A DNA stretch of 64,000 nt, from assembly GCA_050291745.1 (NCBI GenBank), contig JBNKKI010000120.1, positions 4,397 to 68,396 of the forward strand, read 5' to 3'. The translations under genes and the position numbers were made by a program. Source of the DNA: Gammaproteobacteria bacterium. GTDB taxonomy: Bacteria; Pseudomonadota; Gammaproteobacteria; GCA-001735895. Position 1 is the stretch's first letter, and each line of letters begins with the position of its first letter. The notes below the pieces were generated by a model. That model saw only the letters and a program-made list of their open reading frames with translations, was not told where the DNA came from and did not search any database. Shown here one piece after another: positions 1 to 64,000 of the stretch.

Positions 1-1375
1 CTGGCAGCGAGCGCACGCCGAACTCAAGGGGCGTGCTGGCTTCGGCGAGCAGGCGTTCGAAATCCTCCTGGGTATGTCCGGCGGCAATGTAATCGTTGAC
101 GTCGATCTTGGCGGTGGCGAGAAGCGCCTCGGCCGCTTGGATTTCCTCGGCGGGGCGTCCTGCCAATAGCTTGGCCAGCTCCTTCGGCCCCACGCTCGCC
201 ATCAGGCCGAAGCGTTCGGTCAGCTCCTGCCGGGCCGAGAGCTGTGTCTCCGACAAGGGCAGCGTCACCAGGCGGGTGTCGATCTTGTGTTCGGCCAGGG
301 TGCGGGCGGTTTGCAGCGCCCCCTTGAGACCGGCCTGGGAGAGTTCGTTGTCCTGACAGATATAGACTGTTTCGACGCCGCGCAGCTTGGGGATTAGGCG
401 CTCCCAATCGGCGGCCCGGATGCGGACGGTGACCGGAGATACGGTGGGCAGGCCCAGTTGCATCAGCGCCAGACAATCGGTCACCCCCTCGGTGATGATC
501 ACCTTGCCGGGCCTGGCCAGCAGGCAGTCCTCGTTGAACAGCAGCGCGTTGTTGATGAAATCGGCGACGTAAGGTCGCTGGTGCTCGTCGTGAACGGGCA
601 GCTTCTTGTATTTCCCTTGCTCCCAGTTAGCGTCCGGGGTCCACGGCGTTTTACGGCCGATCATGAACACCACCCGGCCACGGCTCCAGTAGGGAAAGAC
701 GATGCGGCGCTCGAAAAATGGCGTCAGGCCGTCCTGGCTGGTGGGGCGGAACGCGCCGGTGGCGGCGAGCTCCCGTTTGGAGAAACCGTCTTCACCCCCG
801 GTCAATTGGGCGACCGCGCCGGAGGCGTTGTCCGCGTAGCCGATCAGGAGATCGTCGATGGTCTCCTCGCTCAGGGCGTATTTGGATTTCAGCCAGTCGA
901 GGACCTCCGGCGACGCCCTGAGTCGGGCGTGGTAAAGCCTGGCCAGCGCCGTCAGCGCGTCCTTGACCCGCACTTCGAAGGCACGGTCGGCCTCTGTCTG
1001 GGCGAGACGCTCCTGACTCAGGCCATAGCGTGACAGCGGCGGCAAGCCCGCCTTCTTGGCGAGATAGTCCCTGGCCTGGCGGTGGCTGTCCGGCATCGGA
1101 CCGGATTGCCCGGCGGTGACCGAGCCTGTCTGAATGAACTCCACGAGCTGCAGCACATCGCCACCAACCCCGCAGCCGAAGCAGTACCATCCCTGTTTGT
1201 CGAGCATCACGTGCAGCGACAGACGCGACTGGCTCTGATGGTTGGGGCAGTCGCACATCAAGCGCTGGCCGGTCTCCTGGGTGATCCGTCCCGGCAGAAG
1301 TTCCCGGGCCACCTCACCGATGTCCATCTCGGTGACGAGCCGGTAATACTCCCTGACGTTATCCGTTCCGCCCAT
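1..1375 (-). CDS. DnaG-like DNA primase (CHC2 zinc finger plus TOPRIM). The ATG is at 1375; the CDS runs off the window start and is 5'-complete but 3'-partial.
   Basis: Manual minus-strand translation from the ATG at 1375..1373 gives MGGTDNVREYYRLVTEMDIGEVARELLPGRITQETGQRLMCDCPNHQSQSRLSLHVMLDKQGWYCFGCGVGGDVLQLVEF (a CHC2 zinc-finger motif) and, later, VIITEGVTDCLALMQLG (a TOPRIM-like motif). A GGAGG sits about 10 nt upstream. The ATG immediately follows the TGA of the upstream helicase gene (tgagtATG). The ORF track misses it because the frame stays open to position 1. Confidence 0.7.
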   Translation of the reverse strand, partial: MGGTDNVREYYRLVTEMDIGEVARELLPGRITQETGQRLMCDCPNHQSQSRLSLHVMLDKQGWYCFGCGVGGDVLQLVEFIQTGSVTAGQSGPMPDSHRQARDYLAKKAGLPPLSRYGLSQERLAQTEADRAFEVRVKDALTALARLYHARLRASPEVLDWLKSKYALSEETIDDLLIGYADNASGAVAQLTGGEDGFSKRELAATGAFRPTSQDGLTPFFERRIVFPYWSRGRVVFMIGRKTPWTPDANWEQGKYKKLPVHDEHQRPYVADFINNALLFNEDCLLARPGKVIITEGVTDCLALMQLGLPTVSPVTVRIRAADWERLIPKLRGVETVYICQDNELSQAGLKGALQTARTLAEHKIDTRLVTLPLSETQLSARQELTERFGLMASVGPKELAKLLAGRPAEEIQAAEALLATAKIDVNDYIAAGHTQEDFERLLAEASTPLEFGVRSLP

Positions 1376-1377
1376 AC

Positions 1378-3606
1378 TCATTCGGCCTCCGCGACACGGG
1401 CGAAGTCGTCTTCCGGGTGCTGGGCTGCGTCCAGAAACAGGGGCAGGAAGGTCCGGCGGTCATCCACCTGGCAACGCTTGGCGCAGTTCTGAATGCCCCA
1501 ATGGTCGCCCAGGACAATGGCGGTGCGCCGTGCGCGGGTCACCCCGGTGTAGAGCAGATTGCGGTGGTGCATGAAGGAATGCGCCTTGTGTACCACCACC
1601 ACGGCACAGGGGAACTCGGAACCCTGGGTTTTGTGGATGGTGAGCGCATAGGCGAGTTGCAGATCCTGGAGGTCGGGCGAACCCTTCTCCAGCTCCACCG
1701 GCATGCCGTCGAAATCGATGACCAGGGTGCCGTTCGCGAGGACGTCGACCACATAGCCGATGGCACCGTTCATCACGTTCAGGTCGTAGTTGTTCCTGGT
1801 CTGGATGACCTTGTCGTGCTTGAGAAACGGGGCGCGTCGGCCCATGGCGACCGGCGGCACCTCGGTGTTCCAGAGCTTGCGCTGGATGAGCCGTTGCAGT
1901 TCCTCGTTCAATTCCTTGGTGCCTAGCGGCCCCTTGTGGGTCGGCGTCAGCACCTGCACGTCCTTGATGATGTCGAAACCCAGGGCGTCGAGCCGCTCCT
2001 GAAACAGCTCCAGCAGAAACGAGCGTGCCGCCATCGGATCGGTGAACTGATCCACCAGATACCAATCCCGGCATCCGGTCACCGACGCCTCGCTGGTCTT
2101 GCGCACCTCGCCCTTGAGAACGGCGGTGCAGTTCTCCTTGAGAACGCCAGCCTGACGCACGACCTTGTCGAGGATGACCGTGGGAATGGCGCGTGTCTGG
2201 ATCAGATCACGCAAGATGTTTCCTGGCCCCACCGGCGGAAGCTGGTTGTGGTCTCCGACCAACAACACCGTGGTCCGCGACAGGTCAACCGCCTCGAACA
2301 AGTGCCAGGCCAGCGGCACGTCGACCATCGAGAACTCGTCGACCACCAGGACATCGGCATCGATGGGGTTCTCCTTGCTGCGCGAGAAACCCTTGCCGTC
2401 ATAGCCGAGCAGGCGGTGGATGGTGGTGCCGCTGCGACCGCTGACTTCCTCCAGGCGCTTGGCCGCCTTGCCGGTCGGCGCGGCGAGCACGACCTCCAGA
2501 TCGCTCTCCTCGCAGATGGTGTTGATGACCGAAATGGTGTAGCTCTTGCCCGAACCGGCTCCACCCGAGATCAGGCTGATGCTGTGCTTGAGCGCCGAGC
2601 GCACCGCGTCGAGCTGCTTCTCGTTCAGCGTCGCCGCGCAGCGCCGAATCAGGGCGTCGAGTTTTTTGATGGAATGGAAATGCGGATTGGGTGTTTCGGC
2701 CTGGCCGAACAACGCAGCCAGCTCCCGCTCCATGCGGACGATCTCCGGCAGGGCGACCACGAAACGTCCGCCGTGGGAATTGCAGGCAAGCGCCTGTTCT
2801 TCGATGAGCGCGTCGAGGGCGCTCTCGATACGAACCCGGCTGTCCAGGGCATCCATGACCAGCAGCAGATTGGCCTGGTCGACCAGATCCTCGTATTCGA
2901 TCCAGCAGTGGCCATTGTCCAGGGCTTCACGGACGCAGAAATTTAACCCGGCCCGGATACGAGGGGTGTGGTCCTTGGGGGTGCCAAGCTTGCGGGCAAT
3001 CTTGTCGACCTTCTTGAAGCCGAATCCCCGGATCTCCCGAATGAGGATATACGGGTCTTCCTTCAGGACATCGAGGCAGTTGCCGCCGAGTCTTTCGACC
3101 AGGGTGGTGACCTGATGATGAGTCAGGCCGAATGCCGACAGCCAGGCCATGACGGTGTTGACGCTGCGGTTCTTCAACCATTCGTCACGCAGCCGCCGGG
3201 CCGCGTCCAGAGGCAGTCGAGCCTTGAGCGCGATGCGTTCGGGGTCATTCAGAAGGGTTTCTTCAAAGGCGTCGCCGAAGCTTTCGACGATCAATCTGGC
3301 CTTGGCCGGACCAATACCCTTGATCTCCGGATGGTTGGCCAGATAGTGGATCAGCCCCTCCGGGTCGAGTTCGAGGTCGTGCTCCATCCCGTCGACCTTG
3401 AACTGACGGCCGTATTTGGGATGGGTGGACCACGACCCGAGCAGGACCACAGGCTGATTTTCCCGGGCGAACAAATTGCCCGCGAACTGGACTTCCTCAC
3501 CGGTCGGGGTGAGCAGTCGGCCTGCGGAAAACTTGGGTCCGGCATAGTAAACGCGCTCTATTCTTCCCCGGAGTCGCGCCGGGTTACTCTCATTTCTTTT
3601 TGGCAT
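1378..3606 (-). CDS. RecD2/TraA-family (RecD-like) SF1 DNA helicase
   Basis: The ORF 1378..3789 contains a Walker A motif (GGAGSGKSYT), AAPTGKAAKRL, and a RecD2-like N-terminus (RGRIERVYYAGPKFSAGRLLTPTGEEVQF) followed by HhH-like helices. The likely true start is M62 of the ORF (MPKRNESNPARL) at 3606, preceded by GGAGG. The region upstream of M62 translates to low-complexity R/P/L-rich sequence. Confidence 0.75.
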   Translation of the reverse strand: MPKRNESNPARLRGRIERVYYAGPKFSAGRLLTPTGEEVQFAGNLFARENQPVVLLGSWSTHPKYGRQFKVDGMEHDLELDPEGLIHYLANHPEIKGIGPAKARLIVESFGDAFEETLLNDPERIALKARLPLDAARRLRDEWLKNRSVNTVMAWLSAFGLTHHQVTTLVERLGGNCLDVLKEDPYILIREIRGFGFKKVDKIARKLGTPKDHTPRIRAGLNFCVREALDNGHCWIEYEDLVDQANLLLVMDALDSRVRIESALDALIEEQALACNSHGGRFVVALPEIVRMERELAALFGQAETPNPHFHSIKKLDALIRRCAATLNEKQLDAVRSALKHSISLISGGAGSGKSYTISVINTICEESDLEVVLAAPTGKAAKRLEEVSGRSGTTIHRLLGYDGKGFSRSKENPIDADVLVVDEFSMVDVPLAWHLFEAVDLSRTTVLLVGDHNQLPPVGPGNILRDLIQTRAIPTVILDKVVRQAGVLKENCTAVLKGEVRKTSEASVTGCRDWYLVDQFTDPMAARSFLLELFQERLDALGFDIIKDVQVLTPTHKGPLGTKELNEELQRLIQRKLWNTEVPPVAMGRRAPFLKHDKVIQTRNNYDLNVMNGAIGYVVDVLANGTLVIDFDGMPVELEKGSPDLQDLQLAYALTIHKTQGSEFPCAVVVVHKAHSFMHHRNLLYTGVTRARRTAIVLGDHWGIQNCAKRCQVDDRRTFLPLFLDAAQHPEDDFARVAEAE

Positions 3607-4040
3607 CTCGCGATCCTCCGGTGAAAACGTGTCAGGTACTCCTCGACAAAACGGCAGGCGGCCTGCCGGTCCGAGCAGAAGTAGACGGGGACACCGAAGT
3701 CGACGACGATGGAGGCGACCGTTCCGATCAGCGCATGCGGGTGGGCATCGCTGCGGTAGCGGCCATCGACCAGATCGCGAAAGTTGCACTCGACAACCAC
3801 GCAGGCGGATTCGTAGGCGGAGAGCTTTTCCAGCTCGCGGTGAAACCGCTTTCGCCCCCGGATGACGGTGGAGACGAAATCCGTCAGGGATTTGCGCTCC
3901 ACCGCCACCCGTTCCTCAAGGCCGACCAGTGAGTAATCACCGGCGGGCAGCGCCTTGCGAACCGCCGAAACCTTGTCACTATCGAAGCTGTAGGGCTCCT
4001 GTTCGCGGGTGTCGACGACAACGGTGATCCGGTCCATCAT
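3558..4040 (-). CDS. ERCC4 (XPF/Mus81-type) nuclease-domain protein
   Basis: 160 aa containing VVVDTREQ...AGDY...ERKSLTDF, which fits the ERCC4 GDx(n)ERKx3D nuclease signature. The start overlaps the stop of the upstream gene (ATGA). The 3' end overlaps the predicted helicase start by about 49 nt. Confidence 0.5.
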   Translation of the reverse strand: MMDRITVVVDTREQEPYSFDSDKVSAVRKALPAGDYSLVGLEERVAVERKSLTDFVSTVIRGRKRFHRELEKLSAYESACVVVECNFRDLVDGRYRSDAHPHALIGTVASIVVDFGVPVYFCSDRQAACRFVEEYLTRFHRRIARCQKEMRVTRRDSGEE

Positions 4041-4513
4041 CAGAACGGGATCATGTCGTCCATCGCCGCGCCGGGAGCCCCGGCATCGTCGGCCATGACA
4101 ATGCGACGGTTGAAGTAGATGTTCTCGTTTTCACCGCGAGTGCGCTTGGTCACCTCCAGCCTGATGTTGAGAAGCTGCTCGAGGTGGCCCGGCAAGTCGG
4201 AGAGCTTCTGAAGCTGCAGCCCGCAGGTGTAGAGGTCCTGCTTGAGCCATTTGATGTTCTCGTTGCTGGCCATGACGTTGTTGCGCCAGAGAAGACGGCC
4301 CTTGTGGGTCGGCGCGAGAATGCGCAGGGTCCACTTGAGCATGGGATTGCCGGAGGTCTGGGCGCGGGTCAGTTCGACCCGGTCGACGTTGACCTGGTAC
4401 TTGCCGTCGGGGACGGCCTCGAACTCGCGTTCCTCGACTTCGGCGGTTTCAAAGGCGTCGTCGAACTGCGCCAGGTCGAGGTTGCTGTTGGATTGGTTTT
4501 CGTAGTGTTCCAT
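4040..4513 (-). CDS. Phage SSB-like / DUF669-like protein with an SSB-type acidic C-terminal tail
   Basis: 157 aa ending ...DDAGAPGAAMDDMIPF. The terminal acidic DDMIPF resembles the protein-interaction tail of bacterial SSB (DDDIPF). The gene lies immediately downstream of a Sak4-like gene, as in phage single-strand-annealing and recombination modules. Confidence 0.5.
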   Translation of the reverse strand: MEHYENQSNSNLDLAQFDDAFETAEVEEREFEAVPDGKYQVNVDRVELTRAQTSGNPMLKWTLRILAPTHKGRLLWRNNVMASNENIKWLKQDLYTCGLQLQKLSDLPGHLEQLLNIRLEVTKRTRGENENIYFNRRIVMADDAGAPGAAMDDMIPF

Positions 4514-4525
4514 GGTTGGATCTCC

Positions 4526-5296
4526 TTATTGTTGGGGTTTCGCCGTCGCACTCGCGGTCGGCTCCGGCTTCGGCCGGGCGGCACTCGCCGCAGCTCCGGC
4601 TGCCGTGTTGTTGAACGCTTTCATGAAGCTCGAAAAATCGAGGGGGATGACTTCGGGGAGTCGGCCGGTGCGGTCACCGGCGTCGTAGTTGGGACTGGGC
4701 TTGGTGCGCATCACGCGCTGCCAGACCGGCTTGCCGTCCTCGCCGGTTTTCATGTCCAGGTCGCAGAACAGGATCAGGTCCACCAGACCGGTGACCAGCT
4801 TCCGCGCCTTTTCCGGCAGCGTCGGCACGATGCGGGTGTGTTTGCCGGTCCGGGTCTCAATATCCCGCTCCTGGGAGTGGGAGATCAGGATCAGCCCATA
4901 GGGCAGGAAGGCGAGCTTGTTGATGACGCGCTGGAACTCGTTGTTGATCAGCGCGTAACCCTTGCCGTAGCCCAGGTCGGATTCGTGCTCGATCTTGAAT
5001 TTCTTGCAGACGTAGTCCGAGCACATCTTGTAGGCGTTATCCACCGTGTCGACGACGATGGTCTTGAACTCGTGCTTGCCCTCGGCGATTTCCGCGCAGG
5101 CCTGCAGAAGGTCGTCCCAGCAGGTGATCGGGGTCTGGAACACCTCCAGGGCGTTCAGACCCGGCTCGGTCGCCAGGAACAGTGCGTCATCGGCCTTGGA
5201 GCACCAGGTGCTCTTGCCGATCTTGCTCGGGCCGTACACCAGGGCGGTGAGGTCCGAGAGTGTGTGTTTGGGTTTGCTTTTGGTCTTGGGAAGCAT
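4526..5296 (-). CDS. Sak4-like (AAA_24 / RecA-fold) phage recombination ATPase
   Basis: 256 aa with a Walker A motif LVYGPSKIGKST near the N-terminus and a Walker B-like motif TIVVDTVDN. The size and the order (ATPase followed by an SSB-like gene) match Sak4 modules. Confidence 0.65.
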   Translation of the reverse strand: MLPKTKSKPKHTLSDLTALVYGPSKIGKSTWCSKADDALFLATEPGLNALEVFQTPITCWDDLLQACAEIAEGKHEFKTIVVDTVDNAYKMCSDYVCKKFKIEHESDLGYGKGYALINNEFQRVINKLAFLPYGLILISHSQERDIETRTGKHTRIVPTLPEKARKLVTGLVDLILFCDLDMKTGEDGKPVWQRVMRTKPSPNYDAGDRTGRLPEVIPLDFSSFMKAFNNTAAGAAASAARPKPEPTASATAKPQQ

Positions 5297-5322
5297 GGCT
5301 TCGTCTCCTTATGGTTGGGATT

Positions 5323-6339
5323 TCAAAACACCGGAGCGGCGTCTTCACCGGCTCCGTCCCGCAGCTCTTCGTGCGGGGCGATCCGTTGGAAATGGTTTTC
5401 GATGACGTTGGGGTTGCCGCCCGAGCGGCAGAGCTGGAAGTAGGCGCAGGGCCGTCCGTACTGGAAGCAGTAGCTGGTGTTGCGGTAGAAGGTGTCGCGC
5501 CGACGGGCGTCGAGCATGGCCTTGGAGAGTTCCCACAGCTCCGCCCGCAGTTCCTCGAACTGGTCGCGGGAGATGTAGAGCACCTCGCGGTGGAACATGC
5601 CCGGCTCGAGGTACTTCTCCTGAAGCCGCTGCTGGAAGGTGTCGTCGTCCTCCGGCAGCTTGCGCTTGGCGCTGCTCTTGCCGGTTTTCGACTTGGCGAT
5701 CAGCTCCGCCCGGCGGGCCTCGAATTCGGCTTCGGTTTCACCCTTGCCCTGGCGCAGCTTGGCCTTGACCAGGACGTTGTAGATGATGCCGCTGACCGTG
5801 ATGCCGAGGGTCTGCTCCAGGTACCAGGCGTAGAGGATGATCTGGAAGTCGGTCCACAGCCGTTCCAGGTAACTGGCGTCGATCTGTGAAGCGGTTTTGT
5901 GTTCCAGCAGGAAATACTGGCCATCTTGACGGACGATGCCGTCCACCTTTCCGGCGAGAATGAAACTGCGCGAGGTCGCGCCGGTCGCCGGGTTGACGAT
6001 GGGACCTTCGAAGGTCTTCTCGAGCGCGACGACCTCGAACGCTTCAGCCGGGTAGTGTTCCGCATAGGCGCTCATCATGGCTCGGGCGAGATGCCAGTCG
6101 GCCTGTTGATGATCGTCCTGCGCCCGGTTCGGATAGGTCCGGTCGATGTGGTCGAGGACCTTGGCCAGATCTCGCTCGCCGTGCCAGCACTCCAGGCAGT
6201 CGTGAATGACCGAGCCGAAGGCCAGATTGGGGTCGCGCTCGAGCGGCACCAGCTCGTCGATGTAGCGCCACTTGCAGGCCATGCGGCAGTTGCGGAACAG
6301 CCGCCACATGGAATAGGTGGTGGTCATCAGCTCGCTCAT
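5323..6339 (-). CDS. PD-(D/E)XK family exonuclease, Cas4/RecB-like, with a C-terminal Cys cluster
   Basis: 338 aa with a D...E.K-type core (GKVDGI..., YFLLEHKTAS) and a C-terminal cysteine cluster (CFQYGRPCAYFQLC), typical of Cas4/AddB-like iron-sulfur nucleases. Confidence 0.6.
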   Translation of the reverse strand: MSELMTTTYSMWRLFRNCRMACKWRYIDELVPLERDPNLAFGSVIHDCLECWHGERDLAKVLDHIDRTYPNRAQDDHQQADWHLARAMMSAYAEHYPAEAFEVVALEKTFEGPIVNPATGATSRSFILAGKVDGIVRQDGQYFLLEHKTASQIDASYLERLWTDFQIILYAWYLEQTLGITVSGIIYNVLVKAKLRQGKGETEAEFEARRAELIAKSKTGKSSAKRKLPEDDDTFQQRLQEKYLEPGMFHREVLYISRDQFEELRAELWELSKAMLDARRRDTFYRNTSYCFQYGRPCAYFQLCRSGGNPNVIENHFQRIAPHEELRDGAGEDAAPVF

Positions 6340-6674
6340 ACCGCCACCCCCGCTGTAGCGGCGGTGGGCGCTGCGCGATGCTTGGAGGCGCAGGCGCAGC
6401 CAGACGGCTGGGTTCGTTCGATCAGGACCGAGCGTTCGCCGTACTCCTTGGTGGCGAAACCGGTGAAGATGCGGGCGAGGTCGCTGCCGACATCGGTGGA
6501 GGCGTCGATCACGCAGGTGCGTCGGGCCTTGTCCAAATTGAACCGGCTCTCCATCCGCACACGGGAACGGCCATGCAGGCTTTCGACGGCCAGCATCGCC
6601 AGCATGAAAGTGTCTTCCAGTTCCTGGGCCGGGACCGACTCGTCAAAACGGTACTTGTAGGTGTCGTGAGTCAT
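6336..6674 (-). CDS. Hypothetical small protein (112 aa)
   Basis: The internal start MTHDTYKYRFDE at 6674 has AGGAG about 8 nt upstream. The longer 191-aa ORF (up to 6911) would overlap the sigma-factor gene and is rejected. The stop overlaps the exonuclease start (ATGA-type coupling). Confidence 0.4.
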   Translation of the reverse strand: MTHDTYKYRFDESVPAQELEDTFMLAMLAVESLHGRSRVRMESRFNLDKARRTCVIDASTDVGSDLARIFTGFATKEYGERSVLIERTQPSGCACASKHRAAPTAATAGVAV

Positions 6675-6778
6675 GGTTGAACTCCTCTTTTGTTCAGGTT
6701 CTGATTTCCGAGGCCCCGGATAGCCGCACCATGCGGCACGGTGCTTACTTACCGGAGCCGGGGCTGATGCGTCGGAGA

Positions 6779-7363
6779 TCACAGGTAGTCGGTCAGGCCA
6801 GCCTCGCTGAAAGCCTCCCGCAGCTTGCTCAGCCGGTCGTAGAGGGTGGTTCTGGGAATGCCCATCTCCCGGGCGATTTCGGCCATGGTGCTGTCGTGCA
6901 GGCGCACGCACAGATCCCGGAGCTCTTCCGGCAGCGAGGTGATGGCCCGGTCGAGATCCATGCGGATCTCATGGGCGAGAAGCTCCCTTGTCTCGCGGGT
7001 GCCGCTTCCCAGAGAGCCTTCGCTGTCCAGGAAGTCGATTCGCTCGGTGGTGTCGCCTTCACCGTTGTCGAGGGGTTCGTTGAGTGAGGTTTGGCAGAGC
7101 CGCCAGTCCCGGCATTGGGCGAACCGGGCCTCCAGAATGGTGGAGATGTGACGTTCGACGATCCGGGCCATGAAGGTGGTCTTCTTGGCCTTGGCGGGAT
7201 TGAAATGCCGCATCCGCTGCAGCAGATCGATCATCAGTTCCTGTTCGAGGTCGGGTCTGTCGTCCTCGGTGAATCCGGCTTTGCCTACGAGTTGACGTGC
7301 TTTGTGCCGAATGAGGTCGGCGGCATAATTGTCGATACCGTCGTAAGAATTCTGTGAAACCAT
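6779..7363 (-). CDS. Sigma-70 family (ECF-like) RNA polymerase sigma factor
   Basis: 194 aa with a region-2-like segment (DLIRHKARQLVGKAGFTEDDRPDLEQELMIDLLQRM) and a region-4 HTH (STMAEIAREMGIPRTTLYDRLSKLRE). GAGGAGG precedes the start. Confidence 0.65.
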   Translation of the reverse strand: MVSQNSYDGIDNYAADLIRHKARQLVGKAGFTEDDRPDLEQELMIDLLQRMRHFNPAKAKKTTFMARIVERHISTILEARFAQCRDWRLCQTSLNEPLDNGEGDTTERIDFLDSEGSLGSGTRETRELLAHEIRMDLDRAITSLPEELRDLCVRLHDSTMAEIAREMGIPRTTLYDRLSKLREAFSEAGLTDYL

Positions 7364-7558
7364 CGGGGCCTCCTCGGAGCGAGGAGGAGGTCCGCGTGGG
7401 TGTCGGCACGGGCCAGATCACAGGACAAAGCTGTCGCGTGGGCGAAGGGGTCGCAGGTACGCCGCCAATTGCCGTATTCGGCTCGGCGACACCCACAACA
7501 GCCTCCGCCATGCGTCCAGCTTGTTGTCCAGTGTCTAAGGGTTCAGGTCGTTACGTGT

Positions 7559-7885
7559 TCAGGCTGCCCGTTCCTCGATGCGCATCAGGAACGGGAGACC
7601 GTGCTTGATCTCGAGCAGGCAGACTTTTCCGCTGCCCATCTGCGCGAGGTGCTCCAGCAGCGCCACGACCTCTTGCTTGAGGATGAAGTCATCCTGGTCG
7701 CGCTCGGGCCGGGGACCACTCTGTCCGCCCAGCTTGATCTCGCGCTCGATGACCGTGTCAGGGGTGAGTTCCGGCTCGCCGTCGCGGACCGGAATGTTAG
7801 TGATGCGGCCGAAGTTGATGTCCTGCATCAGCTCGATGAGTCGCCGCTTCGGTGGGGTGAGGTGTGCTTTGTTGATTTGTGCCAC
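7559..7885 (-). CDS. Hypothetical protein (108 aa)
   Basis: Its GC3-rich codon usage is consistent with the island genes. It lies between the terminator of the QueC-like operon and the sigma-factor gene. No motif was recognised. Confidence 0.45.
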   Translation of the reverse strand: MAQINKAHLTPPKRRLIELMQDINFGRITNIPVRDGEPELTPDTVIEREIKLGGQSGPRPERDQDDFILKQEVVALLEHLAQMGSGKVCLLEIKHGLPFLMRIEERAA

Positions 7886-7942
7886 TGCCAGTCTCCTTGT
7901 TCGGAAGTTCTGGCACGCCCGGTGGCCAACCCTGTGCTGACC

Positions 7943-7995
7943 AATAAAAAACGCCGGATCGCGCCTTCATTGGGGAAGGCGCTACATCCGGCGTT
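7943..7995 (-). terminator. Rho-independent terminator downstream of the 700-aa QueC-like gene
   Basis: The minus strand reads aacgccggatgtagcgccttccccaatgaaggcgcgatccggcg followed by ttttttatt. This is a long GC stem (cgccggat/atccggcg, with inner gcgcctt/aaggcgc) followed by a U-run. Confidence 0.6.
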
Positions 7996-8058
7996 GCAAT
8001 GGCTACATTTGGCGTAGCGGAAATTTTTTTTAGTTTTTTCTTCCTGGGTGGTCCCGGG

Positions 8059-10161
8059 TCATTCGTTGACTATCGGGCGGACCTCCCAAACGATCTCCTC
8101 TTCGGTCCGGTAGACCGGTTCGTTGCCGCACTTGATGGACTCCTTCAAGTGGGCAGCCAGCGGCTTATCGTACTTCTCCAGATACTTGATGGCCCGGTTC
8201 ACGGCGTTCCGGAAGGCGTCGCGGATGTTCTTCCGTTTGTCGTTGGATTTCCGGAGTTTGCCACCCAGACCAACCGCCTCGTTGATTGCGGCTGTGATCT
8301 GGGTCATTTCGTCCTCAAGCCGCTGGATTTCGGCATCGTTGTTTTCTGCCCGGGCTTCTTCAATCTCTCGGAGAAGCTCGTGAGCCGTCTCCCGGTATTG
8401 CTCGACGGCCTTGCGGTCGGCAACGAAGCCGGTATCACCCAACGGAACCCCCTGGGTGACCTGAAAACCTTCGTCGGTTTCATTGGAGTTCAGGACCGCG
8501 TTGCAGCTATCGATGGCAAACCCGCAGACGATCTCGTAGACCGAGGTTTCTTTGTTGGGCCTCGCCAGGAGGAAGTTGATGTACTCGGCTCCTTTGTCGA
8601 CACCCGTCACGAGCACCTCGGCGTTGCCGTTAAAGCGTGCGGCCCAGACACCCCCGCGCTTCCTGAAATAGTTGTCCGGCTGCTTCTGCTCGACCGGAAT
8701 GGCGGGGACTGAGATCACCGATCCCGATTCATAGACCGTCCGAAGCAAGCAGTCTCCTGGCAAGGTGCGCTGGCGGATGGCCGTGATGTTGCGGGCGACC
8801 ATGGTGTCCATCGCTTCGCAGACCTCCTTGGCGTGGCGCTTGTAAAGGTCATAGACCTTCTGGGCCACGCTTCCGGGGTTCCCATTCAGGTAGCGGAAGA
8901 CCCGACTCACTTCGCTGAATCGAGCGATAAACTGGGTGATGTCATCCTGATCACGGACCTGGTTGGCACGCTCCAGATACGCGGCCGCCATGATTTTGTC
9001 TTCGTCCTTGCTTCGGCTTTGGGTGAAGATGTCGGCCTTGTAGGCATCGACAGGATCATATTGATCGGCCTTCGCCGCAATAACGGCAAAGCGCCGGTCG
9101 ATGCACTGCGAGCAGGTGCCGCAGTGGGTATGGTGATTGGTCATCTCCCAGGTGTGCGTGCAGGTGGTCGATGCCGCGATCATCTCCTGGCATCCGGCTT
9201 TGGTGATGACCCCGACGACGTCAGCCTTGGTTTTCCAGATGTAGGGATTTTCAATGGTGAATGGTTCGCCAGCCACCAGACTGATGATTTCCTGGAAGCC
9301 TCGGATTACCCTGGGATGGGTGGTGCGCGTTGCTCGGCCGCCGACGACCTGGGCGCAGACCGGCAGATTCAGACTGATGACGCCGTTCTCGTAGAATCGG
9401 ACGCTCTTCAGGTTGATCATTTTTGCGATGGTCGCCCCGATGGACACATAGAGGAAGGAGCGGCTCCGCTGGGTGTACTCGTAGTTCAGCCCCTTGTTCT
9501 TGTTGACGCGAACTCCGATGTGAAGGGGAGCGTTTTCACCGGCCTTGTCGGCAATCATCTTTTCCAGGCGGCGGTGGCGTTTATTGAGCTTCGGGGTTGA
9601 CTTGTGTGTCACCAGGACGACCCGGTGCTTTTCGTTCAACACCTCGTCGATAGCTCCTGCCAGCGAATCCAGCCCGCCTGAAAACATCACCACCTGTTCC
9701 GGATAACCGAGAAGACGCCCGTCATCGTTGAAGTCCAGATAGCCCTGGAATGCCTGAGCCTCTTTCAGCTTGGTGAATTCAAAGTGGTAGCTGTCATCAG
9801 ACAGGAACCCAAGCGTCGAGCACAGGGCCTGCTGAATCTCCTCACCATTCCAGAAGTCCGGGTTCCGGACCGGAATGATGAAATGCAGATTTCTCCGCCA
9901 ACCATGACCAAAGGAATCAACGTCATCGGCTCCACGGGGAATGGCCTGGTCGGCGCTGTACACGTAGGTGGCAATTTCGAGCAGATCCTGGAAGGAATCC
10001 GGCACGTCCTTGCTCATCTTTTTGTGGATGTCTTCGATGCGTAGGGTGATCTTGTCCGGCCCATCCTTGCCCCACAAACGCAGGCGCAAATCCCGATCCG
10101 GGTTCTCCTCGATTCCGCTGGTCGGTGCGTTTCCGCAGATGATGTAACGCTTATCTTGCAT
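8059..10161 (-). CDS. 700-aa three-domain protein: unknown N-terminal domain, QueC-like PP-loop ATPase core, and unknown C-terminal coiled-coil-rich domain
   Basis: It carries a PP-loop signature VVMFSGGLDSLAGAIDEVL (SGGxDS), and downstream a QueC-type zinc motif CTHTWEMTNHHTHCGTCSQCIDRRFA (C-x(n)-CGxCxxCxxR). Roughly 190 aa at the N-terminus and 280 aa at the C-terminus have no recognisable motif. The start overlaps the upstream gene by 11 nt (translational coupling). Confidence 0.7.
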   Translation of the reverse strand: MQDKRYIICGNAPTSGIEENPDRDLRLRLWGKDGPDKITLRIEDIHKKMSKDVPDSFQDLLEIATYVYSADQAIPRGADDVDSFGHGWRRNLHFIIPVRNPDFWNGEEIQQALCSTLGFLSDDSYHFEFTKLKEAQAFQGYLDFNDDGRLLGYPEQVVMFSGGLDSLAGAIDEVLNEKHRVVLVTHKSTPKLNKRHRRLEKMIADKAGENAPLHIGVRVNKNKGLNYEYTQRSRSFLYVSIGATIAKMINLKSVRFYENGVISLNLPVCAQVVGGRATRTTHPRVIRGFQEIISLVAGEPFTIENPYIWKTKADVVGVITKAGCQEMIAASTTCTHTWEMTNHHTHCGTCSQCIDRRFAVIAAKADQYDPVDAYKADIFTQSRSKDEDKIMAAAYLERANQVRDQDDITQFIARFSEVSRVFRYLNGNPGSVAQKVYDLYKRHAKEVCEAMDTMVARNITAIRQRTLPGDCLLRTVYESGSVISVPAIPVEQKQPDNYFRKRGGVWAARFNGNAEVLVTGVDKGAEYINFLLARPNKETSVYEIVCGFAIDSCNAVLNSNETDEGFQVTQGVPLGDTGFVADRKAVEQYRETAHELLREIEEARAENNDAEIQRLEDEMTQITAAINEAVGLGGKLRKSNDKRKNIRDAFRNAVNRAIKYLEKYDKPLAAHLKESIKCGNEPVYRTEEEIVWEVRPIVNE

Positions 10162-10939
10162 CGGCTCGCGCTCCTTCTTTCAATTCGTCCTTCATTTTCT
10201 TCAGCGCATAGGAGGCGAAGCCGTTGGACGACTCCCGGGAGATGTCACCGCCTTCTTCGTATTTGTGCTTGGAAAACCAATCCGCCGAAAACTGTTCGAC
10301 GATCAGGGATGCTTCTTTGCAGTGCGTGGTCAGGGCTTTCTCGAATTGTCCCATTTCATTCATGGTGGCAAAGCGCTGGCCTTCGCCCAGATGGGTCGCC
10401 AGCGTTTTTGACAGGAAATAATTCATGCTCTCGTTGGTCAGCTTGGCGAAGAACGTGCGGGACAACTCGCCGAACTCCCGTTTTTTCCCGAGCGACGCCA
10501 ATGCTGCCTGAACGTCACTGGCGTCTGGCGTAAACAAGGAAGGCAGCTTGGGAGAGATGTGTTCGACCAATGCTCCAACCAAGGCCCGCTGCGACATCTC
10601 ACCCAAGTCAGAGCGACTACCGTTGGACTCGAGCTTCCGATCCATTGCCTCTGCAACAGCGGCGGCTACGTCGGGCAATGAGGTGTCCTGTGGCAGATTG
10701 ATGCCTACCGACTGCAGGTGATCGTTGAAGTTGTCCTTCTTGGCGGCAATGGCAAGCTGGGTCATCAGCCATACCGCCTCGGTAAACCCCTCATCGTTGA
10801 GCACAAATGAGAAGGCCTTGTCAGCCGCCCGTATTGTGGCGTTTGCGATCTGGGACACGTCGGCACCGGCCGTGATCAGGCCGACCACCTCTTTCCATGC
10901 CCTCGACCTTGGAAGGCTCCCAAGTCTGACGTGCCCCAT
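10151..10939 (-). CDS. Hypothetical 262-aa all-helical protein, operon partner of the QueC-like protein
   Basis: Its codon usage is consistent with coding sequence. It lies 33 nt downstream of the wHTH gene and overlaps the QueC-like gene start. No catalytic motif was recognised. Confidence 0.55.
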   Translation of the reverse strand: MGHVRLGSLPRSRAWKEVVGLITAGADVSQIANATIRAADKAFSFVLNDEGFTEAVWLMTQLAIAAKKDNFNDHLQSVGINLPQDTSLPDVAAAVAEAMDRKLESNGSRSDLGEMSQRALVGALVEHISPKLPSLFTPDASDVQAALASLGKKREFGELSRTFFAKLTNESMNYFLSKTLATHLGEGQRFATMNEMGQFEKALTTHCKEASLIVEQFSADWFSKHKYEEGGDISRESSNGFASYALKKMKDELKEGARADAR

Positions 10940-10972
10940 GTCGATCTCCTTATTGTTCGCGACCCTGCATCG

Positions 10973-11206
10973 TTATTCGGGCCTCCTGATGACGACGATG
11001 CTTCGGGCCTTACGAGCTTCTTTCTTCAAATAGCCTTTACGGACCAGTTGAGCGATCTGCTCGTGGGCGCTCGCGTGACTGATACCGAGGACTTCCGACA
11101 ATTCTTTCACCGTTGGCGGCAACCCCTTTTCATCGATGATTTGGCAAATGACCCTCAGCGTCCTGGCCTGCGGGTCGGTTATTTCCGATAGCTTTTTCTT
11201 TCCCAT
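10973..11206 (-). CDS. Stand-alone LexA-like winged-helix DNA-binding protein (77 aa, no peptidase domain)
   Basis: The sequence MGKKKLSEITDPQARTLRVICQIIDEKGLPPTVKELSEVLGISHASAHEQIAQLVRKGYLKK resembles the LexA N-terminal DNA-binding domain (LexA has ...[32 protein letters not shown]). GGAG lies about 8 nt upstream of the ATG. Confidence 0.6.
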   Translation of the reverse strand: MGKKKLSEITDPQARTLRVICQIIDEKGLPPTVKELSEVLGISHASAHEQIAQLVRKGYLKKEARKARSIVVIRRPE

Positions 11207-11262
11207 GGCGATTGCTCCGTGTCATGGCCACTGAGCGGATTAGGCCCATCTTATGGTTAAAA

Positions 11263-11291
11263 AATATACGACCTGATGAATATCAGGTCAA
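11263..11291 (-). promoter_or_regulatory. Near-consensus sigma-70 promoter (TTGACC, 17-bp spacer, TATATT) with an embedded perfect palindrome GACCTGATgaatATCAGGTC (11270..11289), a putative operator
   Basis: The minus strand reads TTGACCtgatattcatcaggtcgTATATT, about 55 nt upstream of the wHTH start codon. The 8-4-8 perfect inverted repeat overlaps the -35 element and the spacer, which is the expected position for an autoregulatory operator. Confidence 0.55.
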
Positions 11292-11779
11292 TCAAAAAAA
11301 CAGGACTTTTCATCTGATTCCGTCATCTTGCACGTCCCTCCGGTAGGTAACGAACGCAAGTCCGGTTAAAGCCGGGCACAACCAGATAACCGACCAGAGG
11401 CGGAGCTGAGGCGGTTGTGGGTGCCATCGAACGCGCATCCCGACCCCCACCGTTTTCTGGCATCCACACCATCCAGTCCCCCGGTCCCACCGGAGGTGTT
11501 CGATGTTGGATGTACAGGAAATGAATGATGGGCCGGGGACGGATGACCTTGGCGAAAACGGCAAACCCGGCCGCCTGTCGGGTGAGGCGAGGCTCCAGTC
11601 AGCCGCCTCCATTCTGGCCACTGCGATCCTGCGCCGAAAGGCCAAAAAAGCATGTGGAGGCAGTGAGTTAGAGATTTTCGAAGATTCTTCCCCTGTGCTC
11701 AGAGAAGGACTTGATTCATTGCCGGAACAGAGCATTCATTCATGACAACTCGTCCGGAAACCAAAATAAGGAGTTGAAA

Positions 11780-12304
11780 ATGAATGAGTTACAAAATGCC
11801 GCCACGGGCGGCAAGAATCAGGACCGAACCCGAAACTCGGTCCTTCGGCAGATGGCCCTGCTGCAATCCATGTCCCTGGAGCAGCTCCGGGAAAAATGGC
11901 TCGACCTCTACGGCGAAGAGCCGCCCCAGTACAAGAAACAATTCCTCATCAAGCGGCTGGCCTATCGCATCCAGGAGCTTTTCTACGGTGGGCTGTCCGA
12001 GCAGACCAAGGTCCATCTCCAGCAGGCCGCCAAGGAGGACCCGGTCGCAACTGTCAATCGACGCATCCCAGAGGAGCGGAAATCAAACGAGGCGATCCTG
12101 CCCGGGACCAGACTGGTGCGGATATGGAACGACCGGCGCTATGAGGTGATCGTTCTTGCCGATGGCTACGAGTTCGAAGGCCGCACCTTCCGGTCGCTCA
12201 GCGCGGTGGCCAGGGAGATCACCGGGACGCGCTGGAACGGGAAAGTCTTTTTCGGACTGAAGAAGGTTTACGGCAGAAAAGCCGATGGAGGTTCGGATGC
12301 TTGA
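11780..12304 (+). CDS. DUF2924-like serine-recombinase accessory protein
   Basis: Translation starts at MNELQNAATGG (11780), after an AAGGAG Shine-Dalgarno sequence. The C-terminus (RLVRIWNDRRYEVIVLADGYEFEGRTFRSLSAVAREITGTRWNGKVFFGL) resembles the DUF2924 family that typically precedes large serine recombinases. The gene overlaps the recombinase start by 20 nt. Confidence 0.55.
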   Translation: MNELQNAATGGKNQDRTRNSVLRQMALLQSMSLEQLREKWLDLYGEEPPQYKKQFLIKRLAYRIQELFYGGLSEQTKVHLQQAAKEDPVATVNRRIPEERKSNEAILPGTRLVRIWNDRRYEVIVLADGYEFEGRTFRSLSAVAREITGTRWNGKVFFGLKKVYGRKADGGSDA

Positions 12305-13883
12305 TAACAGCAATGTCGCGCCGGGCAAAAACAAGACCCTGCGCTGTGCCATCTACACCCGCAAGAGCCACGAAGAAGGTCTCGAACAGGAGTTCAACTC
12401 GTTGGATGCGCAACGGGAATCGGCGGAACACTATATCGAAGCCCAGAGGATGCGTGGCTGGACGGCTCTGCCGGATCGCTACGACGATGGGGGTTTCTCG
12501 GGCGGGAACATGGAGCGTCCGGGGCTGCGCCGCCTGCTGGCGGACATCGACGCCGGGAAGATCGATGTGATCGTCGTCTACAAGGTCGACCGGCTGTCCC
12601 GCTCGCTGCTGGACTTCATGAAGATGATCGACCTCTTCAACGAGAAGGGTGTCAGCTTCGTCTCGGTCACCCAGCACTTCAGCACCACCGATCCCACCGG
12701 CCGGATGTTTCTCGGCATCCTGATCACCTTCGCCCAGTACGAGCGGGAGGTCATCGCCGAACGCATCCGGGACAAGGTGGCGGCTGCCAAGCGCCGGGGG
12801 AAATACTGCGGCGGCGTACCCATCCTCGGATACGACGTCAACCGGGACAACAAGAAGCTGCTGGTCAACCCAGATGAAGCCAGGACGGTGCAGTACATTT
12901 TCCGCCGGTTCATCCAGATCGGCTCGGCCAAGAAGCTGGGCCAGGAATTGAACGAACAGGGTTACCGCACCAAGGCCTGGACCACCAAGAAAGGCAAGGT
13001 GCGCGAGGGCTCCGAATGGAACACCGCCCACATCTATCGACTGCTAAACAACCGGATCTATATCGGCGAGATCGCCCACAAGGACCGCAGCTACCCCGGT
13101 GAGCACGAAGGGATTATCGACCGGGCGACCTGGGACAAGGTTCAGGCCATCCTGGAGGACAACAAACCGGTCAAGGTTTCCATGGCCAGAACCAAAATGG
13201 TCGCCCCGCTGAAAGGCGTCATCCGATGCGGCCACTGCGGATGCGCGATGGGACCGACCTACGCCCGCAAGAACGGCCGCCACTACACCTATTACATCTG
13301 CCAGAAAGACAGCAAGCGGACCGTGAGCCGGTGCCCGCTCAAACGGATTCCCGCCGGGGACATCGAGCAGGCGGTAATCGAGCAGTTGAGCGCGGTGTTT
13401 CGCACACCGACGCTGGTGGCCAAGACTTACTTCGCGGCCCGGGACATCGAGCAGGCAGAGCGGGAGCGGTTGTTCAAGCAGAAAGCCCAGCTCGAGATGG
13501 AGCTGTCGCAGGCACGGGAGCAGGCACTTGAACTGATGAAACCTGGCAACGATCAGCCGGGCAAGACCGAGATGCTGACTACGGTCAATCGCCAGGCGGT
13601 CGAGCTCACGAAACAACTGACCCATGTGAGCGAGCGATGCAGAGCCTACCAGGGGAACAGCATCACGGAGCAGGATGTGTCGGAGGCCTTCCAGAATGTC
13701 GAGGGCTTCTGGGAAGATCTTTTCCCGGTGGAGCGAAACCGGCTCATCCGCCTCCTGGTGGATAAGGTCGAGATCCGCGAGACCGGAATTGACATGGAGC
13801 TGCGCACCAACGGGCTGACAACGCTCATCGCCGAGCTGGCTGGTCTGGCATGCGAAGTCACCGAACGGAGGGCAAGCCGATGA
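12285..13883 (+). CDS. Large serine recombinase (integrase): resolvase catalytic domain, recombinase domain and zinc ribbon
   Basis: The N-terminal resolvase domain reads LRCAIYTRKSHEEGLEQEFNSLDAQRESAEHYIEAQ...IDVIVVYKVDRLSRSLLDFMKMIDLFNEKGVSFVSVTQ (Ser nucleophile in YTRKS). A recombinase domain and a zinc ribbon (RCGHCGCAMGPTYARKNGRHYTYYICQ...RCPLKRIPA) follow, then a C-terminal coiled-coil. The length is 532 aa. Confidence 0.85.
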   Translation: MEVRMLDNSNVAPGKNKTLRCAIYTRKSHEEGLEQEFNSLDAQRESAEHYIEAQRMRGWTALPDRYDDGGFSGGNMERPGLRRLLADIDAGKIDVIVVYKVDRLSRSLLDFMKMIDLFNEKGVSFVSVTQHFSTTDPTGRMFLGILITFAQYEREVIAERIRDKVAAAKRRGKYCGGVPILGYDVNRDNKKLLVNPDEARTVQYIFRRFIQIGSAKKLGQELNEQGYRTKAWTTKKGKVREGSEWNTAHIYRLLNNRIYIGEIAHKDRSYPGEHEGIIDRATWDKVQAILEDNKPVKVSMARTKMVAPLKGVIRCGHCGCAMGPTYARKNGRHYTYYICQKDSKRTVSRCPLKRIPAGDIEQAVIEQLSAVFRTPTLVAKTYFAARDIEQAERERLFKQKAQLEMELSQAREQALELMKPGNDQPGKTEMLTTVNRQAVELTKQLTHVSERCRAYQGNSITEQDVSEAFQNVEGFWEDLFPVERNRLIRLLVDKVEIRETGIDMELRTNGLTTLIAELAGLACEVTERRASR

Positions 13884-14302
13884 AAATGAAGCCGACCATT
13901 ACCGTTGCCGACAACGGCAACCTGCAGATCCACATCCCGATGCTGATCCGGCGCATGCGCGGCCGCAAGACGGTCATCGCTCCCCAGGCCCTGGATGGAG
14001 AAATCACCGGAGCGCAGGAACCGGTGCAGTCTGCCATCCTCCAGGCGCTGGGAAGAGCCTTTTCCTGGGCCGACATCCTCGAATCCGGCCAGATCAAGTC
14101 CATCAGCGAGCTTGCCCGTACCCTTGACGTCGATGGCTCGTATGTGGCCCGCATTCTCAAGCTGACGACCCTGGCCCCCGACATCATCGAAGCCCTGATC
14201 AACGGCGAGGAACCCAACGGGCTCTCGCTGGCCAAGCTGACCCAGACCTTCCCCGAGGACTGGGCCGAGCAGCGCAGCCAGTTCGGCTTCGCCACCGACT
14301 GA
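13880..14302 (+). CDS. HTH-containing hypothetical protein, the third gene of the recombinase module
   Basis: The start MKMKPTITV overlaps the recombinase stop (ATGA). A putative HTH is SISELARTLDVDGSYVARILKLTTL. A terminator follows. Confidence 0.5.
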   Translation: MKMKPTITVADNGNLQIHIPMLIRRMRGRKTVIAPQALDGEITGAQEPVQSAILQALGRAFSWADILESGQIKSISELARTLDVDGSYVARILKLTTLAPDIIEALINGEEPNGLSLAKLTQTFPEDWAEQRSQFGFATD

Positions 14303-14327
14303 CGACCGGACCGGAGACCACCAAAGA

Positions 14328-14354
14328 GAGCCGACCATCAGCGTCGGCTTTTTT
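14328..14354 (+). terminator. Rho-independent terminator after the recombinase module
   Basis: A gccgac-catcagc-gtcggc hairpin is followed by tttttt. Confidence 0.55.
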
Positions 14355-14665
14355 ACTTTAGGGGGCAGGAAGCCGGAGTTGACCGCGCTTCTTTTCGTGG
14401 CCGAGGCGGGCGATTTCGAAAAAAACGTCCGGTTGCGGCATCGAACGATGACCTAAGACAACCGCCCAAAATGGCAATCAGCCGCAAACCCATATCAATC
14501 AAGGATGTAGCTTTCCGGACGCGCTTCGGACTTCGTCCGGAGAAAACAGAGAATCAGGGGCCAAACAGAGAAAGAAAGGCGGGAGGATGGGGAGAATCGA
14601 TGGTGCGGAGAGGTGCTTTGGAAAGATATGAAACGGGCGCAAACCCTTTAGAAACAAGGGGAAAA

Positions 14666-14721
14666 AGAAAACCCGCCTACCCAGAGAATCACTCTGGAGA
14701 GACGGGTTGTCTTTTTTTAAA
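14666..14721 (-). terminator. Putative ssrA terminator (bidirectional hairpin) immediately downstream of the tmRNA CCA end
   Basis: The minus strand reads ...CCAtttaaaaaaagacaacccgtctctccagagtgattctctgggtaggcgggttttctttttcc. It contains the stem aacccgtct/aggcgggtt with a nested ccagag/ctctgg hairpin, then a U-rich tract. On the plus strand the same hairpin is followed by T7. Confidence 0.45.
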
Positions 14722-15097
14722 TGGTGGAGACGGGGGGAATCGAACCCCCGTCCGCCAGTCCTCTGCCATTGGCTCTACATGTTTATTCTGAACTTTAATT
14801 TAACTGCTTGCTACCCGTCAGACTAAGAAAACAATCAGCGATTTCGGTACTTTTTTAGTGCTTCGGCCCCGAACAAGCTTCCATCACGATTCTATGAGAG
14901 CGATGCCTGAATGTTCCCGAAGGAACCTGGACGCATAGACACGGCTCCAGTCAGACAGCATTCTACCGGTTATTAAGCGGCGAGTGCGTAGTTGTCGTCG
15001 TTTGCAACTATATATTTGCAGAAGATTTAACGAGTTTTTCTACATTCTCGACATGCACCTCAGGTTTCAATACCAACGTCGAAGCCGAGTCGTCCCC
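14722..15097 (-). ncRNA. ssrA: tmRNA (SsrA), about 376 nt, tag peptide ANDDNYALAA
   Basis: The minus strand begins GGGGACGACTCGGCTTCGACG... (compare E. coli GGGGCTGATTCTGGATTCGACG). It contains the tag reading frame GCAAACGACGACAACTACGCACTCGCCGCTTAATAA, giving ANDDNYALAA then two stops (plus-strand coordinates 14970..15005). It ends ...GGACGGGGGTTCGATTCCCCCCGTCTCCACCA at 14722. Confidence 0.9.
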
Positions 15098-15278
15098 AGA
15101 GATTCGATAGTATAATCCATTTATCTGGATTTATACTACCATTTACGCAATATTTGACAGTTTCTTGCTGTTTTAGTTCTGATATTGTTGCTGATGAATG
15201 GTGCTTTCCGTTATTATTCCGCTCGCTATTATTAAGCCTTTGCACCTTTGCCATTCATCTTACTTATTAATCTATCCC

Positions 15279-18200
15279 ATGATCTGTATAAAAGGTAGTC
15301 CTGCTTTATCTGATTTTAGAATTCAGAAACTTTTAAGTGCCGTTAAACCTTTCGGCGTAATTCAAATAACCAGTCATTATATTCATTTTATTGAAACTCT
15401 TCATGAGCTTGCTGATGATCAGCTTTCAATTGTGAAAAATCTGTTGCAATACGGGCCTAAGCTCAAGGATCGGCAGCTTGATGGCGAAACTTTTTATGCT
15501 GTGCCTCGTGTGGGTACGATTTCTCCCTGGTCTACCAAAGCGACTGATATTGCCCATATCTGTGGGCTACAGGATATTGCTCGTATCGAGAGAGGCATTG
15601 AATATAAAGTTCAATTCGACAGTGATGTTTCTTCTGTATCTCAATCTGTTGAACAGGTAAAACTGTTGTTACACGATAAAATGGTTGAACAGGTTTTTAA
15701 TACTGTCGATGAATGTGAAGCATTATTCGATCATCACCAACCCAAACCTTTGACTGTTGTCGATATTTTACAGGGTGGTAAACCACAACTTGAAGCCGCT
15801 AATATTGAATTAGGCCTGGCTTTATCTGATGATGAAATCGATTATCTGGTGGATAGTTATGTCGGTCTTCAACGTAATCCTAGCGATGTGGAGTTGATGA
15901 TGTTTGCGCAGGCGAATTCTGAGCATTGTCGCCATAAAGTGTTTAATGCGGACTGGACTATTGATGGGGAGGATATGGATGCGTCGCTATTTGGCATGAT
16001 TAAGAATACTTACAAAATGCATTCTGAGGGTATTCTGTCTGCCTATCATGATAATTCTGCCGTTATTGAAGGTTTTCCTGCTCATCGATTTGCACCACAG
16101 CTTGAATCAGGCATTTATCAGGATGATATGACACGTCTGGATATTTTGATGAAAGTTGAAACCCATAACCATCCAACTGCAATTTCTCCTTTTCCCGGAG
16201 CTGCTACCGGTTCCGGTGGTGAAATTCGTGATGAAGGGGCAACAGGCAGGGGATCTAAACCTAAAGCTGGATTGTGCGGATTTTCTGTTTCCAATTTGAA
16301 TTTACCTGAACTTTCTCAACCCTGGGAAAAGGATTATGGTAAACCTGACCGTATTGTTTCAGCACTGGATATTATGATTGAAGGGCCGTTGGGTGCTGCG
16401 GCTTTTAATAATGAATTTGGCCGTCCTAATATCTGTGGATATTTTCGTACTTACCAGCAAACCATAAAAACCAGAGATGGAGAAGAAGTTCGTGGCTATC
16501 ATAAACCAATTATGCTGGCTGGCGGCGTAGGTTCTATCAAGCCGGAGCATATTGATAAACTCGAAATTCCTGCTGGTAGTAATATTATTGTGCTGGGTGG
16601 GCCAGCGATGTTGATTGGTCTGGGTGGTGGTGCGGCTTCTTCTATGACCAGTGGCAGTAGCTCGGAAAATCTTGATTTTGCTTCTGTGCAACGCGGTAAT
16701 CCGGAAATGGAACGTCGGGTGCAGGAAGTTATAGATCGTTGTTTTGCACAATCTGAAAATAATCCAATCATTTCTATCCACGATGTTGGGGCCGGTGGTT
16801 TGTCAAATGCATTACCTGAACTGGTGAATGACTGTGGCATGGGTGCGCAACTTGATTTGCGTAAAATACCTAATGATGAACCGGGTATGTCTCCCAGAGA
16901 AATCTGGTGTAATGAAAGTCAGGAACGTTATGTACTTGCTGTTTCTGATGAGAGACTGGATGATTTTATTCAATTATGTAATCGCGAAAGATGCCCTTAT
17001 GCGGTTCTCGGTAAAGCGACCGATGAAAAGCAGTTAGTCGTATCTGATGAAGTATTTGGTAATAATCCGGTTGATATGCCGTTGGATATTTTGCTTGGTA
17101 AACCCCCTAAAATGCACCGTGATGTGCAACATCAGCAAGTTGTTCAGGATGTTTTTGATACTTCCTCTATCGATATCAAAGAAGCTATTCATCGGGTTTT
17201 ACAAAATCCGACTGTGGCAGATAAAACTTTTTTAATTACGATTGGTGACCGCTCAGTAGGTGGTTTGATTGCCCGTGATCAAATGGTTGGCCCGTGGCAG
17301 GTTCCGGTGGCAGATGTTGCAGTCACGCTGACTGATTTTGAAGGTTATACCGGTGAAGCCATGAGTATGGGAGAAAGAACACCACTGGCTTTACTGGATG
17401 CACCTGCTTCTGGACGTATGGCGATTGGCGAAGCTTTAACTAATCTTGCAGCCAGTTACACCAGAGATTTATCTCGTGTTGTCCTGTCGGCTAACTGGAT
17501 GGCAGCGGCGGGTCATGAAGGTGAAGATGCCCGTTTATTTGATACCGTAAAAACGGTGGGTATGGAAGTCTGTCCACAACTGGGAATTACCATTCCAGTA
17601 GGTAAAGATTCTCTATCGATGAAAACAGTGTGGCAGTCTGAGGGTGAAAATAAATCTGTTACCGGCCCGCTATCTTTAATCATATCTGCTTTTGCACCTG
17701 TTTATGATGTGCGTAAGTCAGTAACTGCTGAACTTTCAGCTGATCAGGATAGTGCTTTATTTTTATTTGATCTAGGACAGGGTAAGAATCGCCTGGGCGC
17801 ATCTGTACTGGCGCAGGTTTACTCTCAAATCGGTCAACAGGGACCGGATATGGATGATGTGGCCGTATTTCATAATTTCTATCTGGCAGTACAGGAAATG
17901 CTGGAAAATGATTATTTACTGGCTTATCACGATCGTTCTGATGGCGGTCTTATTGCCACACTTTGTGAAATGGCTTTTGCCGGTAGAAGCGGATTAACTG
18001 TTGATCTGAAAGAACTGGGGTCAAACCCTGCTGAAGCTTTGTTTAATGAAGAACTGGGAGCCGTTATTCAGGTTGCTAACAATCATATTGAAGGTCTCAA
18101 GCTCATTATCGATAAATTTAATTTGAATCATTGTGTTCACCAGATCGGTCAACTCAATGATTCAGATGAAGTCATTGTTTTAAATAATGATGAAAAAATC

Positions 18201-19166
18201 TTTAGTGAATCTATAAGCAGTCTGAGACGCAGTTGGTCGTTGACGACCTATCACATGCAAAAGCTACGTGATAATCCTGACTGCGCTAAAGAGGAATATG
18301 ATTCCATTCTGGAAAATGCTAAACCATCTTTATTTTCCGAATTAACTTACCAGACGGATGAAGACCCGGCTGCTCCCTATATTAATAGTGGTGCAAAACC
18401 TCGCATTGCGGTACTTAGAGAACAGGGTGTTAATGGGCAGGTAGAAATGGCAGCCGCTTTTACTAAGGCAGGTTTTGAAGCGGTTGACGTGCATATGAGT
18501 GATTTACTTAATGGGCAGACTGACTTACAGGATTTCCGTGGAATTGCAGCCTGTGGCGGATTTTCCTATGGAGATGTACTGGGAGCCGGTGAAGGCTGGG
18601 CCAAATCTATTCTTTATAATAGTAAAGCTTACGATATGTTTTCTGCCTTCTTTGATCGATCTGACAGTTTTGGTTTAGGGGTTTGTAATGGCTGCCAGAT
18701 GTTGTCAAATTTGCATAGTATTATTCCCGGTGCAGACAAATGGCCGCATTTTGTTAGAAATAAATCAGAGCAATATGAAGCCAGAGTATCCATGGTTGAA
18801 ATAATGCAATCAGATTCAATATTTTTTCAGGGAATGCAGGGTTCCAGAATGCCTATCGTAGTCGCTCATGGAGAAGGGCAGGTTGAATTCAGAACTGAAA
18901 ATGCCGCACAGTTACTACAGGATCAAACCGCTTGTGTACGTTTTATCGATCGAAATAGTCAGCCTACTGAAATATATCCTGCTAACCCCAATGGTTCTTC
19001 TGAAGGGCTTACGGGCTTTACCAGTAGCAATGGAAGATTCACTATCATGATGCCACATCCGGAAAGAGTTTTTCGTGCTGTTCAAAACTCATGGCAGGCT
19101 AGTGATTGGGGTGAAGATAGCCCGTGGATGCGTATGTTCAGGAATGCCCGAGTCTGGGTTGATTAA
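15279..19166 (+). CDS. purL: Phosphoribosylformylglycinamidine synthase (single-chain large PurL)
   Basis: The start [19 protein letters not shown] matches the E. coli PurL N-terminus ([20 protein letters not shown]), and the length of about 1295 aa is that of the single-chain FGAM synthase family. The upstream 27 codons of the listed ORF are rejected. Confidence 0.9.
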
Positions 19167-19559
19167 ACCTGGAAAATATTTTCAGCCATACAGTGGCTTA
19201 CTGTATGGCTGCATTATAACTCTGTATCAGGGAAGCACTGATCAATTCATGATTTTGTTGGCTTTAAAAACTTCATTCTGCTTGAAGATTACTGCACTGG
19301 ATGACTTATAGTCTCCAGCTCACTACGCAAAAAATATCACATTTCTACTAATGCATGAGCTCAGTGCAAGCCAGTCACTATTATCCCAAACCGGAATCAA
19401 TCAGGTAGATGTTCCCTAAGCTAATTCCTGAGCATTAGTCAAAAAATGGTATAAATTTAATTGATGTAGCAAATAAGGCTTGACTATATTAGTATTTGCT
19501 AATATATTGCTTCACATCGAATTTAACTTTATTTTTTTACTTTTTTGAGAACTTTAATT

Positions 19560-20045
19560 ATGAAAAAAATCATCACTGCTGCTGCAATTTTAGTCGCTGC
19601 TACATCTGCTCAAGCTTCCTGGGATATGCCTTTTTTTGGTAACAATAACAGTAATAATGGTAATGGTTACGGTAATTACTATGGAAACGGTGCTTCTAAC
19701 GGAACAGCTCAGGGCGACTACCGTGGAGAAGGACGTGGTCAGGGAACTGGACATGGAAAAGGTAGTGGAAATGCTGATGGCGAAGCAACTTTCTCAATGA
19801 GCTTCAAAGGTCGTGCTAAAGGTGATATGGATACAAATATGGATGCCAATTCTGACTGGAATGGTAATACTGCAGCAAATGGAAATGGTTACTACAACGC
19901 TGATGCAAACGGAAATGGTTACAGTAACTACTACGCAAACAACAATGGTTACGGAAGCAACCCATATTATGGTTATGTGCCTCAGCAGGCTCCTGTTGCT
20001 CCAGTAGCACCTACAGCTACACCTGCACAGGAAACAGCTAAGTAA
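19560..20045 (+). CDS. Secreted low-complexity Gly/Asn/Tyr-rich protein
   Basis: The signal peptide is MKKIITAAAILVAATSAQA. It is followed by repetitive GNGYGNYYGNG / NGNGYYNADANGNGYSNYYANNNGYGSNPYYGY sequence and a Pro/Ala/Val tail. A 10-bp perfect stem-loop (19180..19215) precedes it downstream of purL. Confidence 0.55.
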   Translation: MKKIITAAAILVAATSAQASWDMPFFGNNNSNNGNGYGNYYGNGASNGTAQGDYRGEGRGQGTGHGKGSGNADGEATFSMSFKGRAKGDMDTNMDANSDWNGNTAANGNGYYNADANGNGYSNYYANNNGYGSNPYYGYVPQQAPVAPVAPTATPAQETAK

Positions 20046-20203
20046 TTTACTAACTGGTTGTGTTTCCTGAAGAGTATATCTCTTCAGGGAACTAACTCAG
20101 ATCGTTTTTCTCTCCTTTTTAAACGATCTGGGTTAGTTTTTTCTAACCAGTTTTATCCTCCTGATAATTTTTTGACGGGCTTAAGCCCGTCTTTTTTTTG
20201 CAC

Positions 20204-20550
20204 ATGGATGTGCTTATGCTGGGACGACTGCATGGATGCAGGAGGTAGAATAACGCAGGAGCAGTTATCGAGGCCATGGATGGCAACGAGCAGTATTCTA
20301 ACCGAAGCCTCATAGACACTATCGAAAATAGGAAGCATAATCTTTTTAAAGGAATTGCTCCTTGCATTCCCAGCACTCCCACCATCCCTGGCGGTCGCAC
20401 AGGATGTGCTTATGCTGGGAGGCCATGGATGGCAACGAGCAGTATTCTAACCGAAGCCTCATAGACACTATCGAAAATAGGAAGCATCATCTTTTTAAAG
20501 GAATTGCTCCTTGCATTCCCGGCACTCTCGCTATTCTTAATCCAATTGCC
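20204..20550. repeat. Tandem direct repeat: two copies of a roughly 197-bp unit, the second carrying an internal deletion of about 47 bp
   Basis: gatgtgcttatgctggga...ggccatggatggcaacgagcagtattctaaccgaagcctcatagacactatcgaaaataggaagcat[a/c]atctttttaaaggaattgctccttgcattccc occurs twice, with copies starting near 20204 and 20401. Two overlapping ORFs in the track share MDGNEQYSNRSLIDTIENRKH as a by-product. Confidence 0.7.
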
Positions 20551-20604
20551 TGCTACTCTAAAGTAAGCCCTGATAAATAATTATCCTGGATTGCGTAGTT
20601 GAAC

Positions 20605-20837
20605 CTAGATTCTGCAGTTGACCGCTCGCAATAGAGATTAACCCACTGTTTCATAAACGATTACAATTGATGTGTATAATCACCCAATCGGTGAATCCCG
20701 CTACGAACTGAATTGTACATTTGAGGCGACCTATCTCTTCGTTGTAACGCCCTGGAATAGCTGGCTATTGCGCGTCGTTACGCCTTGATTTACACCACTT
20801 CAAACGCACAATCAACTCGTCCAACTGTGGATTCTAG
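20605..20837. mobile_element. MITE family 1, copy A (233 bp), with imperfect terminal inverted repeats cctagattcYRcagttg
   Basis: The left end is ctagattctgcagttgaccgctcgcaatagag and the right end is caactgtggattctag. It is about 90% identical to the copy at 40969..41202. The internal core is tgtataatcacccaatcggtgaatcccgctacgaactgaattg...cgtcgttacgccttgat.tacaccac.tcaaacgcaca. Its terminal CTAG supplies the TAG stop codon of the adjacent XRE gene. Confidence 0.7.
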
Positions 20838-21442
20838 GATTCTTCATGATTTTGCAATGTTTTAGCCAGATCAAGTAGTAAGGTTTTTGATTCTGCTTTC
20901 ATATTTGAAAATATCATCATGATTTCTCGCAAATCATCAGGGAAAAAATTACTTAAGCCATCGTTTTCGATATGCTGTTCATCCATCCAGCCATCTCTTT
21001 TTTCCAGAGATGCTTCCACTGAACTTGCCAGTTGGTCATCAATTTCCAGGAATGGATTATTGATATATTCAAATAATATTTTTCTGGGTAAATTAATACG
21101 AATAGTAAAATTAGTTAGCTCTGTTTCAGTTAAATTTTCAAGTATTTGGGCAAGATTCTGATGGCGGATCGCTTGCTTGTCTCTTTTTGTTGAGCGAATA
21201 CTGCCTATTCCAAAACTAATCCAGCATGGATTGGTTTCAGTTAATTTTGCGATCTGTTTTATATCCAGCGGATTAGGTAATGAAGTACCGTTTTCATAAT
21301 TTCCCAGGCGGCTTTCACTCCAACCATCTATAAGGCTGGTTAAAGATGACAGTGTTTTAAATCCAGCCATTTTTCGAGCCTGTCGAATTCTATTACCAAC
21401 GATTTTTTTAAATTCGACTAATTGTTCTGATTTATTTTTCAT
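20834..21442 (-). CDS. XRE-family HTH transcriptional regulator with a C-terminal domain of unknown function
   Basis: The N-terminal HTH_3-like segment is IVGNRIRQARKMAGFKTLSSLTSL...LGNYENGTSLPNPLDIKQIAKL. The protein is 202 aa. Confidence 0.6.
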   Translation of the reverse strand: MKNKSEQLVEFKKIVGNRIRQARKMAGFKTLSSLTSLIDGWSESRLGNYENGTSLPNPLDIKQIAKLTETNPCWISFGIGSIRSTKRDKQAIRHQNLAQILENLTETELTNFTIRINLPRKILFEYINNPFLEIDDQLASSVEASLEKRDGWMDEQHIENDGLSNFFPDDLREIMMIFSNMKAESKTLLLDLAKTLQNHEES

Positions 21443-21781
21443 CGATAAGTTATTGAGTTCTAAAGATTAATAATTGAATATTATCATCACAACAAGTTTC
21501 TTGTAAAATAAACTTGAAAACTTGTTATTTATGTTTATAATTTTTTTCAACTTAACTATTTATTTTTGGAGCCATAGCAATTCGATGAATATTTCTACTC
21601 AACATAATTTGATTTCAGGCCAGTCTATGACTGCGGCTGCAGAGTCATTATGTCCTGTAGTGATAACTTATTCGGTTTCAAATTTTATGTTTCAACTGGC
21701 ATGGTTATCCGTCATGGATTCTACATGTAAGTAGCTCTTGATAATTAATTATGAGGGCTGCTTGAAAAAGCGCCTTCTAAC

Positions 21782-21830
21782 AGAAAAAACCCGGGGTGCT
21801 TTTTAAAAGTACGTCGGGTTTTTTTTTGGG
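21782..21830. terminator. Bidirectional rho-independent terminator-like hairpin
   Basis: The sequence aaaaaacccggggtgctttttaaaagtacgtcgggttttttttt is a stem flanked by an A-run and a T-run. Confidence 0.4.
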
Positions 21831-21973
21831 TCGCAGTAAATCGAAGGAAGTTTAACAATAAACCAGTTGATAAGTACTGGTTCATCAGGAGTTTGATCAT
21901 GATTGATCACCAGTTTTTTTTGCAATGTAACATTCGGGGTAGACCTTCTCCAACGGATGATCAGGGAGGATTT

Positions 21974-22147
21974 ATGAATCATTATGTTCAGTTTGAAAAG
22001 GCAGTAAAGCGTATGAAGTTGCCGTTTATCAGAAAGAAGGCTAGTTCAGCTAATGCACTATGGTTCATCCGTAAAGGATTTTTGAGCAATCGGGAAGATC
22101 CTAAAGTGGTGGATGCGTTATATCACGCCCAGAAAATCGTAGACTAG
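21974..22147 (+). CDS. Hypothetical small protein (57 aa)
   Basis: ATG at 21974 is preceded by GGAGG (gggaggatttATG). The peptide is MNHYVQFEKAVKRMKLPFIRKKASSANALWFIRKGFLSNREDPKVVDALYHAQKIVD. The longer upstream extension is rejected. Confidence 0.3.
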   Translation: MNHYVQFEKAVKRMKLPFIRKKASSANALWFIRKGFLSNREDPKVVDALYHAQKIVD

Positions 22148-22246
22148 GAAGCCGCTAATTAACCAGCTGGATTCCAGGTTTTAAAATAGTAAAGGTAATA
22201 TATATGAATATTGAAATTCGTCATGCCGAGAAAGGTGATATTGAAC

Positions 22247-22556
22247 CTAAAAAAATCAGTTGACCGCTCCATTCTAGTAACAGGTTTCTGATTTTGAAGA
22301 AAATAGCTTCGATAGTTATGGTCACCCACTGGGTGAGTTACGCTACAACGTGAATGGCACGCTGTCCAACTGATCTTTTTAGGTTGATGAGTATAATCAC
22401 CCAATCGGTGAATCCCGCTCGAACTGAATTGCAGGTTTGAGGTGGCGTATCTCTTCGTTGCAACGCCCTGGAATAGCTGGCTATTCCGCATCGTTACGCC
22501 TTGATCTATACCACCTCAAACGCACAATCAACTCGTCCAACTGAGGATTCCAGGTT
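22247..22556. mobile_element. Composite or nested MITE: a family-2-type terminus (aaaaatcagttga) fused to family-1 sequence, an extra internal segment, then a full family-1 core
   Basis: It starts aaaaatcagttgaccgctcc, contains a second terminus-like caactgatcttttt, then gatgagtataatcacccaatcggtgaatcccgctcgaactgaattgcaggtttgaggtggcgtatctcttcgttgcaacgccctggaatagctggctattccgcatcgttacgccttgatctataccacctcaaacgcacaatcaactcgtccaactgaggattccagg. Confidence 0.55.
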
Positions 22557-24001
22557 CAATTATCTGTTCCACCTACTGTAATTTCATCTATTTTCAAAGT
22601 TGGCTGGCCAACACCGACCGGCAAAGACTGACCTTCTTTGCCACAGACACCGACTCCGGGATCCAGCTCAAGATCATTTCCCAGCATTGAAATCTTCTTC
22701 ATCACTTCAGGACCTGAACCTATCAATGTTGCACCCTTTAATGGTCGACCTAATTTACCATTTTCAATTTCATAAGCTTCAGACAGAGAAAACACAAAGC
22801 GCCCTGAAGTTATATCAACCTGACCACCACCAAAGTTAACGGCATAGATACCTTTTTTTACAGATTCAATAATTTCCTGTGGATCAGATTCACCAGGTAA
22901 CATATAGGTATTGGTCATGCGCGGAAGAGGCAGGTGAGCATAAGATTCTCTACGACCATTTGATGTTGATTGAGTCCCCATCAGACGAGCATTCATTTTA
23001 TCCAGCATATAACCTTTTAAAATTCCATTTTCAATCAATGTAGTTGATTCAGCTGCCACACCTTCATCATCAATTGTTAAAGAACCACGCCGGTTAGTCA
23101 GTGTACCATCATCGACCACAGTACAAAGCGGTGATGCTATCTGTTGTCCAAGGCTCGAGCTAAAAGCTGAGGTTCCCTTGCGATTAAAATCGCCTTCCAG
23201 TCCATGACCAACGGCTTCATGTAAAAGAACGCCAGGCCATCCTGAGCCTAGTACAACTGGCATTGTACCTGCCGGTGTAGGAATAGAAGTTAAATTCACT
23301 GAAGCCTGTCGCACCGCTTCTTTTGCATAATCAAAAGCAATATTAGTATCAAAAAAAGAATCATAATTATGCCTTCCACCGCCACCGGAAGTACCTTGCT
23401 CACGACGCCCTTTGTCATGCATAAGAACAGTTACATTAACTCGCACTAAAGGACGAATATCAGCAGCCAGTGTATTATCAGTTGCTGCAATCAGAATATG
23501 ATCAATACTGCCTGAAATAGAAATAATAACCTGCTCTATTCGATCATCCAGAGAACGGGTATATTTATCAAGTCGTTTCAACAAATCCACCTTATCATCG
23601 GCACTACGACTATCTATCGGATTTTGGGGTTGATACAACGCTTTCGGTGAAGCACCCTTTAATATCTGTGTTGCTGTTTTATTTTGTCCTAATCTGGCAA
23701 TTGAACTGGCATTTCTGGTAGCTGTTAACAAGGCAGGAAAACTCAGATCATCACTATAAGCAAATCCTGTTTTTTCGCCACTCATCGCTCGAATACCAAC
23801 ACCATTGTCTATATTGAATGAACCTTCTCGAATTATTCCATCATCCATTACCCAGGATTCATGCTGAGAAAGCTGAAAATAAAGATCTCCGGCATCAATT
23901 TGATGACTCTGTAATTGATCCAGAGTCTGGTTTATTTTATCCAGTGTTAATTCAGAAGGCTGAAGTATAACCTGATCAACCGTTGTTAAAATTGAGGTCA
24001 T
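22556..24001 (-). CDS. tldD: Metalloprotease TldD
   Basis: 481 aa, collinear with E. coli TldD over the whole length ([50 protein letters not shown] with the HExxxH motif, and a C-terminal [25 protein letters not shown]). Confidence 0.9.
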
Positions 24002-24022
24002 GAAATTCTCAGTAGTTGGGGT

Positions 24023-24847
24023 TTAATTGGTTTCATTCACAAAGTATCTGCGATGTGATAATACAGGAAAACGTTCCCGAATATTCTTTTGATGCAGAAG
24101 ATCCAGATCGGCTATGGCATACCCTGAGCCAGAATTTATTTCAGCCAGCACATGCCCCCAGGGATCGATTATCAGACTATGGCCATAGGTTTCGCGACCA
24201 TTGACATGAAATCCTCCCTGAGCAGGAGCAACAATAAAACTCAGATTTTCTATTGCCCGTGCTTTCAACAAGGTATGCCAGTGAGCCTTTCCGGTAGCTG
24301 AAGTAAAAGCTGAAGGTAGCAAAATAACTTCAGCACCTTTATCAACTAACAATCGAAATAATTCGGGAAAACGTAAATCATAGCAAATAGCCAGTCCAAG
24401 CTTGATACCACCAGCATCAATAACAATGACTTTATTACCCGGTTGAATTACGGCAGATTCGTGATAACTTTCATCGGTATCGGGAAGAGACACATCAAAT
24501 AAATGAATTTTATCGTACATAGCAATACATTCACCATTCGAATTATAGATCGGTAAAGTATTTCTATACCGGTTATCATCATCAGATTTAATGGGGATGG
24601 TACCACCAGCAATTATTATTTTATGCCGCTTCGATTGTTCTGCCAGAAATTCCTGTAGTGGACCTTCACCGATAATCTCACTAAACTCAATGACATCTTC
24701 CTGCTTAACTCCGATCATACCAAAATTTTCCGGCAAAACGATCATTTCTGCACCGTCATTAACAGCTTCAGAGATTAATTTCTCAGCTTCCAGTAAATTC
24801 CCCTTGATTATGGAACCTGAAGCCATTTGTATAGCTGCAACCCTCAT
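24023..24847 (-). CDS. Carbon-nitrogen hydrolase (nitrilase superfamily) protein
   Basis: 274 aa. The start MRVAAIQMASGS... and overall layout fit a CN-hydrolase (YafV/Nit-like). Confidence 0.75.
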   Translation of the reverse strand: MRVAAIQMASGSIIKGNLLEAEKLISEAVNDGAEMIVLPENFGMIGVKQEDVIEFSEIIGEGPLQEFLAEQSKRHKIIIAGGTIPIKSDDDNRYRNTLPIYNSNGECIAMYDKIHLFDVSLPDTDESYHESAVIQPGNKVIVIDAGGIKLGLAICYDLRFPELFRLLVDKGAEVILLPSAFTSATGKAHWHTLLKARAIENLSFIVAPAQGGFHVNGRETYGHSLIIDPWGHVLAEINSGSGYAIADLDLLHQKNIRERFPVLSHRRYFVNETN

Positions 24848-25224
24848 TATTTTACTAGCTCCTGTCTACTACCGACTAAAATTCGAATTTCTTCATTTGA
24901 CTGCAACCCGGGTGATAGAAAAATAGAATCAGAAGGTATGCCAAACGAAACCAGCCAGTCTTTCAACTCAGCCGCCCAGATTTCACCACTATCCTCTCCT
25001 GCGTAACTCAATAAAATACTGGCTTCCGTTCCTGATTCCCAATAGGCAACGGCCAGTCTTACCGGATCCAGTTGAGGAATCATTGCACCTGACCTGGGAC
25101 GCGCCCATTGCTCTGCACTCAAATTAAAAATTCGAATCGTGTTTTCCGCCCAGGCTGTCTTAAAAAATATGCCATTTGACAGCAACATAAAAGTAACGAT
25201 GATAAATACTGATCTACTTGTCAT
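24847..25224 (-). CDS. Secreted hypothetical protein (125 aa)
   Basis: It has an N-terminal signal-like segment (MTSRSVFIIVTFMLLSNGIFFKTAWA). Its stop overlaps the downstream start, and it sits in an operon position between yhdP and the CN-hydrolase. Confidence 0.45.
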   Translation of the reverse strand: MTSRSVFIIVTFMLLSNGIFFKTAWAENTIRIFNLSAEQWARPRSGAMIPQLDPVRLAVAYWESGTEASILLSYAGEDSGEIWAAELKDWLVSFGIPSDSIFLSPGLQSNEEIRILVGSRQELVK

Positions 25225-25252
25225 TAATCTTAAAATAATCTATTTGTTTATT

Positions 25253-28200
25253 CTATTTAACTTCTGGGTTTTCCAGCAAATTGACTTCCGGATTATCCCA
25301 GCTACCCGTTACCTTATATTCTATTTCAACACTTTTTTCGATGGGTTTATTGAATATTTGTTGTAATAGCAATAAACCCCAACCTACTGTACTGCCAGCT
25401 GCAATAGTACCTATTAATGGTAAAGTTTCACCTATTTTCGGGATTATAATCATAGTCTGATCATAAGTCTGGTGACGAAGATTGGTTTTTCCGGCTACTT
25501 TAATTCTGGCAGAAACACTATCTAAAGAAGCATCTTCCGTTTCCATTATTTCACCTTTTATTTTAAACCTGCCCTTTATATCATCAAATTGCATTCCTTC
25601 CCTGACTACATCACCAAAGTTAAGAAATAAACGCTTTGGTAAAGCATTAAAACTTAATAAACCGACAAATCGTCCTGCACCGGGATCAACATTGCGTAAA
25701 TATCCATCATGCAAATGTAAATCAACTTCTCCTATTAAACTGGGCCAGTTAATATTATAAAGCTCTCCACCCCAGCCAATCTGGCCACTAAAATCAACGG
25801 TACTTCCTCGAATGGATTCTCCCAACCCCAGATTTTCCACTGTCTGTCCAAAATCTGATCCATTTATATCTATATGAAAAACACTTACATGCTCATTACT
25901 GATCGGCTCAAATTGCCAGCTCCCTGAAGATAACAAATTAACAGCATCACGTGAAAAACTGAGCTGCTCCACCACAAACTTATTGCTTTCTGTTCTGGTA
26001 CTCAAAATTAAATTAGAGAAATCCATTTTCTCAAACGATAGCTGATTACTTTTAAGATATAGATTTGGCATATCATTAATATCAATATCCGTTTCATCTG
26101 TTGATTGAGGCTTTTTCAATCTCAGGTATTCAAGATCTGCTACAAATGGATCGATAACGCCCATTCTGTAAGGTAGTTGAAAACTGCCTTTAGTTAAATT
26201 CGAGGTAATACTACCTTCCAGGTTGCTACCATTATTGACTAGTTTCACACTGCTATTCAAAGCTTTCTGGTTACCTAAAATCAGTCTTTCAATATCCATT
26301 TCAAACGAATTAAGCTGCTTTAAAAATGGATCTGAATTTTCATCTTCATCCGAAAAATATTGTTTTTTAAAGCGAAACCATTCATTCATATCTAACCTTA
26401 AACAATTACCTTTAACGCTAATACCATGACGATTTTTAATATCATTATCCTGTCCTATAGCAATATTTAACCAGTGCAAATCTTCAACATCTCCAGCGGA
26501 AAATGTCATCGCAGCAGCCACATGAAAATTATTACCCAGCGAAAGATCAAACTGATAATCGCCTTTTTCAAATAATTTTGCTTTATAGCTTAATGGTCGT
26601 TGCAAGCTCTTAGATAAATAAAAAGGTTGAGGAAAATCCAGCTGAGTGCCTGCTAAATTTGAAGCAGCAGAAATTTCCAGTAAGGCATTTTCATCTGTCG
26701 GCTGGTGCGCAACAGAAATAGATACGCCCCATGGACTATGTCCCAATACGGGTTGTTTTAAATAATCAGGTGCTAACTCCAATAAATTGCGACTTTCAAT
26801 ACTGCCACTTACATGAAGATTCGTCCTCTTTCTACTTTTATCAGGAACAGCACTGAGTTGAATTTCATCACCATAAAATAAACCGGTTATTTTATCAGTA
26901 TGAATTTTTTCATCCTCAATATCGATTATTCCATTTAATTTTTTTAAATTAATCATCCATTCAGGAATATCTATTTCCACATCCTTTAAATCCGCAATAG
27001 CCGTTATTTTGGTCGTTTTTTTTATATTTTCGGAAAGTGGAATATTAATGTTAAGCTCACTATTCACATGCCCACCCAGTTTTACCGCTTTTGCTTCTAC
27101 ATCATCAAAAACATTAAGTATAGGTAAGCTACTCAATGCACTTAATAAATTCTTTGTGCGATTTCTACTATTTGCTTTAATAAATAAATTTGCAGACAGT
27201 AAGTTGGGAATTGATAAATTGAGTTGATCAATATTAGTGCTTGAAAATTTTATATTTTTAAAGCCAGCGTCAATAGCCGTATTATTAAACTCCAGCCAAC
27301 CATTTGCCTGGCGGGCTATGGGCCAGTCAGCCAGATAATCTGTTTCTGCATTCTTTACATTTACTCGCGCAAAAACAACACCAGAATTCTTTTTTACAAA
27401 TATTGACGGGGTTTCAAAACGCCCATGATATAAAATTTCAGCATGCTTAATATCACCGGATATAAAAGATTTATCTAACCAGTTAACCACGGTTTCCGGC
27501 ATAATTTCCACTGGCAAATATTTAGGCATCGACTTAACTTTTGCATTTTCAGCTTTGGCACGTATATATATAAAAGGATCCTCACCCTGTTCAGATTGAA
27601 TATTCATCCTGCCCTGGATTTGTGCGTCACGATTAATGGCTGAAAAACTTTCATTCTCTATCAGGATTTTTGAATCCTTTATATAAACAAAGGAATTAGC
27701 TTTGAGTGCATCCAGCCTGATCGGGGAACGAAACAGGCTTCCAAAATCAAGGCTTAACTGTTTCGCATCAATAGTAATCTGACTTTGACCCTGAGAAGAA
27801 ACAAGTGACCCGGAAAGTCCATTGATAGCGGGAATAGAGCCAAATCTGTCTGAATTAAACCCGCTAAAATCAAAACCAATGATAGATTGTACAGGGTTAA
27901 TTACATCCAGCTCAGCAACCACATTTCTAACTGTGGCAACCGGGTTGACTTTAGCCAGTAACTTTAATACTGACTGGTCACTGATTAAATTACGAAGAAT
28001 ACTATTTAGAAAAGATAAATTGATATTGTCGACCCATAACTGAGGCAGATCACCCTTTTTGCTAATCAGCATTTGAGTATTGATATCAGCCAGGATTTGT
28101 TCTTTTTGACGTAACTTTTCAAATTTCGTATCAACTCGCCATAAATCATTTTCAACTTTTGCTTTTTGTAAAAATGAGAAATTTAATGTCTGAGTTGAAT

Positions 28201-29047
28201 CTTCAACTTTATTAAAAGCCAGCTCCTCTACTCTGGCTTTAGTGATCACCTGAGTCGGGCTAAAATAATTAAGATCAGCCCAGCTTTGTAGAGATATAAT
28301 TGCCTGGTAAAGGGGGATTTTTTCCACCGAAGTCAATTGAAAGAGACTGGGGAGATCAAGACCATCGGCTTTTACATATAATTGCTGATTAACCGCATCC
28401 CCTTTCAGAAAAAACTGGATATTACTACCAAGACTGGATGGTAAGCGTGAAAAGAATTCTAATGAAAGATCTTCCAGCTTTCGACTTGATCTTAATTTAC
28501 TGCCCTGAATAAAGTAATCGTCCTGATGGCGCAGATCACGTAACTGTATCAATCCTATATCAATATTGACAAATGATGGAAGTCTCTGGAAAAACTCAAA
28601 TATTCCCAGCTTTGAATTACCGATACCACCAGCTGTAAGAGGAATATCGTTTAACCACCAACCACCTTTTACATCCCTTACTAACACCAGCTTTTCAATA
28701 TTGGCATAAAATGATTCGAGTTTTAAATCACCACTGAGCAAGCTGGGAATCAGCTTAACTCGAAGTGATAACTCATTCACAGATAAAGAATGGGATCGAC
28801 CTGGAATACTAAGTGAAGCACCTTTGATTTTTAAATAGGGTTGTATACCCTGCCAGTGCCCTTCTATATTATTGAGATCAACTCCCTTGATGCCATAATC
28901 TGTAAGTTGCTGCTCAATTGCTAATTTAAAATAGGATACATTACTGAGTAAGGTACGACCGGTAAGACTTAAAATTGCAATACAGAACAGAAAAACCAGA
29001 AGAGTCCACTTACTGTATTGATAGATTTTATTTATGACTGCTTTCAT
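25253..29047 (-). CDS. yhdP: YhdP-like AsmA-family large inner-membrane protein
   Basis: 1264 aa (E. coli YhdP is about 1266 aa). It has an N-terminal TM anchor and sits between tldD and rng as in Enterobacteriaceae. Confidence 0.8.
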   Translation of the reverse strand: MKAVINKIYQYSKWTLLVFLFCIAILSLTGRTLLSNVSYFKLAIEQQLTDYGIKGVDLNNIEGHWQGIQPYLKIKGASLSIPGRSHSLSVNELSLRVKLIPSLLSGDLKLESFYANIEKLVLVRDVKGGWWLNDIPLTAGGIGNSKLGIFEFFQRLPSFVNIDIGLIQLRDLRHQDDYFIQGSKLRSSRKLEDLSLEFFSRLPSSLGSNIQFFLKGDAVNQQLYVKADGLDLPSLFQLTSVEKIPLYQAIISLQSWADLNYFSPTQVITKARVEELAFNKVEDSTQTLNFSFLQKAKVENDLWRVDTKFEKLRQKEQILADINTQMLISKKGDLPQLWVDNINLSFLNSILRNLISDQSVLKLLAKVNPVATVRNVVAELDVINPVQSIIGFDFSGFNSDRFGSIPAINGLSGSLVSSQGQSQITIDAKQLSLDFGSLFRSPIRLDALKANSFVYIKDSKILIENESFSAINRDAQIQGRMNIQSEQGEDPFIYIRAKAENAKVKSMPKYLPVEIMPETVVNWLDKSFISGDIKHAEILYHGRFETPSIFVKKNSGVVFARVNVKNAETDYLADWPIARQANGWLEFNNTAIDAGFKNIKFSSTNIDQLNLSIPNLLSANLFIKANSRNRTKNLLSALSSLPILNVFDDVEAKAVKLGGHVNSELNINIPLSENIKKTTKITAIADLKDVEIDIPEWMINLKKLNGIIDIEDEKIHTDKITGLFYGDEIQLSAVPDKSRKRTNLHVSGSIESRNLLELAPDYLKQPVLGHSPWGVSISVAHQPTDENALLEISAASNLAGTQLDFPQPFYLSKSLQRPLSYKAKLFEKGDYQFDLSLGNNFHVAAAMTFSAGDVEDLHWLNIAIGQDNDIKNRHGISVKGNCLRLDMNEWFRFKKQYFSDEDENSDPFLKQLNSFEMDIERLILGNQKALNSSVKLVNNGSNLEGSITSNLTKGSFQLPYRMGVIDPFVADLEYLRLKKPQSTDETDIDINDMPNLYLKSNQLSFEKMDFSNLILSTRTESNKFVVEQLSFSRDAVNLLSSGSWQFEPISNEHVSVFHIDINGSDFGQTVENLGLGESIRGSTVDFSGQIGWGGELYNINWPSLIGEVDLHLHDGYLRNVDPGAGRFVGLLSFNALPKRLFLNFGDVVREGMQFDDIKGRFKIKGEIMETEDASLDSVSARIKVAGKTNLRHQTYDQTMIIIPKIGETLPLIGTIAAGSTVGWGLLLLQQIFNKPIEKSVEIEYKVTGSWDNPEVNLLENPEVK

Positions 29048-29085
29048 TAATACGAGCTTGTCGATGAAGACTTCCAGCAGAAGTC

Positions 29086-30558
29086 TTAAACCGGCACTAC
29101 ATCATAATTTTCCTGCGAATAATAACTTTCGACCTGAAGTTTCACTGGAATTTTAATAAATGTTTCCAGTTCTGCCAAACTGGTAGCCTCTTCATCCAGC
29201 AACATATCAATCACATCCTGATTAGCCATCACTAATAATTGCTGTGCTTCATCATAGACTCTAGCTTCACGTAAAATCTCGCGAAAAATTTCATAACATA
29301 CCGTCTCTACAGTTTTATGAGCTCCTCTCCCACCACAGGTAGCACAGGTTTCACATAGAATATGCTCCAGACTTTCACGCGTCCTTTTTCGTGTCATTTC
29401 AACCAGCCCTAATGGAGAAACATCACAAACCTGCGTTTTTGCATGATCCTTATCCAGGTATTTTTCCAGAGATTTCAATACCTGACGCTTATGATCTTCG
29501 GTAACCATATCTATAAAATCTATGATAATAATGCCGCCCAGATTACGCAGGCGTAATTGTCGAGCAATTGCCTGTGAAGCTTCCATATTAGTTTTAAAAA
29601 TGGTTTCTTCCAGATTTTGATGCCCGACAAACGCACCCGTATTAATATCAATAGTTGTCATTGCTTCAGTTTGATCGATAATGAGATATCCACCAGATTT
29701 CAGCTCTACTTTACGCCCTAAAGCACGTTGTACTTCATCGTCAATATTATACAGATCAAACAATGGACGATCACCGGGATAATGTTCTATCTTACAGGGT
29801 AAATCAGGAATATATTTTTTCGAAAAGCTCTTCAACTTTTGATATGTTTCACGAGAGTCGACCCTCACTATATCAGTTGCATTTCCTACCATATCTCTTA
29901 ATGTTCTGACTGCCAGAGGTAAATCTTCGTGTATCACACTACCGGGTTTAGCTGTTTTAGCCTGTTCCTGAACACTATCCCATAGCTTGCATAAAAAATT
30001 TATATCACGATTTAACTCTTCATCAACAACACCCTCTGCTGCTGTTCTGACAATACAGCCACCATTTTGATTTTCAGTCATACAATTGGACAATAATGAT
30101 CGTAGTCGTTCACGTTCTTCTTCTTCTTCGATTTTCACTGAAATACCAATCATAGAAGAATTCGGCATATACACCAGATAACGTGAAGGCACCGATATAA
30201 TGGTTGTAAGTCGTGCCCCTTTAGTCCCCAGCGGATCTTTCACTACCTGAACAAGAATACTCTGACCTTCATGTAAAAGTTGACTTATGGATGGCGGATT
30301 AGCTGTTTCATTTTCAGGATTATTTTGACCCAGATCGAAATCTGAGACATGTAAAAAGCCTGATCTTTCAAGACCAATATCTACAAAAGCAGCTTCCATA
30401 CCAGGTAAAACGCGATTAACTTTACCTTTGTAAATATTCCCCACAATGCCACAGTTTCTACGCCGCTCTATCCACACTTCCTGTAATGAGCCTGCTTCAA
30501 CTATTGCAACCCTCGTTTCCTGGGGTGTCATATTGATTAAGATTTCTTCACTGTTCAT
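29086..30558 (-). CDS. rng: Ribonuclease G
   Basis: 490 aa. The N-terminus (MTPQETRVAIVE...GIVGNIYKGKVNRVLPGMEAAFVDIGLERSGFLH) aligns closely with E. coli RNase G. Confidence 0.9.
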   Translation of the reverse strand: MNSEEILINMTPQETRVAIVEAGSLQEVWIERRRNCGIVGNIYKGKVNRVLPGMEAAFVDIGLERSGFLHVSDFDLGQNNPENETANPPSISQLLHEGQSILVQVVKDPLGTKGARLTTIISVPSRYLVYMPNSSMIGISVKIEEEEERERLRSLLSNCMTENQNGGCIVRTAAEGVVDEELNRDINFLCKLWDSVQEQAKTAKPGSVIHEDLPLAVRTLRDMVGNATDIVRVDSRETYQKLKSFSKKYIPDLPCKIEHYPGDRPLFDLYNIDDEVQRALGRKVELKSGGYLIIDQTEAMTTIDINTGAFVGHQNLEETIFKTNMEASQAIARQLRLRNLGGIIIIDFIDMVTEDHKRQVLKSLEKYLDKDHAKTQVCDVSPLGLVEMTRKRTRESLEHILCETCATCGGRGAHKTVETVCYEIFREILREARVYDEAQQLLVMANQDVIDMLLDEEATSLAELETFIKIPVKLQVESYYSQENYDVVPV

Positions 30559-30569
30559 AATATTTATTA

Positions 30570-31148
30570 TTAATTGTTGTTATATCCGGCTCGCTTTAAT
30601 AAAAGATCAGTTTCACACAGTGGCAACCCCATCACTGAAGAGTAACTGCCTGATATATGTTCGATAAATACCGCTGCTTTACCTTGAATAGCATAAGCAC
30701 CCGCTTTATCAAATGGTTCTTTAGATTGACAATAATACTCTATTTCCCTGTTTTCCAGATCCCTGAATGTAATATCGCTAATACTGCACTGCTGGCTAAG
30801 CTCACCCTGGCTGTCAATTACAGCAATAGCAGTTAAAACCTGATGGGTCTTACCAGATAATGTTTTTAATATTTTACAACAATGTTCATTTGAGGTGGGT
30901 TTACCTAATATTTCTCCTTCAATATGAATCAGGGTATCAGCAGCCAATACCAGATCATTATCTGTCATGGAAGTTAATAACTCCCTGCCCTTAATTGCCT
31001 TTTCTCTGCTTAATCGTAAAACCAGTTGATCAACCTGCTCATTTTCTCTGATGGATTCATCTATATCCAGTTTTAATACGTTAAATTTGACGCCTATCTG
31101 CTCTAACAGTTCAGCTCGACGTGGTGATGATGATGCCAGATATATCAT
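30570..31148 (-). CDS. maf: Maf-like nucleoside triphosphate pyrophosphatase (septum formation protein)
   Basis: 192 aa starting MIYLASSSPRRAELLEQIG. It is downstream of rng, as yhdE is in E. coli. Confidence 0.85.
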   Translation of the reverse strand: MIYLASSSPRRAELLEQIGVKFNVLKLDIDESIRENEQVDQLVLRLSREKAIKGRELLTSMTDNDLVLAADTLIHIEGEILGKPTSNEHCCKILKTLSGKTHQVLTAIAVIDSQGELSQQCSISDITFRDLENREIEYYCQSKEPFDKAGAYAIQGKAAVFIEHISGSYSSVMGLPLCETDLLLKRAGYNNN

Positions 31149-31222
31149 TAGATTAAGATAACGTTTCCAGACGACTCAATTAATTAAACCCTTATAATTT
31201 TATTATAATCACCAACTGAGGC

Positions 31223-31693
31223 TTACTCTCGATGATAAGGGTGACCTTCAACTACAGACCATACCCGATATAGTTGCTCTATAAGAACCACTCTAGCCAA
31301 TCCATGAGGCATGGTCATTCTGCCTAAGGCAATAGTTTGATCAGCCTGCTTAACTATAGCTGAATCCAGACCATCCGGCCCGCCAATGATAAAATTAACC
31401 TGAGAAACCTGCTGTAACCACTGGCGGTATTGTGTGGCCCACTCTAAGGTAGACCAATGTTTTCCTTTTTCATCCAGTGCAATTACCAGGCTTCCCGGTT
31501 TTATCTTCTGTTTTATTTTATCAGCTTCCTGCTGCTGAATTTTTTGCCTGGTCTGCCCTGATTTCCTCGAAGCTGTAGCAATACAACTTAATTGAACTCG
31601 CTGATGTTGAGGTAAACGTTTAGCATATTCATCAAAGGCCAAATCAACCCATTTAGGCATTTTCTGGCCGACAGCAATAATTTGAATATTCAT
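31223..31693 (-). CDS. rlmH: 23S rRNA (pseudouridine1915-N3)-methyltransferase RlmH
   Basis: 156 aa SPOUT-family protein in the conserved rsfS-rlmH arrangement. Confidence 0.85.
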   Translation of the reverse strand: MNIQIIAVGQKMPKWVDLAFDEYAKRLPQHQRVQLSCIATASRKSGQTRQKIQQQEADKIKQKIKPGSLVIALDEKGKHWSTLEWATQYRQWLQQVSQVNFIIGGPDGLDSAIVKQADQTIALGRMTMPHGLARVVLIEQLYRVWSVVEGHPYHRE

Positions 31694-31714
31694 AGGTCCT
31701 GCATCAGCAAATTT

Positions 31715-32068
31715 TTAAGATTTGCTTTCTGCCGCAGTTTGTTCAGACCATAGGCGCTCAATATCATAAAATTCACGTGTCTCAGGTAACATGACATGTA
31801 CAACAACATCTCCAATATCAACTAATACCCAATCCCCAATATCTTCACCTTCCACGCCTAAAGGGCTTACGCCGGCTTTTTTACTCGCCTCTACTACTGA
31901 TTGAGCTATAGATTTCACATGCCGGTTTGAGGTGCCACTTGCAAACACCATTCGATCAGTAAAACCACTAATTCCCTCCAGGTTTAAATATTTTATATTT
32001 TCCGCTTTTAAGTCTTCCAGGGCCTGTACTACAAGCGCCTGCAGATTATCGGTAGTCAATTCAGTCAT
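31715..32068 (-). CDS. rsfS: Ribosomal silencing factor RsfS (Iojap)
   Basis: 117 aa, in the conserved nadD-rsfS-rlmH context. Confidence 0.85.
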   Translation of the reverse strand: MTELTTDNLQALVVQALEDLKAENIKYLNLEGISGFTDRMVFASGTSNRHVKSIAQSVVEASKKAGVSPLGVEGEDIGDWVLVDIGDVVVHVMLPETREFYDIERLWSEQTAAESKS

Positions 32069-32081
32069 TAATTTTCAGTAC

Positions 32082-32696
32082 TCAGTTTTGATATAAATTA
32101 TGTTTCTGGATAAATTCTAACACAGGCTGAGATAAACACCCTGACACAGATTTCCCCTGTTTTAATATTTCTCGAATTTGTGTTGCCGAACAGCTATTAG
32201 GCCGCATAGTATGAAAAACAATTTTACCCGCTTTAAAATCTCTTAATGAGGTTTTATTGTGTAAATGGCAGGCAGGAAAAATAGATGTATCCTGTAAAAC
32301 ACCCGGACGGGCACAAACAATTAAATTTGCGAGTTGTAAAATTTCCTGAGGATTTTTCCAGCTTAAAAAGCTATTAAAAGAATCAGCTCCCATTAACCAG
32401 CAAATGCCTTGATGCGGGAATTGCTCTGAAATGGAATTCAGGGTATCAATTGTAAAAGAGGCTCCCTGTCGATCTATTTCAATACAGTTTAATTTCAATT
32501 GCGGATAAGGGGAAAGGGCTAACTCCAGTAAATGTTTACGAATATCCGCTGATACTTCAGGAATATCTCTGTGAACAGGTAAATAACTTGGTAGAAATTC
32601 TACGCTATCCAGTTCAAATACCTCTCGTACCTCCCTTGCCAGAGCGATATGCCCCTCATGTACCGGATTAAAAGTACCACCATATAATGCAATCAT
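32082..32696 (-). CDS. nadD: Nicotinate-nucleotide adenylyltransferase
   Basis: 204 aa. The start MIALYGGTFNPVHEGHIALAREV carries the nucleotidyltransferase (H/T)xGH motif. Confidence 0.85.
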   Translation of the reverse strand: MIALYGGTFNPVHEGHIALAREVREVFELDSVEFLPSYLPVHRDIPEVSADIRKHLLELALSPYPQLKLNCIEIDRQGASFTIDTLNSISEQFPHQGICWLMGADSFNSFLSWKNPQEILQLANLIVCARPGVLQDTSIFPACHLHNKTSLRDFKAGKIVFHTMRPNSCSATQIREILKQGKSVSGCLSQPVLEFIQKHNLYQN

Positions 32697-32724
32697 TCAC
32701 TGACTAACCTTATTGAGATAAGAG

Positions 32725-34008
32725 TCACTGTCGAATATGCCCATCACCAAAAACCACATATTTCTGAGATGTCAAACCTTCCAGACCGACCGGACCACGC
32801 GCATGTATTTTATCAGTACTGATTCCTATCTCAGCACCCAGTCCATATTCAAAACCATCAGCAAAACGGGTAGAGGCATTGATCATTACTGAGCTGGAAT
32901 CTACCCTGGCCAGAAATTGTCTTGCGCGACTGTAATTTTCGGTCACGATACTATCGGTATGATGAGATCCATGTCGGTTTATATGATCAATTGCCTGTTG
33001 CATACCATCTACCAGACGAATCGATAAAACTGGTGCTAAATACTCCGTATCCCAATCTTCAGCCGTAGCAGCAGTCATATTTTCTATCTTTCTGCTATTT
33101 TCACAACCTCTTAACTCAACCCCTTTATCACGCATTGCAGTTGCTATTTGAGGCAGAAACTGATCAGCGATAGAGCGTTCAATTAATAAAGTTTCCATTG
33201 CATTACAAACACCATAACGATGCGTCTTGGAATTCAGTGCAATATCAAATGCCTTTTTCAAATCGGCCTGATCATCTATATATACATGACAGATTCCATC
33301 CAGATGTTTAATTACCGGAATTTTAGATTCTTTTGAAACCCGTTCAATCAAGCCCTTACCACCACGGGGAATAATCACATCAACATCTTCACTCATATTG
33401 AGCAAAAGGCCTACTGCAGCCCGGTCAATCGTATTAATAACCTGTACAGCTTGCTCTGGCAGACCAGTAGAAGTTAAACCTTTTTGAATACATCTGGTTA
33501 TCGCCTGATTTGAATTAATCGCTTCTTTTCCACCACGTAAAATAGTTGCATTACCCGACTTCAGGCACAGCGCAGCTGCATCAATTGTTACATTCGGACG
33601 AGATTCATAAATAATCCCAATAACACCCAGTGGTACTCTCATTCTACCAACCTGAATTCCTGATGGCAGATATTTCATATCTGTGATTTCACCAATGGGG
33701 TCAGCCAGAGCAGATACCTGACGCAAACCTTCAACCATTGCTGCAATTCGAGCATCGGTTAACTCAAGTCTATCGAGCATAGCGGCATCAAGCCCATCTT
33801 CTTTACCCTGACGCAAATCTATATCATTGGCCTGTTTTAACTGTTCAGACTGGTTCATTATCTCATCAGCAATAGCCAGTAAAGCCTGGTTTTTCTGAGC
33901 CGGAGCAGCATTTGCCAGAATCGCTGAAGCTTCCCTGGCCTGAGCGCCAAGTTGTTGCATATATTGTTCAAGGCTTTGTTGTTGATCGATCACTGCATTC
34001 ATGTTCAT
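32725..34008 (-). CDS. proA: Gamma-glutamyl phosphate reductase (glutamate-5-semialdehyde dehydrogenase)
   Basis: 427 aa aldehyde-dehydrogenase-fold protein of typical ProA length and motifs. Confidence 0.85.
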
Positions 34009-34060
34009 TTCTCATCAAAAATTAAGACTGAGTATCCAATGTTAACTAAAAATCTAATAT

Positions 34061-35071
34061 TCAAGCTTCAATAATTCCGCAAAGAGAAGTCACTAACTGC
34101 GAAAGTGCAAGCCAGTCAGCATCCACATAGAGAGGAAATTGCTGACCTTTATTAATACGGTCTAATGTAGCACAGCTTTGCAAAAATCGCTCTAGTTGCA
34201 AATTAGAAAGCCGGGATAAGGCATGAGAATAAAGCTTTTGCTTAGTTTGCCAGATTCTCAGGGATTGCCAGGTAGAAGCATTTAATTGATTATTTGTCTG
34301 AGCATGCTTTAACTGTAGTAATGTTTCAATAGTATTTTGTAAAGCATATTGAATTTGAATTGGCTGAAACCCTTCCAGCCGCAATCCCTGTAATATTTTT
34401 ACCGCTCGTTTATTTTGTCCTGCTAAACAGGCATCAACCAGTAAATAATGGGTGTAACGTGAACTTCGGGAAATACTTTCATTAATTTGTTGAAGATTTA
34501 AAGAAGCATTCGGTTCAAAGGCTAAGGCCAGTTTTTCTAGTTCCTGATCAGTAGCTAATAAATTACCTTCAGTCAAATCTGCCAGATACAACGCAGCCTG
34601 ATGATCAAGACTAATTCCTTTCGTTAAAGCCCGTTGACTCACCCAGCTGGCAAGTTGATTGGCATAAACTGGTTTAAGCTCAACGACTTCACCGGCTTTA
34701 TTAATTTTTTTTAACCAGGCACTGTTTTTAGAAGCCATATCAAGCTTTGGCATCACCAGAATAAAAACCATATCCTCTGGTTGTAACTCACAAAGCTGGG
34801 CAATATATTTTGCACCAACCTGTCCAGGTTTATTACTCGCAAAGCGCAACACCTGACATTTTTTCTCACTAAACAAGGATAAACTTTGACTATCTTCCAG
34901 TAATCCATTCCAGTCAAAACCTGACTCAACCTGATGACTGATAAATTCTTCAAAGCCTGATTCCTTTAATGTCTTACGCGCATCATCCAGCCATTCTCGA
35001 ATCAATAGAGGCTCATCGCTAGACAATAAATAAACTGATCTTGCAGAAGTTTTTAAAGATGCCGGTAACAT
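34061..35071 (-). CDS. holA: DNA polymerase III delta subunit
   Basis: About 336 aa from the internal start MLPASLKTSARSVYLLSSDEPLLI... (E. coli HolA is 343 aa). It occupies the conserved lptE-holA-nadD position. Confidence 0.7.
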   Translation of the reverse strand: MLPASLKTSARSVYLLSSDEPLLIREWLDDARKTLKESGFEEFISHQVESGFDWNGLLEDSQSLSLFSEKKCQVLRFASNKPGQVGAKYIAQLCELQPEDMVFILVMPKLDMASKNSAWLKKINKAGEVVELKPVYANQLASWVSQRALTKGISLDHQAALYLADLTEGNLLATDQELEKLALAFEPNASLNLQQINESISRSSRYTHYLLVDACLAGQNKRAVKILQGLRLEGFQPIQIQYALQNTIETLLQLKHAQTNNQLNASTWQSLRIWQTKQKLYSHALSRLSNLQLERFLQSCATLDRINKGQQFPLYVDADWLALSQLVTSLCGIIEA

Positions 35072-35213
35072 AGGTTTAAAAGTTAAATTATTATAGTCCT
35101 GATTTAATCTCAGACAATTCAGGTTTTCTAATACGGTAATCAGGATCAAAACCCTGTTAAACAGGAAAAGTCACCCTGAAATTTTGGCTAAAATGCTTTA
35201 TATAAAAGGCATA

Positions 35214-35431
35214 ATCCTGGAAAAATCAGTTGAGCGTGTAAAAGATGCGTAACAAATTGATGCGCCTGGTCTAAGTCATGGATGACTGTCGTTAGAGCAA
35301 TGCAGGAGCAATTGCCGAGAAATCAAAAACACCGTAGTCACCTGATTGGTGAAGAGTGTGTTTTTGATTTTATCAGCTGCATTAAGGTGTTACCTGGACT
35401 TTCATGATTCAACTAATTTTTCCAGGATAAT
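35214..35431. mobile_element. MITE family 2 copy, inverted relative to the 54171 copy, with terminal inverted repeats atcctggaaaaatYagttga
   Basis: The left end is atcctggaaaaatcagttgagcgtg and the right end is tcaactaatttttccaggat. The interior is the reverse complement of the 54171..54391 copy (for example gtcacctgattggtgaagagtgtgtttttgatttt). Confidence 0.65.
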
Positions 35432-36049
35432 GCTAACACAGACTGTGTAGATCTGGCATGACAAGTTATTGATTTTCTCAGAAAAGAAGAATTTTGAAGT
35501 GCACAAAAAGAAAAACCTTCAGCCATTTCTGGCTGAAGGTCAATACTCTGCTGGTATTCCCTATATAGCAGCTTCCTGCAAGGCATCCATCCTGATACGA
35601 AAGAATCCATTCATGCTCATCGAGCAATTTCATCCATTAATTTCGTATTCCATTTGTTTAATCCCTTTAAACATACTTATATAATAGTCCTATAAAAATA
35701 AATAAACAGGTAACAATAACGACAGATTACGTACGACATAACAGACCCGTTATGTAGGACATCACCTACAAGTTTACATATCCCCATAAAAAAACCCTTA
35801 ATCCTAAGAAAAAGGGTTTAAAGAGCATACCGAATGTTACTGGTAATTTTAAAAGTATCCCTGGAGGTCATCCAACCTCAAATAGTCACAAATCCCTGTA
35901 TCTAATTTTCCTTTAGTCCAAATCCTGTGGACAAGACATATATTAATGAACCTGCTTTTAATAAAATACCTTATATCTCGACCAGGTTTGAAAGAAAACA
36001 TAGATAGCATTTATAGGATTTCTCCTACATTTGAGATTACCCGGCAAAA

Positions 36050-37261
36050 TTAGATTTCGCGTAAACCATCAGAGGGCTCAATACGAGAGGCTCGAATACC
36101 TCCTAGAATCGCTGCTGCTGCAGCAACAAACATGGTCAACCCTAAAGCCCAGAAGAAATGTTGGGGTAGTAAATAACAAATAACCTGCTCTATTTCCAGA
36201 TTAGGGGCCAGTAACTGATTTATGGTTTGCTCAGCAATCAGATAAATTAATACGGCAAGCAACCAGCCAAGTATCCCTGTATATAAAGACTGCAATACGG
36301 GAAATAATATAATCTTGCCTCCCTGAAAACCGACCAGACGGAGAATACTCAAGTCCTTACGTTTACGGTCTACATTGGCCCACAAACTGGCACCAAGAGA
36401 AAAAGAAAAACCTACCGCTCCTACACAGGCAATTATCCAGAAAATAATACTGAGATTTCGATCGATGGATTGAACAGTTTTGATTTCTGCAATATTGGCC
36501 TTTACATTAATTCCTTTCTGCTCCAGTTCATTCACCAGGTTTTCGACATCTACAATTGAACGGGCATACATTCTGAAAGCAGGATAATTTCTTTTAGCTG
36601 AATCATTTTTATCACCAGTCCAGTTCAGCTCAGATACAGCTCGGCCATCTTTGAAACTTTCTGTTGCCAATAACATCTCAAGACTTACAAAAGCAACACT
36701 TCTGCTAATAATATTTGGTGGTGCTACATCAATTACCTGTAAATCGATATGCACACGCTCTCTTTTTCCTTTGAATTGCCTTACAAGACTGCCATCAAGC
36801 CTGTCTCCTTTAGCAATATTAAGTTTTTTAGCGATACTGTCACTGAGAATAACCTGATAGTAGCCCTGAGGTTTTATTTTTATTGATTGTAAAAGGGGGT
36901 CTTTATCAGCTGTTGCAAATAATTCGGTGGAAAAAATACGTCCGGCATTTTTACTTTTAAGCTGGATGGTGGCAGCCAGAGATCTTGTTTTGGGTATGAT
37001 AAAGGCAACATCTTCACGCTTTGAAAATTCATCAAACCAAACCTGCTCATATTGACCACTACCTACTGCCCGGATTTCCCTGTTAGAGGGATTTTCGATC
37101 AACCCGGATATCATAGAACTAACAATGCCAAACTTTAAGCCAAACAGAATCATCATGGGAGCCAGAACAGAAGCGAGAGCCAGTACAAAGCAACCGGACA
37201 TTCTCCATTCATGACTGTAATCTCTAAAGCTTAAGCTAATAATTTTATTAAACTGACTCAT
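36050..37261 (-). CDS. ABC transporter permease, FtsX/MacB/LolC-type (one N-terminal TM, a periplasmic domain, three C-terminal TMs)
   Basis: 403 aa. The TM helices flank a periplasmic domain of about 230 aa, which is the MacB-type topology. It follows an ABC ATPase gene. Confidence 0.7.
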   Translation of the reverse strand: MSQFNKIISLSFRDYSHEWRMSGCFVLALASVLAPMMILFGLKFGIVSSMISGLIENPSNREIRAVGSGQYEQVWFDEFSKREDVAFIIPKTRSLAATIQLKSKNAGRIFSTELFATADKDPLLQSIKIKPQGYYQVILSDSIAKKLNIAKGDRLDGSLVRQFKGKRERVHIDLQVIDVAPPNIISRSVAFVSLEMLLATESFKDGRAVSELNWTGDKNDSAKRNYPAFRMYARSIVDVENLVNELEQKGINVKANIAEIKTVQSIDRNLSIIFWIIACVGAVGFSFSLGASLWANVDRKRKDLSILRLVGFQGGKIILFPVLQSLYTGILGWLLAVLIYLIAEQTINQLLAPNLEIEQVICYLLPQHFFWALGLTMFVAAAAAILGGIRASRIEPSDGLREI

Positions 37262-37275
37262 AAATAACAGTAGGG

Positions 37276-38001
37276 TTAATCTTTAAAGGTAGATTGATAA
37301 ACATTGCCATTTTCAAGCACTTCTGCTTCCTGATGTAAACTACGTAAATCCATTTTATAGACATGTGCCCAGTCATGACTTGCGGTAACCATCGTTATCT
37401 TCAAACCTTTAACCAGCTCCATGACTACTGCCATAATTTTCCGTGCAGTTATTGGGTCAAGAGAAGCCGTTGGCTCATCGGCCAGTAAAATAGTCGGGCG
37501 ATGAGATAAGGCGCGGGTAAATGCCACCCGTTGACGTTCACCAGCTGATAATAAACCGGGTAATTTATCCAGTTGGCGATGAATCCCCATCACTCTGGCT
37601 ATAGAACGGGTTGAATCATCTTCCGGCATATTCATTAGTTTGCGAGGAAGCTCAATATTTTCACGAACCGTCAGATAAGGTAATAATCCACCCTGCTGCA
37701 ACACATAACCGATATGTTGTTTGCGAATTTTTGCCAGTGCATTCTGCTTTTTCTTTTGCCATAGAGCATCAATACTGAATTCTTCCTGATCATTGGCCAT
37801 TAATGAAAATTGATCAGATGAATCAGGATGTAGAGCCAGTGCCAACATATCCAGTAAGGTACTTTTGCCACATCCACTATGACCGACTAAAGCCACATTT
37901 TCCTGAGCCTTTATTTCTACCGAAGGGATAACCAGACGAAATCCAGCGCCATCAACTAAGCGAGATTTCACTACATTTTTGAGTGAATAAACAACCGACA
38001 T
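37276..38001 (-). CDS. ABC transporter ATP-binding protein
   Basis: 241 aa with Walker A GHSGCGKST, ABC signature LSAGERQRV and Walker B ILLADEPTASLD. Confidence 0.85.
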   Translation of the reverse strand: MSVVYSLKNVVKSRLVDGAGFRLVIPSVEIKAQENVALVGHSGCGKSTLLDMLALALHPDSSDQFSLMANDQEEFSIDALWQKKKQNALAKIRKQHIGYVLQQGGLLPYLTVRENIELPRKLMNMPEDDSTRSIARVMGIHRQLDKLPGLLSAGERQRVAFTRALSHRPTILLADEPTASLDPITARKIMAVVMELVKGLKITMVTASHDWAHVYKMDLRSLHQEAEVLENGNVYQSTFKD

Positions 38002-38052
38002 GACAATTTTTTAAGTTAAAAATTTTAAGTACAAAAAGCGCTCAAAATTTAA

Positions 38053-40113
38053 TTAGGGTAACAAATCCAGTGCAACAGGAAACATTGAATTTCCATTAAC
38101 AGAGCCTCCACCCGGTGTGACCCAAAGGTCGGTATGGTCATGTAAAGCCTGATAATAATTTATTTTACTTTCCAGACGATGCATGAATTCAATCTGTTCC
38201 TTGGCAGACCATTCTTCCCAATTAGCCAGGCTCAGGTTCATCACTTCGCCTGTATAAGGCAAATCATCAATGTACTCGCGCATATAGCCCAGATCAGCCA
38301 GATTACCACCTTCACTGGAAATATTCCCGGATACAGCACCCGGATCACGACTTACTGTTGCAGCAAGACTTTTTAAATCATTTAAAAATCCAGAGGGTGT
38401 AAGCACTCCCTCTTCCGCTAACTCAAGAACCTGCTGCATAACTGATTTTAAGTCGGAAAGCTGGTCACGTGTTAACAGGACTCGTACGTCAACTAATGAT
38501 TTTTGCGGATCACTGAAATCTCGATCAATCATCCAGGCATCAAAAACTTTAGGCAAAGGCTTCCCGGCCTCTTTCTGTAAATAGCGCAATCTTAGAGCAT
38601 TGCCCAGTTTTGCTACTCGAGACTGTAACTGAGCCAATTGACTCTTATCAGCGGGCTCCTGAACAGGCTGTTGCTTAATATCTGATTGAGGTGATTGCTG
38701 TGCTATTTCCTGTTGTTCAGGTATTGGCAAAGGTAATACGCCATTAATTGTTGCTAGAACCTGTTGAGTGATTTGATTAGCCAGCACTTCTAATACATTA
38801 CCGAACTCATCTACCTTACCAAGCTCCACGCCATAGTAAAAATCACCAATGCCTGGATAGAAAGATAATTTTTTATAGTATTTTTCAGCTCTTTGATGGT
38901 TGGCGGCTGGAGAATCAGATCGTAAGTGTAATACCCAGATGGAAATACCTTTATCATAAGCTAATTGTCTTAAGGCCTGAGCACTTAAACGGGTTGCTCC
39001 TAGAGAATCATCACTTTCCCTCGGACCCGCATCAGTAATTAATACGACATAACGGGCATCAAAATTATTCCAGTTAGTATTTTCTATTGCGGCTTTGATT
39101 CCTGCGTAGGCATCTTCCCGATAATCACGACTGGAAACGGAAGATGGTTCAAGCGTATTAACCCGTGAAAAGAATTCATCAGAGTCACCTCCTTGCTCCA
39201 GATTAACGAATGTGCGTGTCAGATAATCCAGTTCAGGTACCTGATCCACATTATCTCTAAAAGCAGTTAAGCCAAAATTTACCTGATTATTTAACCCTTG
39301 TCTGGCAATTGAAGCATAAACCTTGCGTACTGCTTCTCGTGTACGATCAATATAAGGTCCCATAGAAATGGTAGAATCTATAACAAAATGAATACCACTA
39401 CGATATTGACGATTCGGTGAGTCAAGCTGCTGTTGTGTATCAGAGGTTACAGTCGTGTTACTGCTTGTTTGACTGTCAATTGTTTGAGTTGATGTAATCT
39501 GATCCTGACCATCACTTAAAGGAACACTCGCTATCTGTAATAGACGAGCCTGCTCATTACCAAGATAAACGTCTTCATGTTGTTTTATCGGTACCAGATA
39601 AAAATTATTATGAATATCGACATGTGCCTCTGGTTGAATGGCTATCACAGGGTTATTGACCACCTCTTCATTATTAACCAGTTTATTATAAAGTGTGGCA
39701 TAAGCTTCCTGATCGTAATCATCTACCATTTTCTGCAGATTTGCCTTTTCTCCAAACATCAACACCCTTTGTGTATCCTGCGGGTCCTTGAAAGAAACAG
39801 TTAATGCCTGATTCCACACAATAGATTGATCTGCGGGAATCCACCCTGAAATTTTACCGAAACTGTCATGCCCGACTTCCAGCCAGTCTTTCTTTTTACT
39901 ATAAACATAAAACACGCTAAAAGGGATAATATCTTTTGAGCTGGATTTTTTATCAGCCTGACTAAATAGTCTAGCATCAGGAATGCTTAACACTCTCTGG
40001 AATAATGATTTTTTCCCTTCCATTAACAAAGGTTTCTGTATAGCCCAGCTATTAACCGAAAATAACAATACAACAGTGAATAATAGACGCAGAAAAGGGG
40101 TGTTCATAAACAT
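38053..40113 (-). CDS. Secreted vWA-domain protein (686 aa)
   Basis: It has a signal peptide (MFMNTPFLRLLFTVVLLFSVNSWA). A vWA-like segment carries a MIDAS-type DxTxS motif (FVIDSTISMGPY...LTAF...VVLITDAGPRE). Confidence 0.6.
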   Translation of the reverse strand: MFMNTPFLRLLFTVVLLFSVNSWAIQKPLLMEGKKSLFQRVLSIPDARLFSQADKKSSSKDIIPFSVFYVYSKKKDWLEVGHDSFGKISGWIPADQSIVWNQALTVSFKDPQDTQRVLMFGEKANLQKMVDDYDQEAYATLYNKLVNNEEVVNNPVIAIQPEAHVDIHNNFYLVPIKQHEDVYLGNEQARLLQIASVPLSDGQDQITSTQTIDSQTSSNTTVTSDTQQQLDSPNRQYRSGIHFVIDSTISMGPYIDRTREAVRKVYASIARQGLNNQVNFGLTAFRDNVDQVPELDYLTRTFVNLEQGGDSDEFFSRVNTLEPSSVSSRDYREDAYAGIKAAIENTNWNNFDARYVVLITDAGPRESDDSLGATRLSAQALRQLAYDKGISIWVLHLRSDSPAANHQRAEKYYKKLSFYPGIGDFYYGVELGKVDEFGNVLEVLANQITQQVLATINGVLPLPIPEQQEIAQQSPQSDIKQQPVQEPADKSQLAQLQSRVAKLGNALRLRYLQKEAGKPLPKVFDAWMIDRDFSDPQKSLVDVRVLLTRDQLSDLKSVMQQVLELAEEGVLTPSGFLNDLKSLAATVSRDPGAVSGNISSEGGNLADLGYMREYIDDLPYTGEVMNLSLANWEEWSAKEQIEFMHRLESKINYYQALHDHTDLWVTPGGGSVNGNSMFPVALDLLP

Positions 40114-40118
40114 TCCGG

Positions 40119-40718
40119 TTAATTAAAATTTAACAGCAACTGCTGAGCTTCGACATTACCAAACCTTGCTTCGGCTATTGCCCATTGATAGAGATTATCC
40201 AGTCTTGGTTTAGCCGGTTCAAAACCACTATCCAGTGCTTGCCGGTACCACTTGTAAGCCTGTATAGCATCAGCCTGATCGAGTAAATTATTTTCAGACT
40301 GGAACATAGTAGGATCACTCATTTCTGCCATCATCATCATGGCTTCAACATGTCCTTCTTTAGCTGCAAAGAAAAAAGTTAAATGCGCATCAGCCAAACT
40401 ACCTTCATTTGCATAAGACGAAGCTTTGGCCATCAATTCGTCAAATGGATAAGGCTTACCCTTTTGCCGAATCTGATCAATATACTCTCGTGCTCGTAAC
40501 CCCGGTGGTACCAGTAAATCACGATTAATCTGTCCTTCGGCACCGTCGGCAGTTAACTCAGAATTGCTCCGGGCATCATCCATCTGTAAGTCTTTTTTTG
40601 TCACAGACCCACGGTCAGACAGTAAAAATATGACAATGATAAGACCAATTACAACAATCGAGACCCAGATAAGCGGGTTAGTCCTAGAGGAATCCTGTTC
40701 TTTTTCTGCTTGCACCAT
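40119..40718 (-). CDS. Membrane-anchored Sel1/TPR-like repeat protein (199 aa)
   Basis: It has one N-terminal TM segment (LIWVSIVVIGLIIVIFLL) and Sel1-like repeats (AYKWYRQALDSG...). Confidence 0.5.
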   Translation of the reverse strand: MVQAEKEQDSSRTNPLIWVSIVVIGLIIVIFLLSDRGSVTKKDLQMDDARSNSELTADGAEGQINRDLLVPPGLRAREYIDQIRQKGKPYPFDELMAKASSYANEGSLADAHLTFFFAAKEGHVEAMMMMAEMSDPTMFQSENNLLDQADAIQAYKWYRQALDSGFEPAKPRLDNLYQWAIAEARFGNVEAQQLLLNFN

Positions 40719-40822
40719 ACCAATCTGGTTTTTTATTATTCGTTAGTTCCGGACGCAGTATCGTGCATGACAGAAATCATTTTGGCAAGAGCTACAACCT
40801 AAGTTTTAAAAATTTAACCCGG

Positions 40823-40955
40823 AAAAATCAGTTAAGCATAAAAAGAGGCTTAACGGTTTAAACCAGCAATCGCCATAGTGACGGTTGCATGGACAAAGGA
40901 AGTGTAGTTATTGTCTGAAACAAACAATTGCCTTTCATGGTTCAACTGATTTTGC
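40823..40955. mobile_element. Short, degenerate MITE family 2-like element (about 133 bp)
   Basis: Its termini are aaaaatcagttaa ... ttcaactgattttg. It lies directly beside MITE family 1 copy B. Confidence 0.4.
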
Positions 40956-40968
40956 CAGCTTTATCATC

Positions 40969-41202
40969 CTAGATTCCGCAGTTGACCGCTCGCAATAGAG
41001 GTTAACCGACTGTTTCATAAAGTATGACAGTTGATCTGTATAATCACCCAATCGGTGAATCCCGCTACGAACTGAATTGCACTTTTGAGGCGGCGTATCT
41101 CTTCGTTGTAAATCCTTGGAATAGCTCGCTATTCCGCGTCGTTACGCCTTGATCTACACCACCTCAAACGCACACTTCAATTCGTCCAACTGCGGATTCT
41201 AG
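40969..41202. mobile_element. MITE family 1, copy B (234 bp)
   Basis: The left end is ctagattccgcagttgaccgctcgcaatagag and the right end is caactgcggattctag, a near-perfect 16-bp terminal inverted repeat. It ends 2 bp from the lptE stop codon. Confidence 0.7.
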
Positions 41203-41204
41203 GA

Positions 41205-41696
41205 TCATCGACTTAACTGGGAAATCATACTTTGCATTAACCTTCTCAGTAGTCTTTTCTCTGCAGTATTGATGGTTTGCTCCTGAGCCAGTAAATTCGT
41301 CTTATCCAGTTGAACACTCGCTCTTTGCTGTAACTCACGTTGCGATAATAATTCTTTCCCGGTTTCTGATTGCACACTGAATTGTAATCCTAGCGTTAAT
41401 TGCACCAGTTCAACATCGGCAACATCTGAACTGGCGACATCCCGTCTATTGAGTGGCGCAATAGTGACCAACAGCTGATTAGCACCTTTGCTATTCTCTG
41501 TTAATTCTGCAGATGAATTAACCAGCTCTTTTCGTAATAAAGAAAGCTGCTCAGAACTGAGATTATTATTTACAACAAATAAAGGATTGTATCGGTTTGC
41601 TATTTGAGAACTACCACGTAAATGAAAGCCGCAGGCTGTCAGCTGCAATGCTAGCAGCATAGTTAAAAACAGCCTGCTGGATTTAATTAAGGTCAT
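41205..41696 (-). CDS. lptE: LPS-assembly lipoprotein LptE
   Basis: 163 aa. It has a lipoprotein signal with a lipobox (LQLTAC) followed by GFHLRG, and occupies the conserved position immediately downstream of leuS. Confidence 0.75.
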   Translation of the reverse strand: MTLIKSSRLFLTMLLALQLTACGFHLRGSSQIANRYNPLFVVNNNLSSEQLSLLRKELVNSSAELTENSKGANQLLVTIAPLNRRDVASSDVADVELVQLTLGLQFSVQSETGKELLSQRELQQRASVQLDKTNLLAQEQTINTAEKRLLRRLMQSMISQLSR

Positions 41697-44147
41697 TTAA
41701 ACAACGATATTAACCAGTTTATTAGGAACAACAATCACTTTACGAATTTCTTTACCGTCAATAAAACGCAGGACTTTTTCATCTTCAAGTGCTGTCGTTT
41801 CACAAATAGATTTATCAGCAGAGCTACTCACTTCTATCTTACTCCTAACCTTTCCATTAACCTGAACTACCATTTCAATCGTATCTTTAACCAGAGCAGA
41901 TTCATCATATTGAGGCCACTGATGATCAATAATGATACTGTCATGTCCAAGTTCCTCCCAAAGTTGATGACTTAAGTGCGGAATAATGGGCGCTAACATT
42001 AAAACAATACTTTCCAGAACTTCCTGTCGAATTGCTTTCCCCTGATCTGACTCATCGGTGAATTTGGATAAATGATTTAATAATTCCATATTAGCCGCAA
42101 TAGCTGTATTAAAAGTCAGGCGTCGACCAAAATCATCACTCACTTTTTTCAGGGTTTCATGGCATTTTAAGCGAATTGCTTTCTGATCATTATTGAGAGT
42201 GGCGACATCAACCTTATGCTCTGGTCTACCTTTTTCAACATGCTCAAATACTGCATTCCATAAACGTTTCAAATATCGATGAGCGCCTTCCACACCCGCA
42301 TCAGACCATTCCAGTGATTGCTCTGGTGGTGAAGCAAACATGATAAACAGGCGTACAGTATCAGCACCATACCGATCAATTAATTCCTGTGGATCAACCG
42401 TATTGCCTTTTGATTTAGACATTTTGGTACCTTCTTTTAATACCATGCCCTGAGTGAGCAGGTTTTTAAAAGGTTCATCAGAATGTACCAGACCTTCATC
42501 GCGTAATAATTTATGATAAAAACGTGCATACAACAGGTGCAAAATCGCATGTTCTATACCGCCAATATATTGATCAACCGGAGCCCAGTAATCAGCACGC
42601 GAATCGAGCATTGCATTTTGCTGATCGCGGCTGGCATATCGACCGTAATACCAGGATGACTCCATAAATGTATCGAAAGTATCCGTTTCTCTTTCAGCCG
42701 CTTTACCACAACTCGGACAAGTCGTTTTTTTAAATGAATCCATTTTTTTGATGGGCGAGCCAACCCCATCAAATTCAACATCTTCAGGTAAAACTACAGG
42801 CAGATCCTGTGCCGGCACTGCGACCGAACCACAATCAGGACAATTTATAACGGGAATCGGGGCTCCCCAATAGCGCTGACGGGAAACTCCCCAGTCTCGT
42901 AAACGAAAGTTAACTTTTCGTTCTCCTTTTCCTCTGGCTTCCAGATCATCGGCAATTTTATTAAAGGCAGATTGAAAATCTAAACCATTAATCATTTCTG
43001 AATTACAGCTGATACCATCTTTAGTAATAAAAGCTTCTTTATCCAGATCAACACTTGATCCATCAGCAGGTGCAACGACCTGACGAATATTGATACCGTA
43101 TTTTTTAGCAAATTCCCAGTCACGCTGATCATGAGCTGGCACCGACATAATAGCCCCGGTACCATACCCAGTAAGAACAAAATTAGCGACATAGATAGGA
43201 ATCTCTTCACCATTAACCGGATTAATAGCATTAATTCCTAATGGAAACCCTAGTTTTTCCATTTTTTCCAGTTCGGCTTCAGCAGTATTTGTTTTCTTAC
43301 ATAATTCAATAAATTCGCTTAATTCTGAATTATTGGCAGCATTGGTCAAAGATAATGGATGCTCTGCAGCAATCGCCATGAAAGTGGCGCCATACAAAGT
43401 ATCCGGTCTTGTCGTATAAATTTTTAGCGGTTCACTACCTGGCACTTCAAAGTCAACTTCCATCCCTTCAGAACGACCAATCCAGTTACGTTGCATGGTT
43501 TTAACTTTTTCGGGCCACTCTACCTTATCCAGATCTTCCAGCAATTGATCGGCATAATCGGTAATTTTCAAAAACCACTGGGATAACTCACGCCTTTCAA
43601 CGACTGTATCACAACGCCAGCATTTTCCATCTTCAACCTGCTCATTAGCTAGTACAGTCTGGTCATTCGGACACCAGTTAACCGGAGCCGTTTTTTTATA
43701 GGCAATACCTTTTTCCATCAAGCGGGTAAAAAACCATTGTTCCCAGCGATAATATTGTGGATGGCAGGTTGCTAACTCCCGGTTCCAGTCATATGCCAGA
43801 CCCAGAGATTTCAACTGATCACGCATATAATCAATGTTTTCATAGGTCCATTTTGCAGGAGCAACATTATTTTTGATTGCTGCATTTTCTGCCGGAAGAC
43901 CAAAAGCATCCCAACCCATAGGTTGCATTACATTTTTACCCAGCATACGTTGATACCGGCTAACAACATCACCAATGGTGTAATTTCGTACATGCCCCAT
44001 ATGTAATTTTCCACTGGGATAGGGAAACATAGACAGGCAATAATATTTATCCTTATCGGGCTGTTCGGTAACAATAAAGGATTCATCCTTTTCCCAGATT
44101 TCCTGGACTTTGGATTCGCAGCTTTTAGGGTCGTATTGTTGATCCAT
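41697..44147 (-). CDS. leuS: Leucyl-tRNA synthetase
   Basis: 816 aa. The N-terminus ([55 protein letters not shown]) is near-identical in pattern to E. coli LeuS, with the HMGH motif, and the KMSKS motif is present. Confidence 0.9.
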
Positions 44148-44228
44148 AATTACTCAGAATGTGGCGTATTAAAAAGCAGCAAAGCATACTCCAGAGCGCT
44201 CTGGACATAAAGCTTAAACCTGCAAAAA

Positions 44229-45710
44229 TCAGGATTTATCTTTTCGTCTAAAAAAGAGTAAAACCGTTAAAACAATGAAAATTAACCCGGCAAGTACAGG
44301 TTGTACTTTAGCAAAAGTCAGAAAAGGTGTAGCCCCTTTTCGCCCCTGTACCTGAGCAGTTAATGTTTGCATTTCAAATTGTTTCATACTACTGGTCACA
44401 ACACCTTTATGATCGATAAATGCACTTTGTCCGGTATTAGTCGCTCTCACCATTGGTCTGCCGGTTTCCAGAGAGCGCATCTGGGCGATTTCCAGATGCT
44501 GATGCGGCGCCAGCGAATCACCAAACCAGGCATCATTACTGGTGTTCACAAGAATATTGGCTGCAGGTAAATCAAGGTTAATATCCCGACTAAAAACATC
44601 TTCATAACAAATTGAAACACCCAGTTTGATTCCTTTTACTGACATAACAGCCTGCTCATCCGGTCCAGCAGTCATATCTGACATCGGAATATCAATATAT
44701 TGCCGCATAAAAGAGAGTAATCGACGAAACGGATAATACTCCCCAAAGGGCACCAGATGACGTTTGTGATAAACCCCCTGATGATCCCCCATTAACATCA
44801 TACTGTTGTAATATATTCGCCTCATCCAGTCTGAAACCAGAATACCGACTAATAAATTACTGTTATTTTCACTAGCCTGCAATGACATAGGCGTTAAAAA
44901 ATTATCCTGCAAATCTTCAGATCGACCCGGTATGGCGACTTCAGGCCATACTATTAAATCACTGTTCCAGTTTAATTGAGTTGCATCCTGGTAAATATCG
45001 AGAATTTTTCTTCTATCCTCCCGACGCCATTTCATTTCCTGAGGAATATTACCCTGAATCATGGTGATATTCAGAGGATCGGAAAATTTCTCAGTCCAGC
45101 TAATCTGTTGTAAACCAAAACCAGACAGGCCAATAGCAGCAATTAATATGAGATAGACTGGAGATTTTTCCTTTTTCCATTTAACCATCGATAAGGATAT
45201 CAATATTGACAGACTTCCGACCCCATAAACTCCGACCAGCGGAACAAAACCAGCCAGTGGTGAGCCTGTATGAGCGTATCCAACACTAAGCCAGGGAAAA
45301 CCGGTTAATACCCAGCCTTTAAACCATTCCATCGAAAACCAGATTAATGGTAATGACCAGCTACTCCAGTAACCGGGATAGCGTTTCATTAAGGTCTTAT
45401 ATGCAATGAGTGCTGCACCAATGAACAGCGACAATGTCAGTATCATTAAGCCAGTTAAAGCGGCTGCTACCAGTGCTGGAGCATGCCCAAAATTATAAAG
45501 GCTGTGATAAATCCAGTTAACGCCAAAGCCAAAATAGCCTAAACCATAAAAAACACCGAGTAGAAAAACATGTTTGGTGTTATTTAAAAAGGATAGCTGA
45601 AATATTAATAATGCCGGCGACAGGATAACAATCGGCCAGAAAAAAAAAGGTGCAAATGCCAGCGGCATGCCAGCACCCGCCGCGAAGGCTATTAGCAAAT
45701 GTAATAACAT
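44229..45710 (-). CDS. lnt: Apolipoprotein N-acyltransferase
   Basis: 493 aa with an N-terminal multi-TM region plus a C-terminal CN-hydrolase domain, in the conserved position upstream of corC. Confidence 0.85.
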   Translation of the reverse strand: MLLHLLIAFAAGAGMPLAFAPFFFWPIVILSPALLIFQLSFLNNTKHVFLLGVFYGLGYFGFGVNWIYHSLYNFGHAPALVAAALTGLMILTLSLFIGAALIAYKTLMKRYPGYWSSWSLPLIWFSMEWFKGWVLTGFPWLSVGYAHTGSPLAGFVPLVGVYGVGSLSILISLSMVKWKKEKSPVYLILIAAIGLSGFGLQQISWTEKFSDPLNITMIQGNIPQEMKWRREDRRKILDIYQDATQLNWNSDLIVWPEVAIPGRSEDLQDNFLTPMSLQASENNSNLLVGILVSDWMRRIYYNSMMLMGDHQGVYHKRHLVPFGEYYPFRRLLSFMRQYIDIPMSDMTAGPDEQAVMSVKGIKLGVSICYEDVFSRDINLDLPAANILVNTSNDAWFGDSLAPHQHLEIAQMRSLETGRPMVRATNTGQSAFIDHKGVVTSSMKQFEMQTLTAQVQGRKGATPFLTFAKVQPVLAGLIFIVLTVLLFFRRKDKS

Positions 45711-45716
45711 GATGAA

Positions 45717-46580
45717 TTATCTATCTACTTCTGAAGATTCAACACTATTATCTATAAGCTGATATAAATGCACCTTCCGGCTGTCGGCACTCATCACCCG
45801 GAAAGTTAAATTATCCAAATCAAAACTTTCACCCCGACTTGGCAGTCGACCAATCTTACTCATCAGGTAACCCCCAATGGTTTCAACATCATCATTAAAA
45901 AATGAGGTTTTGAAATAATCATTAAATTGATCAAGTGGAGTTAAAGCACGAATAGTAAAACGATTTGAACCATGTTGACGGATATCAATTTCATCTTCAT
46001 CATCATCGTGTTCATCATCTATTTTGCCGACTATCTGTTCCAGCACATCCTCAATTGTGACTAAACCGGAAACACCACCATATTCATCAACAATCATCGC
46101 CATATGTCGACGGTTGATGCGGAATTCTTTCAGTAAAACACTTAATCTTTTGCTTTCAGGGATAAAAGTTGCAGGACGGATATAATCATTTATTTCAAAA
46201 CGTTCATCAGTTTTACTTAGAGAAAGTTGTAATAAATCCTTGGCCAGCAAGACACCAACAACATCATCTTTATCATCATCAATGACGGGGAACCGGGAGT
46301 GCCCGGAGTCATTAATTACTTCGGTAATTTCTTCCAAAGAGCTGGAATGATCAAGTACTGTCATACGGCCACGAGGTATCATAATATCGCGCACCTGCAT
46401 ATCAGAAACCTGCAGAACACCTTCAATCATGAATAATTCATCCGCACCAATAATTTGATGTTGATGAAAAACTCTCAATAACTCGATCAGTTGCTCCTGA
46501 TTTTGGGGGTCTCCTGAAAAAGCACTCATTAAGCGCTCAACCAACCCCCTGGTCGATCCATTCACTTCGGCGTCAGCCAT
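45717..46580 (-). CDS. corC: HlyC/CorC-family transporter-associated protein (CBS pair plus CorC_HlyC domain)
   Basis: 287 aa, in the ybeX position of the lnt-ybeX-ybeY-ybeZ-miaB cluster. Confidence 0.8.
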   Translation of the reverse strand: MADAEVNGSTRGLVERLMSAFSGDPQNQEQLIELLRVFHQHQIIGADELFMIEGVLQVSDMQVRDIMIPRGRMTVLDHSSSLEEITEVINDSGHSRFPVIDDDKDDVVGVLLAKDLLQLSLSKTDERFEINDYIRPATFIPESKRLSVLLKEFRINRRHMAMIVDEYGGVSGLVTIEDVLEQIVGKIDDEHDDDEDEIDIRQHGSNRFTIRALTPLDQFNDYFKTSFFNDDVETIGGYLMSKIGRLPSRGESFDLDNLTFRVMSADSRKVHLYQLIDNSVESSEVDR

Positions 46581-46597
46581 TTTGTTCTCATATCTAT

Positions 46598-47053
46598 CTA
46601 ATAAGGATTAGTGTGACCCAGACTCGCCAGAATTTCAATCTCCTTAGCTTCCATTTGTTGAGCTTCATCATCAGAAATATGGTCGAAACCCTGTAAATGC
46701 AGCATTCCATGTACCACCATATGCGCCCAATGTGAATCCAGCGTCTTATGTTGCTGAATTGCTTCCCTAGTCACAACTGAAGCACAAATCACCAGATCAC
46801 CCAAATAATCATAGCCCAGAAAGTCGGAATCATCAGCAGGAAATGATAAAACATTCGTCGACTTATTTATACCTCTCCAGGTATTATTAAGTGAACAACT
46901 TTCCGCCTCATCAACAATTCGAATAGTTTGCTCCAATTGATGATAATCTGAAATCAATGAACTTTTAACCCAGTCTTCAATTAACTCAATTGACGGCACA
47001 TCAGGTATATTATGGTCATTTTGCAGATCAATCTTAACTAAGCTTGTCTTCAT
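46598..47053 (-). CDS. ybeY: rRNA maturation endoribonuclease YbeY
   Basis: It has the HGMLHLQGFDH zinc-binding motif. The internal start MKTSLVKIDLQ gives about 151 aa. The 5' extension of the listed 182-aa ORF overlaps phoH and is rejected. Confidence 0.8.
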   Translation of the reverse strand: MKTSLVKIDLQNDHNIPDVPSIELIEDWVKSSLISDYHQLEQTIRIVDEAESCSLNNTWRGINKSTNVLSFPADDSDFLGYDYLGDLVICASVVTREAIQQHKTLDSHWAHMVVHGMLHLQGFDHISDDEAQQMEAKEIEILASLGHTNPY

Positions 47054-47981
47054 AGGCCTCGTAAGCCTTAACAATATTCTGAACCAGAGGATGACGAATA
47101 ACATCCTCGGCAGAAAAATAATTAAATCCGATACCTTCAACACCATTGAGAATATTCAAAACCTGCTTTAAACCTGAAGCCTGATGTCCAGGTAAATCAG
47201 TTTGTGTGATATCGCCTGTAATGACAGCTCTAGTGCCGAAACCTACCCGGGTTAAAAACATTTTCATTTGCTGTGGCGTTGTATTCTGAGCTTCATCAAG
47301 AATAACAAAAGCATGATTCAGAGTACGCCCTCGCATATAGGCAAGCGGTGCAACCTCAATAACATGCCTGGAAATTAATTTTTCCACCTTATCAAAGCCC
47401 ATCATTTCATATAATGCGTCATACACCGGACGTAGATACGGATCTACCTTTTGCGCAAGATCCCCTGGTAAAAAGCCAAGTTTTTCACCCGCTTCTACGG
47501 CTGGTCGTGTTAATACCAACCTTGAAACCTGCTCCTGCTCCAGCGCCTCAACAGCTTTTGCAACTGCCAGATAAGTCTTACCAGTGCCCGCAGGGCCAAC
47601 ACCGAAATTAATATCATATCTCTGTATCGACTCAAGGTATTCATTCTGATGCAGAGATTTGGGTTTTATCAGGGTTTTCCTGAGTTTTATCAACTGATTG
47701 AGATCAGTCGGGTTGTGTCCGTTTTTAAACATCATTAAAACTTCTGAAACCTTTCTATCATTCAGAGCATCGTCTTTTACAAGCTGAATAAAACGATTTA
47801 AACAGGCACTAGCCGTTTCAACATTTCCAGTTTCACCCTGTACCGATATTTCTGAATCATGCTGCTTACACTGTACATTGAACCAGGTTTCAAGATCCTT
47901 AATATTTTTATGGAACTCCCCAAAAAGAGAAGCCCGCTGAACTGTATTTAGCTCAGCAAAATCTATACTAAACTCACTCAT
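47034..47981 (-). CDS. ybeZ: PhoH-like ATPase (YbeZ)
   Basis: 315 aa with Walker A GPAGTGKTYLAVAKAV, in the conserved position. Confidence 0.85.
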   Translation of the reverse strand: MSEFSIDFAELNTVQRASLFGEFHKNIKDLETWFNVQCKQHDSEISVQGETGNVETASACLNRFIQLVKDDALNDRKVSEVLMMFKNGHNPTDLNQLIKLRKTLIKPKSLHQNEYLESIQRYDINFGVGPAGTGKTYLAVAKAVEALEQEQVSRLVLTRPAVEAGEKLGFLPGDLAQKVDPYLRPVYDALYEMMGFDKVEKLISRHVIEVAPLAYMRGRTLNHAFVILDEAQNTTPQQMKMFLTRVGFGTRAVITGDITQTDLPGHQASGLKQVLNILNGVEGIGFNYFSAEDVIRHPLVQNIVKAYEAYEDKLS

Positions 47982-49545
47982 TTACCGCGTTATCTTGCTT
48001 AATTTTAACAGGAGATTTACGAAAAAGGGCAATTACAACTGCAACCATTAAGGCGACAAAAGATGTCAAAACGGTAATCAGTAATATTGTCTTCAAGCGG
48101 GATTTCAAGTTGGTTTCTACCAGTACATCATGACTGGTAACCTGATACAAACTAGCGTTATTACCCAAAACCTGTTGATTATGCACTGCCAGTAAACCCT
48201 GATATTCTTCAACAAGTACTTCAAAGTTTTGTCTTGCTAAAGCTATATCTTTAATAACATCAGATCTAATTTGTTTAGAAATATTCTCCGCACTACTTAG
48301 CAATCTTTTTTCAGCCCGCTGGAACTTAATAATATTACCTTCGATATCTTCAATACCCTGTAATACGACCAGTCGCTGATTGAGTAGGTCCTGCTTAAAT
48401 GCTTTATCATTTTTTTCTTCGATTAATGCTGTAAATTTATCCAGGAAGGTACTGTCATACTGGGCAAAACCTCCCATAGCCCCTTCCTGCTTATTAACCT
48501 GCTTACCTGAGCTATTATTAGCATATTGATCAATTATCATTTCAAAATTCTGGGCTTTCTTCACTAATACTTCTTTCTTATCCTGAAAGTTTTGAATCGT
48601 GTTTTTTAAGTAAATAATTGCTTTATCAGCATCCCGGGTTATCCCCAGGTTGGTGACAGTTGAAAATAATGGTTCAATTTCAAAATCAACCAGATTTTTC
48701 AATTGCACCTGTAGATCATAACCACTTTTCCCCGATACCGGACTGCGTACCAGTCCTCCAATTGAATCTTCCACCAGAACGTCTAATGCTCCTTCCAGAT
48801 ATTTTGAACTATCCTGAAGGTATTCAAGTGTTTGTAAATACTCAAATCTATCGATTAAGTTAGCCTGATAAAAATCAGCACCAGCTACCTTAAGGTCCAG
48901 AACACCCAGTTCCTCAATCGCAATCCTTGACCAGACAAGGGGGATATCCATCAATATTTTCTGAATAGTAATTTCATCTAACCCCAAATGTTTTGTATCA
49001 AGTAAGGAAAGCCTGGCATATCGGGATTGAGCGGCACCCAGTTCATCCAGGTAGGACTTTTCCAGAGACTCTATCTCCGGGCGGCTAAGTTGTTTATTGG
49101 CTAAAAGACTTTGATACTTTTCCTTGATAAATGCGGCATTCTCCGAAAAGGGGTTAACTGATATAGAGTCACTAAACTGGTCGAACTTTATGTCTTTATT
49201 GATTAAATCATTTTTATCATAAACCTTCGCCAGGACCTTCGATGAAACAATATCATTGTAAGAAAAAATTTGCCCGGCAGGATAAAGACCCTTTTCAGCT
49301 TCTGGAAAATTGAATCTCAATATTTCTGAATAGCGTTTTTCAGGTGGGTTTTTCAATAAACTAAAAGATAAAATACCAAGCGTAATGACAGCGGCAGCAA
49401 AAACAAAAGCAACAATGAATAATCTGCGGCTCCAGATTTTATTAAATAGCTCGCTAATATCAATTTCATCATCCATTTCAACATATTGTTGATAAGAGAC
49501 TTGTGGAGGTAGTGCCGTTTCTTTATTCATATTGTTCATTATCAA
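47974..49545 (-). CDS. Wzz-like polysaccharide co-polymerase (chain-length determinant, PCP family)
   Basis: 523 aa with an N-terminal TM (LFIVAFVFAAAVITLGILSF), a large coiled-coil periplasmic region and a C-terminal TM (LLITVLTSFVALMVAVVIALF), which is the PCP-1 topology. It is inserted between phoH and miaB. Confidence 0.55.
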   Translation of the reverse strand: MIMNNMNKETALPPQVSYQQYVEMDDEIDISELFNKIWSRRLFIVAFVFAAAVITLGILSFSLLKNPPEKRYSEILRFNFPEAEKGLYPAGQIFSYNDIVSSKVLAKVYDKNDLINKDIKFDQFSDSISVNPFSENAAFIKEKYQSLLANKQLSRPEIESLEKSYLDELGAAQSRYARLSLLDTKHLGLDEITIQKILMDIPLVWSRIAIEELGVLDLKVAGADFYQANLIDRFEYLQTLEYLQDSSKYLEGALDVLVEDSIGGLVRSPVSGKSGYDLQVQLKNLVDFEIEPLFSTVTNLGITRDADKAIIYLKNTIQNFQDKKEVLVKKAQNFEMIIDQYANNSSGKQVNKQEGAMGGFAQYDSTFLDKFTALIEEKNDKAFKQDLLNQRLVVLQGIEDIEGNIIKFQRAEKRLLSSAENISKQIRSDVIKDIALARQNFEVLVEEYQGLLAVHNQQVLGNNASLYQVTSHDVLVETNLKSRLKTILLITVLTSFVALMVAVVIALFRKSPVKIKQDNAVNE

Positions 49546-49690
49546 CTTTTGTCAAAATATAATATTTCATAGGTTCTTGATTAATGCAGTTAGACATTAT
49601 ATATCAAGAATTACATGATAAGTTTTTAACATTCCCTGATTTTTTCATTTCCAGTGAAATTTAAAGGCTATTTTTAGAAATATATCCAAT

Positions 49691-51019
49691 TTAACTATCA
49701 AGCAGTTGACCTCTGAGTGAATTATTGAGCGCTTCAGTAATCTCAACCTCTACAAACTGACCAATTAATTCATCAGATCCTTCAAAATTCACCACACGGT
49801 TATTTTCAGTTCTTCCAGAAAGTATTTTCTCATCTTTTCTTGAGTGGCCTTCAACCAGAATATTTTGAACTGTCCCAACCATATGATGAGATATTTCGCT
49901 GGCAAACTGTAAGATTCTATTCTGTAAAATAGAAAGCCTTTCTTTCTTAACAGAACTGCTAACATCATCAGGCATAACAGCTGCAGGTGTACCGGGGCGC
50001 TGACTGTATATAAAGCTAAATGAAGTATCAAAACCGATATCTTCAATCAATTTCATCGTTGCACTGAAATCCGCATCTGTTTCACCAGGAAAGCCGATAA
50101 TGAAATCAGATGAAATACTGATATCGGGACGGATTTTCTGTAATTGCCTGATTTTATGCTTGTATTCCAGAACCGTATGTCCACGTTTCATTTGCATCAG
50201 AATTCGATCTGACCCACTTTGAACAGGTAAATGAATATGACTTACCAGCTCAGGAACCTCGGCATAAGTTTGTATCAACCGGTCAGAAAACTCCACAGGA
50301 TGAGATGTCGTAAAACGTATTCGGTTGATTCCTTCAATTGCAGCTACATAATGAATTAATAGAGATAAATCAGCTATTTCGCCATCATCCATTAAACCAC
50401 GATAGGCATTCACATTTTGTCCTAGCAGGTTCACTTCACGAACTCCCTGTTTAGCCAGAGAAGAAACTTCAGCAATAACATCATCCAGCGGACGGCTGAT
50501 CTCTTCTCCTCGTGTATAGGGTACAACACAAAAACTACAATATTTGCTGCAGCCTTCCATGATTGAAACAAAGGCTTTAACACCATCTGACTTTGGTTCA
50601 GGCAGGTGATCAAACTTTTCAATTTCCGGGAAACTGACATCAACAACAGGTTGATGAGCATTCCGTACCTCTGCCAACATTTGTGGTAATCGGTGTAAAG
50701 TTTGCGGCCCAAAGACGATATCTACATAAGGAGCTCTGCGACGTATCAATTCACCTTCCTGACTCGCCACACAACCTCCGACACCAATAACAAGAAGCGG
50801 ATTTTTTTCTTTCAGCTTACGCCAGCGACCCAACTGAGAAAAAACCTTTTCCTGCGCCTTTTCCCTGATTGAGCAGGTATTTAGCAATAAAACCTGTGCA
50901 TTTTTTTCATCTGGAGTTGGAGTTAACTGACATTGCTCATTGAGTACATCCAGCATTTTAGCTGAATCATACTCATTCATCTGGCAACCGTGAGTTTTTA
51001 TAAAGACATGATCTGTCAT
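49691..51019 (-). CDS. miaB: tRNA-i6A37 methylthiotransferase MiaB
   Basis: The internal start [19 protein letters not shown] matches the MiaB N-terminus. The radical-SAM motif CSKYCSFC and the C-terminal TRAM domain are present. Confidence 0.9.
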
Positions 51020-51119
51020 AATACGATCAAATATTGAAAAATGCAGCAACATACACCCGAACCAATATTTTTTCCAATATTTTCGAACATATATATATCT
51101 AATTTTTTAAATATTGACA

Positions 51120-51731
51120 TTATTGAAAAGACTGGATAAAAGAGACAACTTTTTTACTGTCTATACTCCTTAAGTCCATAAGAATATCCGTCATTACCCA
51201 GCGAGTGTACCTGAAAGTAAATATAAAATGATGTTGCTTCCCATCAAGACTTTCTCCTTTTACATAAATCGAATTCAAAGAGATAAATTCAAAACCATCA
51301 AAATCGATAAAAGAAGGTGACTGCAAATTGGAAATATATTTTTTGGCACTTACCGTTATTTCATTTTCTGACTGGCTTTCACCTAACTCAAATAAGCGTG
51401 ATAATCCATTAGATGAAAAAAAAAGATGGACAAAATCTTCTACCACCTTGGTCGCATAAGAAACCTTCGCCACAGTTATTGGGTCTGTTGCATCCAACTG
51501 CCCACTTCGTTGTGAAGCTTTCAATATAAGTTCTGTTTTAAGTTGCGCAATAAGACCCTGCTGAATGGAGGAATAATCAATATAATAATCCAGTTTTTCA
51601 ACATTTTTCTGCTGAAGAGCTTGCTCAATGGCTGTTACAGATATTTTTGGTGAATATAAAATATAAGTTACATAAACGCATAATAGATAGGCAATTAAGC
51701 CCAGCACAATAATTTTTCTATCCTTAAACAT
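51120..51731 (-). CDS. Hypothetical membrane-anchored protein (203 aa)
   Basis: It has a single N-terminal TM (IIVLGLIAYLLCVYVTYIL). It is AT-rich and sits between miaB and the CapD-like gene. Confidence 0.4.
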   Translation of the reverse strand: MFKDRKIIVLGLIAYLLCVYVTYILYSPKISVTAIEQALQQKNVEKLDYYIDYSSIQQGLIAQLKTELILKASQRSGQLDATDPITVAKVSYATKVVEDFVHLFFSSNGLSRLFELGESQSENEITVSAKKYISNLQSPSFIDFDGFEFISLNSIYVKGESLDGKQHHFIFTFRYTRWVMTDILMDLRSIDSKKVVSFIQSFQ

Positions 51732-51853
51732 AAACTTTATTTCATTCAGAAAAACAATAAACTGGAATACAGATGAGAGTAAGTATCACAATATAATAGC
51801 CTTTTTATGTGATTCTCCAAGTGGACAAACTGTTCGATCAAAATTTTTTTCAA

Positions 51854-53806
51854 TTATAATTGAACAACATTCGATAAACTTTTTTTTGTACCAGTAACTG
51901 CTAGAGTTAACTCATCCACCACATCGCATTGTGGCTTATAACCAGATACTGCCTTCTGTAATATTGCTCTAACCTCTTCAAAATCATTCAAGTCAGTCGC
52001 CTTCTGCAATTGATTAATCATCAATTCAAGTTCACTCCAGATAATAACTTCTTCTTCTGCACTCATTATTTTCTCATGACTGGTTGGCAACACATTATCA
52101 CCAATCAAGAGTTCTTCATACAGTTTCTCACCCGGTCTCAATCCGGTATAAACTATTTCAATATCACCATTTGGATGATCTTCATCACATACCTCAAAGC
52201 CACTTAAACGAATCATGCGCCTGGCCAGATCAACAATATAAACAGGTTCTCCCATATCAAGAACAAATACATCACCACCCCGCCCCATTGCACCGGCCTG
52301 AATAACTAATTCAGCCGCTTCAGGAATAGTCATAAAATAACGAATAATTTTACTATCGGTTACGGTTACAGGTCCGCCATTTGATATCTGTTCACGAAAA
52401 AGCGGCACAACAGAGCCTGATGACCCTAAAACATTACCAAATCGAACCATCGTAAAGCGAGTTTGTCTCGACAAGTTCTTATCAAGACTTAAAGCTTGTA
52501 ATATTAACTCTGCAAAGCGTTTAGTCGCCCCCATAGTATTAGTTGGACGAACCGCTTTATCGGTAGAAATCAGTACAAAGGTTTCAACCTTCGCTTCAAT
52601 AGCAGCCTGAGCTGAACGTAAAGTTCCGAATATATTATTATAAATTGCTTCACCTGGATTTCGTTCAACCATAGGAACATGCTTATAAGCCGCAGCATGG
52701 TATATGGTTTGAACATCAAAAGCTTTACAGATTTCGGTCATACGAGATAAATTGGTCACGGATCCCAGTATTGGAATCAACTTAATATCTGAAACAATTT
52801 TGCTTAATTCTTTTTCTATGGCATAAAGCTGAAATTCACTTTGCTCAAAAAGAACCAGCTTCTCTGGTTGATGAATAATAATCTGACGACATAACTCAGA
52901 ACCAATAGAGCCACCAGCACCTGTTACCAGCACTGATTTATTTTTAATATTCGAATTCAATAATTCAATATTCGGTTCAACTGAGTCACGTCCCAATAAA
53001 TCACCTATATCGATTTCACGGATATCCTCAACTTTAATCTTTCCCTGAGCCATCTCTGAAACACCCGGAATAGTTCTCACATGTACCGAATAAGGTTCCA
53101 GTAACGAAATAATTTCTTTCCGGCGACTTTTTGATATTGAAGGTAAGGCCAGTAAAACTTCCTGAACATGAAAAACTTCAATGAGATAACTCAAATGAGA
53201 AAAGGCATGGATTTTAAGGCCATTGACATGGAGGTTTTGCAGAGATGGATTATCATCTATGAAGGCAATGGGTTGCTGCTCGGAACTCATCATCAAAGCT
53301 GAAGCAAGCTGCATACCAGCAGAACCAGCCCCATAAATAACGACTTTTTTATGCTCCCCACTTCCCATACGAAACGTCGATACAGCCCGACCACTAAATA
53401 GCCATCGCGCAGCCATTCGACTACCACCAATAAAAAGCATGGCTATAAGAGCATTTAAAATATATATTGATCTTGGGATGCCATCTACTTTAGCGAGCAA
53501 CACCAATAAAGACCAGATTATGGCGTAAAGAATTACCGACTTAACAACAGCCCATAGCGCTTTAAACCCAATATATCGCATAATGGCTCGATAAAGCCCT
53601 AACCGAATAAAAACAGGTATGGCGATTAATGGAGCAGCTAAAAATATCCAAAACTGTTGAGCTGTTGGTTGATACAAATGATCATGACGGATGGAAAATG
53701 TCAGCCATAAAACAACAGGCACCATGAAAAAATCCAGTCCCAGAATAAACAGTCGTTTAAAGGAACGATCCAGGCCAAGAAACCAGTTGATAAGTTTATT
53801 TGTCAT
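51854..53806 (-). CDS. Membrane-bound polysaccharide biosynthesis protein, CapD/WbpM/PglF family (UDP-sugar 4,6-dehydratase)
   Basis: 650 aa with N-terminal TM helices and two Rossmann motifs (VVIYGAGSAG and VLVTGAGGSIGSELCRQI). Confidence 0.8.
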   Translation of the reverse strand: MTNKLINWFLGLDRSFKRLFILGLDFFMVPVVLWLTFSIRHDHLYQPTAQQFWIFLAAPLIAIPVFIRLGLYRAIMRYIGFKALWAVVKSVILYAIIWSLLVLLAKVDGIPRSIYILNALIAMLFIGGSRMAARWLFSGRAVSTFRMGSGEHKKVVIYGAGSAGMQLASALMMSSEQQPIAFIDDNPSLQNLHVNGLKIHAFSHLSYLIEVFHVQEVLLALPSISKSRRKEIISLLEPYSVHVRTIPGVSEMAQGKIKVEDIREIDIGDLLGRDSVEPNIELLNSNIKNKSVLVTGAGGSIGSELCRQIIIHQPEKLVLFEQSEFQLYAIEKELSKIVSDIKLIPILGSVTNLSRMTEICKAFDVQTIYHAAAYKHVPMVERNPGEAIYNNIFGTLRSAQAAIEAKVETFVLISTDKAVRPTNTMGATKRFAELILQALSLDKNLSRQTRFTMVRFGNVLGSSGSVVPLFREQISNGGPVTVTDSKIIRYFMTIPEAAELVIQAGAMGRGGDVFVLDMGEPVYIVDLARRMIRLSGFEVCDEDHPNGDIEIVYTGLRPGEKLYEELLIGDNVLPTSHEKIMSAEEEVIIWSELELMINQLQKATDLNDFEEVRAILQKAVSGYKPQCDVVDELTLAVTGTKKSLSNVVQL

Positions 53807-54170
53807 TCGATTTTTTAAATGGATAAGAAAACTTTTTAAGTATGTAAGCTATTATAACCAATTTTTACCTGTAAGTTTCACAATTAAGTCACTTTCATCC
53901 CGCTGCACCCACAGGTACTTCAAGTACACTTTAGAAATTATTGCATTAAAAAACAGATATTTAATCCAACATCAGAAATTACCATAGCAATCAAGTTCAC
54001 TTCAACCAGGATCAATCTCTCTTATTCAATCAATCCTGTTAGATAATGACGAATATTAACAGTGGACTTATTGATAGCTGGTATGACAAAAGCACCTTCC
54101 AGATGCATTTATTAGCGATCAAATCAATGATTTAAGAATTCTGATTAAAACTGAAAACAGATGCCCCTCC

Positions 54171-54391
54171 TTGAACCTAGAAAAATCAGTTGAATCATGA
54201 AAGTCTACGTAACACCTTAATGCACCTGATAAAATCAAAAACACACTCTTCACCAATCAGGTGACCACGGTGTTTTTGATATTCCGGCAATTGCTCCTGC
54301 ATTGCTCTAACTACAGCCATCCCTGGCTTAGACCAGGCAGATCAATCTGTTACGCATCTTTTTCACGCTCAACTGATTTTTCTAGGTTGAA
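54171..54391. mobile_element. MITE family 2, full copy (221 bp), with 23-bp terminal inverted repeats TTSAACCTAGAAAAATCAGTTGA
   Basis: The left end is ttgaacctagaaaaatcagttga and the right end is tcaactgatttttctaggttgaa (22 of 23 complementary). The interior contains an 11-bp stem atcaaaaacac...gtgtttttgat. Confidence 0.7.
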
Positions 54392-54606
54392 ACCTCTCGG
54401 ATTTGGGAAATATCTACTCTGGAAAAGGCTGTTTATCTGATTTTTAGTCAATGAAGTCTTTCTCTCAAGAAAAATGAATCTAAGCATAGCAATTCCCAGC
54501 TTTAAGAAAAAATTTACTGGCTAAATAAACAACTATTGATAAACTTCTAAGCCTTTTATCTCATCTAAACAAACCAGAATAAATTAATAATCAGAAATCG
54601 ATAGGT

Positions 54607-55668
54607 ATGAATAGTGGAAAAATAGATTTTGTTCTTACATGGGTTGAGGATAATGATCCTTATTGGATTGAAGACTTCAATAAATATAATAAAAGTGACC
54701 GAGACTCCAGGCCAAAGAGATTTAGAAACTGGGATATCCTGCAGTACTTATTTCGTGCTTTTGAAAAATTCACAGCCTGGGTAAATAAAATTTATTTTGT
54801 GACTTATGGGCATATACCCTCCTGGTTAGACATGACAGATAACAAATTAGTTATAGTTAAACACGAAGACATTATGCCTAAAGAACATCTGCCCACTTTT
54901 AACAGTTGTGCAATAGAAGTAAACTTATACAAAATCAAAGGTTTGAGTGAACAATTCGTTTATTTTAATGATGATACCTTGTTATTAAAATCCATTGACA
55001 AGACTGTATTTTTTAAAAAAAACCTACCTGTTAATGCGGCTATTTCAAATATTACTAATACTGGAGAAAGTGCATATATAGCAGTAAATAACGTTGGTTT
55101 AATTAATAAAAATTTCAATAAAAAGATTAACAAAAAATTAAGGAAGAATAGCATCATATTCAGGAATTTTTTCAAGTGGTTTTATCCTGGATATCATTTT
55201 CACATTATTAAAACACTGACCCTGATGCCATGGAGTGCTTTTACCGGATTTAAAAAATATCACCATCCACAACCATTTTTAAAAAACACATTTATAGAAG
55301 TCTGGCAGAAAGAAAGTAAAAAATTGACTACTGTCTCGAGTTCAAAATTCAGAAGTTATTCAGATGTCAGTCAATATTTATTTAAATACTGGCAGTTTGC
55401 AACTGGAAAATTCTACCCGGATAGTTACGAAAAAGCTTATAAAAAACGTAAATATATAGAATTAAGAACGCAGAATGTTGCAACAAGAACTGCAAAATTA
55501 ATAAATAAAGAAAAATATGAAATGCTCTTCCTCAATGACGAAATATCTGGGGCAAGCTTTAGCTCAGAAGATATCGCTATCAAGGAATTTGATAAGAGTA
55601 AAGATTTTATTAAACAGGTGCTTGAAAAAATACTACCAACAAGATCCTCTTTTGAACGGAATGAATAA
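54607..55668 (+). CDS. Stealth-family (CR1/CR2) capsular polysaccharide hexose-1-phosphoryltransferase-like protein
   Basis: The N-terminus DFVLTWVEDNDPYW matches Stealth CR1 (TWVDGSDPAW). RFRNWDILQYLFRAF fits CR2 (RFR..DEL.YSLRS). The gene is very AT-rich. Confidence 0.6.
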   Translation: MNSGKIDFVLTWVEDNDPYWIEDFNKYNKSDRDSRPKRFRNWDILQYLFRAFEKFTAWVNKIYFVTYGHIPSWLDMTDNKLVIVKHEDIMPKEHLPTFNSCAIEVNLYKIKGLSEQFVYFNDDTLLLKSIDKTVFFKKNLPVNAAISNITNTGESAYIAVNNVGLINKNFNKKINKKLRKNSIIFRNFFKWFYPGYHFHIIKTLTLMPWSAFTGFKKYHHPQPFLKNTFIEVWQKESKKLTTVSSSKFRSYSDVSQYLFKYWQFATGKFYPDSYEKAYKKRKYIELRTQNVATRTAKLINKEKYEMLFLNDEISGASFSSEDIAIKEFDKSKDFIKQVLEKILPTRSSFERNE

Positions 55669-55674
55669 TTTATT

Positions 55675-56925
55675 GTGACATATATACATCATCATATAGA
55701 TCTCCTCAGGAAGAACAGTAAAAAATATAACACTTTACTCTTTTTAATGATGTGTCTGGCTTTTAGCATTCCATTTGGTAATGAATATAGCAGGAAAATA
55801 CTCGTTTTAATTGTTTTATTATGGTTATTTACAGTAAAGCTTAATGACATTAAGTACATTTTTAAACAAAAAGTAATCATTGCGTTTACTTTATATATTC
55901 TGATGCATGTACTATCTTTGTTATGGAGCGAGCATGTAGCCGAAGGAGCAGACTTTATCAGTACATTTATAAGATATACTTACATTCCATTAATACTGCT
56001 TGCAACAGTGCTCAACAAATATAATTTAAAATATATCATAAGTGCTTTTGTCATAGGCATGTTTATAAATGAAATAATTTCTTACTTAATTTATTTTAAC
56101 TTATACCAGACTGAGTATTCCAAAGCACACCATTGGCCTGTTGGATTTCTTAACCATATACCTTATAGCGTATTGGTCGCTTTTACAGCCATACTGATAC
56201 TTTTCCAGGCCAAAAATTTTAAGAATATTTTTATTAAAGGCATTTATATCATTTTTTTCATGACCATGACTGCAAATCTTGTCATATCAGGAGGTAGAAC
56301 GGGATATGCAGCTTATTTTGGGAGCTTGCTGATTCTTCTATTTAGCTATTACAAAATCACAATAAAAAATTTTTTAGAATTACTAATTTTCCCCATCATA
56401 GTATTTTCACTGGTATTCTCATTAGATGACGCTATTCAGACAAGGATGAATGCTTCGTTTGTTGCACTTGAGAAAATTAAAGATTCTGATGACTACAATA
56501 CAAGTTTCGGAACTAGAATTGCAATGTACCCTTTAGCTCATGATATTTTAAAACAACCTGAAAATAGCTTTCTATATGGTGCAGGAACAGGTGACATTTA
56601 TCCTGAAATGAAAGCAAGTAATGCTCGTACCCAAGCTGTTAAAAAAGTACAGCCTCACCTTCATAATTCATATCTAACCGCATATGTTAATATGGGTATA
56701 TCTGGTTTATTTTTATTTTTATTCTTAATTTACTCAGTATGGACCCCCCCCCTGAAAGATAAAGAGATACTCTTCTTAAAACAGGTATTGGTGCTTACCA
56801 TTTTTATATCGGCTTTCGGAGATGACATGCTTAGCATAAAAGAAACAATGATTTCCTTTGGCGTTTTATACGCTGTAGTACTTGCACAAGAAAAAAGTGA
56901 AAAAGTGAATTTAAGCAATCTGTAA
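55675..56925 (+). CDS. O-antigen ligase / Wzy-like polysaccharide polymerase family membrane protein
   Basis: 416 aa with about 10-12 predicted TM segments and a mid-protein periplasmic loop. It is very AT-rich. Confidence 0.5.
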   Translation: MTYIHHHIDLLRKNSKKYNTLLFLMMCLAFSIPFGNEYSRKILVLIVLLWLFTVKLNDIKYIFKQKVIIAFTLYILMHVLSLLWSEHVAEGADFISTFIRYTYIPLILLATVLNKYNLKYIISAFVIGMFINEIISYLIYFNLYQTEYSKAHHWPVGFLNHIPYSVLVAFTAILILFQAKNFKNIFIKGIYIIFFMTMTANLVISGGRTGYAAYFGSLLILLFSYYKITIKNFLELLIFPIIVFSLVFSLDDAIQTRMNASFVALEKIKDSDDYNTSFGTRIAMYPLAHDILKQPENSFLYGAGTGDIYPEMKASNARTQAVKKVQPHLHNSYLTAYVNMGISGLFLFLFLIYSVWTPPLKDKEILFLKQVLVLTIFISAFGDDMLSIKETMISFGVLYAVVLAQEKSEKVNLSNL

Positions 56926-57052
56926 AAAAATTATATACCAGGAATTTAGAACTCATCTGGATGATATTTGCTTAATTAATTTAATATCAATATCTTTCTC
57001 AAAACGGAATATGATTGAGAAAGTTTTAACAATAAATATTGGGGTGATATTG

Positions 57053-57411
57053 ATGCAAGCAATAGAAAACAATACATATGATGTCTATGCTCTTTGGGAA
57101 GGAAAATGGGAGTTAATTGAAGGTTTTCTTTAGCTATGTCGCCATCACCAACAATCATCCATCAAATAGTAGCCAGTAATATCTTATTTGAAACTAGAAA
57201 CTTGGGAGAATGTGAAAACGGTGTTCTGATTAGCAAAGAGGATTGGAAGATCCATGAAAATACTGTGCTTAAACCAGATATCGTATTAATCTGTAATGAA
57301 CCCAATGACAGTTATATCACTAAATCGCCTGAACTGATCGTAGCAGTAGTTCCTCGACCGCTAAGCGGGACGAAAAATTTAAATTTGAAATTTATCATTT
57401 TGATAATTTAA
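57053..57411 (+). pseudogene. Uma2-family (DUF820) endonuclease, disrupted by a frameshift and in-frame stop
   Basis: It reads MQAIENNTYDVYALWEGKWELIEGFL then a stop, and continues in the +1 frame as MSPSPTIIHQIVASNILFE... These pieces align to WEGAWELIDGIAYAMSPAPSIQHQSISNNIAWLL of the intact paralog at 57558..58097. Confidence 0.55.
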
Positions 57412-57557
57412 CTTGCCCTGTGAGTGTTGATTTTGATGTTGTATTTAAAAGATTGAGAAGCAAAAAACATTTAAAAAATTTTAGGAGTCAGCTTCCCCAT
57501 CTCATCGCTTTATCAGGCCGCTTCCCTTTAGAAATTTCCGTTAATGTCAGTTCCAAC

Positions 57558-58097
57558 TCACGACCAGATTTTTGCCAGATCCAGAGTAATTTTACACTCA
57601 TCAAATTCAAAGCCTAAAACTTCGTTACTTGCATCAAGACGCTTGATGAAACGCCCCTCAAACAAATCATAAATTTCAATTATAGTAGTTTCGGGATCAA
57701 CAATAAGGTAAAACTTAACACCCTCTTTTTCATACAGTTTGGATTTTGTGGTTTTATCTTTATGAGCGGTTGCTTTAGATAAAATCTCAACGATTAAAAC
57801 AGGAGCTTTGGTTAAATACTTCCCACTCGTATTTCCACAAACAATCAGGTTATCCGGTTGTACAACAGTATCATCATCTATTCGCCAGTCAACCGGTAAC
57901 AATGCCATACAATTTTCACATCCATCCAGTTGCTGTTTTAATAACCAGGCTATGTTATTACTAATAGATTGATGCTGAATTGATGGCGCAGGGCTCATCG
58001 CATAGGCAATTCCATCTATCAACTCCCAGGCACCCTCCCAGCATTGATAATCATCCCAGGTATAATGCGGTAAATTAGATATATCTGGCTGCCCCAT
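57558..58097 (-). CDS. Uma2-family endonuclease (PD-(D/E)XK, DUF820)
   Basis: 179 aa with the family-typical N-terminus (YTWDDY..WEGAWELIDGIAYAMSPAPSIQHQ) and core (VQPDNLIVCG...PVLIVEILSKAT). Confidence 0.65.
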   Translation of the reverse strand: MGQPDISNLPHYTWDDYQCWEGAWELIDGIAYAMSPAPSIQHQSISNNIAWLLKQQLDGCENCMALLPVDWRIDDDTVVQPDNLIVCGNTSGKYLTKAPVLIVEILSKATAHKDKTTKSKLYEKEGVKFYLIVDPETTIIEIYDLFEGRFIKRLDASNEVLGFEFDECKITLDLAKIWS

Positions 58098-58196
58098 AGT
58101 TTACCTCACAAAAGATTATTTCTTTTAATATAGCTAAAGTTAAAATACCTCTCAATAAAATACTCTTATTTACAGTAAAAATCATCTCATATTACT

Positions 58197-58330
58197 TTAA
58201 ACCTAGAAAAATCAGTTGAATCATGAAAGTCTACGTAACACCTTAATGCAGCTGATAAAATCAAAAACACGCTCTTCACCAATCAGGTGACTTCGGTGTT
58301 TTTGATTTCTCGGCAATTGCTCCTGCATTA
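58197..58330. mobile_element. MITE family 2, truncated copy (about 130 bp)
   Basis: It starts acctagaaaaatcagttgaatcatgaaagtctacgtaacaccttaatgca... identical in pattern to the 54171 copy, but lacks the right half. Confidence 0.55.
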
Positions 58331-58389
58331 TGCATATTCTAGCGATCATGAACACCCGATTTCTACGCATTGGGCTGATTTGTTTTTTA

Positions 58390-58790
58390 CCTCAAGTGTT
58401 CACGATCAGTCAATGATTCCGTATTTTTTTCTCTTCGATTCGCCTTTTAATTTAGTTCTATGAGCGTTGTGCATAAGTCGATCAAGGCTGGCGTCAGCCA
58501 GGGTGTTATCACCGATTGATACCATTGATCAGTGGATAATTGACTGATCATCAGCATTGATGAGCTGTTATGTAGATCATCCATAAGTTCCATCAGGTCA
58601 TTCCTCTGAGGGCTTTTAACGGTTCCAGCCCCCAGTCATCCATGATCAGCAAACCCAGTTTGGAGAGCGCCTGGAGCGCTTTGCTGTAACTCCCATCGGC
58701 CTTACTCTCTGAGTCAGTGCGATCAGTAGGCGTGATAAGCGGTAAGTAACCGGTCATTTTGGGACGTAGTTCCAGGATGACCAGTTACTT
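58390..58790 (-). pseudogene. IS21-family istB (helper ATPase) 3' remnant, frameshifted
   Basis: The minus strand translates, in shifted frames, to ...LLIMDDWGLEPL... (the IstB Walker B region LLILDDFG) and GDNTLADASLDRLMHNAHRTKLKGESKR (IstB C-terminus GD.[26 protein letters not shown]). No intact ORF is present. Confidence 0.4.
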
Positions 58791-58968
58791 CGCGCGTACG
58801 CTTTTATTATTACAGAGGAAATCTGGGGCTTGTGTTAGAAACATGGCCTATAAAAGAGCGGTGAGCATGATATGCTTGTCCAATTTATCTGCCTGAAAGC
58901 CGTGATGATGCTAGCAGGTATCAATTTTTTTATGGCTGAGTAATTAAAAATTAAGCTTAGCTTAAACA

Positions 58969-60168
58969 TCATTTACTTGCTAGCGCCATAACTGTCTGAA
59001 TAGCAACTATTGTTGCGCTAATTTCTTCCTGGGTTAGTGTTGGGTGTACGAGAAACATTAAAGATGTTTCACCCAACTCTTTCGCAACAGGAAGCCTTTT
59101 GACAGGCCTAAAGCCTGTACCATCAAAAGCTTTTTCCAGGTAAACTTCGGAACAAGAGCCGGAGAAGCAAGGCACTCCCAATGCATTAATTTCACCCATT
59201 ATTCGATCTCTATTCCAACCCTCTTTTAAATCCTCCGGCTTAACAAAAACATAGCATTTATAGGCAGCATGTAATATATACGCTGGTAAAACTGGTACAC
59301 GTAAACCTGGGTACTTTTTTGCCGCCTCCCAAATTTGTTGCGCATTAGCTTGCCGTTTTGCAGACCATTCAGGCATTCGCCGTAATTGAATCCGACCAAT
59401 TGCCGACTGCATCTCAGTCAAACGCCAATTAGTCCCAAAAGTATCATGCAGCCATCTAAAACCAGGGGGATGCTCTCGATTATAAACTGCTTCCCATGAT
59501 TTCCCATGATCTTTATACGACCACATCTTAGACCAAAGCTCTTCGTCATTCGTCGTGACCATGCCGCCTTCGCCACCTGTAGTCATAATTTTATCCTGAC
59601 AAAATGACCAACACCCAATATGCCCAATAGACCCTACAGATTTTCCCATATACGTTGCACCATGAGCTTGTGCACAGTCTTCGATAACTTTTAAATTAAA
59701 CTGATCAGCGATAGCCATAACTTCATCCATTTCACATGGCCAACCTGCCAAGTGGACACAGATAATAGCTTTTGTATGAGCAGATAAAACTTCTCGAATT
59801 GAATCGGCAGAAATGTTCTGACTATCGGCATTAACATCAGCAAAAATTGGGACAGCCCCTGCTATTACTATTGAAGATACTGACGCAAGAAAGGTTCGAG
59901 ATGTAACCACGACCTCATCACCTTCACCCAGACCTAGAGCCTTCAGCGCTATATCTAATGCCACTGTACCGTTAGCCAAGGCGACTGCATATTCAGTCCC
60001 AGTCCAAGCGGCGAACTCAGATTCAAAATCACGACATTCTTTGCCTGTCCAGTAATTCACTTTATTGGATAGTAATATTTCGGAAACGGCATCAGCCTCT
60101 TCATTTGTATATGAAGGCCAAGATGAAAAACCGGGATTAGTCATAAATAAATTCCACTTCTGCAACAC
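58969..60168 (-). CDS. DegT/DnrJ/EryC1/StrS-family PLP-dependent sugar aminotransferase
   Basis: 399 aa, with the lysine-containing segment KAIICVHLAGWPCEMDEVMAIADQFNLKVIEDCAQAHGA typical of the family. The exact start is uncertain (60168 or 60144). Confidence 0.85.
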   Translation of the reverse strand: MLQKWNLFMTNPGFSSWPSYTNEEADAVSEILLSNKVNYWTGKECRDFESEFAAWTGTEYAVALANGTVALDIALKALGLGEGDEVVVTSRTFLASVSSIVIAGAVPIFADVNADSQNISADSIREVLSAHTKAIICVHLAGWPCEMDEVMAIADQFNLKVIEDCAQAHGATYMGKSVGSIGHIGCWSFCQDKIMTTGGEGGMVTTNDEELWSKMWSYKDHGKSWEAVYNREHPPGFRWLHDTFGTNWRLTEMQSAIGRIQLRRMPEWSAKRQANAQQIWEAAKKYPGLRVPVLPAYILHAAYKCYVFVKPEDLKEGWNRDRIMGEINALGVPCFSGSCSEVYLEKAFDGTGFRPVKRLPVAKELGETSLMFLVHPTLTQEEISATIVAIQTVMALASK

Positions 60169-60457
60169 TTATATGGTGGGATACTGTCAGACACAACAAT
60201 TATACCAAGTTGTAGCAACACCTCCTCGAACCTGTTCAGTTAAGTTATTCCACTTCTAAGTCAATACCAAAAATATATAAAGATTTACACTCACGGCACT
60301 TTAAATCCCTTAAAATCTGGGATCCAAAAGATATCAACTTCTTCTAATATTTACTATATAAAAAAGAAATTCTTATTTACCATTGTTTCTTTGTGCTTCA
60401 ATATTTAAAAATTTTTAAATATCAATTTACATCACACTATCGCAGTGTTCTATTGCT

Positions 60458-61129
60458 TCATCTAATACGTATTGGATTTACGATATATTTTCCTCGAGAT
60501 GATATCAAATGTAAGTCATTTACATTTGACCGAACACCTGCATGTGAATCCACAACACATCCATTACCAATAGAGACACCTGGATAAATAGTTGATCGAG
60601 TCCCTAGGAAGCAATTCAAACCTATTGAGGCACAACCATTTAATGCAGCGTATGGGGATAATATCGAGAAATCACCAACCATTGCCTCATGCCCCACACT
60701 ACAGTGGACATTTACAACCACACCTTTCGCCAGGTAAGCATGAGCGTTTATAATGGAGAATGGGCACACTATAACCCCCTCTGAAATCATAGCAGACTCA
60801 GAGACCATTGCTGACTCATGAATATAAGCAGGCATACAAACCCCTGCTTTCGAAAGTTTAGTAATTACAGCTTTTCGACTTTTTACAGATCCAATCGCAA
60901 CAACTACAGCCTGCGAAGCTGAATCTGGAATAAAATCATTTATCCCGCCAAGAATTGGTCCGGCCACAGATTCAGGTAACTGCACATCTCCATTGTCATC
61001 AATAAAACCTGCAACGGTTACCCCTCCTTGCTTCTCTTCCATTCTAAGATAATCATAGATTTCCAGGCCGAAACCACCAGCACCAGCTATCACAACAGAA
61101 GATATTTTTGATGAACTTATCAATGGCAT
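60458..61129 (-). CDS. NeuD/PglD-like sugar N-acetyl (acyl) transferase with hexapeptide repeats
   Basis: 223 aa. The N-terminal Rossmann-like SSVVIAGAGGFGLEIYDYL is followed by a left-handed beta-helix hexapeptide region. Confidence 0.65.
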   Translation of the reverse strand: MPLISSSKISSVVIAGAGGFGLEIYDYLRMEEKQGGVTVAGFIDDNGDVQLPESVAGPILGGINDFIPDSASQAVVVAIGSVKSRKAVITKLSKAGVCMPAYIHESAMVSESAMISEGVIVCPFSIINAHAYLAKGVVVNVHCSVGHEAMVGDFSILSPYAALNGCASIGLNCFLGTRSTIYPGVSIGNGCVVDSHAGVRSNVNDLHLISSRGKYIVNPIRIR

Positions 61130-61158
61130 TAAATTTCCTTTCTATACTCTTTGAATAA

Positions 61159-62385
61159 TCAACTAATTGTTATTTCACGCATAAATACTCGAATTAAGTC
61201 AAAGCCATCCCAGACTAGCGAAAAATCGAGGGCCCTGCCAAAAGGTACAAAACGATCAATACCAGAAAGAGATGATCGTTTAACGAACGCTTTCAATTCT
61301 TCCTGATCAAACCCTGAATACGAAACAGTCTGAACTTTTCGATTTAACACCCCACATATCTCATCCAAAGTATTTAGCCTTGACTCAAAAAACAAACCCG
61401 CTCCACAATGTTCATTTTCATGAAGAGATGGTTTTTCCATCCATATTCTGACCAAGTCGTTAGTCCCGCACTGTTTAACAGAAACTTCTTCTTCTATGGC
61501 TAAAACATCACTGGCAACCAGTTTATTTATATAATCCGCATCAATAAAACGGTCATGCTTTTCAGAAATAAATAGTTCAAATCGAGGCCAAAAATCTGCT
61601 TGAGATCGACCTACATCTGCACGACTACCGACCCATAGAAACATTCGAGGGGAAGAACAAGCCATTTGATCGAACCAGTAGGTATCATTATAGAATTGCT
61701 CGATTAACTCCTCTTTCTTCTCCTCATTAATTGACAGCCAAAAACTTGCCTTAAGAATTGCGAGCGAATATTTATTGGCAAATGCGACTTCTATTGAGGT
61801 AGCAGGTAGCGGAATTTTCCGAATCTCACCGACAGTATTATCACCACCCCAAATAACCCTGACATCACAGACTCCCGACAGTCTAGTTGTTAGTTGAGTA
61901 TCCGGTTTATATCGCAACAGAATTGTTCTCGAGGCAATTTCAACATGACCCTCATTAGTAAGCACCTGACTAATAGTCTGTAAAAGCAATTCAGTTTGGG
62001 GTGTAATTTTAGATGAAAGGCGAACTATATTCCTATTCCCAGAGAGTAAAGACAAAAACCACGAATATACAAAAATCGTATCTACATTAGAAGGTGAAAT
62101 ATGGAATACTGTTCCTCTCGGAACAAGAAGCATACCTGATGAAGACCGTTCAAACATATCTTGCAGTTTTAGCAGGTTTGCTCTCCTCATCCAAAAAGCC
62201 AAAGCTATGAGTTCTGGATAATCTCGAGACCGTGGGTTCCGCATTAGATTCGATGAGACCGCCCCCACAAAATTAAGTGATAACTCTGAAAAAGGTGATA
62301 ATGTCACCGAGTCCGAAAGTAGCTCGGGTGATGGTGAGTTCGATAGAAGTTCTTCATATTCAGACATCAGGACAAAACTCATCAA
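61159..62385 (-). CDS. LuxC-like acyl-CoA/acyl-protein reductase family protein
   Basis: 408 aa, immediately downstream of and translationally coupled to a LuxE-like gene. The luxE-luxC-type pairing is the main evidence and the motif-level match is weak. Confidence 0.5.
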   Translation of the reverse strand: MMSFVLMSEYEELLSNSPSPELLSDSVTLSPFSELSLNFVGAVSSNLMRNPRSRDYPELIALAFWMRRANLLKLQDMFERSSSGMLLVPRGTVFHISPSNVDTIFVYSWFLSLLSGNRNIVRLSSKITPQTELLLQTISQVLTNEGHVEIASRTILLRYKPDTQLTTRLSGVCDVRVIWGGDNTVGEIRKIPLPATSIEVAFANKYSLAILKASFWLSINEEKKEELIEQFYNDTYWFDQMACSSPRMFLWVGSRADVGRSQADFWPRFELFISEKHDRFIDADYINKLVASDVLAIEEEVSVKQCGTNDLVRIWMEKPSLHENEHCGAGLFFESRLNTLDEICGVLNRKVQTVSYSGFDQEELKAFVKRSSLSGIDRFVPFGRALDFSLVWDGFDLIRVFMREITIS

Positions 62386-63485
62386 TTCTGTTGTGAAAAA
62401 TCAGAGGCATGTGTATCACTACAACCACGCAACTCTGCTTTTGCTAAGCGACCATGAATATGAAATGTTTTGCCCAACCTGCCGCACGGGCAGTCATCTA
62501 TCCCAATCCATTCGCCAAGGTCTTCAGTCAATAAACTGTGCCCAGGATAACTGGATGGCAATACAGATAAAACTTGGACAACCCCTTTTTTTCCTTTGGG
62601 TAATACAGACCAATCTTGTGCATCACGAATTAACACCTCAGCATAAGATGGCGTATGCAATCGACCATGCTCACACTCCATAAAGATGGAACCAACCTGT
62701 TCCACCATCCCATAGAAATTATGAACCTGATTTATATTGAAGCATTCTGATAATGCACGCTTAAACTCCAGATTACCTACAGCCTCATCTTGTAGCTTTT
62801 TCCACCCACCGCTATGGATTAAGATTGCTTCTTCAAATTTTGGGGCAGATGGCAACTTGGCTAGAGCCTGGTAGAAATACTTCCAGACCATAAAAGTAAA
62901 ACCGAAAATAAAAATACGTTTGCCCTTATTTCGTTCTAAAAATGACTGTATAACATTTAGATCGGGGATCATATCTTCACCAGATAAAGCATAGGTATGA
63001 TCATAACCAAAATTCGACAAGCCAAGAATCCCAGCCCCTCGAGCGGAAAACGAGAGGCGGTTTTTAATAACTTCTGGATGATCAATTATTAGCATTGGCA
63101 ACCGAGACTTTCCTAAAAACTGCTGAAGAATCCGGACAAGAGCTTTTGTTTGCATCTTCGCCATTTCACGATCAAGAATAATGCGAGACACCTTCTGTGA
63201 TGTTGTACCCGATGAAGTCAGTACCTTGAATACCATTTCTGCCGGTACTGAACTCAGCTCATACTCTTTAAATAGCCTAACCGGAATAAATGGGATATTT
63301 TCCAAGCCCTGGTCGGAAGCAGTTTCATAACCATGTGCTTGTAATATTTTAGAATAGAGCTCACAGTTATTCTCATGATGTCTAGTAAGAATGTTGAGTT
63401 TTTTGGAAATTAACTGTGTCTTATCCTCGTTCGCAACACCATAAACCGGCCAGTTAAAAAAGTCTTGCTCTTGTAACAATGACAC
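62382..63485 (-). CDS. LuxE-like acyl-protein synthetase / acyl-adenylating family protein
   Basis: 367 aa. VLTSSGTTSQKVSRI matches Vibrio LuxE FTSSGTNGLKSQ, IHSGGWKK matches ITGGGWKS, and the C-terminal SYPGHSLLTEDLGEW matches AYPAFIVTDDIGIV. Confidence 0.6.
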   Translation of the reverse strand: MSLLQEQDFFNWPVYGVANEDKTQLISKKLNILTRHHENNCELYSKILQAHGYETASDQGLENIPFIPVRLFKEYELSSVPAEMVFKVLTSSGTTSQKVSRIILDREMAKMQTKALVRILQQFLGKSRLPMLIIDHPEVIKNRLSFSARGAGILGLSNFGYDHTYALSGEDMIPDLNVIQSFLERNKGKRIFIFGFTFMVWKYFYQALAKLPSAPKFEEAILIHSGGWKKLQDEAVGNLEFKRALSECFNINQVHNFYGMVEQVGSIFMECEHGRLHTPSYAEVLIRDAQDWSVLPKGKKGVVQVLSVLPSSYPGHSLLTEDLGEWIGIDDCPCGRLGKTFHIHGRLAKAELRGCSDTHASDFSQQN

Positions 63486-63488
63486 AGA

Positions 63489-64000
63489 CTAGATCCCCTC
63501 AGAAGGTAAAAACTGACTAAGCAAATCAGTGTATTTAATTTTACCTGAAGATGAGTGCGGAAAAGTATCAACTCTTTCTACTCGAATGGCAGAATGATGA
63601 AGGTGATATTTCGAAGTAACCGATAACATAAGCTTCTCTTCATCATCGACACTTGCAGTGATAACAGCAATAACCATCAAGTCATCTATCCCCGTCACCG
63701 CAACATCAAATCCTTTCTCTCGTAGATTACCCTCAACCTCATCCAGACTAATTCTATTACCGAATATTTTTATAAAACGCTTCAGTCTACCGGCAATAAA
63801 AAAATAGCCATCATGATCGCGCCAGGCCAGATCACCTGTAGACAACACACCATTTTGCGTATCAGGTAGAGCTAGATCCTTAACATTATTAGCATACCCC
63901 ATCATCACATTGGGCCCAGTGTAACGTAACTCCCCAACCTCACCAATTTCCTCGATTAGATTACCTTTTTCATCTACTAGCTCCAGAACCCCATCTGGTA
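63489..64000 (-). CDS. AMP-binding (adenylate-forming) enzyme, C-terminal part; the CDS continues beyond the window end
   Basis: The frame is open to position 64000 (...PDGVLELVDEKGNLIEEIGEVGELRYTGPNVMMGYANN... then GDLAWRDHDGYFFIAGRLKRFIKIFGNRISLDEVE), the classic C-terminal AMP-binding motifs. The listed ORF start at 63908 is a GTG and is internal. Confidence 0.7.
   Translation of the reverse strand, partial: PDGVLELVDEKGNLIEEIGEVGELRYTGPNVMMGYANNVKDLALPDTQNGVLSTGDLAWRDHDGYFFIAGRLKRFIKIFGNRISLDEVEGNLREKGFDVAVTGIDDLMVIAVITASVDDEEKLMLSVTSKYHLHHSAIRVERVDTFPHSSSGKIKYTDLLSQFLPSEGI

Follow-up and report, generated by a model that had tools for sequence, protein, structure and literature searches.

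Between lptE and holA, the 64,000-nt stretch analysed here (the window) carries four tightly spaced genes on the minus strand, which raises two questions: whether they were brought in recently by transposons or form an old operon, and what their products do together. The flanking genes leuS, lptE and holA were verified with Pfam and NCBIfam profiles. The leuS-lptE-holA array is contiguous in Escherichia coli K-12, and the preliminary description had correctly seen it as interrupted here relative to Enterobacteriaceae. The four ORFs, separated by gaps of 5-51 nt, encode a TM-Sel1 protein, a vWA/MIDAS protein with a signal peptide, an ABC ATPase and a permease of the FtsX/LolCE fold:

41205..41696, minus strand: lptE, upstream flank (Pfam LptE, E 5.6e-5, passing the curated cut-off)
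40119..40718, minus strand: TM-Sel1 protein, 199 aa, bitopic inner-membrane protein with one TM helix at residues 16-34
38053..40113, minus strand: vWA protein, 686 aa (684 aa from the gene-caller start at 40107)
37276..38001, minus strand: ABC ATPase of the TagT type, 241 aa (Pfam ABC_tran, E 1e-25)
36050..37261, minus strand: permease of the TagS type, 403 aa (Pfam FtsX, E 1e-7), four TM helices, type VII (MacB/LolCE fold)
35795..35822, minus strand: putative operon terminator, a hairpin with a T-run about 230 nt 3' of the permease stop, read from the sequence
34061..35071, minus strand: holA, downstream flank (NCBIfam holA, E 6e-74; 336-aa call in L001, maximal ORF to 35149)

The hairpin at 35795..35822 was kept in a related locus (L003, alignment A6) and probably terminates the four-gene operon.

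The order leuS-lptE-[four genes]-holA-proA was found in every related locus with readable flanks (14 genome-derived and 32 metagenomic, sampled via the vWA gene, a sample outside which relatives that lost the operon fall), and it extended in these loci as lnt-leuS-lptE-Sel1-vWA-ABC-FtsX-holA-proA. The Olavius algarvensis Gamma 3 endosymbiont was among the 14. The operon site was identical across the 46 loci, at vWA identities of 63-82% and GC contents of 39-63%, and loci with the conserved order reached leuS identities as low as 55-66%. Identities of the operon proteins followed those of leuS and proA; in the genome-derived loci they exceeded that of lptE (ABC ATPase 69-90%, FtsX permease 65-88% and vWA protein 67-82%, against 26-49%). 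The GC content of the operon was close to that of its flanks, with no anomaly. As the shared order shows, the operon at the lptE/holA site predates the divergence of a deep clade of uncultured marine and symbiotic Gammaproteobacteria; the four genes are a vertically inherited old operon and not a recent transposon-borne cassette. In other lineages they move as a unit among different chromosomal sites, and 48 'tier 2' loci held the bare four-gene operon with no other neighbour conserved. Because these lineages hold the operon elsewhere, its adjacency to lptE and lnt amounts to weak guilt by association. Conserved co-occurrence of the vWA and permease genes, which had been suggested as a check, was found across the genomic, metagenomic and 'tier 2' loci.

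MITE copies had been described in both spacers, and this was borne out by terminal inverted repeats and target duplications:

35216..35426, no strand: MITE family A copy located between holA and the sRNA terminator, with terminal inverted repeats of about 20 nt and an ATAAT duplication on either side
about 40823..40958, no strand: short variant of family A with the same terminal inverted repeats and a different interior
40968..41203, no strand: MITE family B copy with terminal inverted repeats and ATCAT duplicated on both sides

The right-hand ATCAT duplicate of the family B copy overlaps the lptE stop codon (41205-41207). Family A lies at one outer flank and family B at the other; the outer flanks therefore carry different MITE families. 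Further copies were located in the window at 54176-54395 and 58202-58329 (family A) and at 20604-20839 and 22383-22554 (family B). Both families were absent from all orthologous loci, the sole match being an unrelated partial one to family B in L063, and we infer that the MITEs are private insertions into both spacers, later than the operon.

The domain calls made earlier (Sel1, secreted vWA/MIDAS, ABC ATPase and a permease of MacB/LolC topology without an adaptor) were confirmed by profiles and models. The ATPase has a Walker A motif (GHSGCGKS), a signature (LSAGE), a Walker B motif (ILLADE) and an H-loop (SHD), all read from the sequence, and reached none of the NCBIfam equivalog cut-offs. 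It shared 48% identity (E 2e-68) with the ABC ATPase adjoining PpkA in locus L019. TM1 and TM2 of the permease enclose a periplasmic domain of about 200 aa. The permease was 42% identical (E 4e-84) to the L019 permease adjoining PpkA-TagT and 43% identical to that of locus L020. On the question of a LolC-like or a MacB-like permease, its AlphaFold model (pLDDT 77.9) gave LolE/LolC as the best match (E 1e-16), followed by YtrF and MacB. No gene for a membrane-fusion adaptor was found in the operon.

The vWA protein consists of a Sec signal peptide without a lipobox, an N-terminal beta-rich domain (about residues 28-200), a disordered linker (202-233), the vWA/MIDAS domain (239-456) and a C-terminal helical domain (489-686). 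Its MIDAS motif (DxTxS) is D246-S-T248-I-S250; in a 65-sequence family alignment D246 and D361 were invariant and S250 was conserved in at least 90%. In the AlphaFold2 model (pLDDT 85.6, pTM 0.84), the fold of the vWA domain matched integrin I-domains and the vWA domains of pilus adhesins. Residues 27-686 aligned with residues 413-1028 of a PpkA encoded in a Fha-TssJKLM-TagF-PppA-PpkA locus at 33% identity (E 3e-112), and this alignment makes the whole protein a homologue of the periplasmic sensor region of T6SS PpkA. At 50% identity the family falls into 1302 clusters; most of its members are stand-alone proteins, and some are fusions to Pkinase or AAA_22 (as in the AAA_22 ATPase fusion P0124).

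After a cytoplasmic tail of about 15 aa and the TM helix, the Sel1 protein continues through a variable linker into a periplasmic domain of about 130 aa that is conserved and has three Sel1-like repeats. A single-sequence Pfam search gave no match, whereas a 42-sequence family profile (alignment A3) matched solved PDB Sel1-repeat proteins (E 6e-12). In L020, a protein with the layout Ser/Thr kinase-TM-Sel1 (a 'split PpkA') has a C-terminal periplasmic tail that shared 31% identity with this Sel1 protein (E 4e-13); its gene lies immediately 5' of a vWA-ABC-FtsX-TagR cluster. The best 120 of 593 members of the Sel1-anchor family were all 190-250 aa long and without a kinase. The Sel1 protein would appear to anchor the vWA protein at the membrane or to act as its partner.

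In Pseudomonas aeruginosa, TagT and TagS together with the periplasmic region of PpkA form an envelope-damage sensor that switches on H1 type VI secretion, for which TagR (FGE-sulfatase) and TagQ are also required. Kinase-fused members of the vWA family sit in T6SS loci, with the orders Fha-TssJ-TssK-TssL-TssM-TagF-PppA-PpkA in L017 and TagF-PpkA-ABC-FtsX-FGE-sulfatase in L019, and the link to P. aeruginosa TagS, TagT and PpkA was drawn via metagenomic T6SS loci in which the genes are arranged in the same order. The vWA-ABC-FtsX trio aligned full-length across all contexts compared. As in the H1-T6SS pathway (TagQRST-PpkA-Fha1-PppA), an ABC ATPase, a single LolCE-like permease and a vWA-bearing periplasmic region of about 650 aa stand side by side here, the three parts being homologous full-length at 33-48% identity to the T6SS-locus representatives. 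The vWA protein here differs in being secreted and separate, without a kinase domain or TM segment, and a small TM-Sel1 protein is present instead. TagR and the TagQ lipoprotein are missing, with no homologue of either within the 64-kb window, and no T6SS, Fha, PppA or TagF genes lie near the operon, which stands among housekeeping genes (leuS-lptE and holA-proA). TagS, TagT and TagR correspond to COG4591, COG1136 and COG1262 (PMC13584744), and insults to the envelope, among them knock-down of bamA, lptD and tolB, elicit a response of the TagQRST-PpkA pathway (PMC7817224). The combination, which had not been recognized as a named system, has its homologue in the T6SS threonine phosphorylation pathway, namely the TagT/TagS/PpkA-periplasmic-domain module; among the functions listed earlier, a vWA-based signalling module comes nearest to this homology, and export of an adhesin, toxin or bacteriocin found no support.

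The same core adjoins srfABC and a SUMF1/TagR-like gene elsewhere, including on 114 Klebsiella plasmids; clusters L102-L105 are SrfABC-linked examples. A SrfABC-linked 'Lol-like ABC + vWA + SUMF1' cassette has been reported from Klebsiella plasmids, Haematospirillum, Cereibacter, Haemophilus and Xenorhabdus (preprint 10.64898/2026.09.18.752743). It shares the central order Sel1 protein-vWA-ABC-FtsX with full-length homology at 26-40% identity, and hhalign gave 98.8% probability for the Sel1 protein against its counterpart in an SrfABC-linked cluster. The extras of the cassette are srfA, srfB and srfC on its upstream side and, downstream, a SUMF1/FGE gene. Ahead of the TM helix its Sel1 protein carries about 150-175 cytoplasmic aa (a cytoplasmic domain of about 110-170 aa), and the cassette is often plasmid-borne.

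The AT-rich spacer of about 600 bp on the holA side had been taken as non-coding. It holds a conserved candidate for a Csr/Rsm-type sRNA gene:

35753..35770, no strand: palindrome resembling a GacA/UvrY box, TGTAGGACATCACCTACA, upstream of the candidate sRNA
35500..35655, minus strand: candidate Csr/Rsm-type sRNA, a conserved structured RNA with 7 GGA motifs, neighbour of the operon

The candidate ends in a strong intrinsic terminator (35514-35541), and 21 of 25 orthologous loci have a TGTA(A/G)G-N6-C(C/T)TACA palindrome at a similar distance; the consensus TGTAAGN6CTTACA reportedly appears in a published paper. CsrB, RsmY and RsmZ are alike in their length of about 150 nt, 5-8 GGA motifs, intrinsic terminator and upstream palindrome of this form, like the GacA/UvrY box. 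No Rfam family matched the candidate, the best being GibS at 21 bits against a threshold of 115.

Several other readings of the operon were weighed. It is rather unlikely that the ATPase and a homodimeric LolF-like permease form a dedicated Lol-like trafficking system that takes a particular lipoprotein or other envelope protein, perhaps one that partners the vWA protein, out of the inner membrane and passes it toward the outer membrane with the Sel1 and vWA proteins as chaperone or receptor. LolE and LolC in LolCDE complexes as best structural matches of the permease and the presence of LolF and LolC among the sequence-level PDB matches speak for this. The type VII fold and a separate ATPase subunit are shared with the LolCDE / LolDF lipoprotein-release transporter. 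However, the LolCE and LolD equivalog cut-offs were missed widely (lolCE, 34 bits against 362), one permease gene is present and not two, the operon encodes no lipoprotein cargo, the signal peptide of the vWA protein lacks a lipobox and no LolA- or LolB-like gene lies nearby, the partners being vWA and Sel1 proteins; furthermore, in the T6SS context genetics places the homologous pair in signalling, upstream of PpkA (PMC7817224). A true signalling sensor with an unlinked output, in which Sel1-vWA-TagTS activates a kinase, T6SS or other effector encoded elsewhere, is unlikely. Fusion of Sel1 or vWA homologues to a Ser/Thr kinase (L017, L019 and L020), the AAA_22 ATPase or another cytoplasmic domain is the pattern expected for a sensor with exchangeable outputs, but none of about 95 kinase-less loci had a kinase, PP2C, FHA or T6SS gene in its sequenced flanks, the best Sel1-anchor family members are all short, and the operon is conserved beyond its housekeeping neighbours without a visible partner.

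An anti-phage or inter-bacterial conflict system built around the vWA protein and the ABC-type ATPase is very improbable: several defence systems contain such domains, the ATPase gave generic PADLOC ATPase-model matches and the SrfABC-linked L102 adjoins a type I restriction-modification system, yet PADLOC had no match for the vWA, Sel1 and permease proteins, every non-ATPase part is periplasmic or membrane-bound, and a fixed core position with strong purifying conservation is not what defence islands typically show. The accessory cassette of the preliminary description, recently acquired, bounded by MITEs and exporting or remodelling a vWA adhesin, toxin or bacteriocin via a MacB-type pump, can be given hardly any credence. 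The MITEs in both spacers, the contiguous E. coli array and the MacB/LolC topology had favoured it; against it stand the same site in all 46 related loci with flanks, two MITE families found in none of the relatives, host-like GC, the lack of an adaptor, TolC-like or candidate cargo gene, and bacteriocin and MacB models far under their cut-offs.

The operon is probably a vertically inherited, kinase-less and TagQ/TagR-less variant of the envelope-sensing TagT-TagS-PpkA (periplasmic domain) module, working by ATP-driven mechanotransmission. The ATPase and a permease homodimer would assemble into an ABC complex of the type VII 'mechanotransmission' kind, like LolCDE, FtsEX-EnvC and MacB, pumping no substrate out of the cell. 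Kept at the inner membrane by the Sel1 anchor, the periplasmic vWA protein would be switched in its state by ATP hydrolysis, and its MIDAS site may bind an acidic ligand or partner via a divalent cation. FtsEX-EnvC offers a functional analogy only, as a type VII ABC system in which the ATP cycle presumably works on a protein of the periplasm and not on a transported substrate; it is not orthologous (FtsX models, E > 0.001, far under cut-offs), and here the periplasmic domain is larger (Porter and Sabre-like, as in LolC/MacB) and the partner is a vWA protein in place of a coiled-coil LytM factor. The mechanotransmission step is proposed by analogy with type VII ABC systems that have been solved. 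The Sel1-vWA-ABC assembly would report or correct a perturbation of the outer membrane or periplasm. Its cytoplasmic output domain has shrunk to the tail of about 15 residues, and the effect would therefore be exerted inside the envelope or relayed to a partner encoded elsewhere. The kinase-less operon would thus be a stripped-down form of the TagTS/PpkA envelope-damage sensor.

Four minus-strand ORFs, separated by gaps of 5–51 nt, were called between lptE and holA, with the following coordinates and flanks.

40119–40718, minus strand, 199-aa Sel1 protein (ORF call)
38053–40113, minus strand, 686-aa vWA protein (ORF call)
37276–38001, minus strand, 241-aa ABC ATPase (ORF call)
36050–37261, minus strand, 403-aa FtsX permease (ORF call)
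41205–41696, lptE, upstream flank, with leuS
34061–35071, holA, downstream flank, followed by proA, nadD, rsfS, rlmH, maf, rng and yhdP

In E. coli K-12, leuS, lptE and holA are contiguous, so the array is interrupted in the window. The ORFs, domain calls, MITEs and interrupted array of the preliminary description were all recovered.

In single-sequence searches, Pfam and NCBIfam assigned generic names only (a vWA match below cut-off, FtsX and ABC_tran) and left the Sel1 protein without a match, and PADLOC applied to the operon gave generic ATPase matches only. The ATPase had Walker A, signature, Walker B and H-loop all intact, by Pfam and by direct reading. The 199-aa protein has a short tail ahead of a single TM helix; beyond a variable linker comes a conserved domain of approximately 130 aa which, as a family profile, matched solved Sel1-repeat proteins (E 6e-12). 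The vWA protein began with an N-terminal signal peptide without lipobox, and its structure model (pLDDT 85.6, pTM 0.84) was laid out as an N-terminal beta-rich domain, a disordered linker, the vWA domain and a C-terminal helical domain. The modelled vWA domain resembled integrin I-domains in Foldseek, and the MIDAS residues D246 and D361 were invariant across 65 vWA homologues. A structural search of the C-terminal half had been proposed; Foldseek against PDB and BFVD recognised the vWA domain only, with no known fold matched by the N- and C-terminal domains, and a PDB sequence search with this protein gave nothing useful. Also conserved across the vWA family were an invariant C-terminal proline (P686) and, in the C-terminal domain, an LPY motif at residues 618–620 (P619 and Y620 invariant, L618 in at least 90%); these may be docking elements. 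The permease carried an FtsX domain and four TM helices. Its model, built with database homologues (pLDDT 77.9), was nearest in Foldseek to LolE/LolC (E 1e-16), followed by YtrF and then MacB.

Relatives of the locus were sampled through the vWA gene. All 14 genome-derived loci retrieved had the order lnt-leuS-lptE-Sel1-vWA-ABC-FtsX-holA-proA; their sources were uncultured Gammaproteobacteria, among them the Olavius algarvensis Gamma 3 endosymbiont, and their GC was 39–53%. Metagenomes were scanned with a profile from a 10-sequence vWA alignment, because the 65-sequence alignment was too diverse for this purpose, and 32 loci with vWA identities of 63–75% showed the identical gene order wherever flanks were present. 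Identities of operon and flanks co-varied (leuS 84% and vWA 80% in L003, leuS 66% and vWA 67% in L013, both loci of the lptE–holA lineage), and the operon proteins were far better conserved (ABC 69–90%, FtsX 65–88%) than lptE (26–49%). The GC of the four genes was 0.38–0.45, the same as that of the flanks. The four genes are thus old residents of the lptE–holA site among the sampled carriers, and not the accessory cassette first proposed, an idea that their presence at this locus in all relatives was expected to overturn. Since relatives were found via the vWA gene, lineages in which the operon had been lost would not appear, and ‘all relatives’ strictly means all sampled carriers. The conserved co-occurrence proposed as a check was borne out, Sel1, vWA, ABC and FtsX genes staying together across relatives.

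An exhaustive HMMER search gave 1302 clusters (50% identity) of full-length vWA-protein relatives, most of them stand-alone proteins of 640–700 aa and some of approximately 1000 aa with an N-terminal Ser/Thr kinase domain; several members are named PpkA by JGI. One of these, P0164, lies in the T6SS locus L017 in the order Fha-TssJ-TssK-TssL-TssM-TagF-PppA-PpkA, a neighbourhood that marks it as a genuine T6SS PpkA. At a second T6SS locus, L019, the order around the PpkA P0137 is TagF-PpkA-ABC-FtsX-FGE-sulfatase, which is the gene order ppkA-tagT-tagS-tagR. TagT corresponds to COG1136 and TagS to COG4591 (PMC13584744), and the sensor domain of PpkA includes a vWA domain (PMC3224232). Comparison was made through these T6SS-locus representatives rather than through P. 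aeruginosa proteins: residues 27–686 of the window vWA protein aligned with residues 413–1028 of P0164 (33% identity, E 3e-112), and the window ATPase and permease matched the L019 pair next to PpkA over their full length, at 48% and 42% identity respectively. The window operon therefore resembles the TagTS-PpkA module in having an ABC ATPase beside a single FtsX/LolCE-type permease, both homologous to the T6SS-linked pair, and a periplasmic vWA region homologous to that of PpkA. It differs in that PpkA combines a kinase with a TM segment, whereas the window vWA protein opens with a signal peptide and gave no Pkinase match.

The rest of the pathway was sought by tblastn. No Ser/Thr kinase was found anywhere in the 64-kb window, and Fha, TssJ, TssK, TssL, TssM, TagF and PppA from L017 had no match there. 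Counterparts of the TagR-like proteins encoded at L019, L020 and the Klebsiella locus L103 were absent from the window and from the flanks of approximately 95 kinase-less loci. The operon neighbours in the window were housekeeping genes, without visible T6SS linkage.

The Sel1 protein was connected to this module by the locus L020, where a 420-aa kinase-TM-Sel1 protein (L020:3–1265) is followed by a stand-alone, secreted vWA protein (L020:1473–3524), ABC, FtsX and a TagR-like FGE-sulfatase. Its C-terminal Sel1 domain was 31% identical to the window 199-aa protein (E 4e-13). This arrangement, in effect a ‘split PpkA’, suggests an interaction between the Sel1 domain and the vWA protein. In another family member, P0124 (L018:667–3792), the vWA module was 47% identical to the window protein and an N-terminal AAA_22/AAA_16 ATPase replaces the kinase; at the contig end of L018, the opposite strand carries a fragment of an ABC ATPase. 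All four window proteins are homologous to components of the module that acts upstream of PpkA in P. aeruginosa, and from these alignments the operon is read as a new variant of the TagTS-PpkA sensor that is kinase-less, TagR-less, putatively TagQ-less and Sel1-anchored. Literature searches found nothing relevant on the combination of vWA, FtsX and Sel1 and no description of TagTS outside T6SS.

The same four genes were found together in 48 metagenomic loci with vWA identities of 47–53%, flanked by varied housekeeping genes, with leuS, lptE and holA flanking none of them. Clustering of all neighbouring ORFs in these 48 loci gave no fifth conserved partner, and homologues of T6SS core proteins, Fha, PppA, TagF, SrfABC, SUMF1 and kinases were absent from the window and from the flanks of the 48 loci. 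Within the Sel1-anchor family, the 120 best-matching proteins were all 190–250 aa in length. In its bare form, the four-gene set is a self-contained unit.

A third context was formed by srfA-srfB-srfC, a Sel1 protein of approximately 340 aa and vWA-ABC-FtsX-SUMF1; this longer Sel1 protein has a cytoplasmic N-domain, a TM helix and the Sel1 domain. It was found in L102, one Haematospirillum plasmid, one Cereibacter plasmid and 114 Klebsiella plasmid records. The conserved cluster in alpha- and gammaproteobacteria (L102–L105) reads (serine protease)-srfA-srfB-srfC-Sel1 protein-vWA-ABC-FtsX-SUMF1/FGE; in L103, the Klebsiella pneumoniae plasmid NZ_CP138739.1, it adjoins a tellurite-resistance gene. 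The last five genes have homologues among the TagQRST-PpkA sensor genes. A September 2026 preprint (10.64898/2026.09.18.752743) describes a ‘Lol-like ABC, vWA, SUMF1’ cassette beside srfABC and makes no connection to TagQRST. The window shares with this cassette the order Sel1 protein-vWA-ABC-FtsX and homologous proteins, but srfA, srfB, srfC and SUMF1/FGE are adjacent there and not in the window, where Klebsiella SrfA, SrfB, SrfC and SUMF1 gave no tblastn match. The vWA-ABC-FtsX trio aligned over its full length in every context, whether T6SS-linked, Srf-linked or bare.

Repeats in the two outer spacers were delimited as follows.

35216–35426, MITE family A, ATAAT duplication; other copies at 54176–54395 and 58202–58329, short variant at approximately 40823–40958
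40968–41203, MITE family B, ATCAT duplication; other copies near 20.6 and 22.4 kb

Both families had the features of MITEs (130–240 bp, terminal inverted repeats, target-site duplication, several copies and no ORF), with three to four copies of family A (ATAAT and TTCAA duplications) and three of family B (ATCAT). The description of the operon as MITE-flanked held in so far as the elements are MITEs with terminal inverted repeats; the outer flanks carry two different families, and by blastn neither was present at the orthologous position in any relative, where the lptE-to-Sel1 spacer is merely ~70–130 nt. The MITEs are real but incidental to the operon. The family B element (window 40963–41208) sits exactly at the lptE stop codon, which is preserved because the right ATCAT duplicate overlaps the TGA (41205–41207). 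The short family A element is only 9 nt from it, a distance that suggests repeated hits on the same spacer. Elsewhere, window 1–14300 had a GC of 0.55–0.64 against approximately 0.40 in the remainder. This stretch adjoins purL (15198–19166), and its products include a large serine recombinase (12285–13883), a RecD2-like helicase, an AAA_24 protein, a PD-(D/E)XK nuclease and a QueC-like protein. It represents either foreign DNA that has integrated (an element or the remains of a prophage) or a join made during assembly or binning. By coordinate arithmetic, the 90,975-bp NCBI contig matched to the region would stop near window 22141, beside MITE-B copies.

The stretch between permease and holA, previously regarded as AT-rich non-coding DNA, proved to hold a probable operon terminator and a candidate conserved sRNA gene.

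35795–35822, minus strand, hairpin and T-run, probable operon terminator
35753–35770, palindrome TGTAGG-N6-CCTACA, upstream of the RNA, GacA/UvrY-box-like
35500–35655, minus strand, conserved RNA of approximately 155 nt, downstream of the hairpin, ending in a 12-bp-stem terminator

In each of 25 loci of the lptE–holA lineage, a covariance model built from four sequences located exactly one copy of the RNA, between permease and holA; in six of the loci with 47–53% vWA identity it located none. Compensatory changes were seen in two of its hairpins, the terminator and the 5′ hairpin, and Rfam gave no match. GGA motifs numbered 5–8 against 1.5–3.8 expected, with seven in the window copy, and TGTA(A/G)G-N6-C(C/T)TACA occurred at a fixed distance upstream in 21 of the 25 loci (for background on GGA motifs and palindrome, see PMC2375449; the GacA/UvrY-box consensus string is that of PMC11837529). 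By these features the RNA is most probably a Csr/Rsm-type sRNA, and probably one of a new family. The family A MITE is inserted between its terminator and holA. A 65-aa ORF (35413–35610) is not regarded as a gene, since it continues past the terminator into the MITE and orthologous spacers differ by indels of 1–3 nt.

If solved type VII ABC systems are a guide, the ATPase and permease dimer would pass ATP-driven movements to the periplasm. These movements would act on the vWA protein, which the Sel1 anchor would hold at the membrane; through the cation at its MIDAS site, the vWA protein may bind a ligand or partner. The cytoplasmic domain on the Sel1 or vWA component appears exchangeable (kinase, 110–170-aa domain or AAA_22 ATPase), as expected of a sensor whose outputs vary. 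In the window the output is reduced to approximately 15 residues, so that the effect would lie within the envelope or pass through an unlinked partner; a sensor with such an unlinked output component was judged rather improbable. In P. aeruginosa, TagQRST-PpkA detects T6SS or T4SS attack, polymyxin, chelators and outer-membrane biogenesis defects. The module responds to envelope insults including depletion of BamA, LptD or TolB, through a signal whose nature PMC7817224 describes as unknown.

A Lol-like trafficking system would account for the type VII ABC fold of the permease with its periplasmic Porter/Sabre domain and for its structural proximity to LolE/LolC. The window proteins fell below the NCBIfam cut-offs, however (34.3 versus 362 bits for lolCE, 121 versus 308 bits for LolD), and this explanation is unlikely. 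An exporter cassette carried by MITEs is extremely improbable: the elements are real, but the MacB equivalog scored 91 bits against a cut-off of 966, unlike MacAB-TolC, and no membrane-fusion adaptor or outer-membrane factor gene lay in the operon or within 10 kb on either side. A defence system built on the vWA protein and the ATPase, for which PADLOC offered those generic ATPase matches, is very unlikely.

The reading as a TagTS-PpkA-type sensor can be carried further. Occurrence of the trio outside T6SS loci, its exchangeable domains and its retention without kinase, more strictly than that of lptE, argue for a T6SS-independent core envelope activity, and the lptE/lnt neighbourhood is weakly consistent with an envelope role. 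It is possible, if doubtful, that the trio is an ancient, self-sufficient envelope-integrity machine whose MIDAS reads outer-membrane, LPS or divalent-cation status, and that T6SS (by kinase fusion) and SrfABC (with its kinase-like SrfA) recruited it later. The four-gene form beside lptE would then be the ancestral or ‘bare’ state, with a housekeeping envelope function and no phosphorylation output.

As a caution, MITE-filled spacers should not be taken as cassette boundaries. The comparison links the T6SS sensor to the srfABC-side cassette of many Klebsiella plasmids, apparently for the first time in the literature searched. One deep gammaproteobacterial lineage, marine and symbiotic, has kept the kinase-less trio, and the operon, read in this way, offers a minimal four-protein version of the TagTS-PpkA sensor for structural and genetic work.
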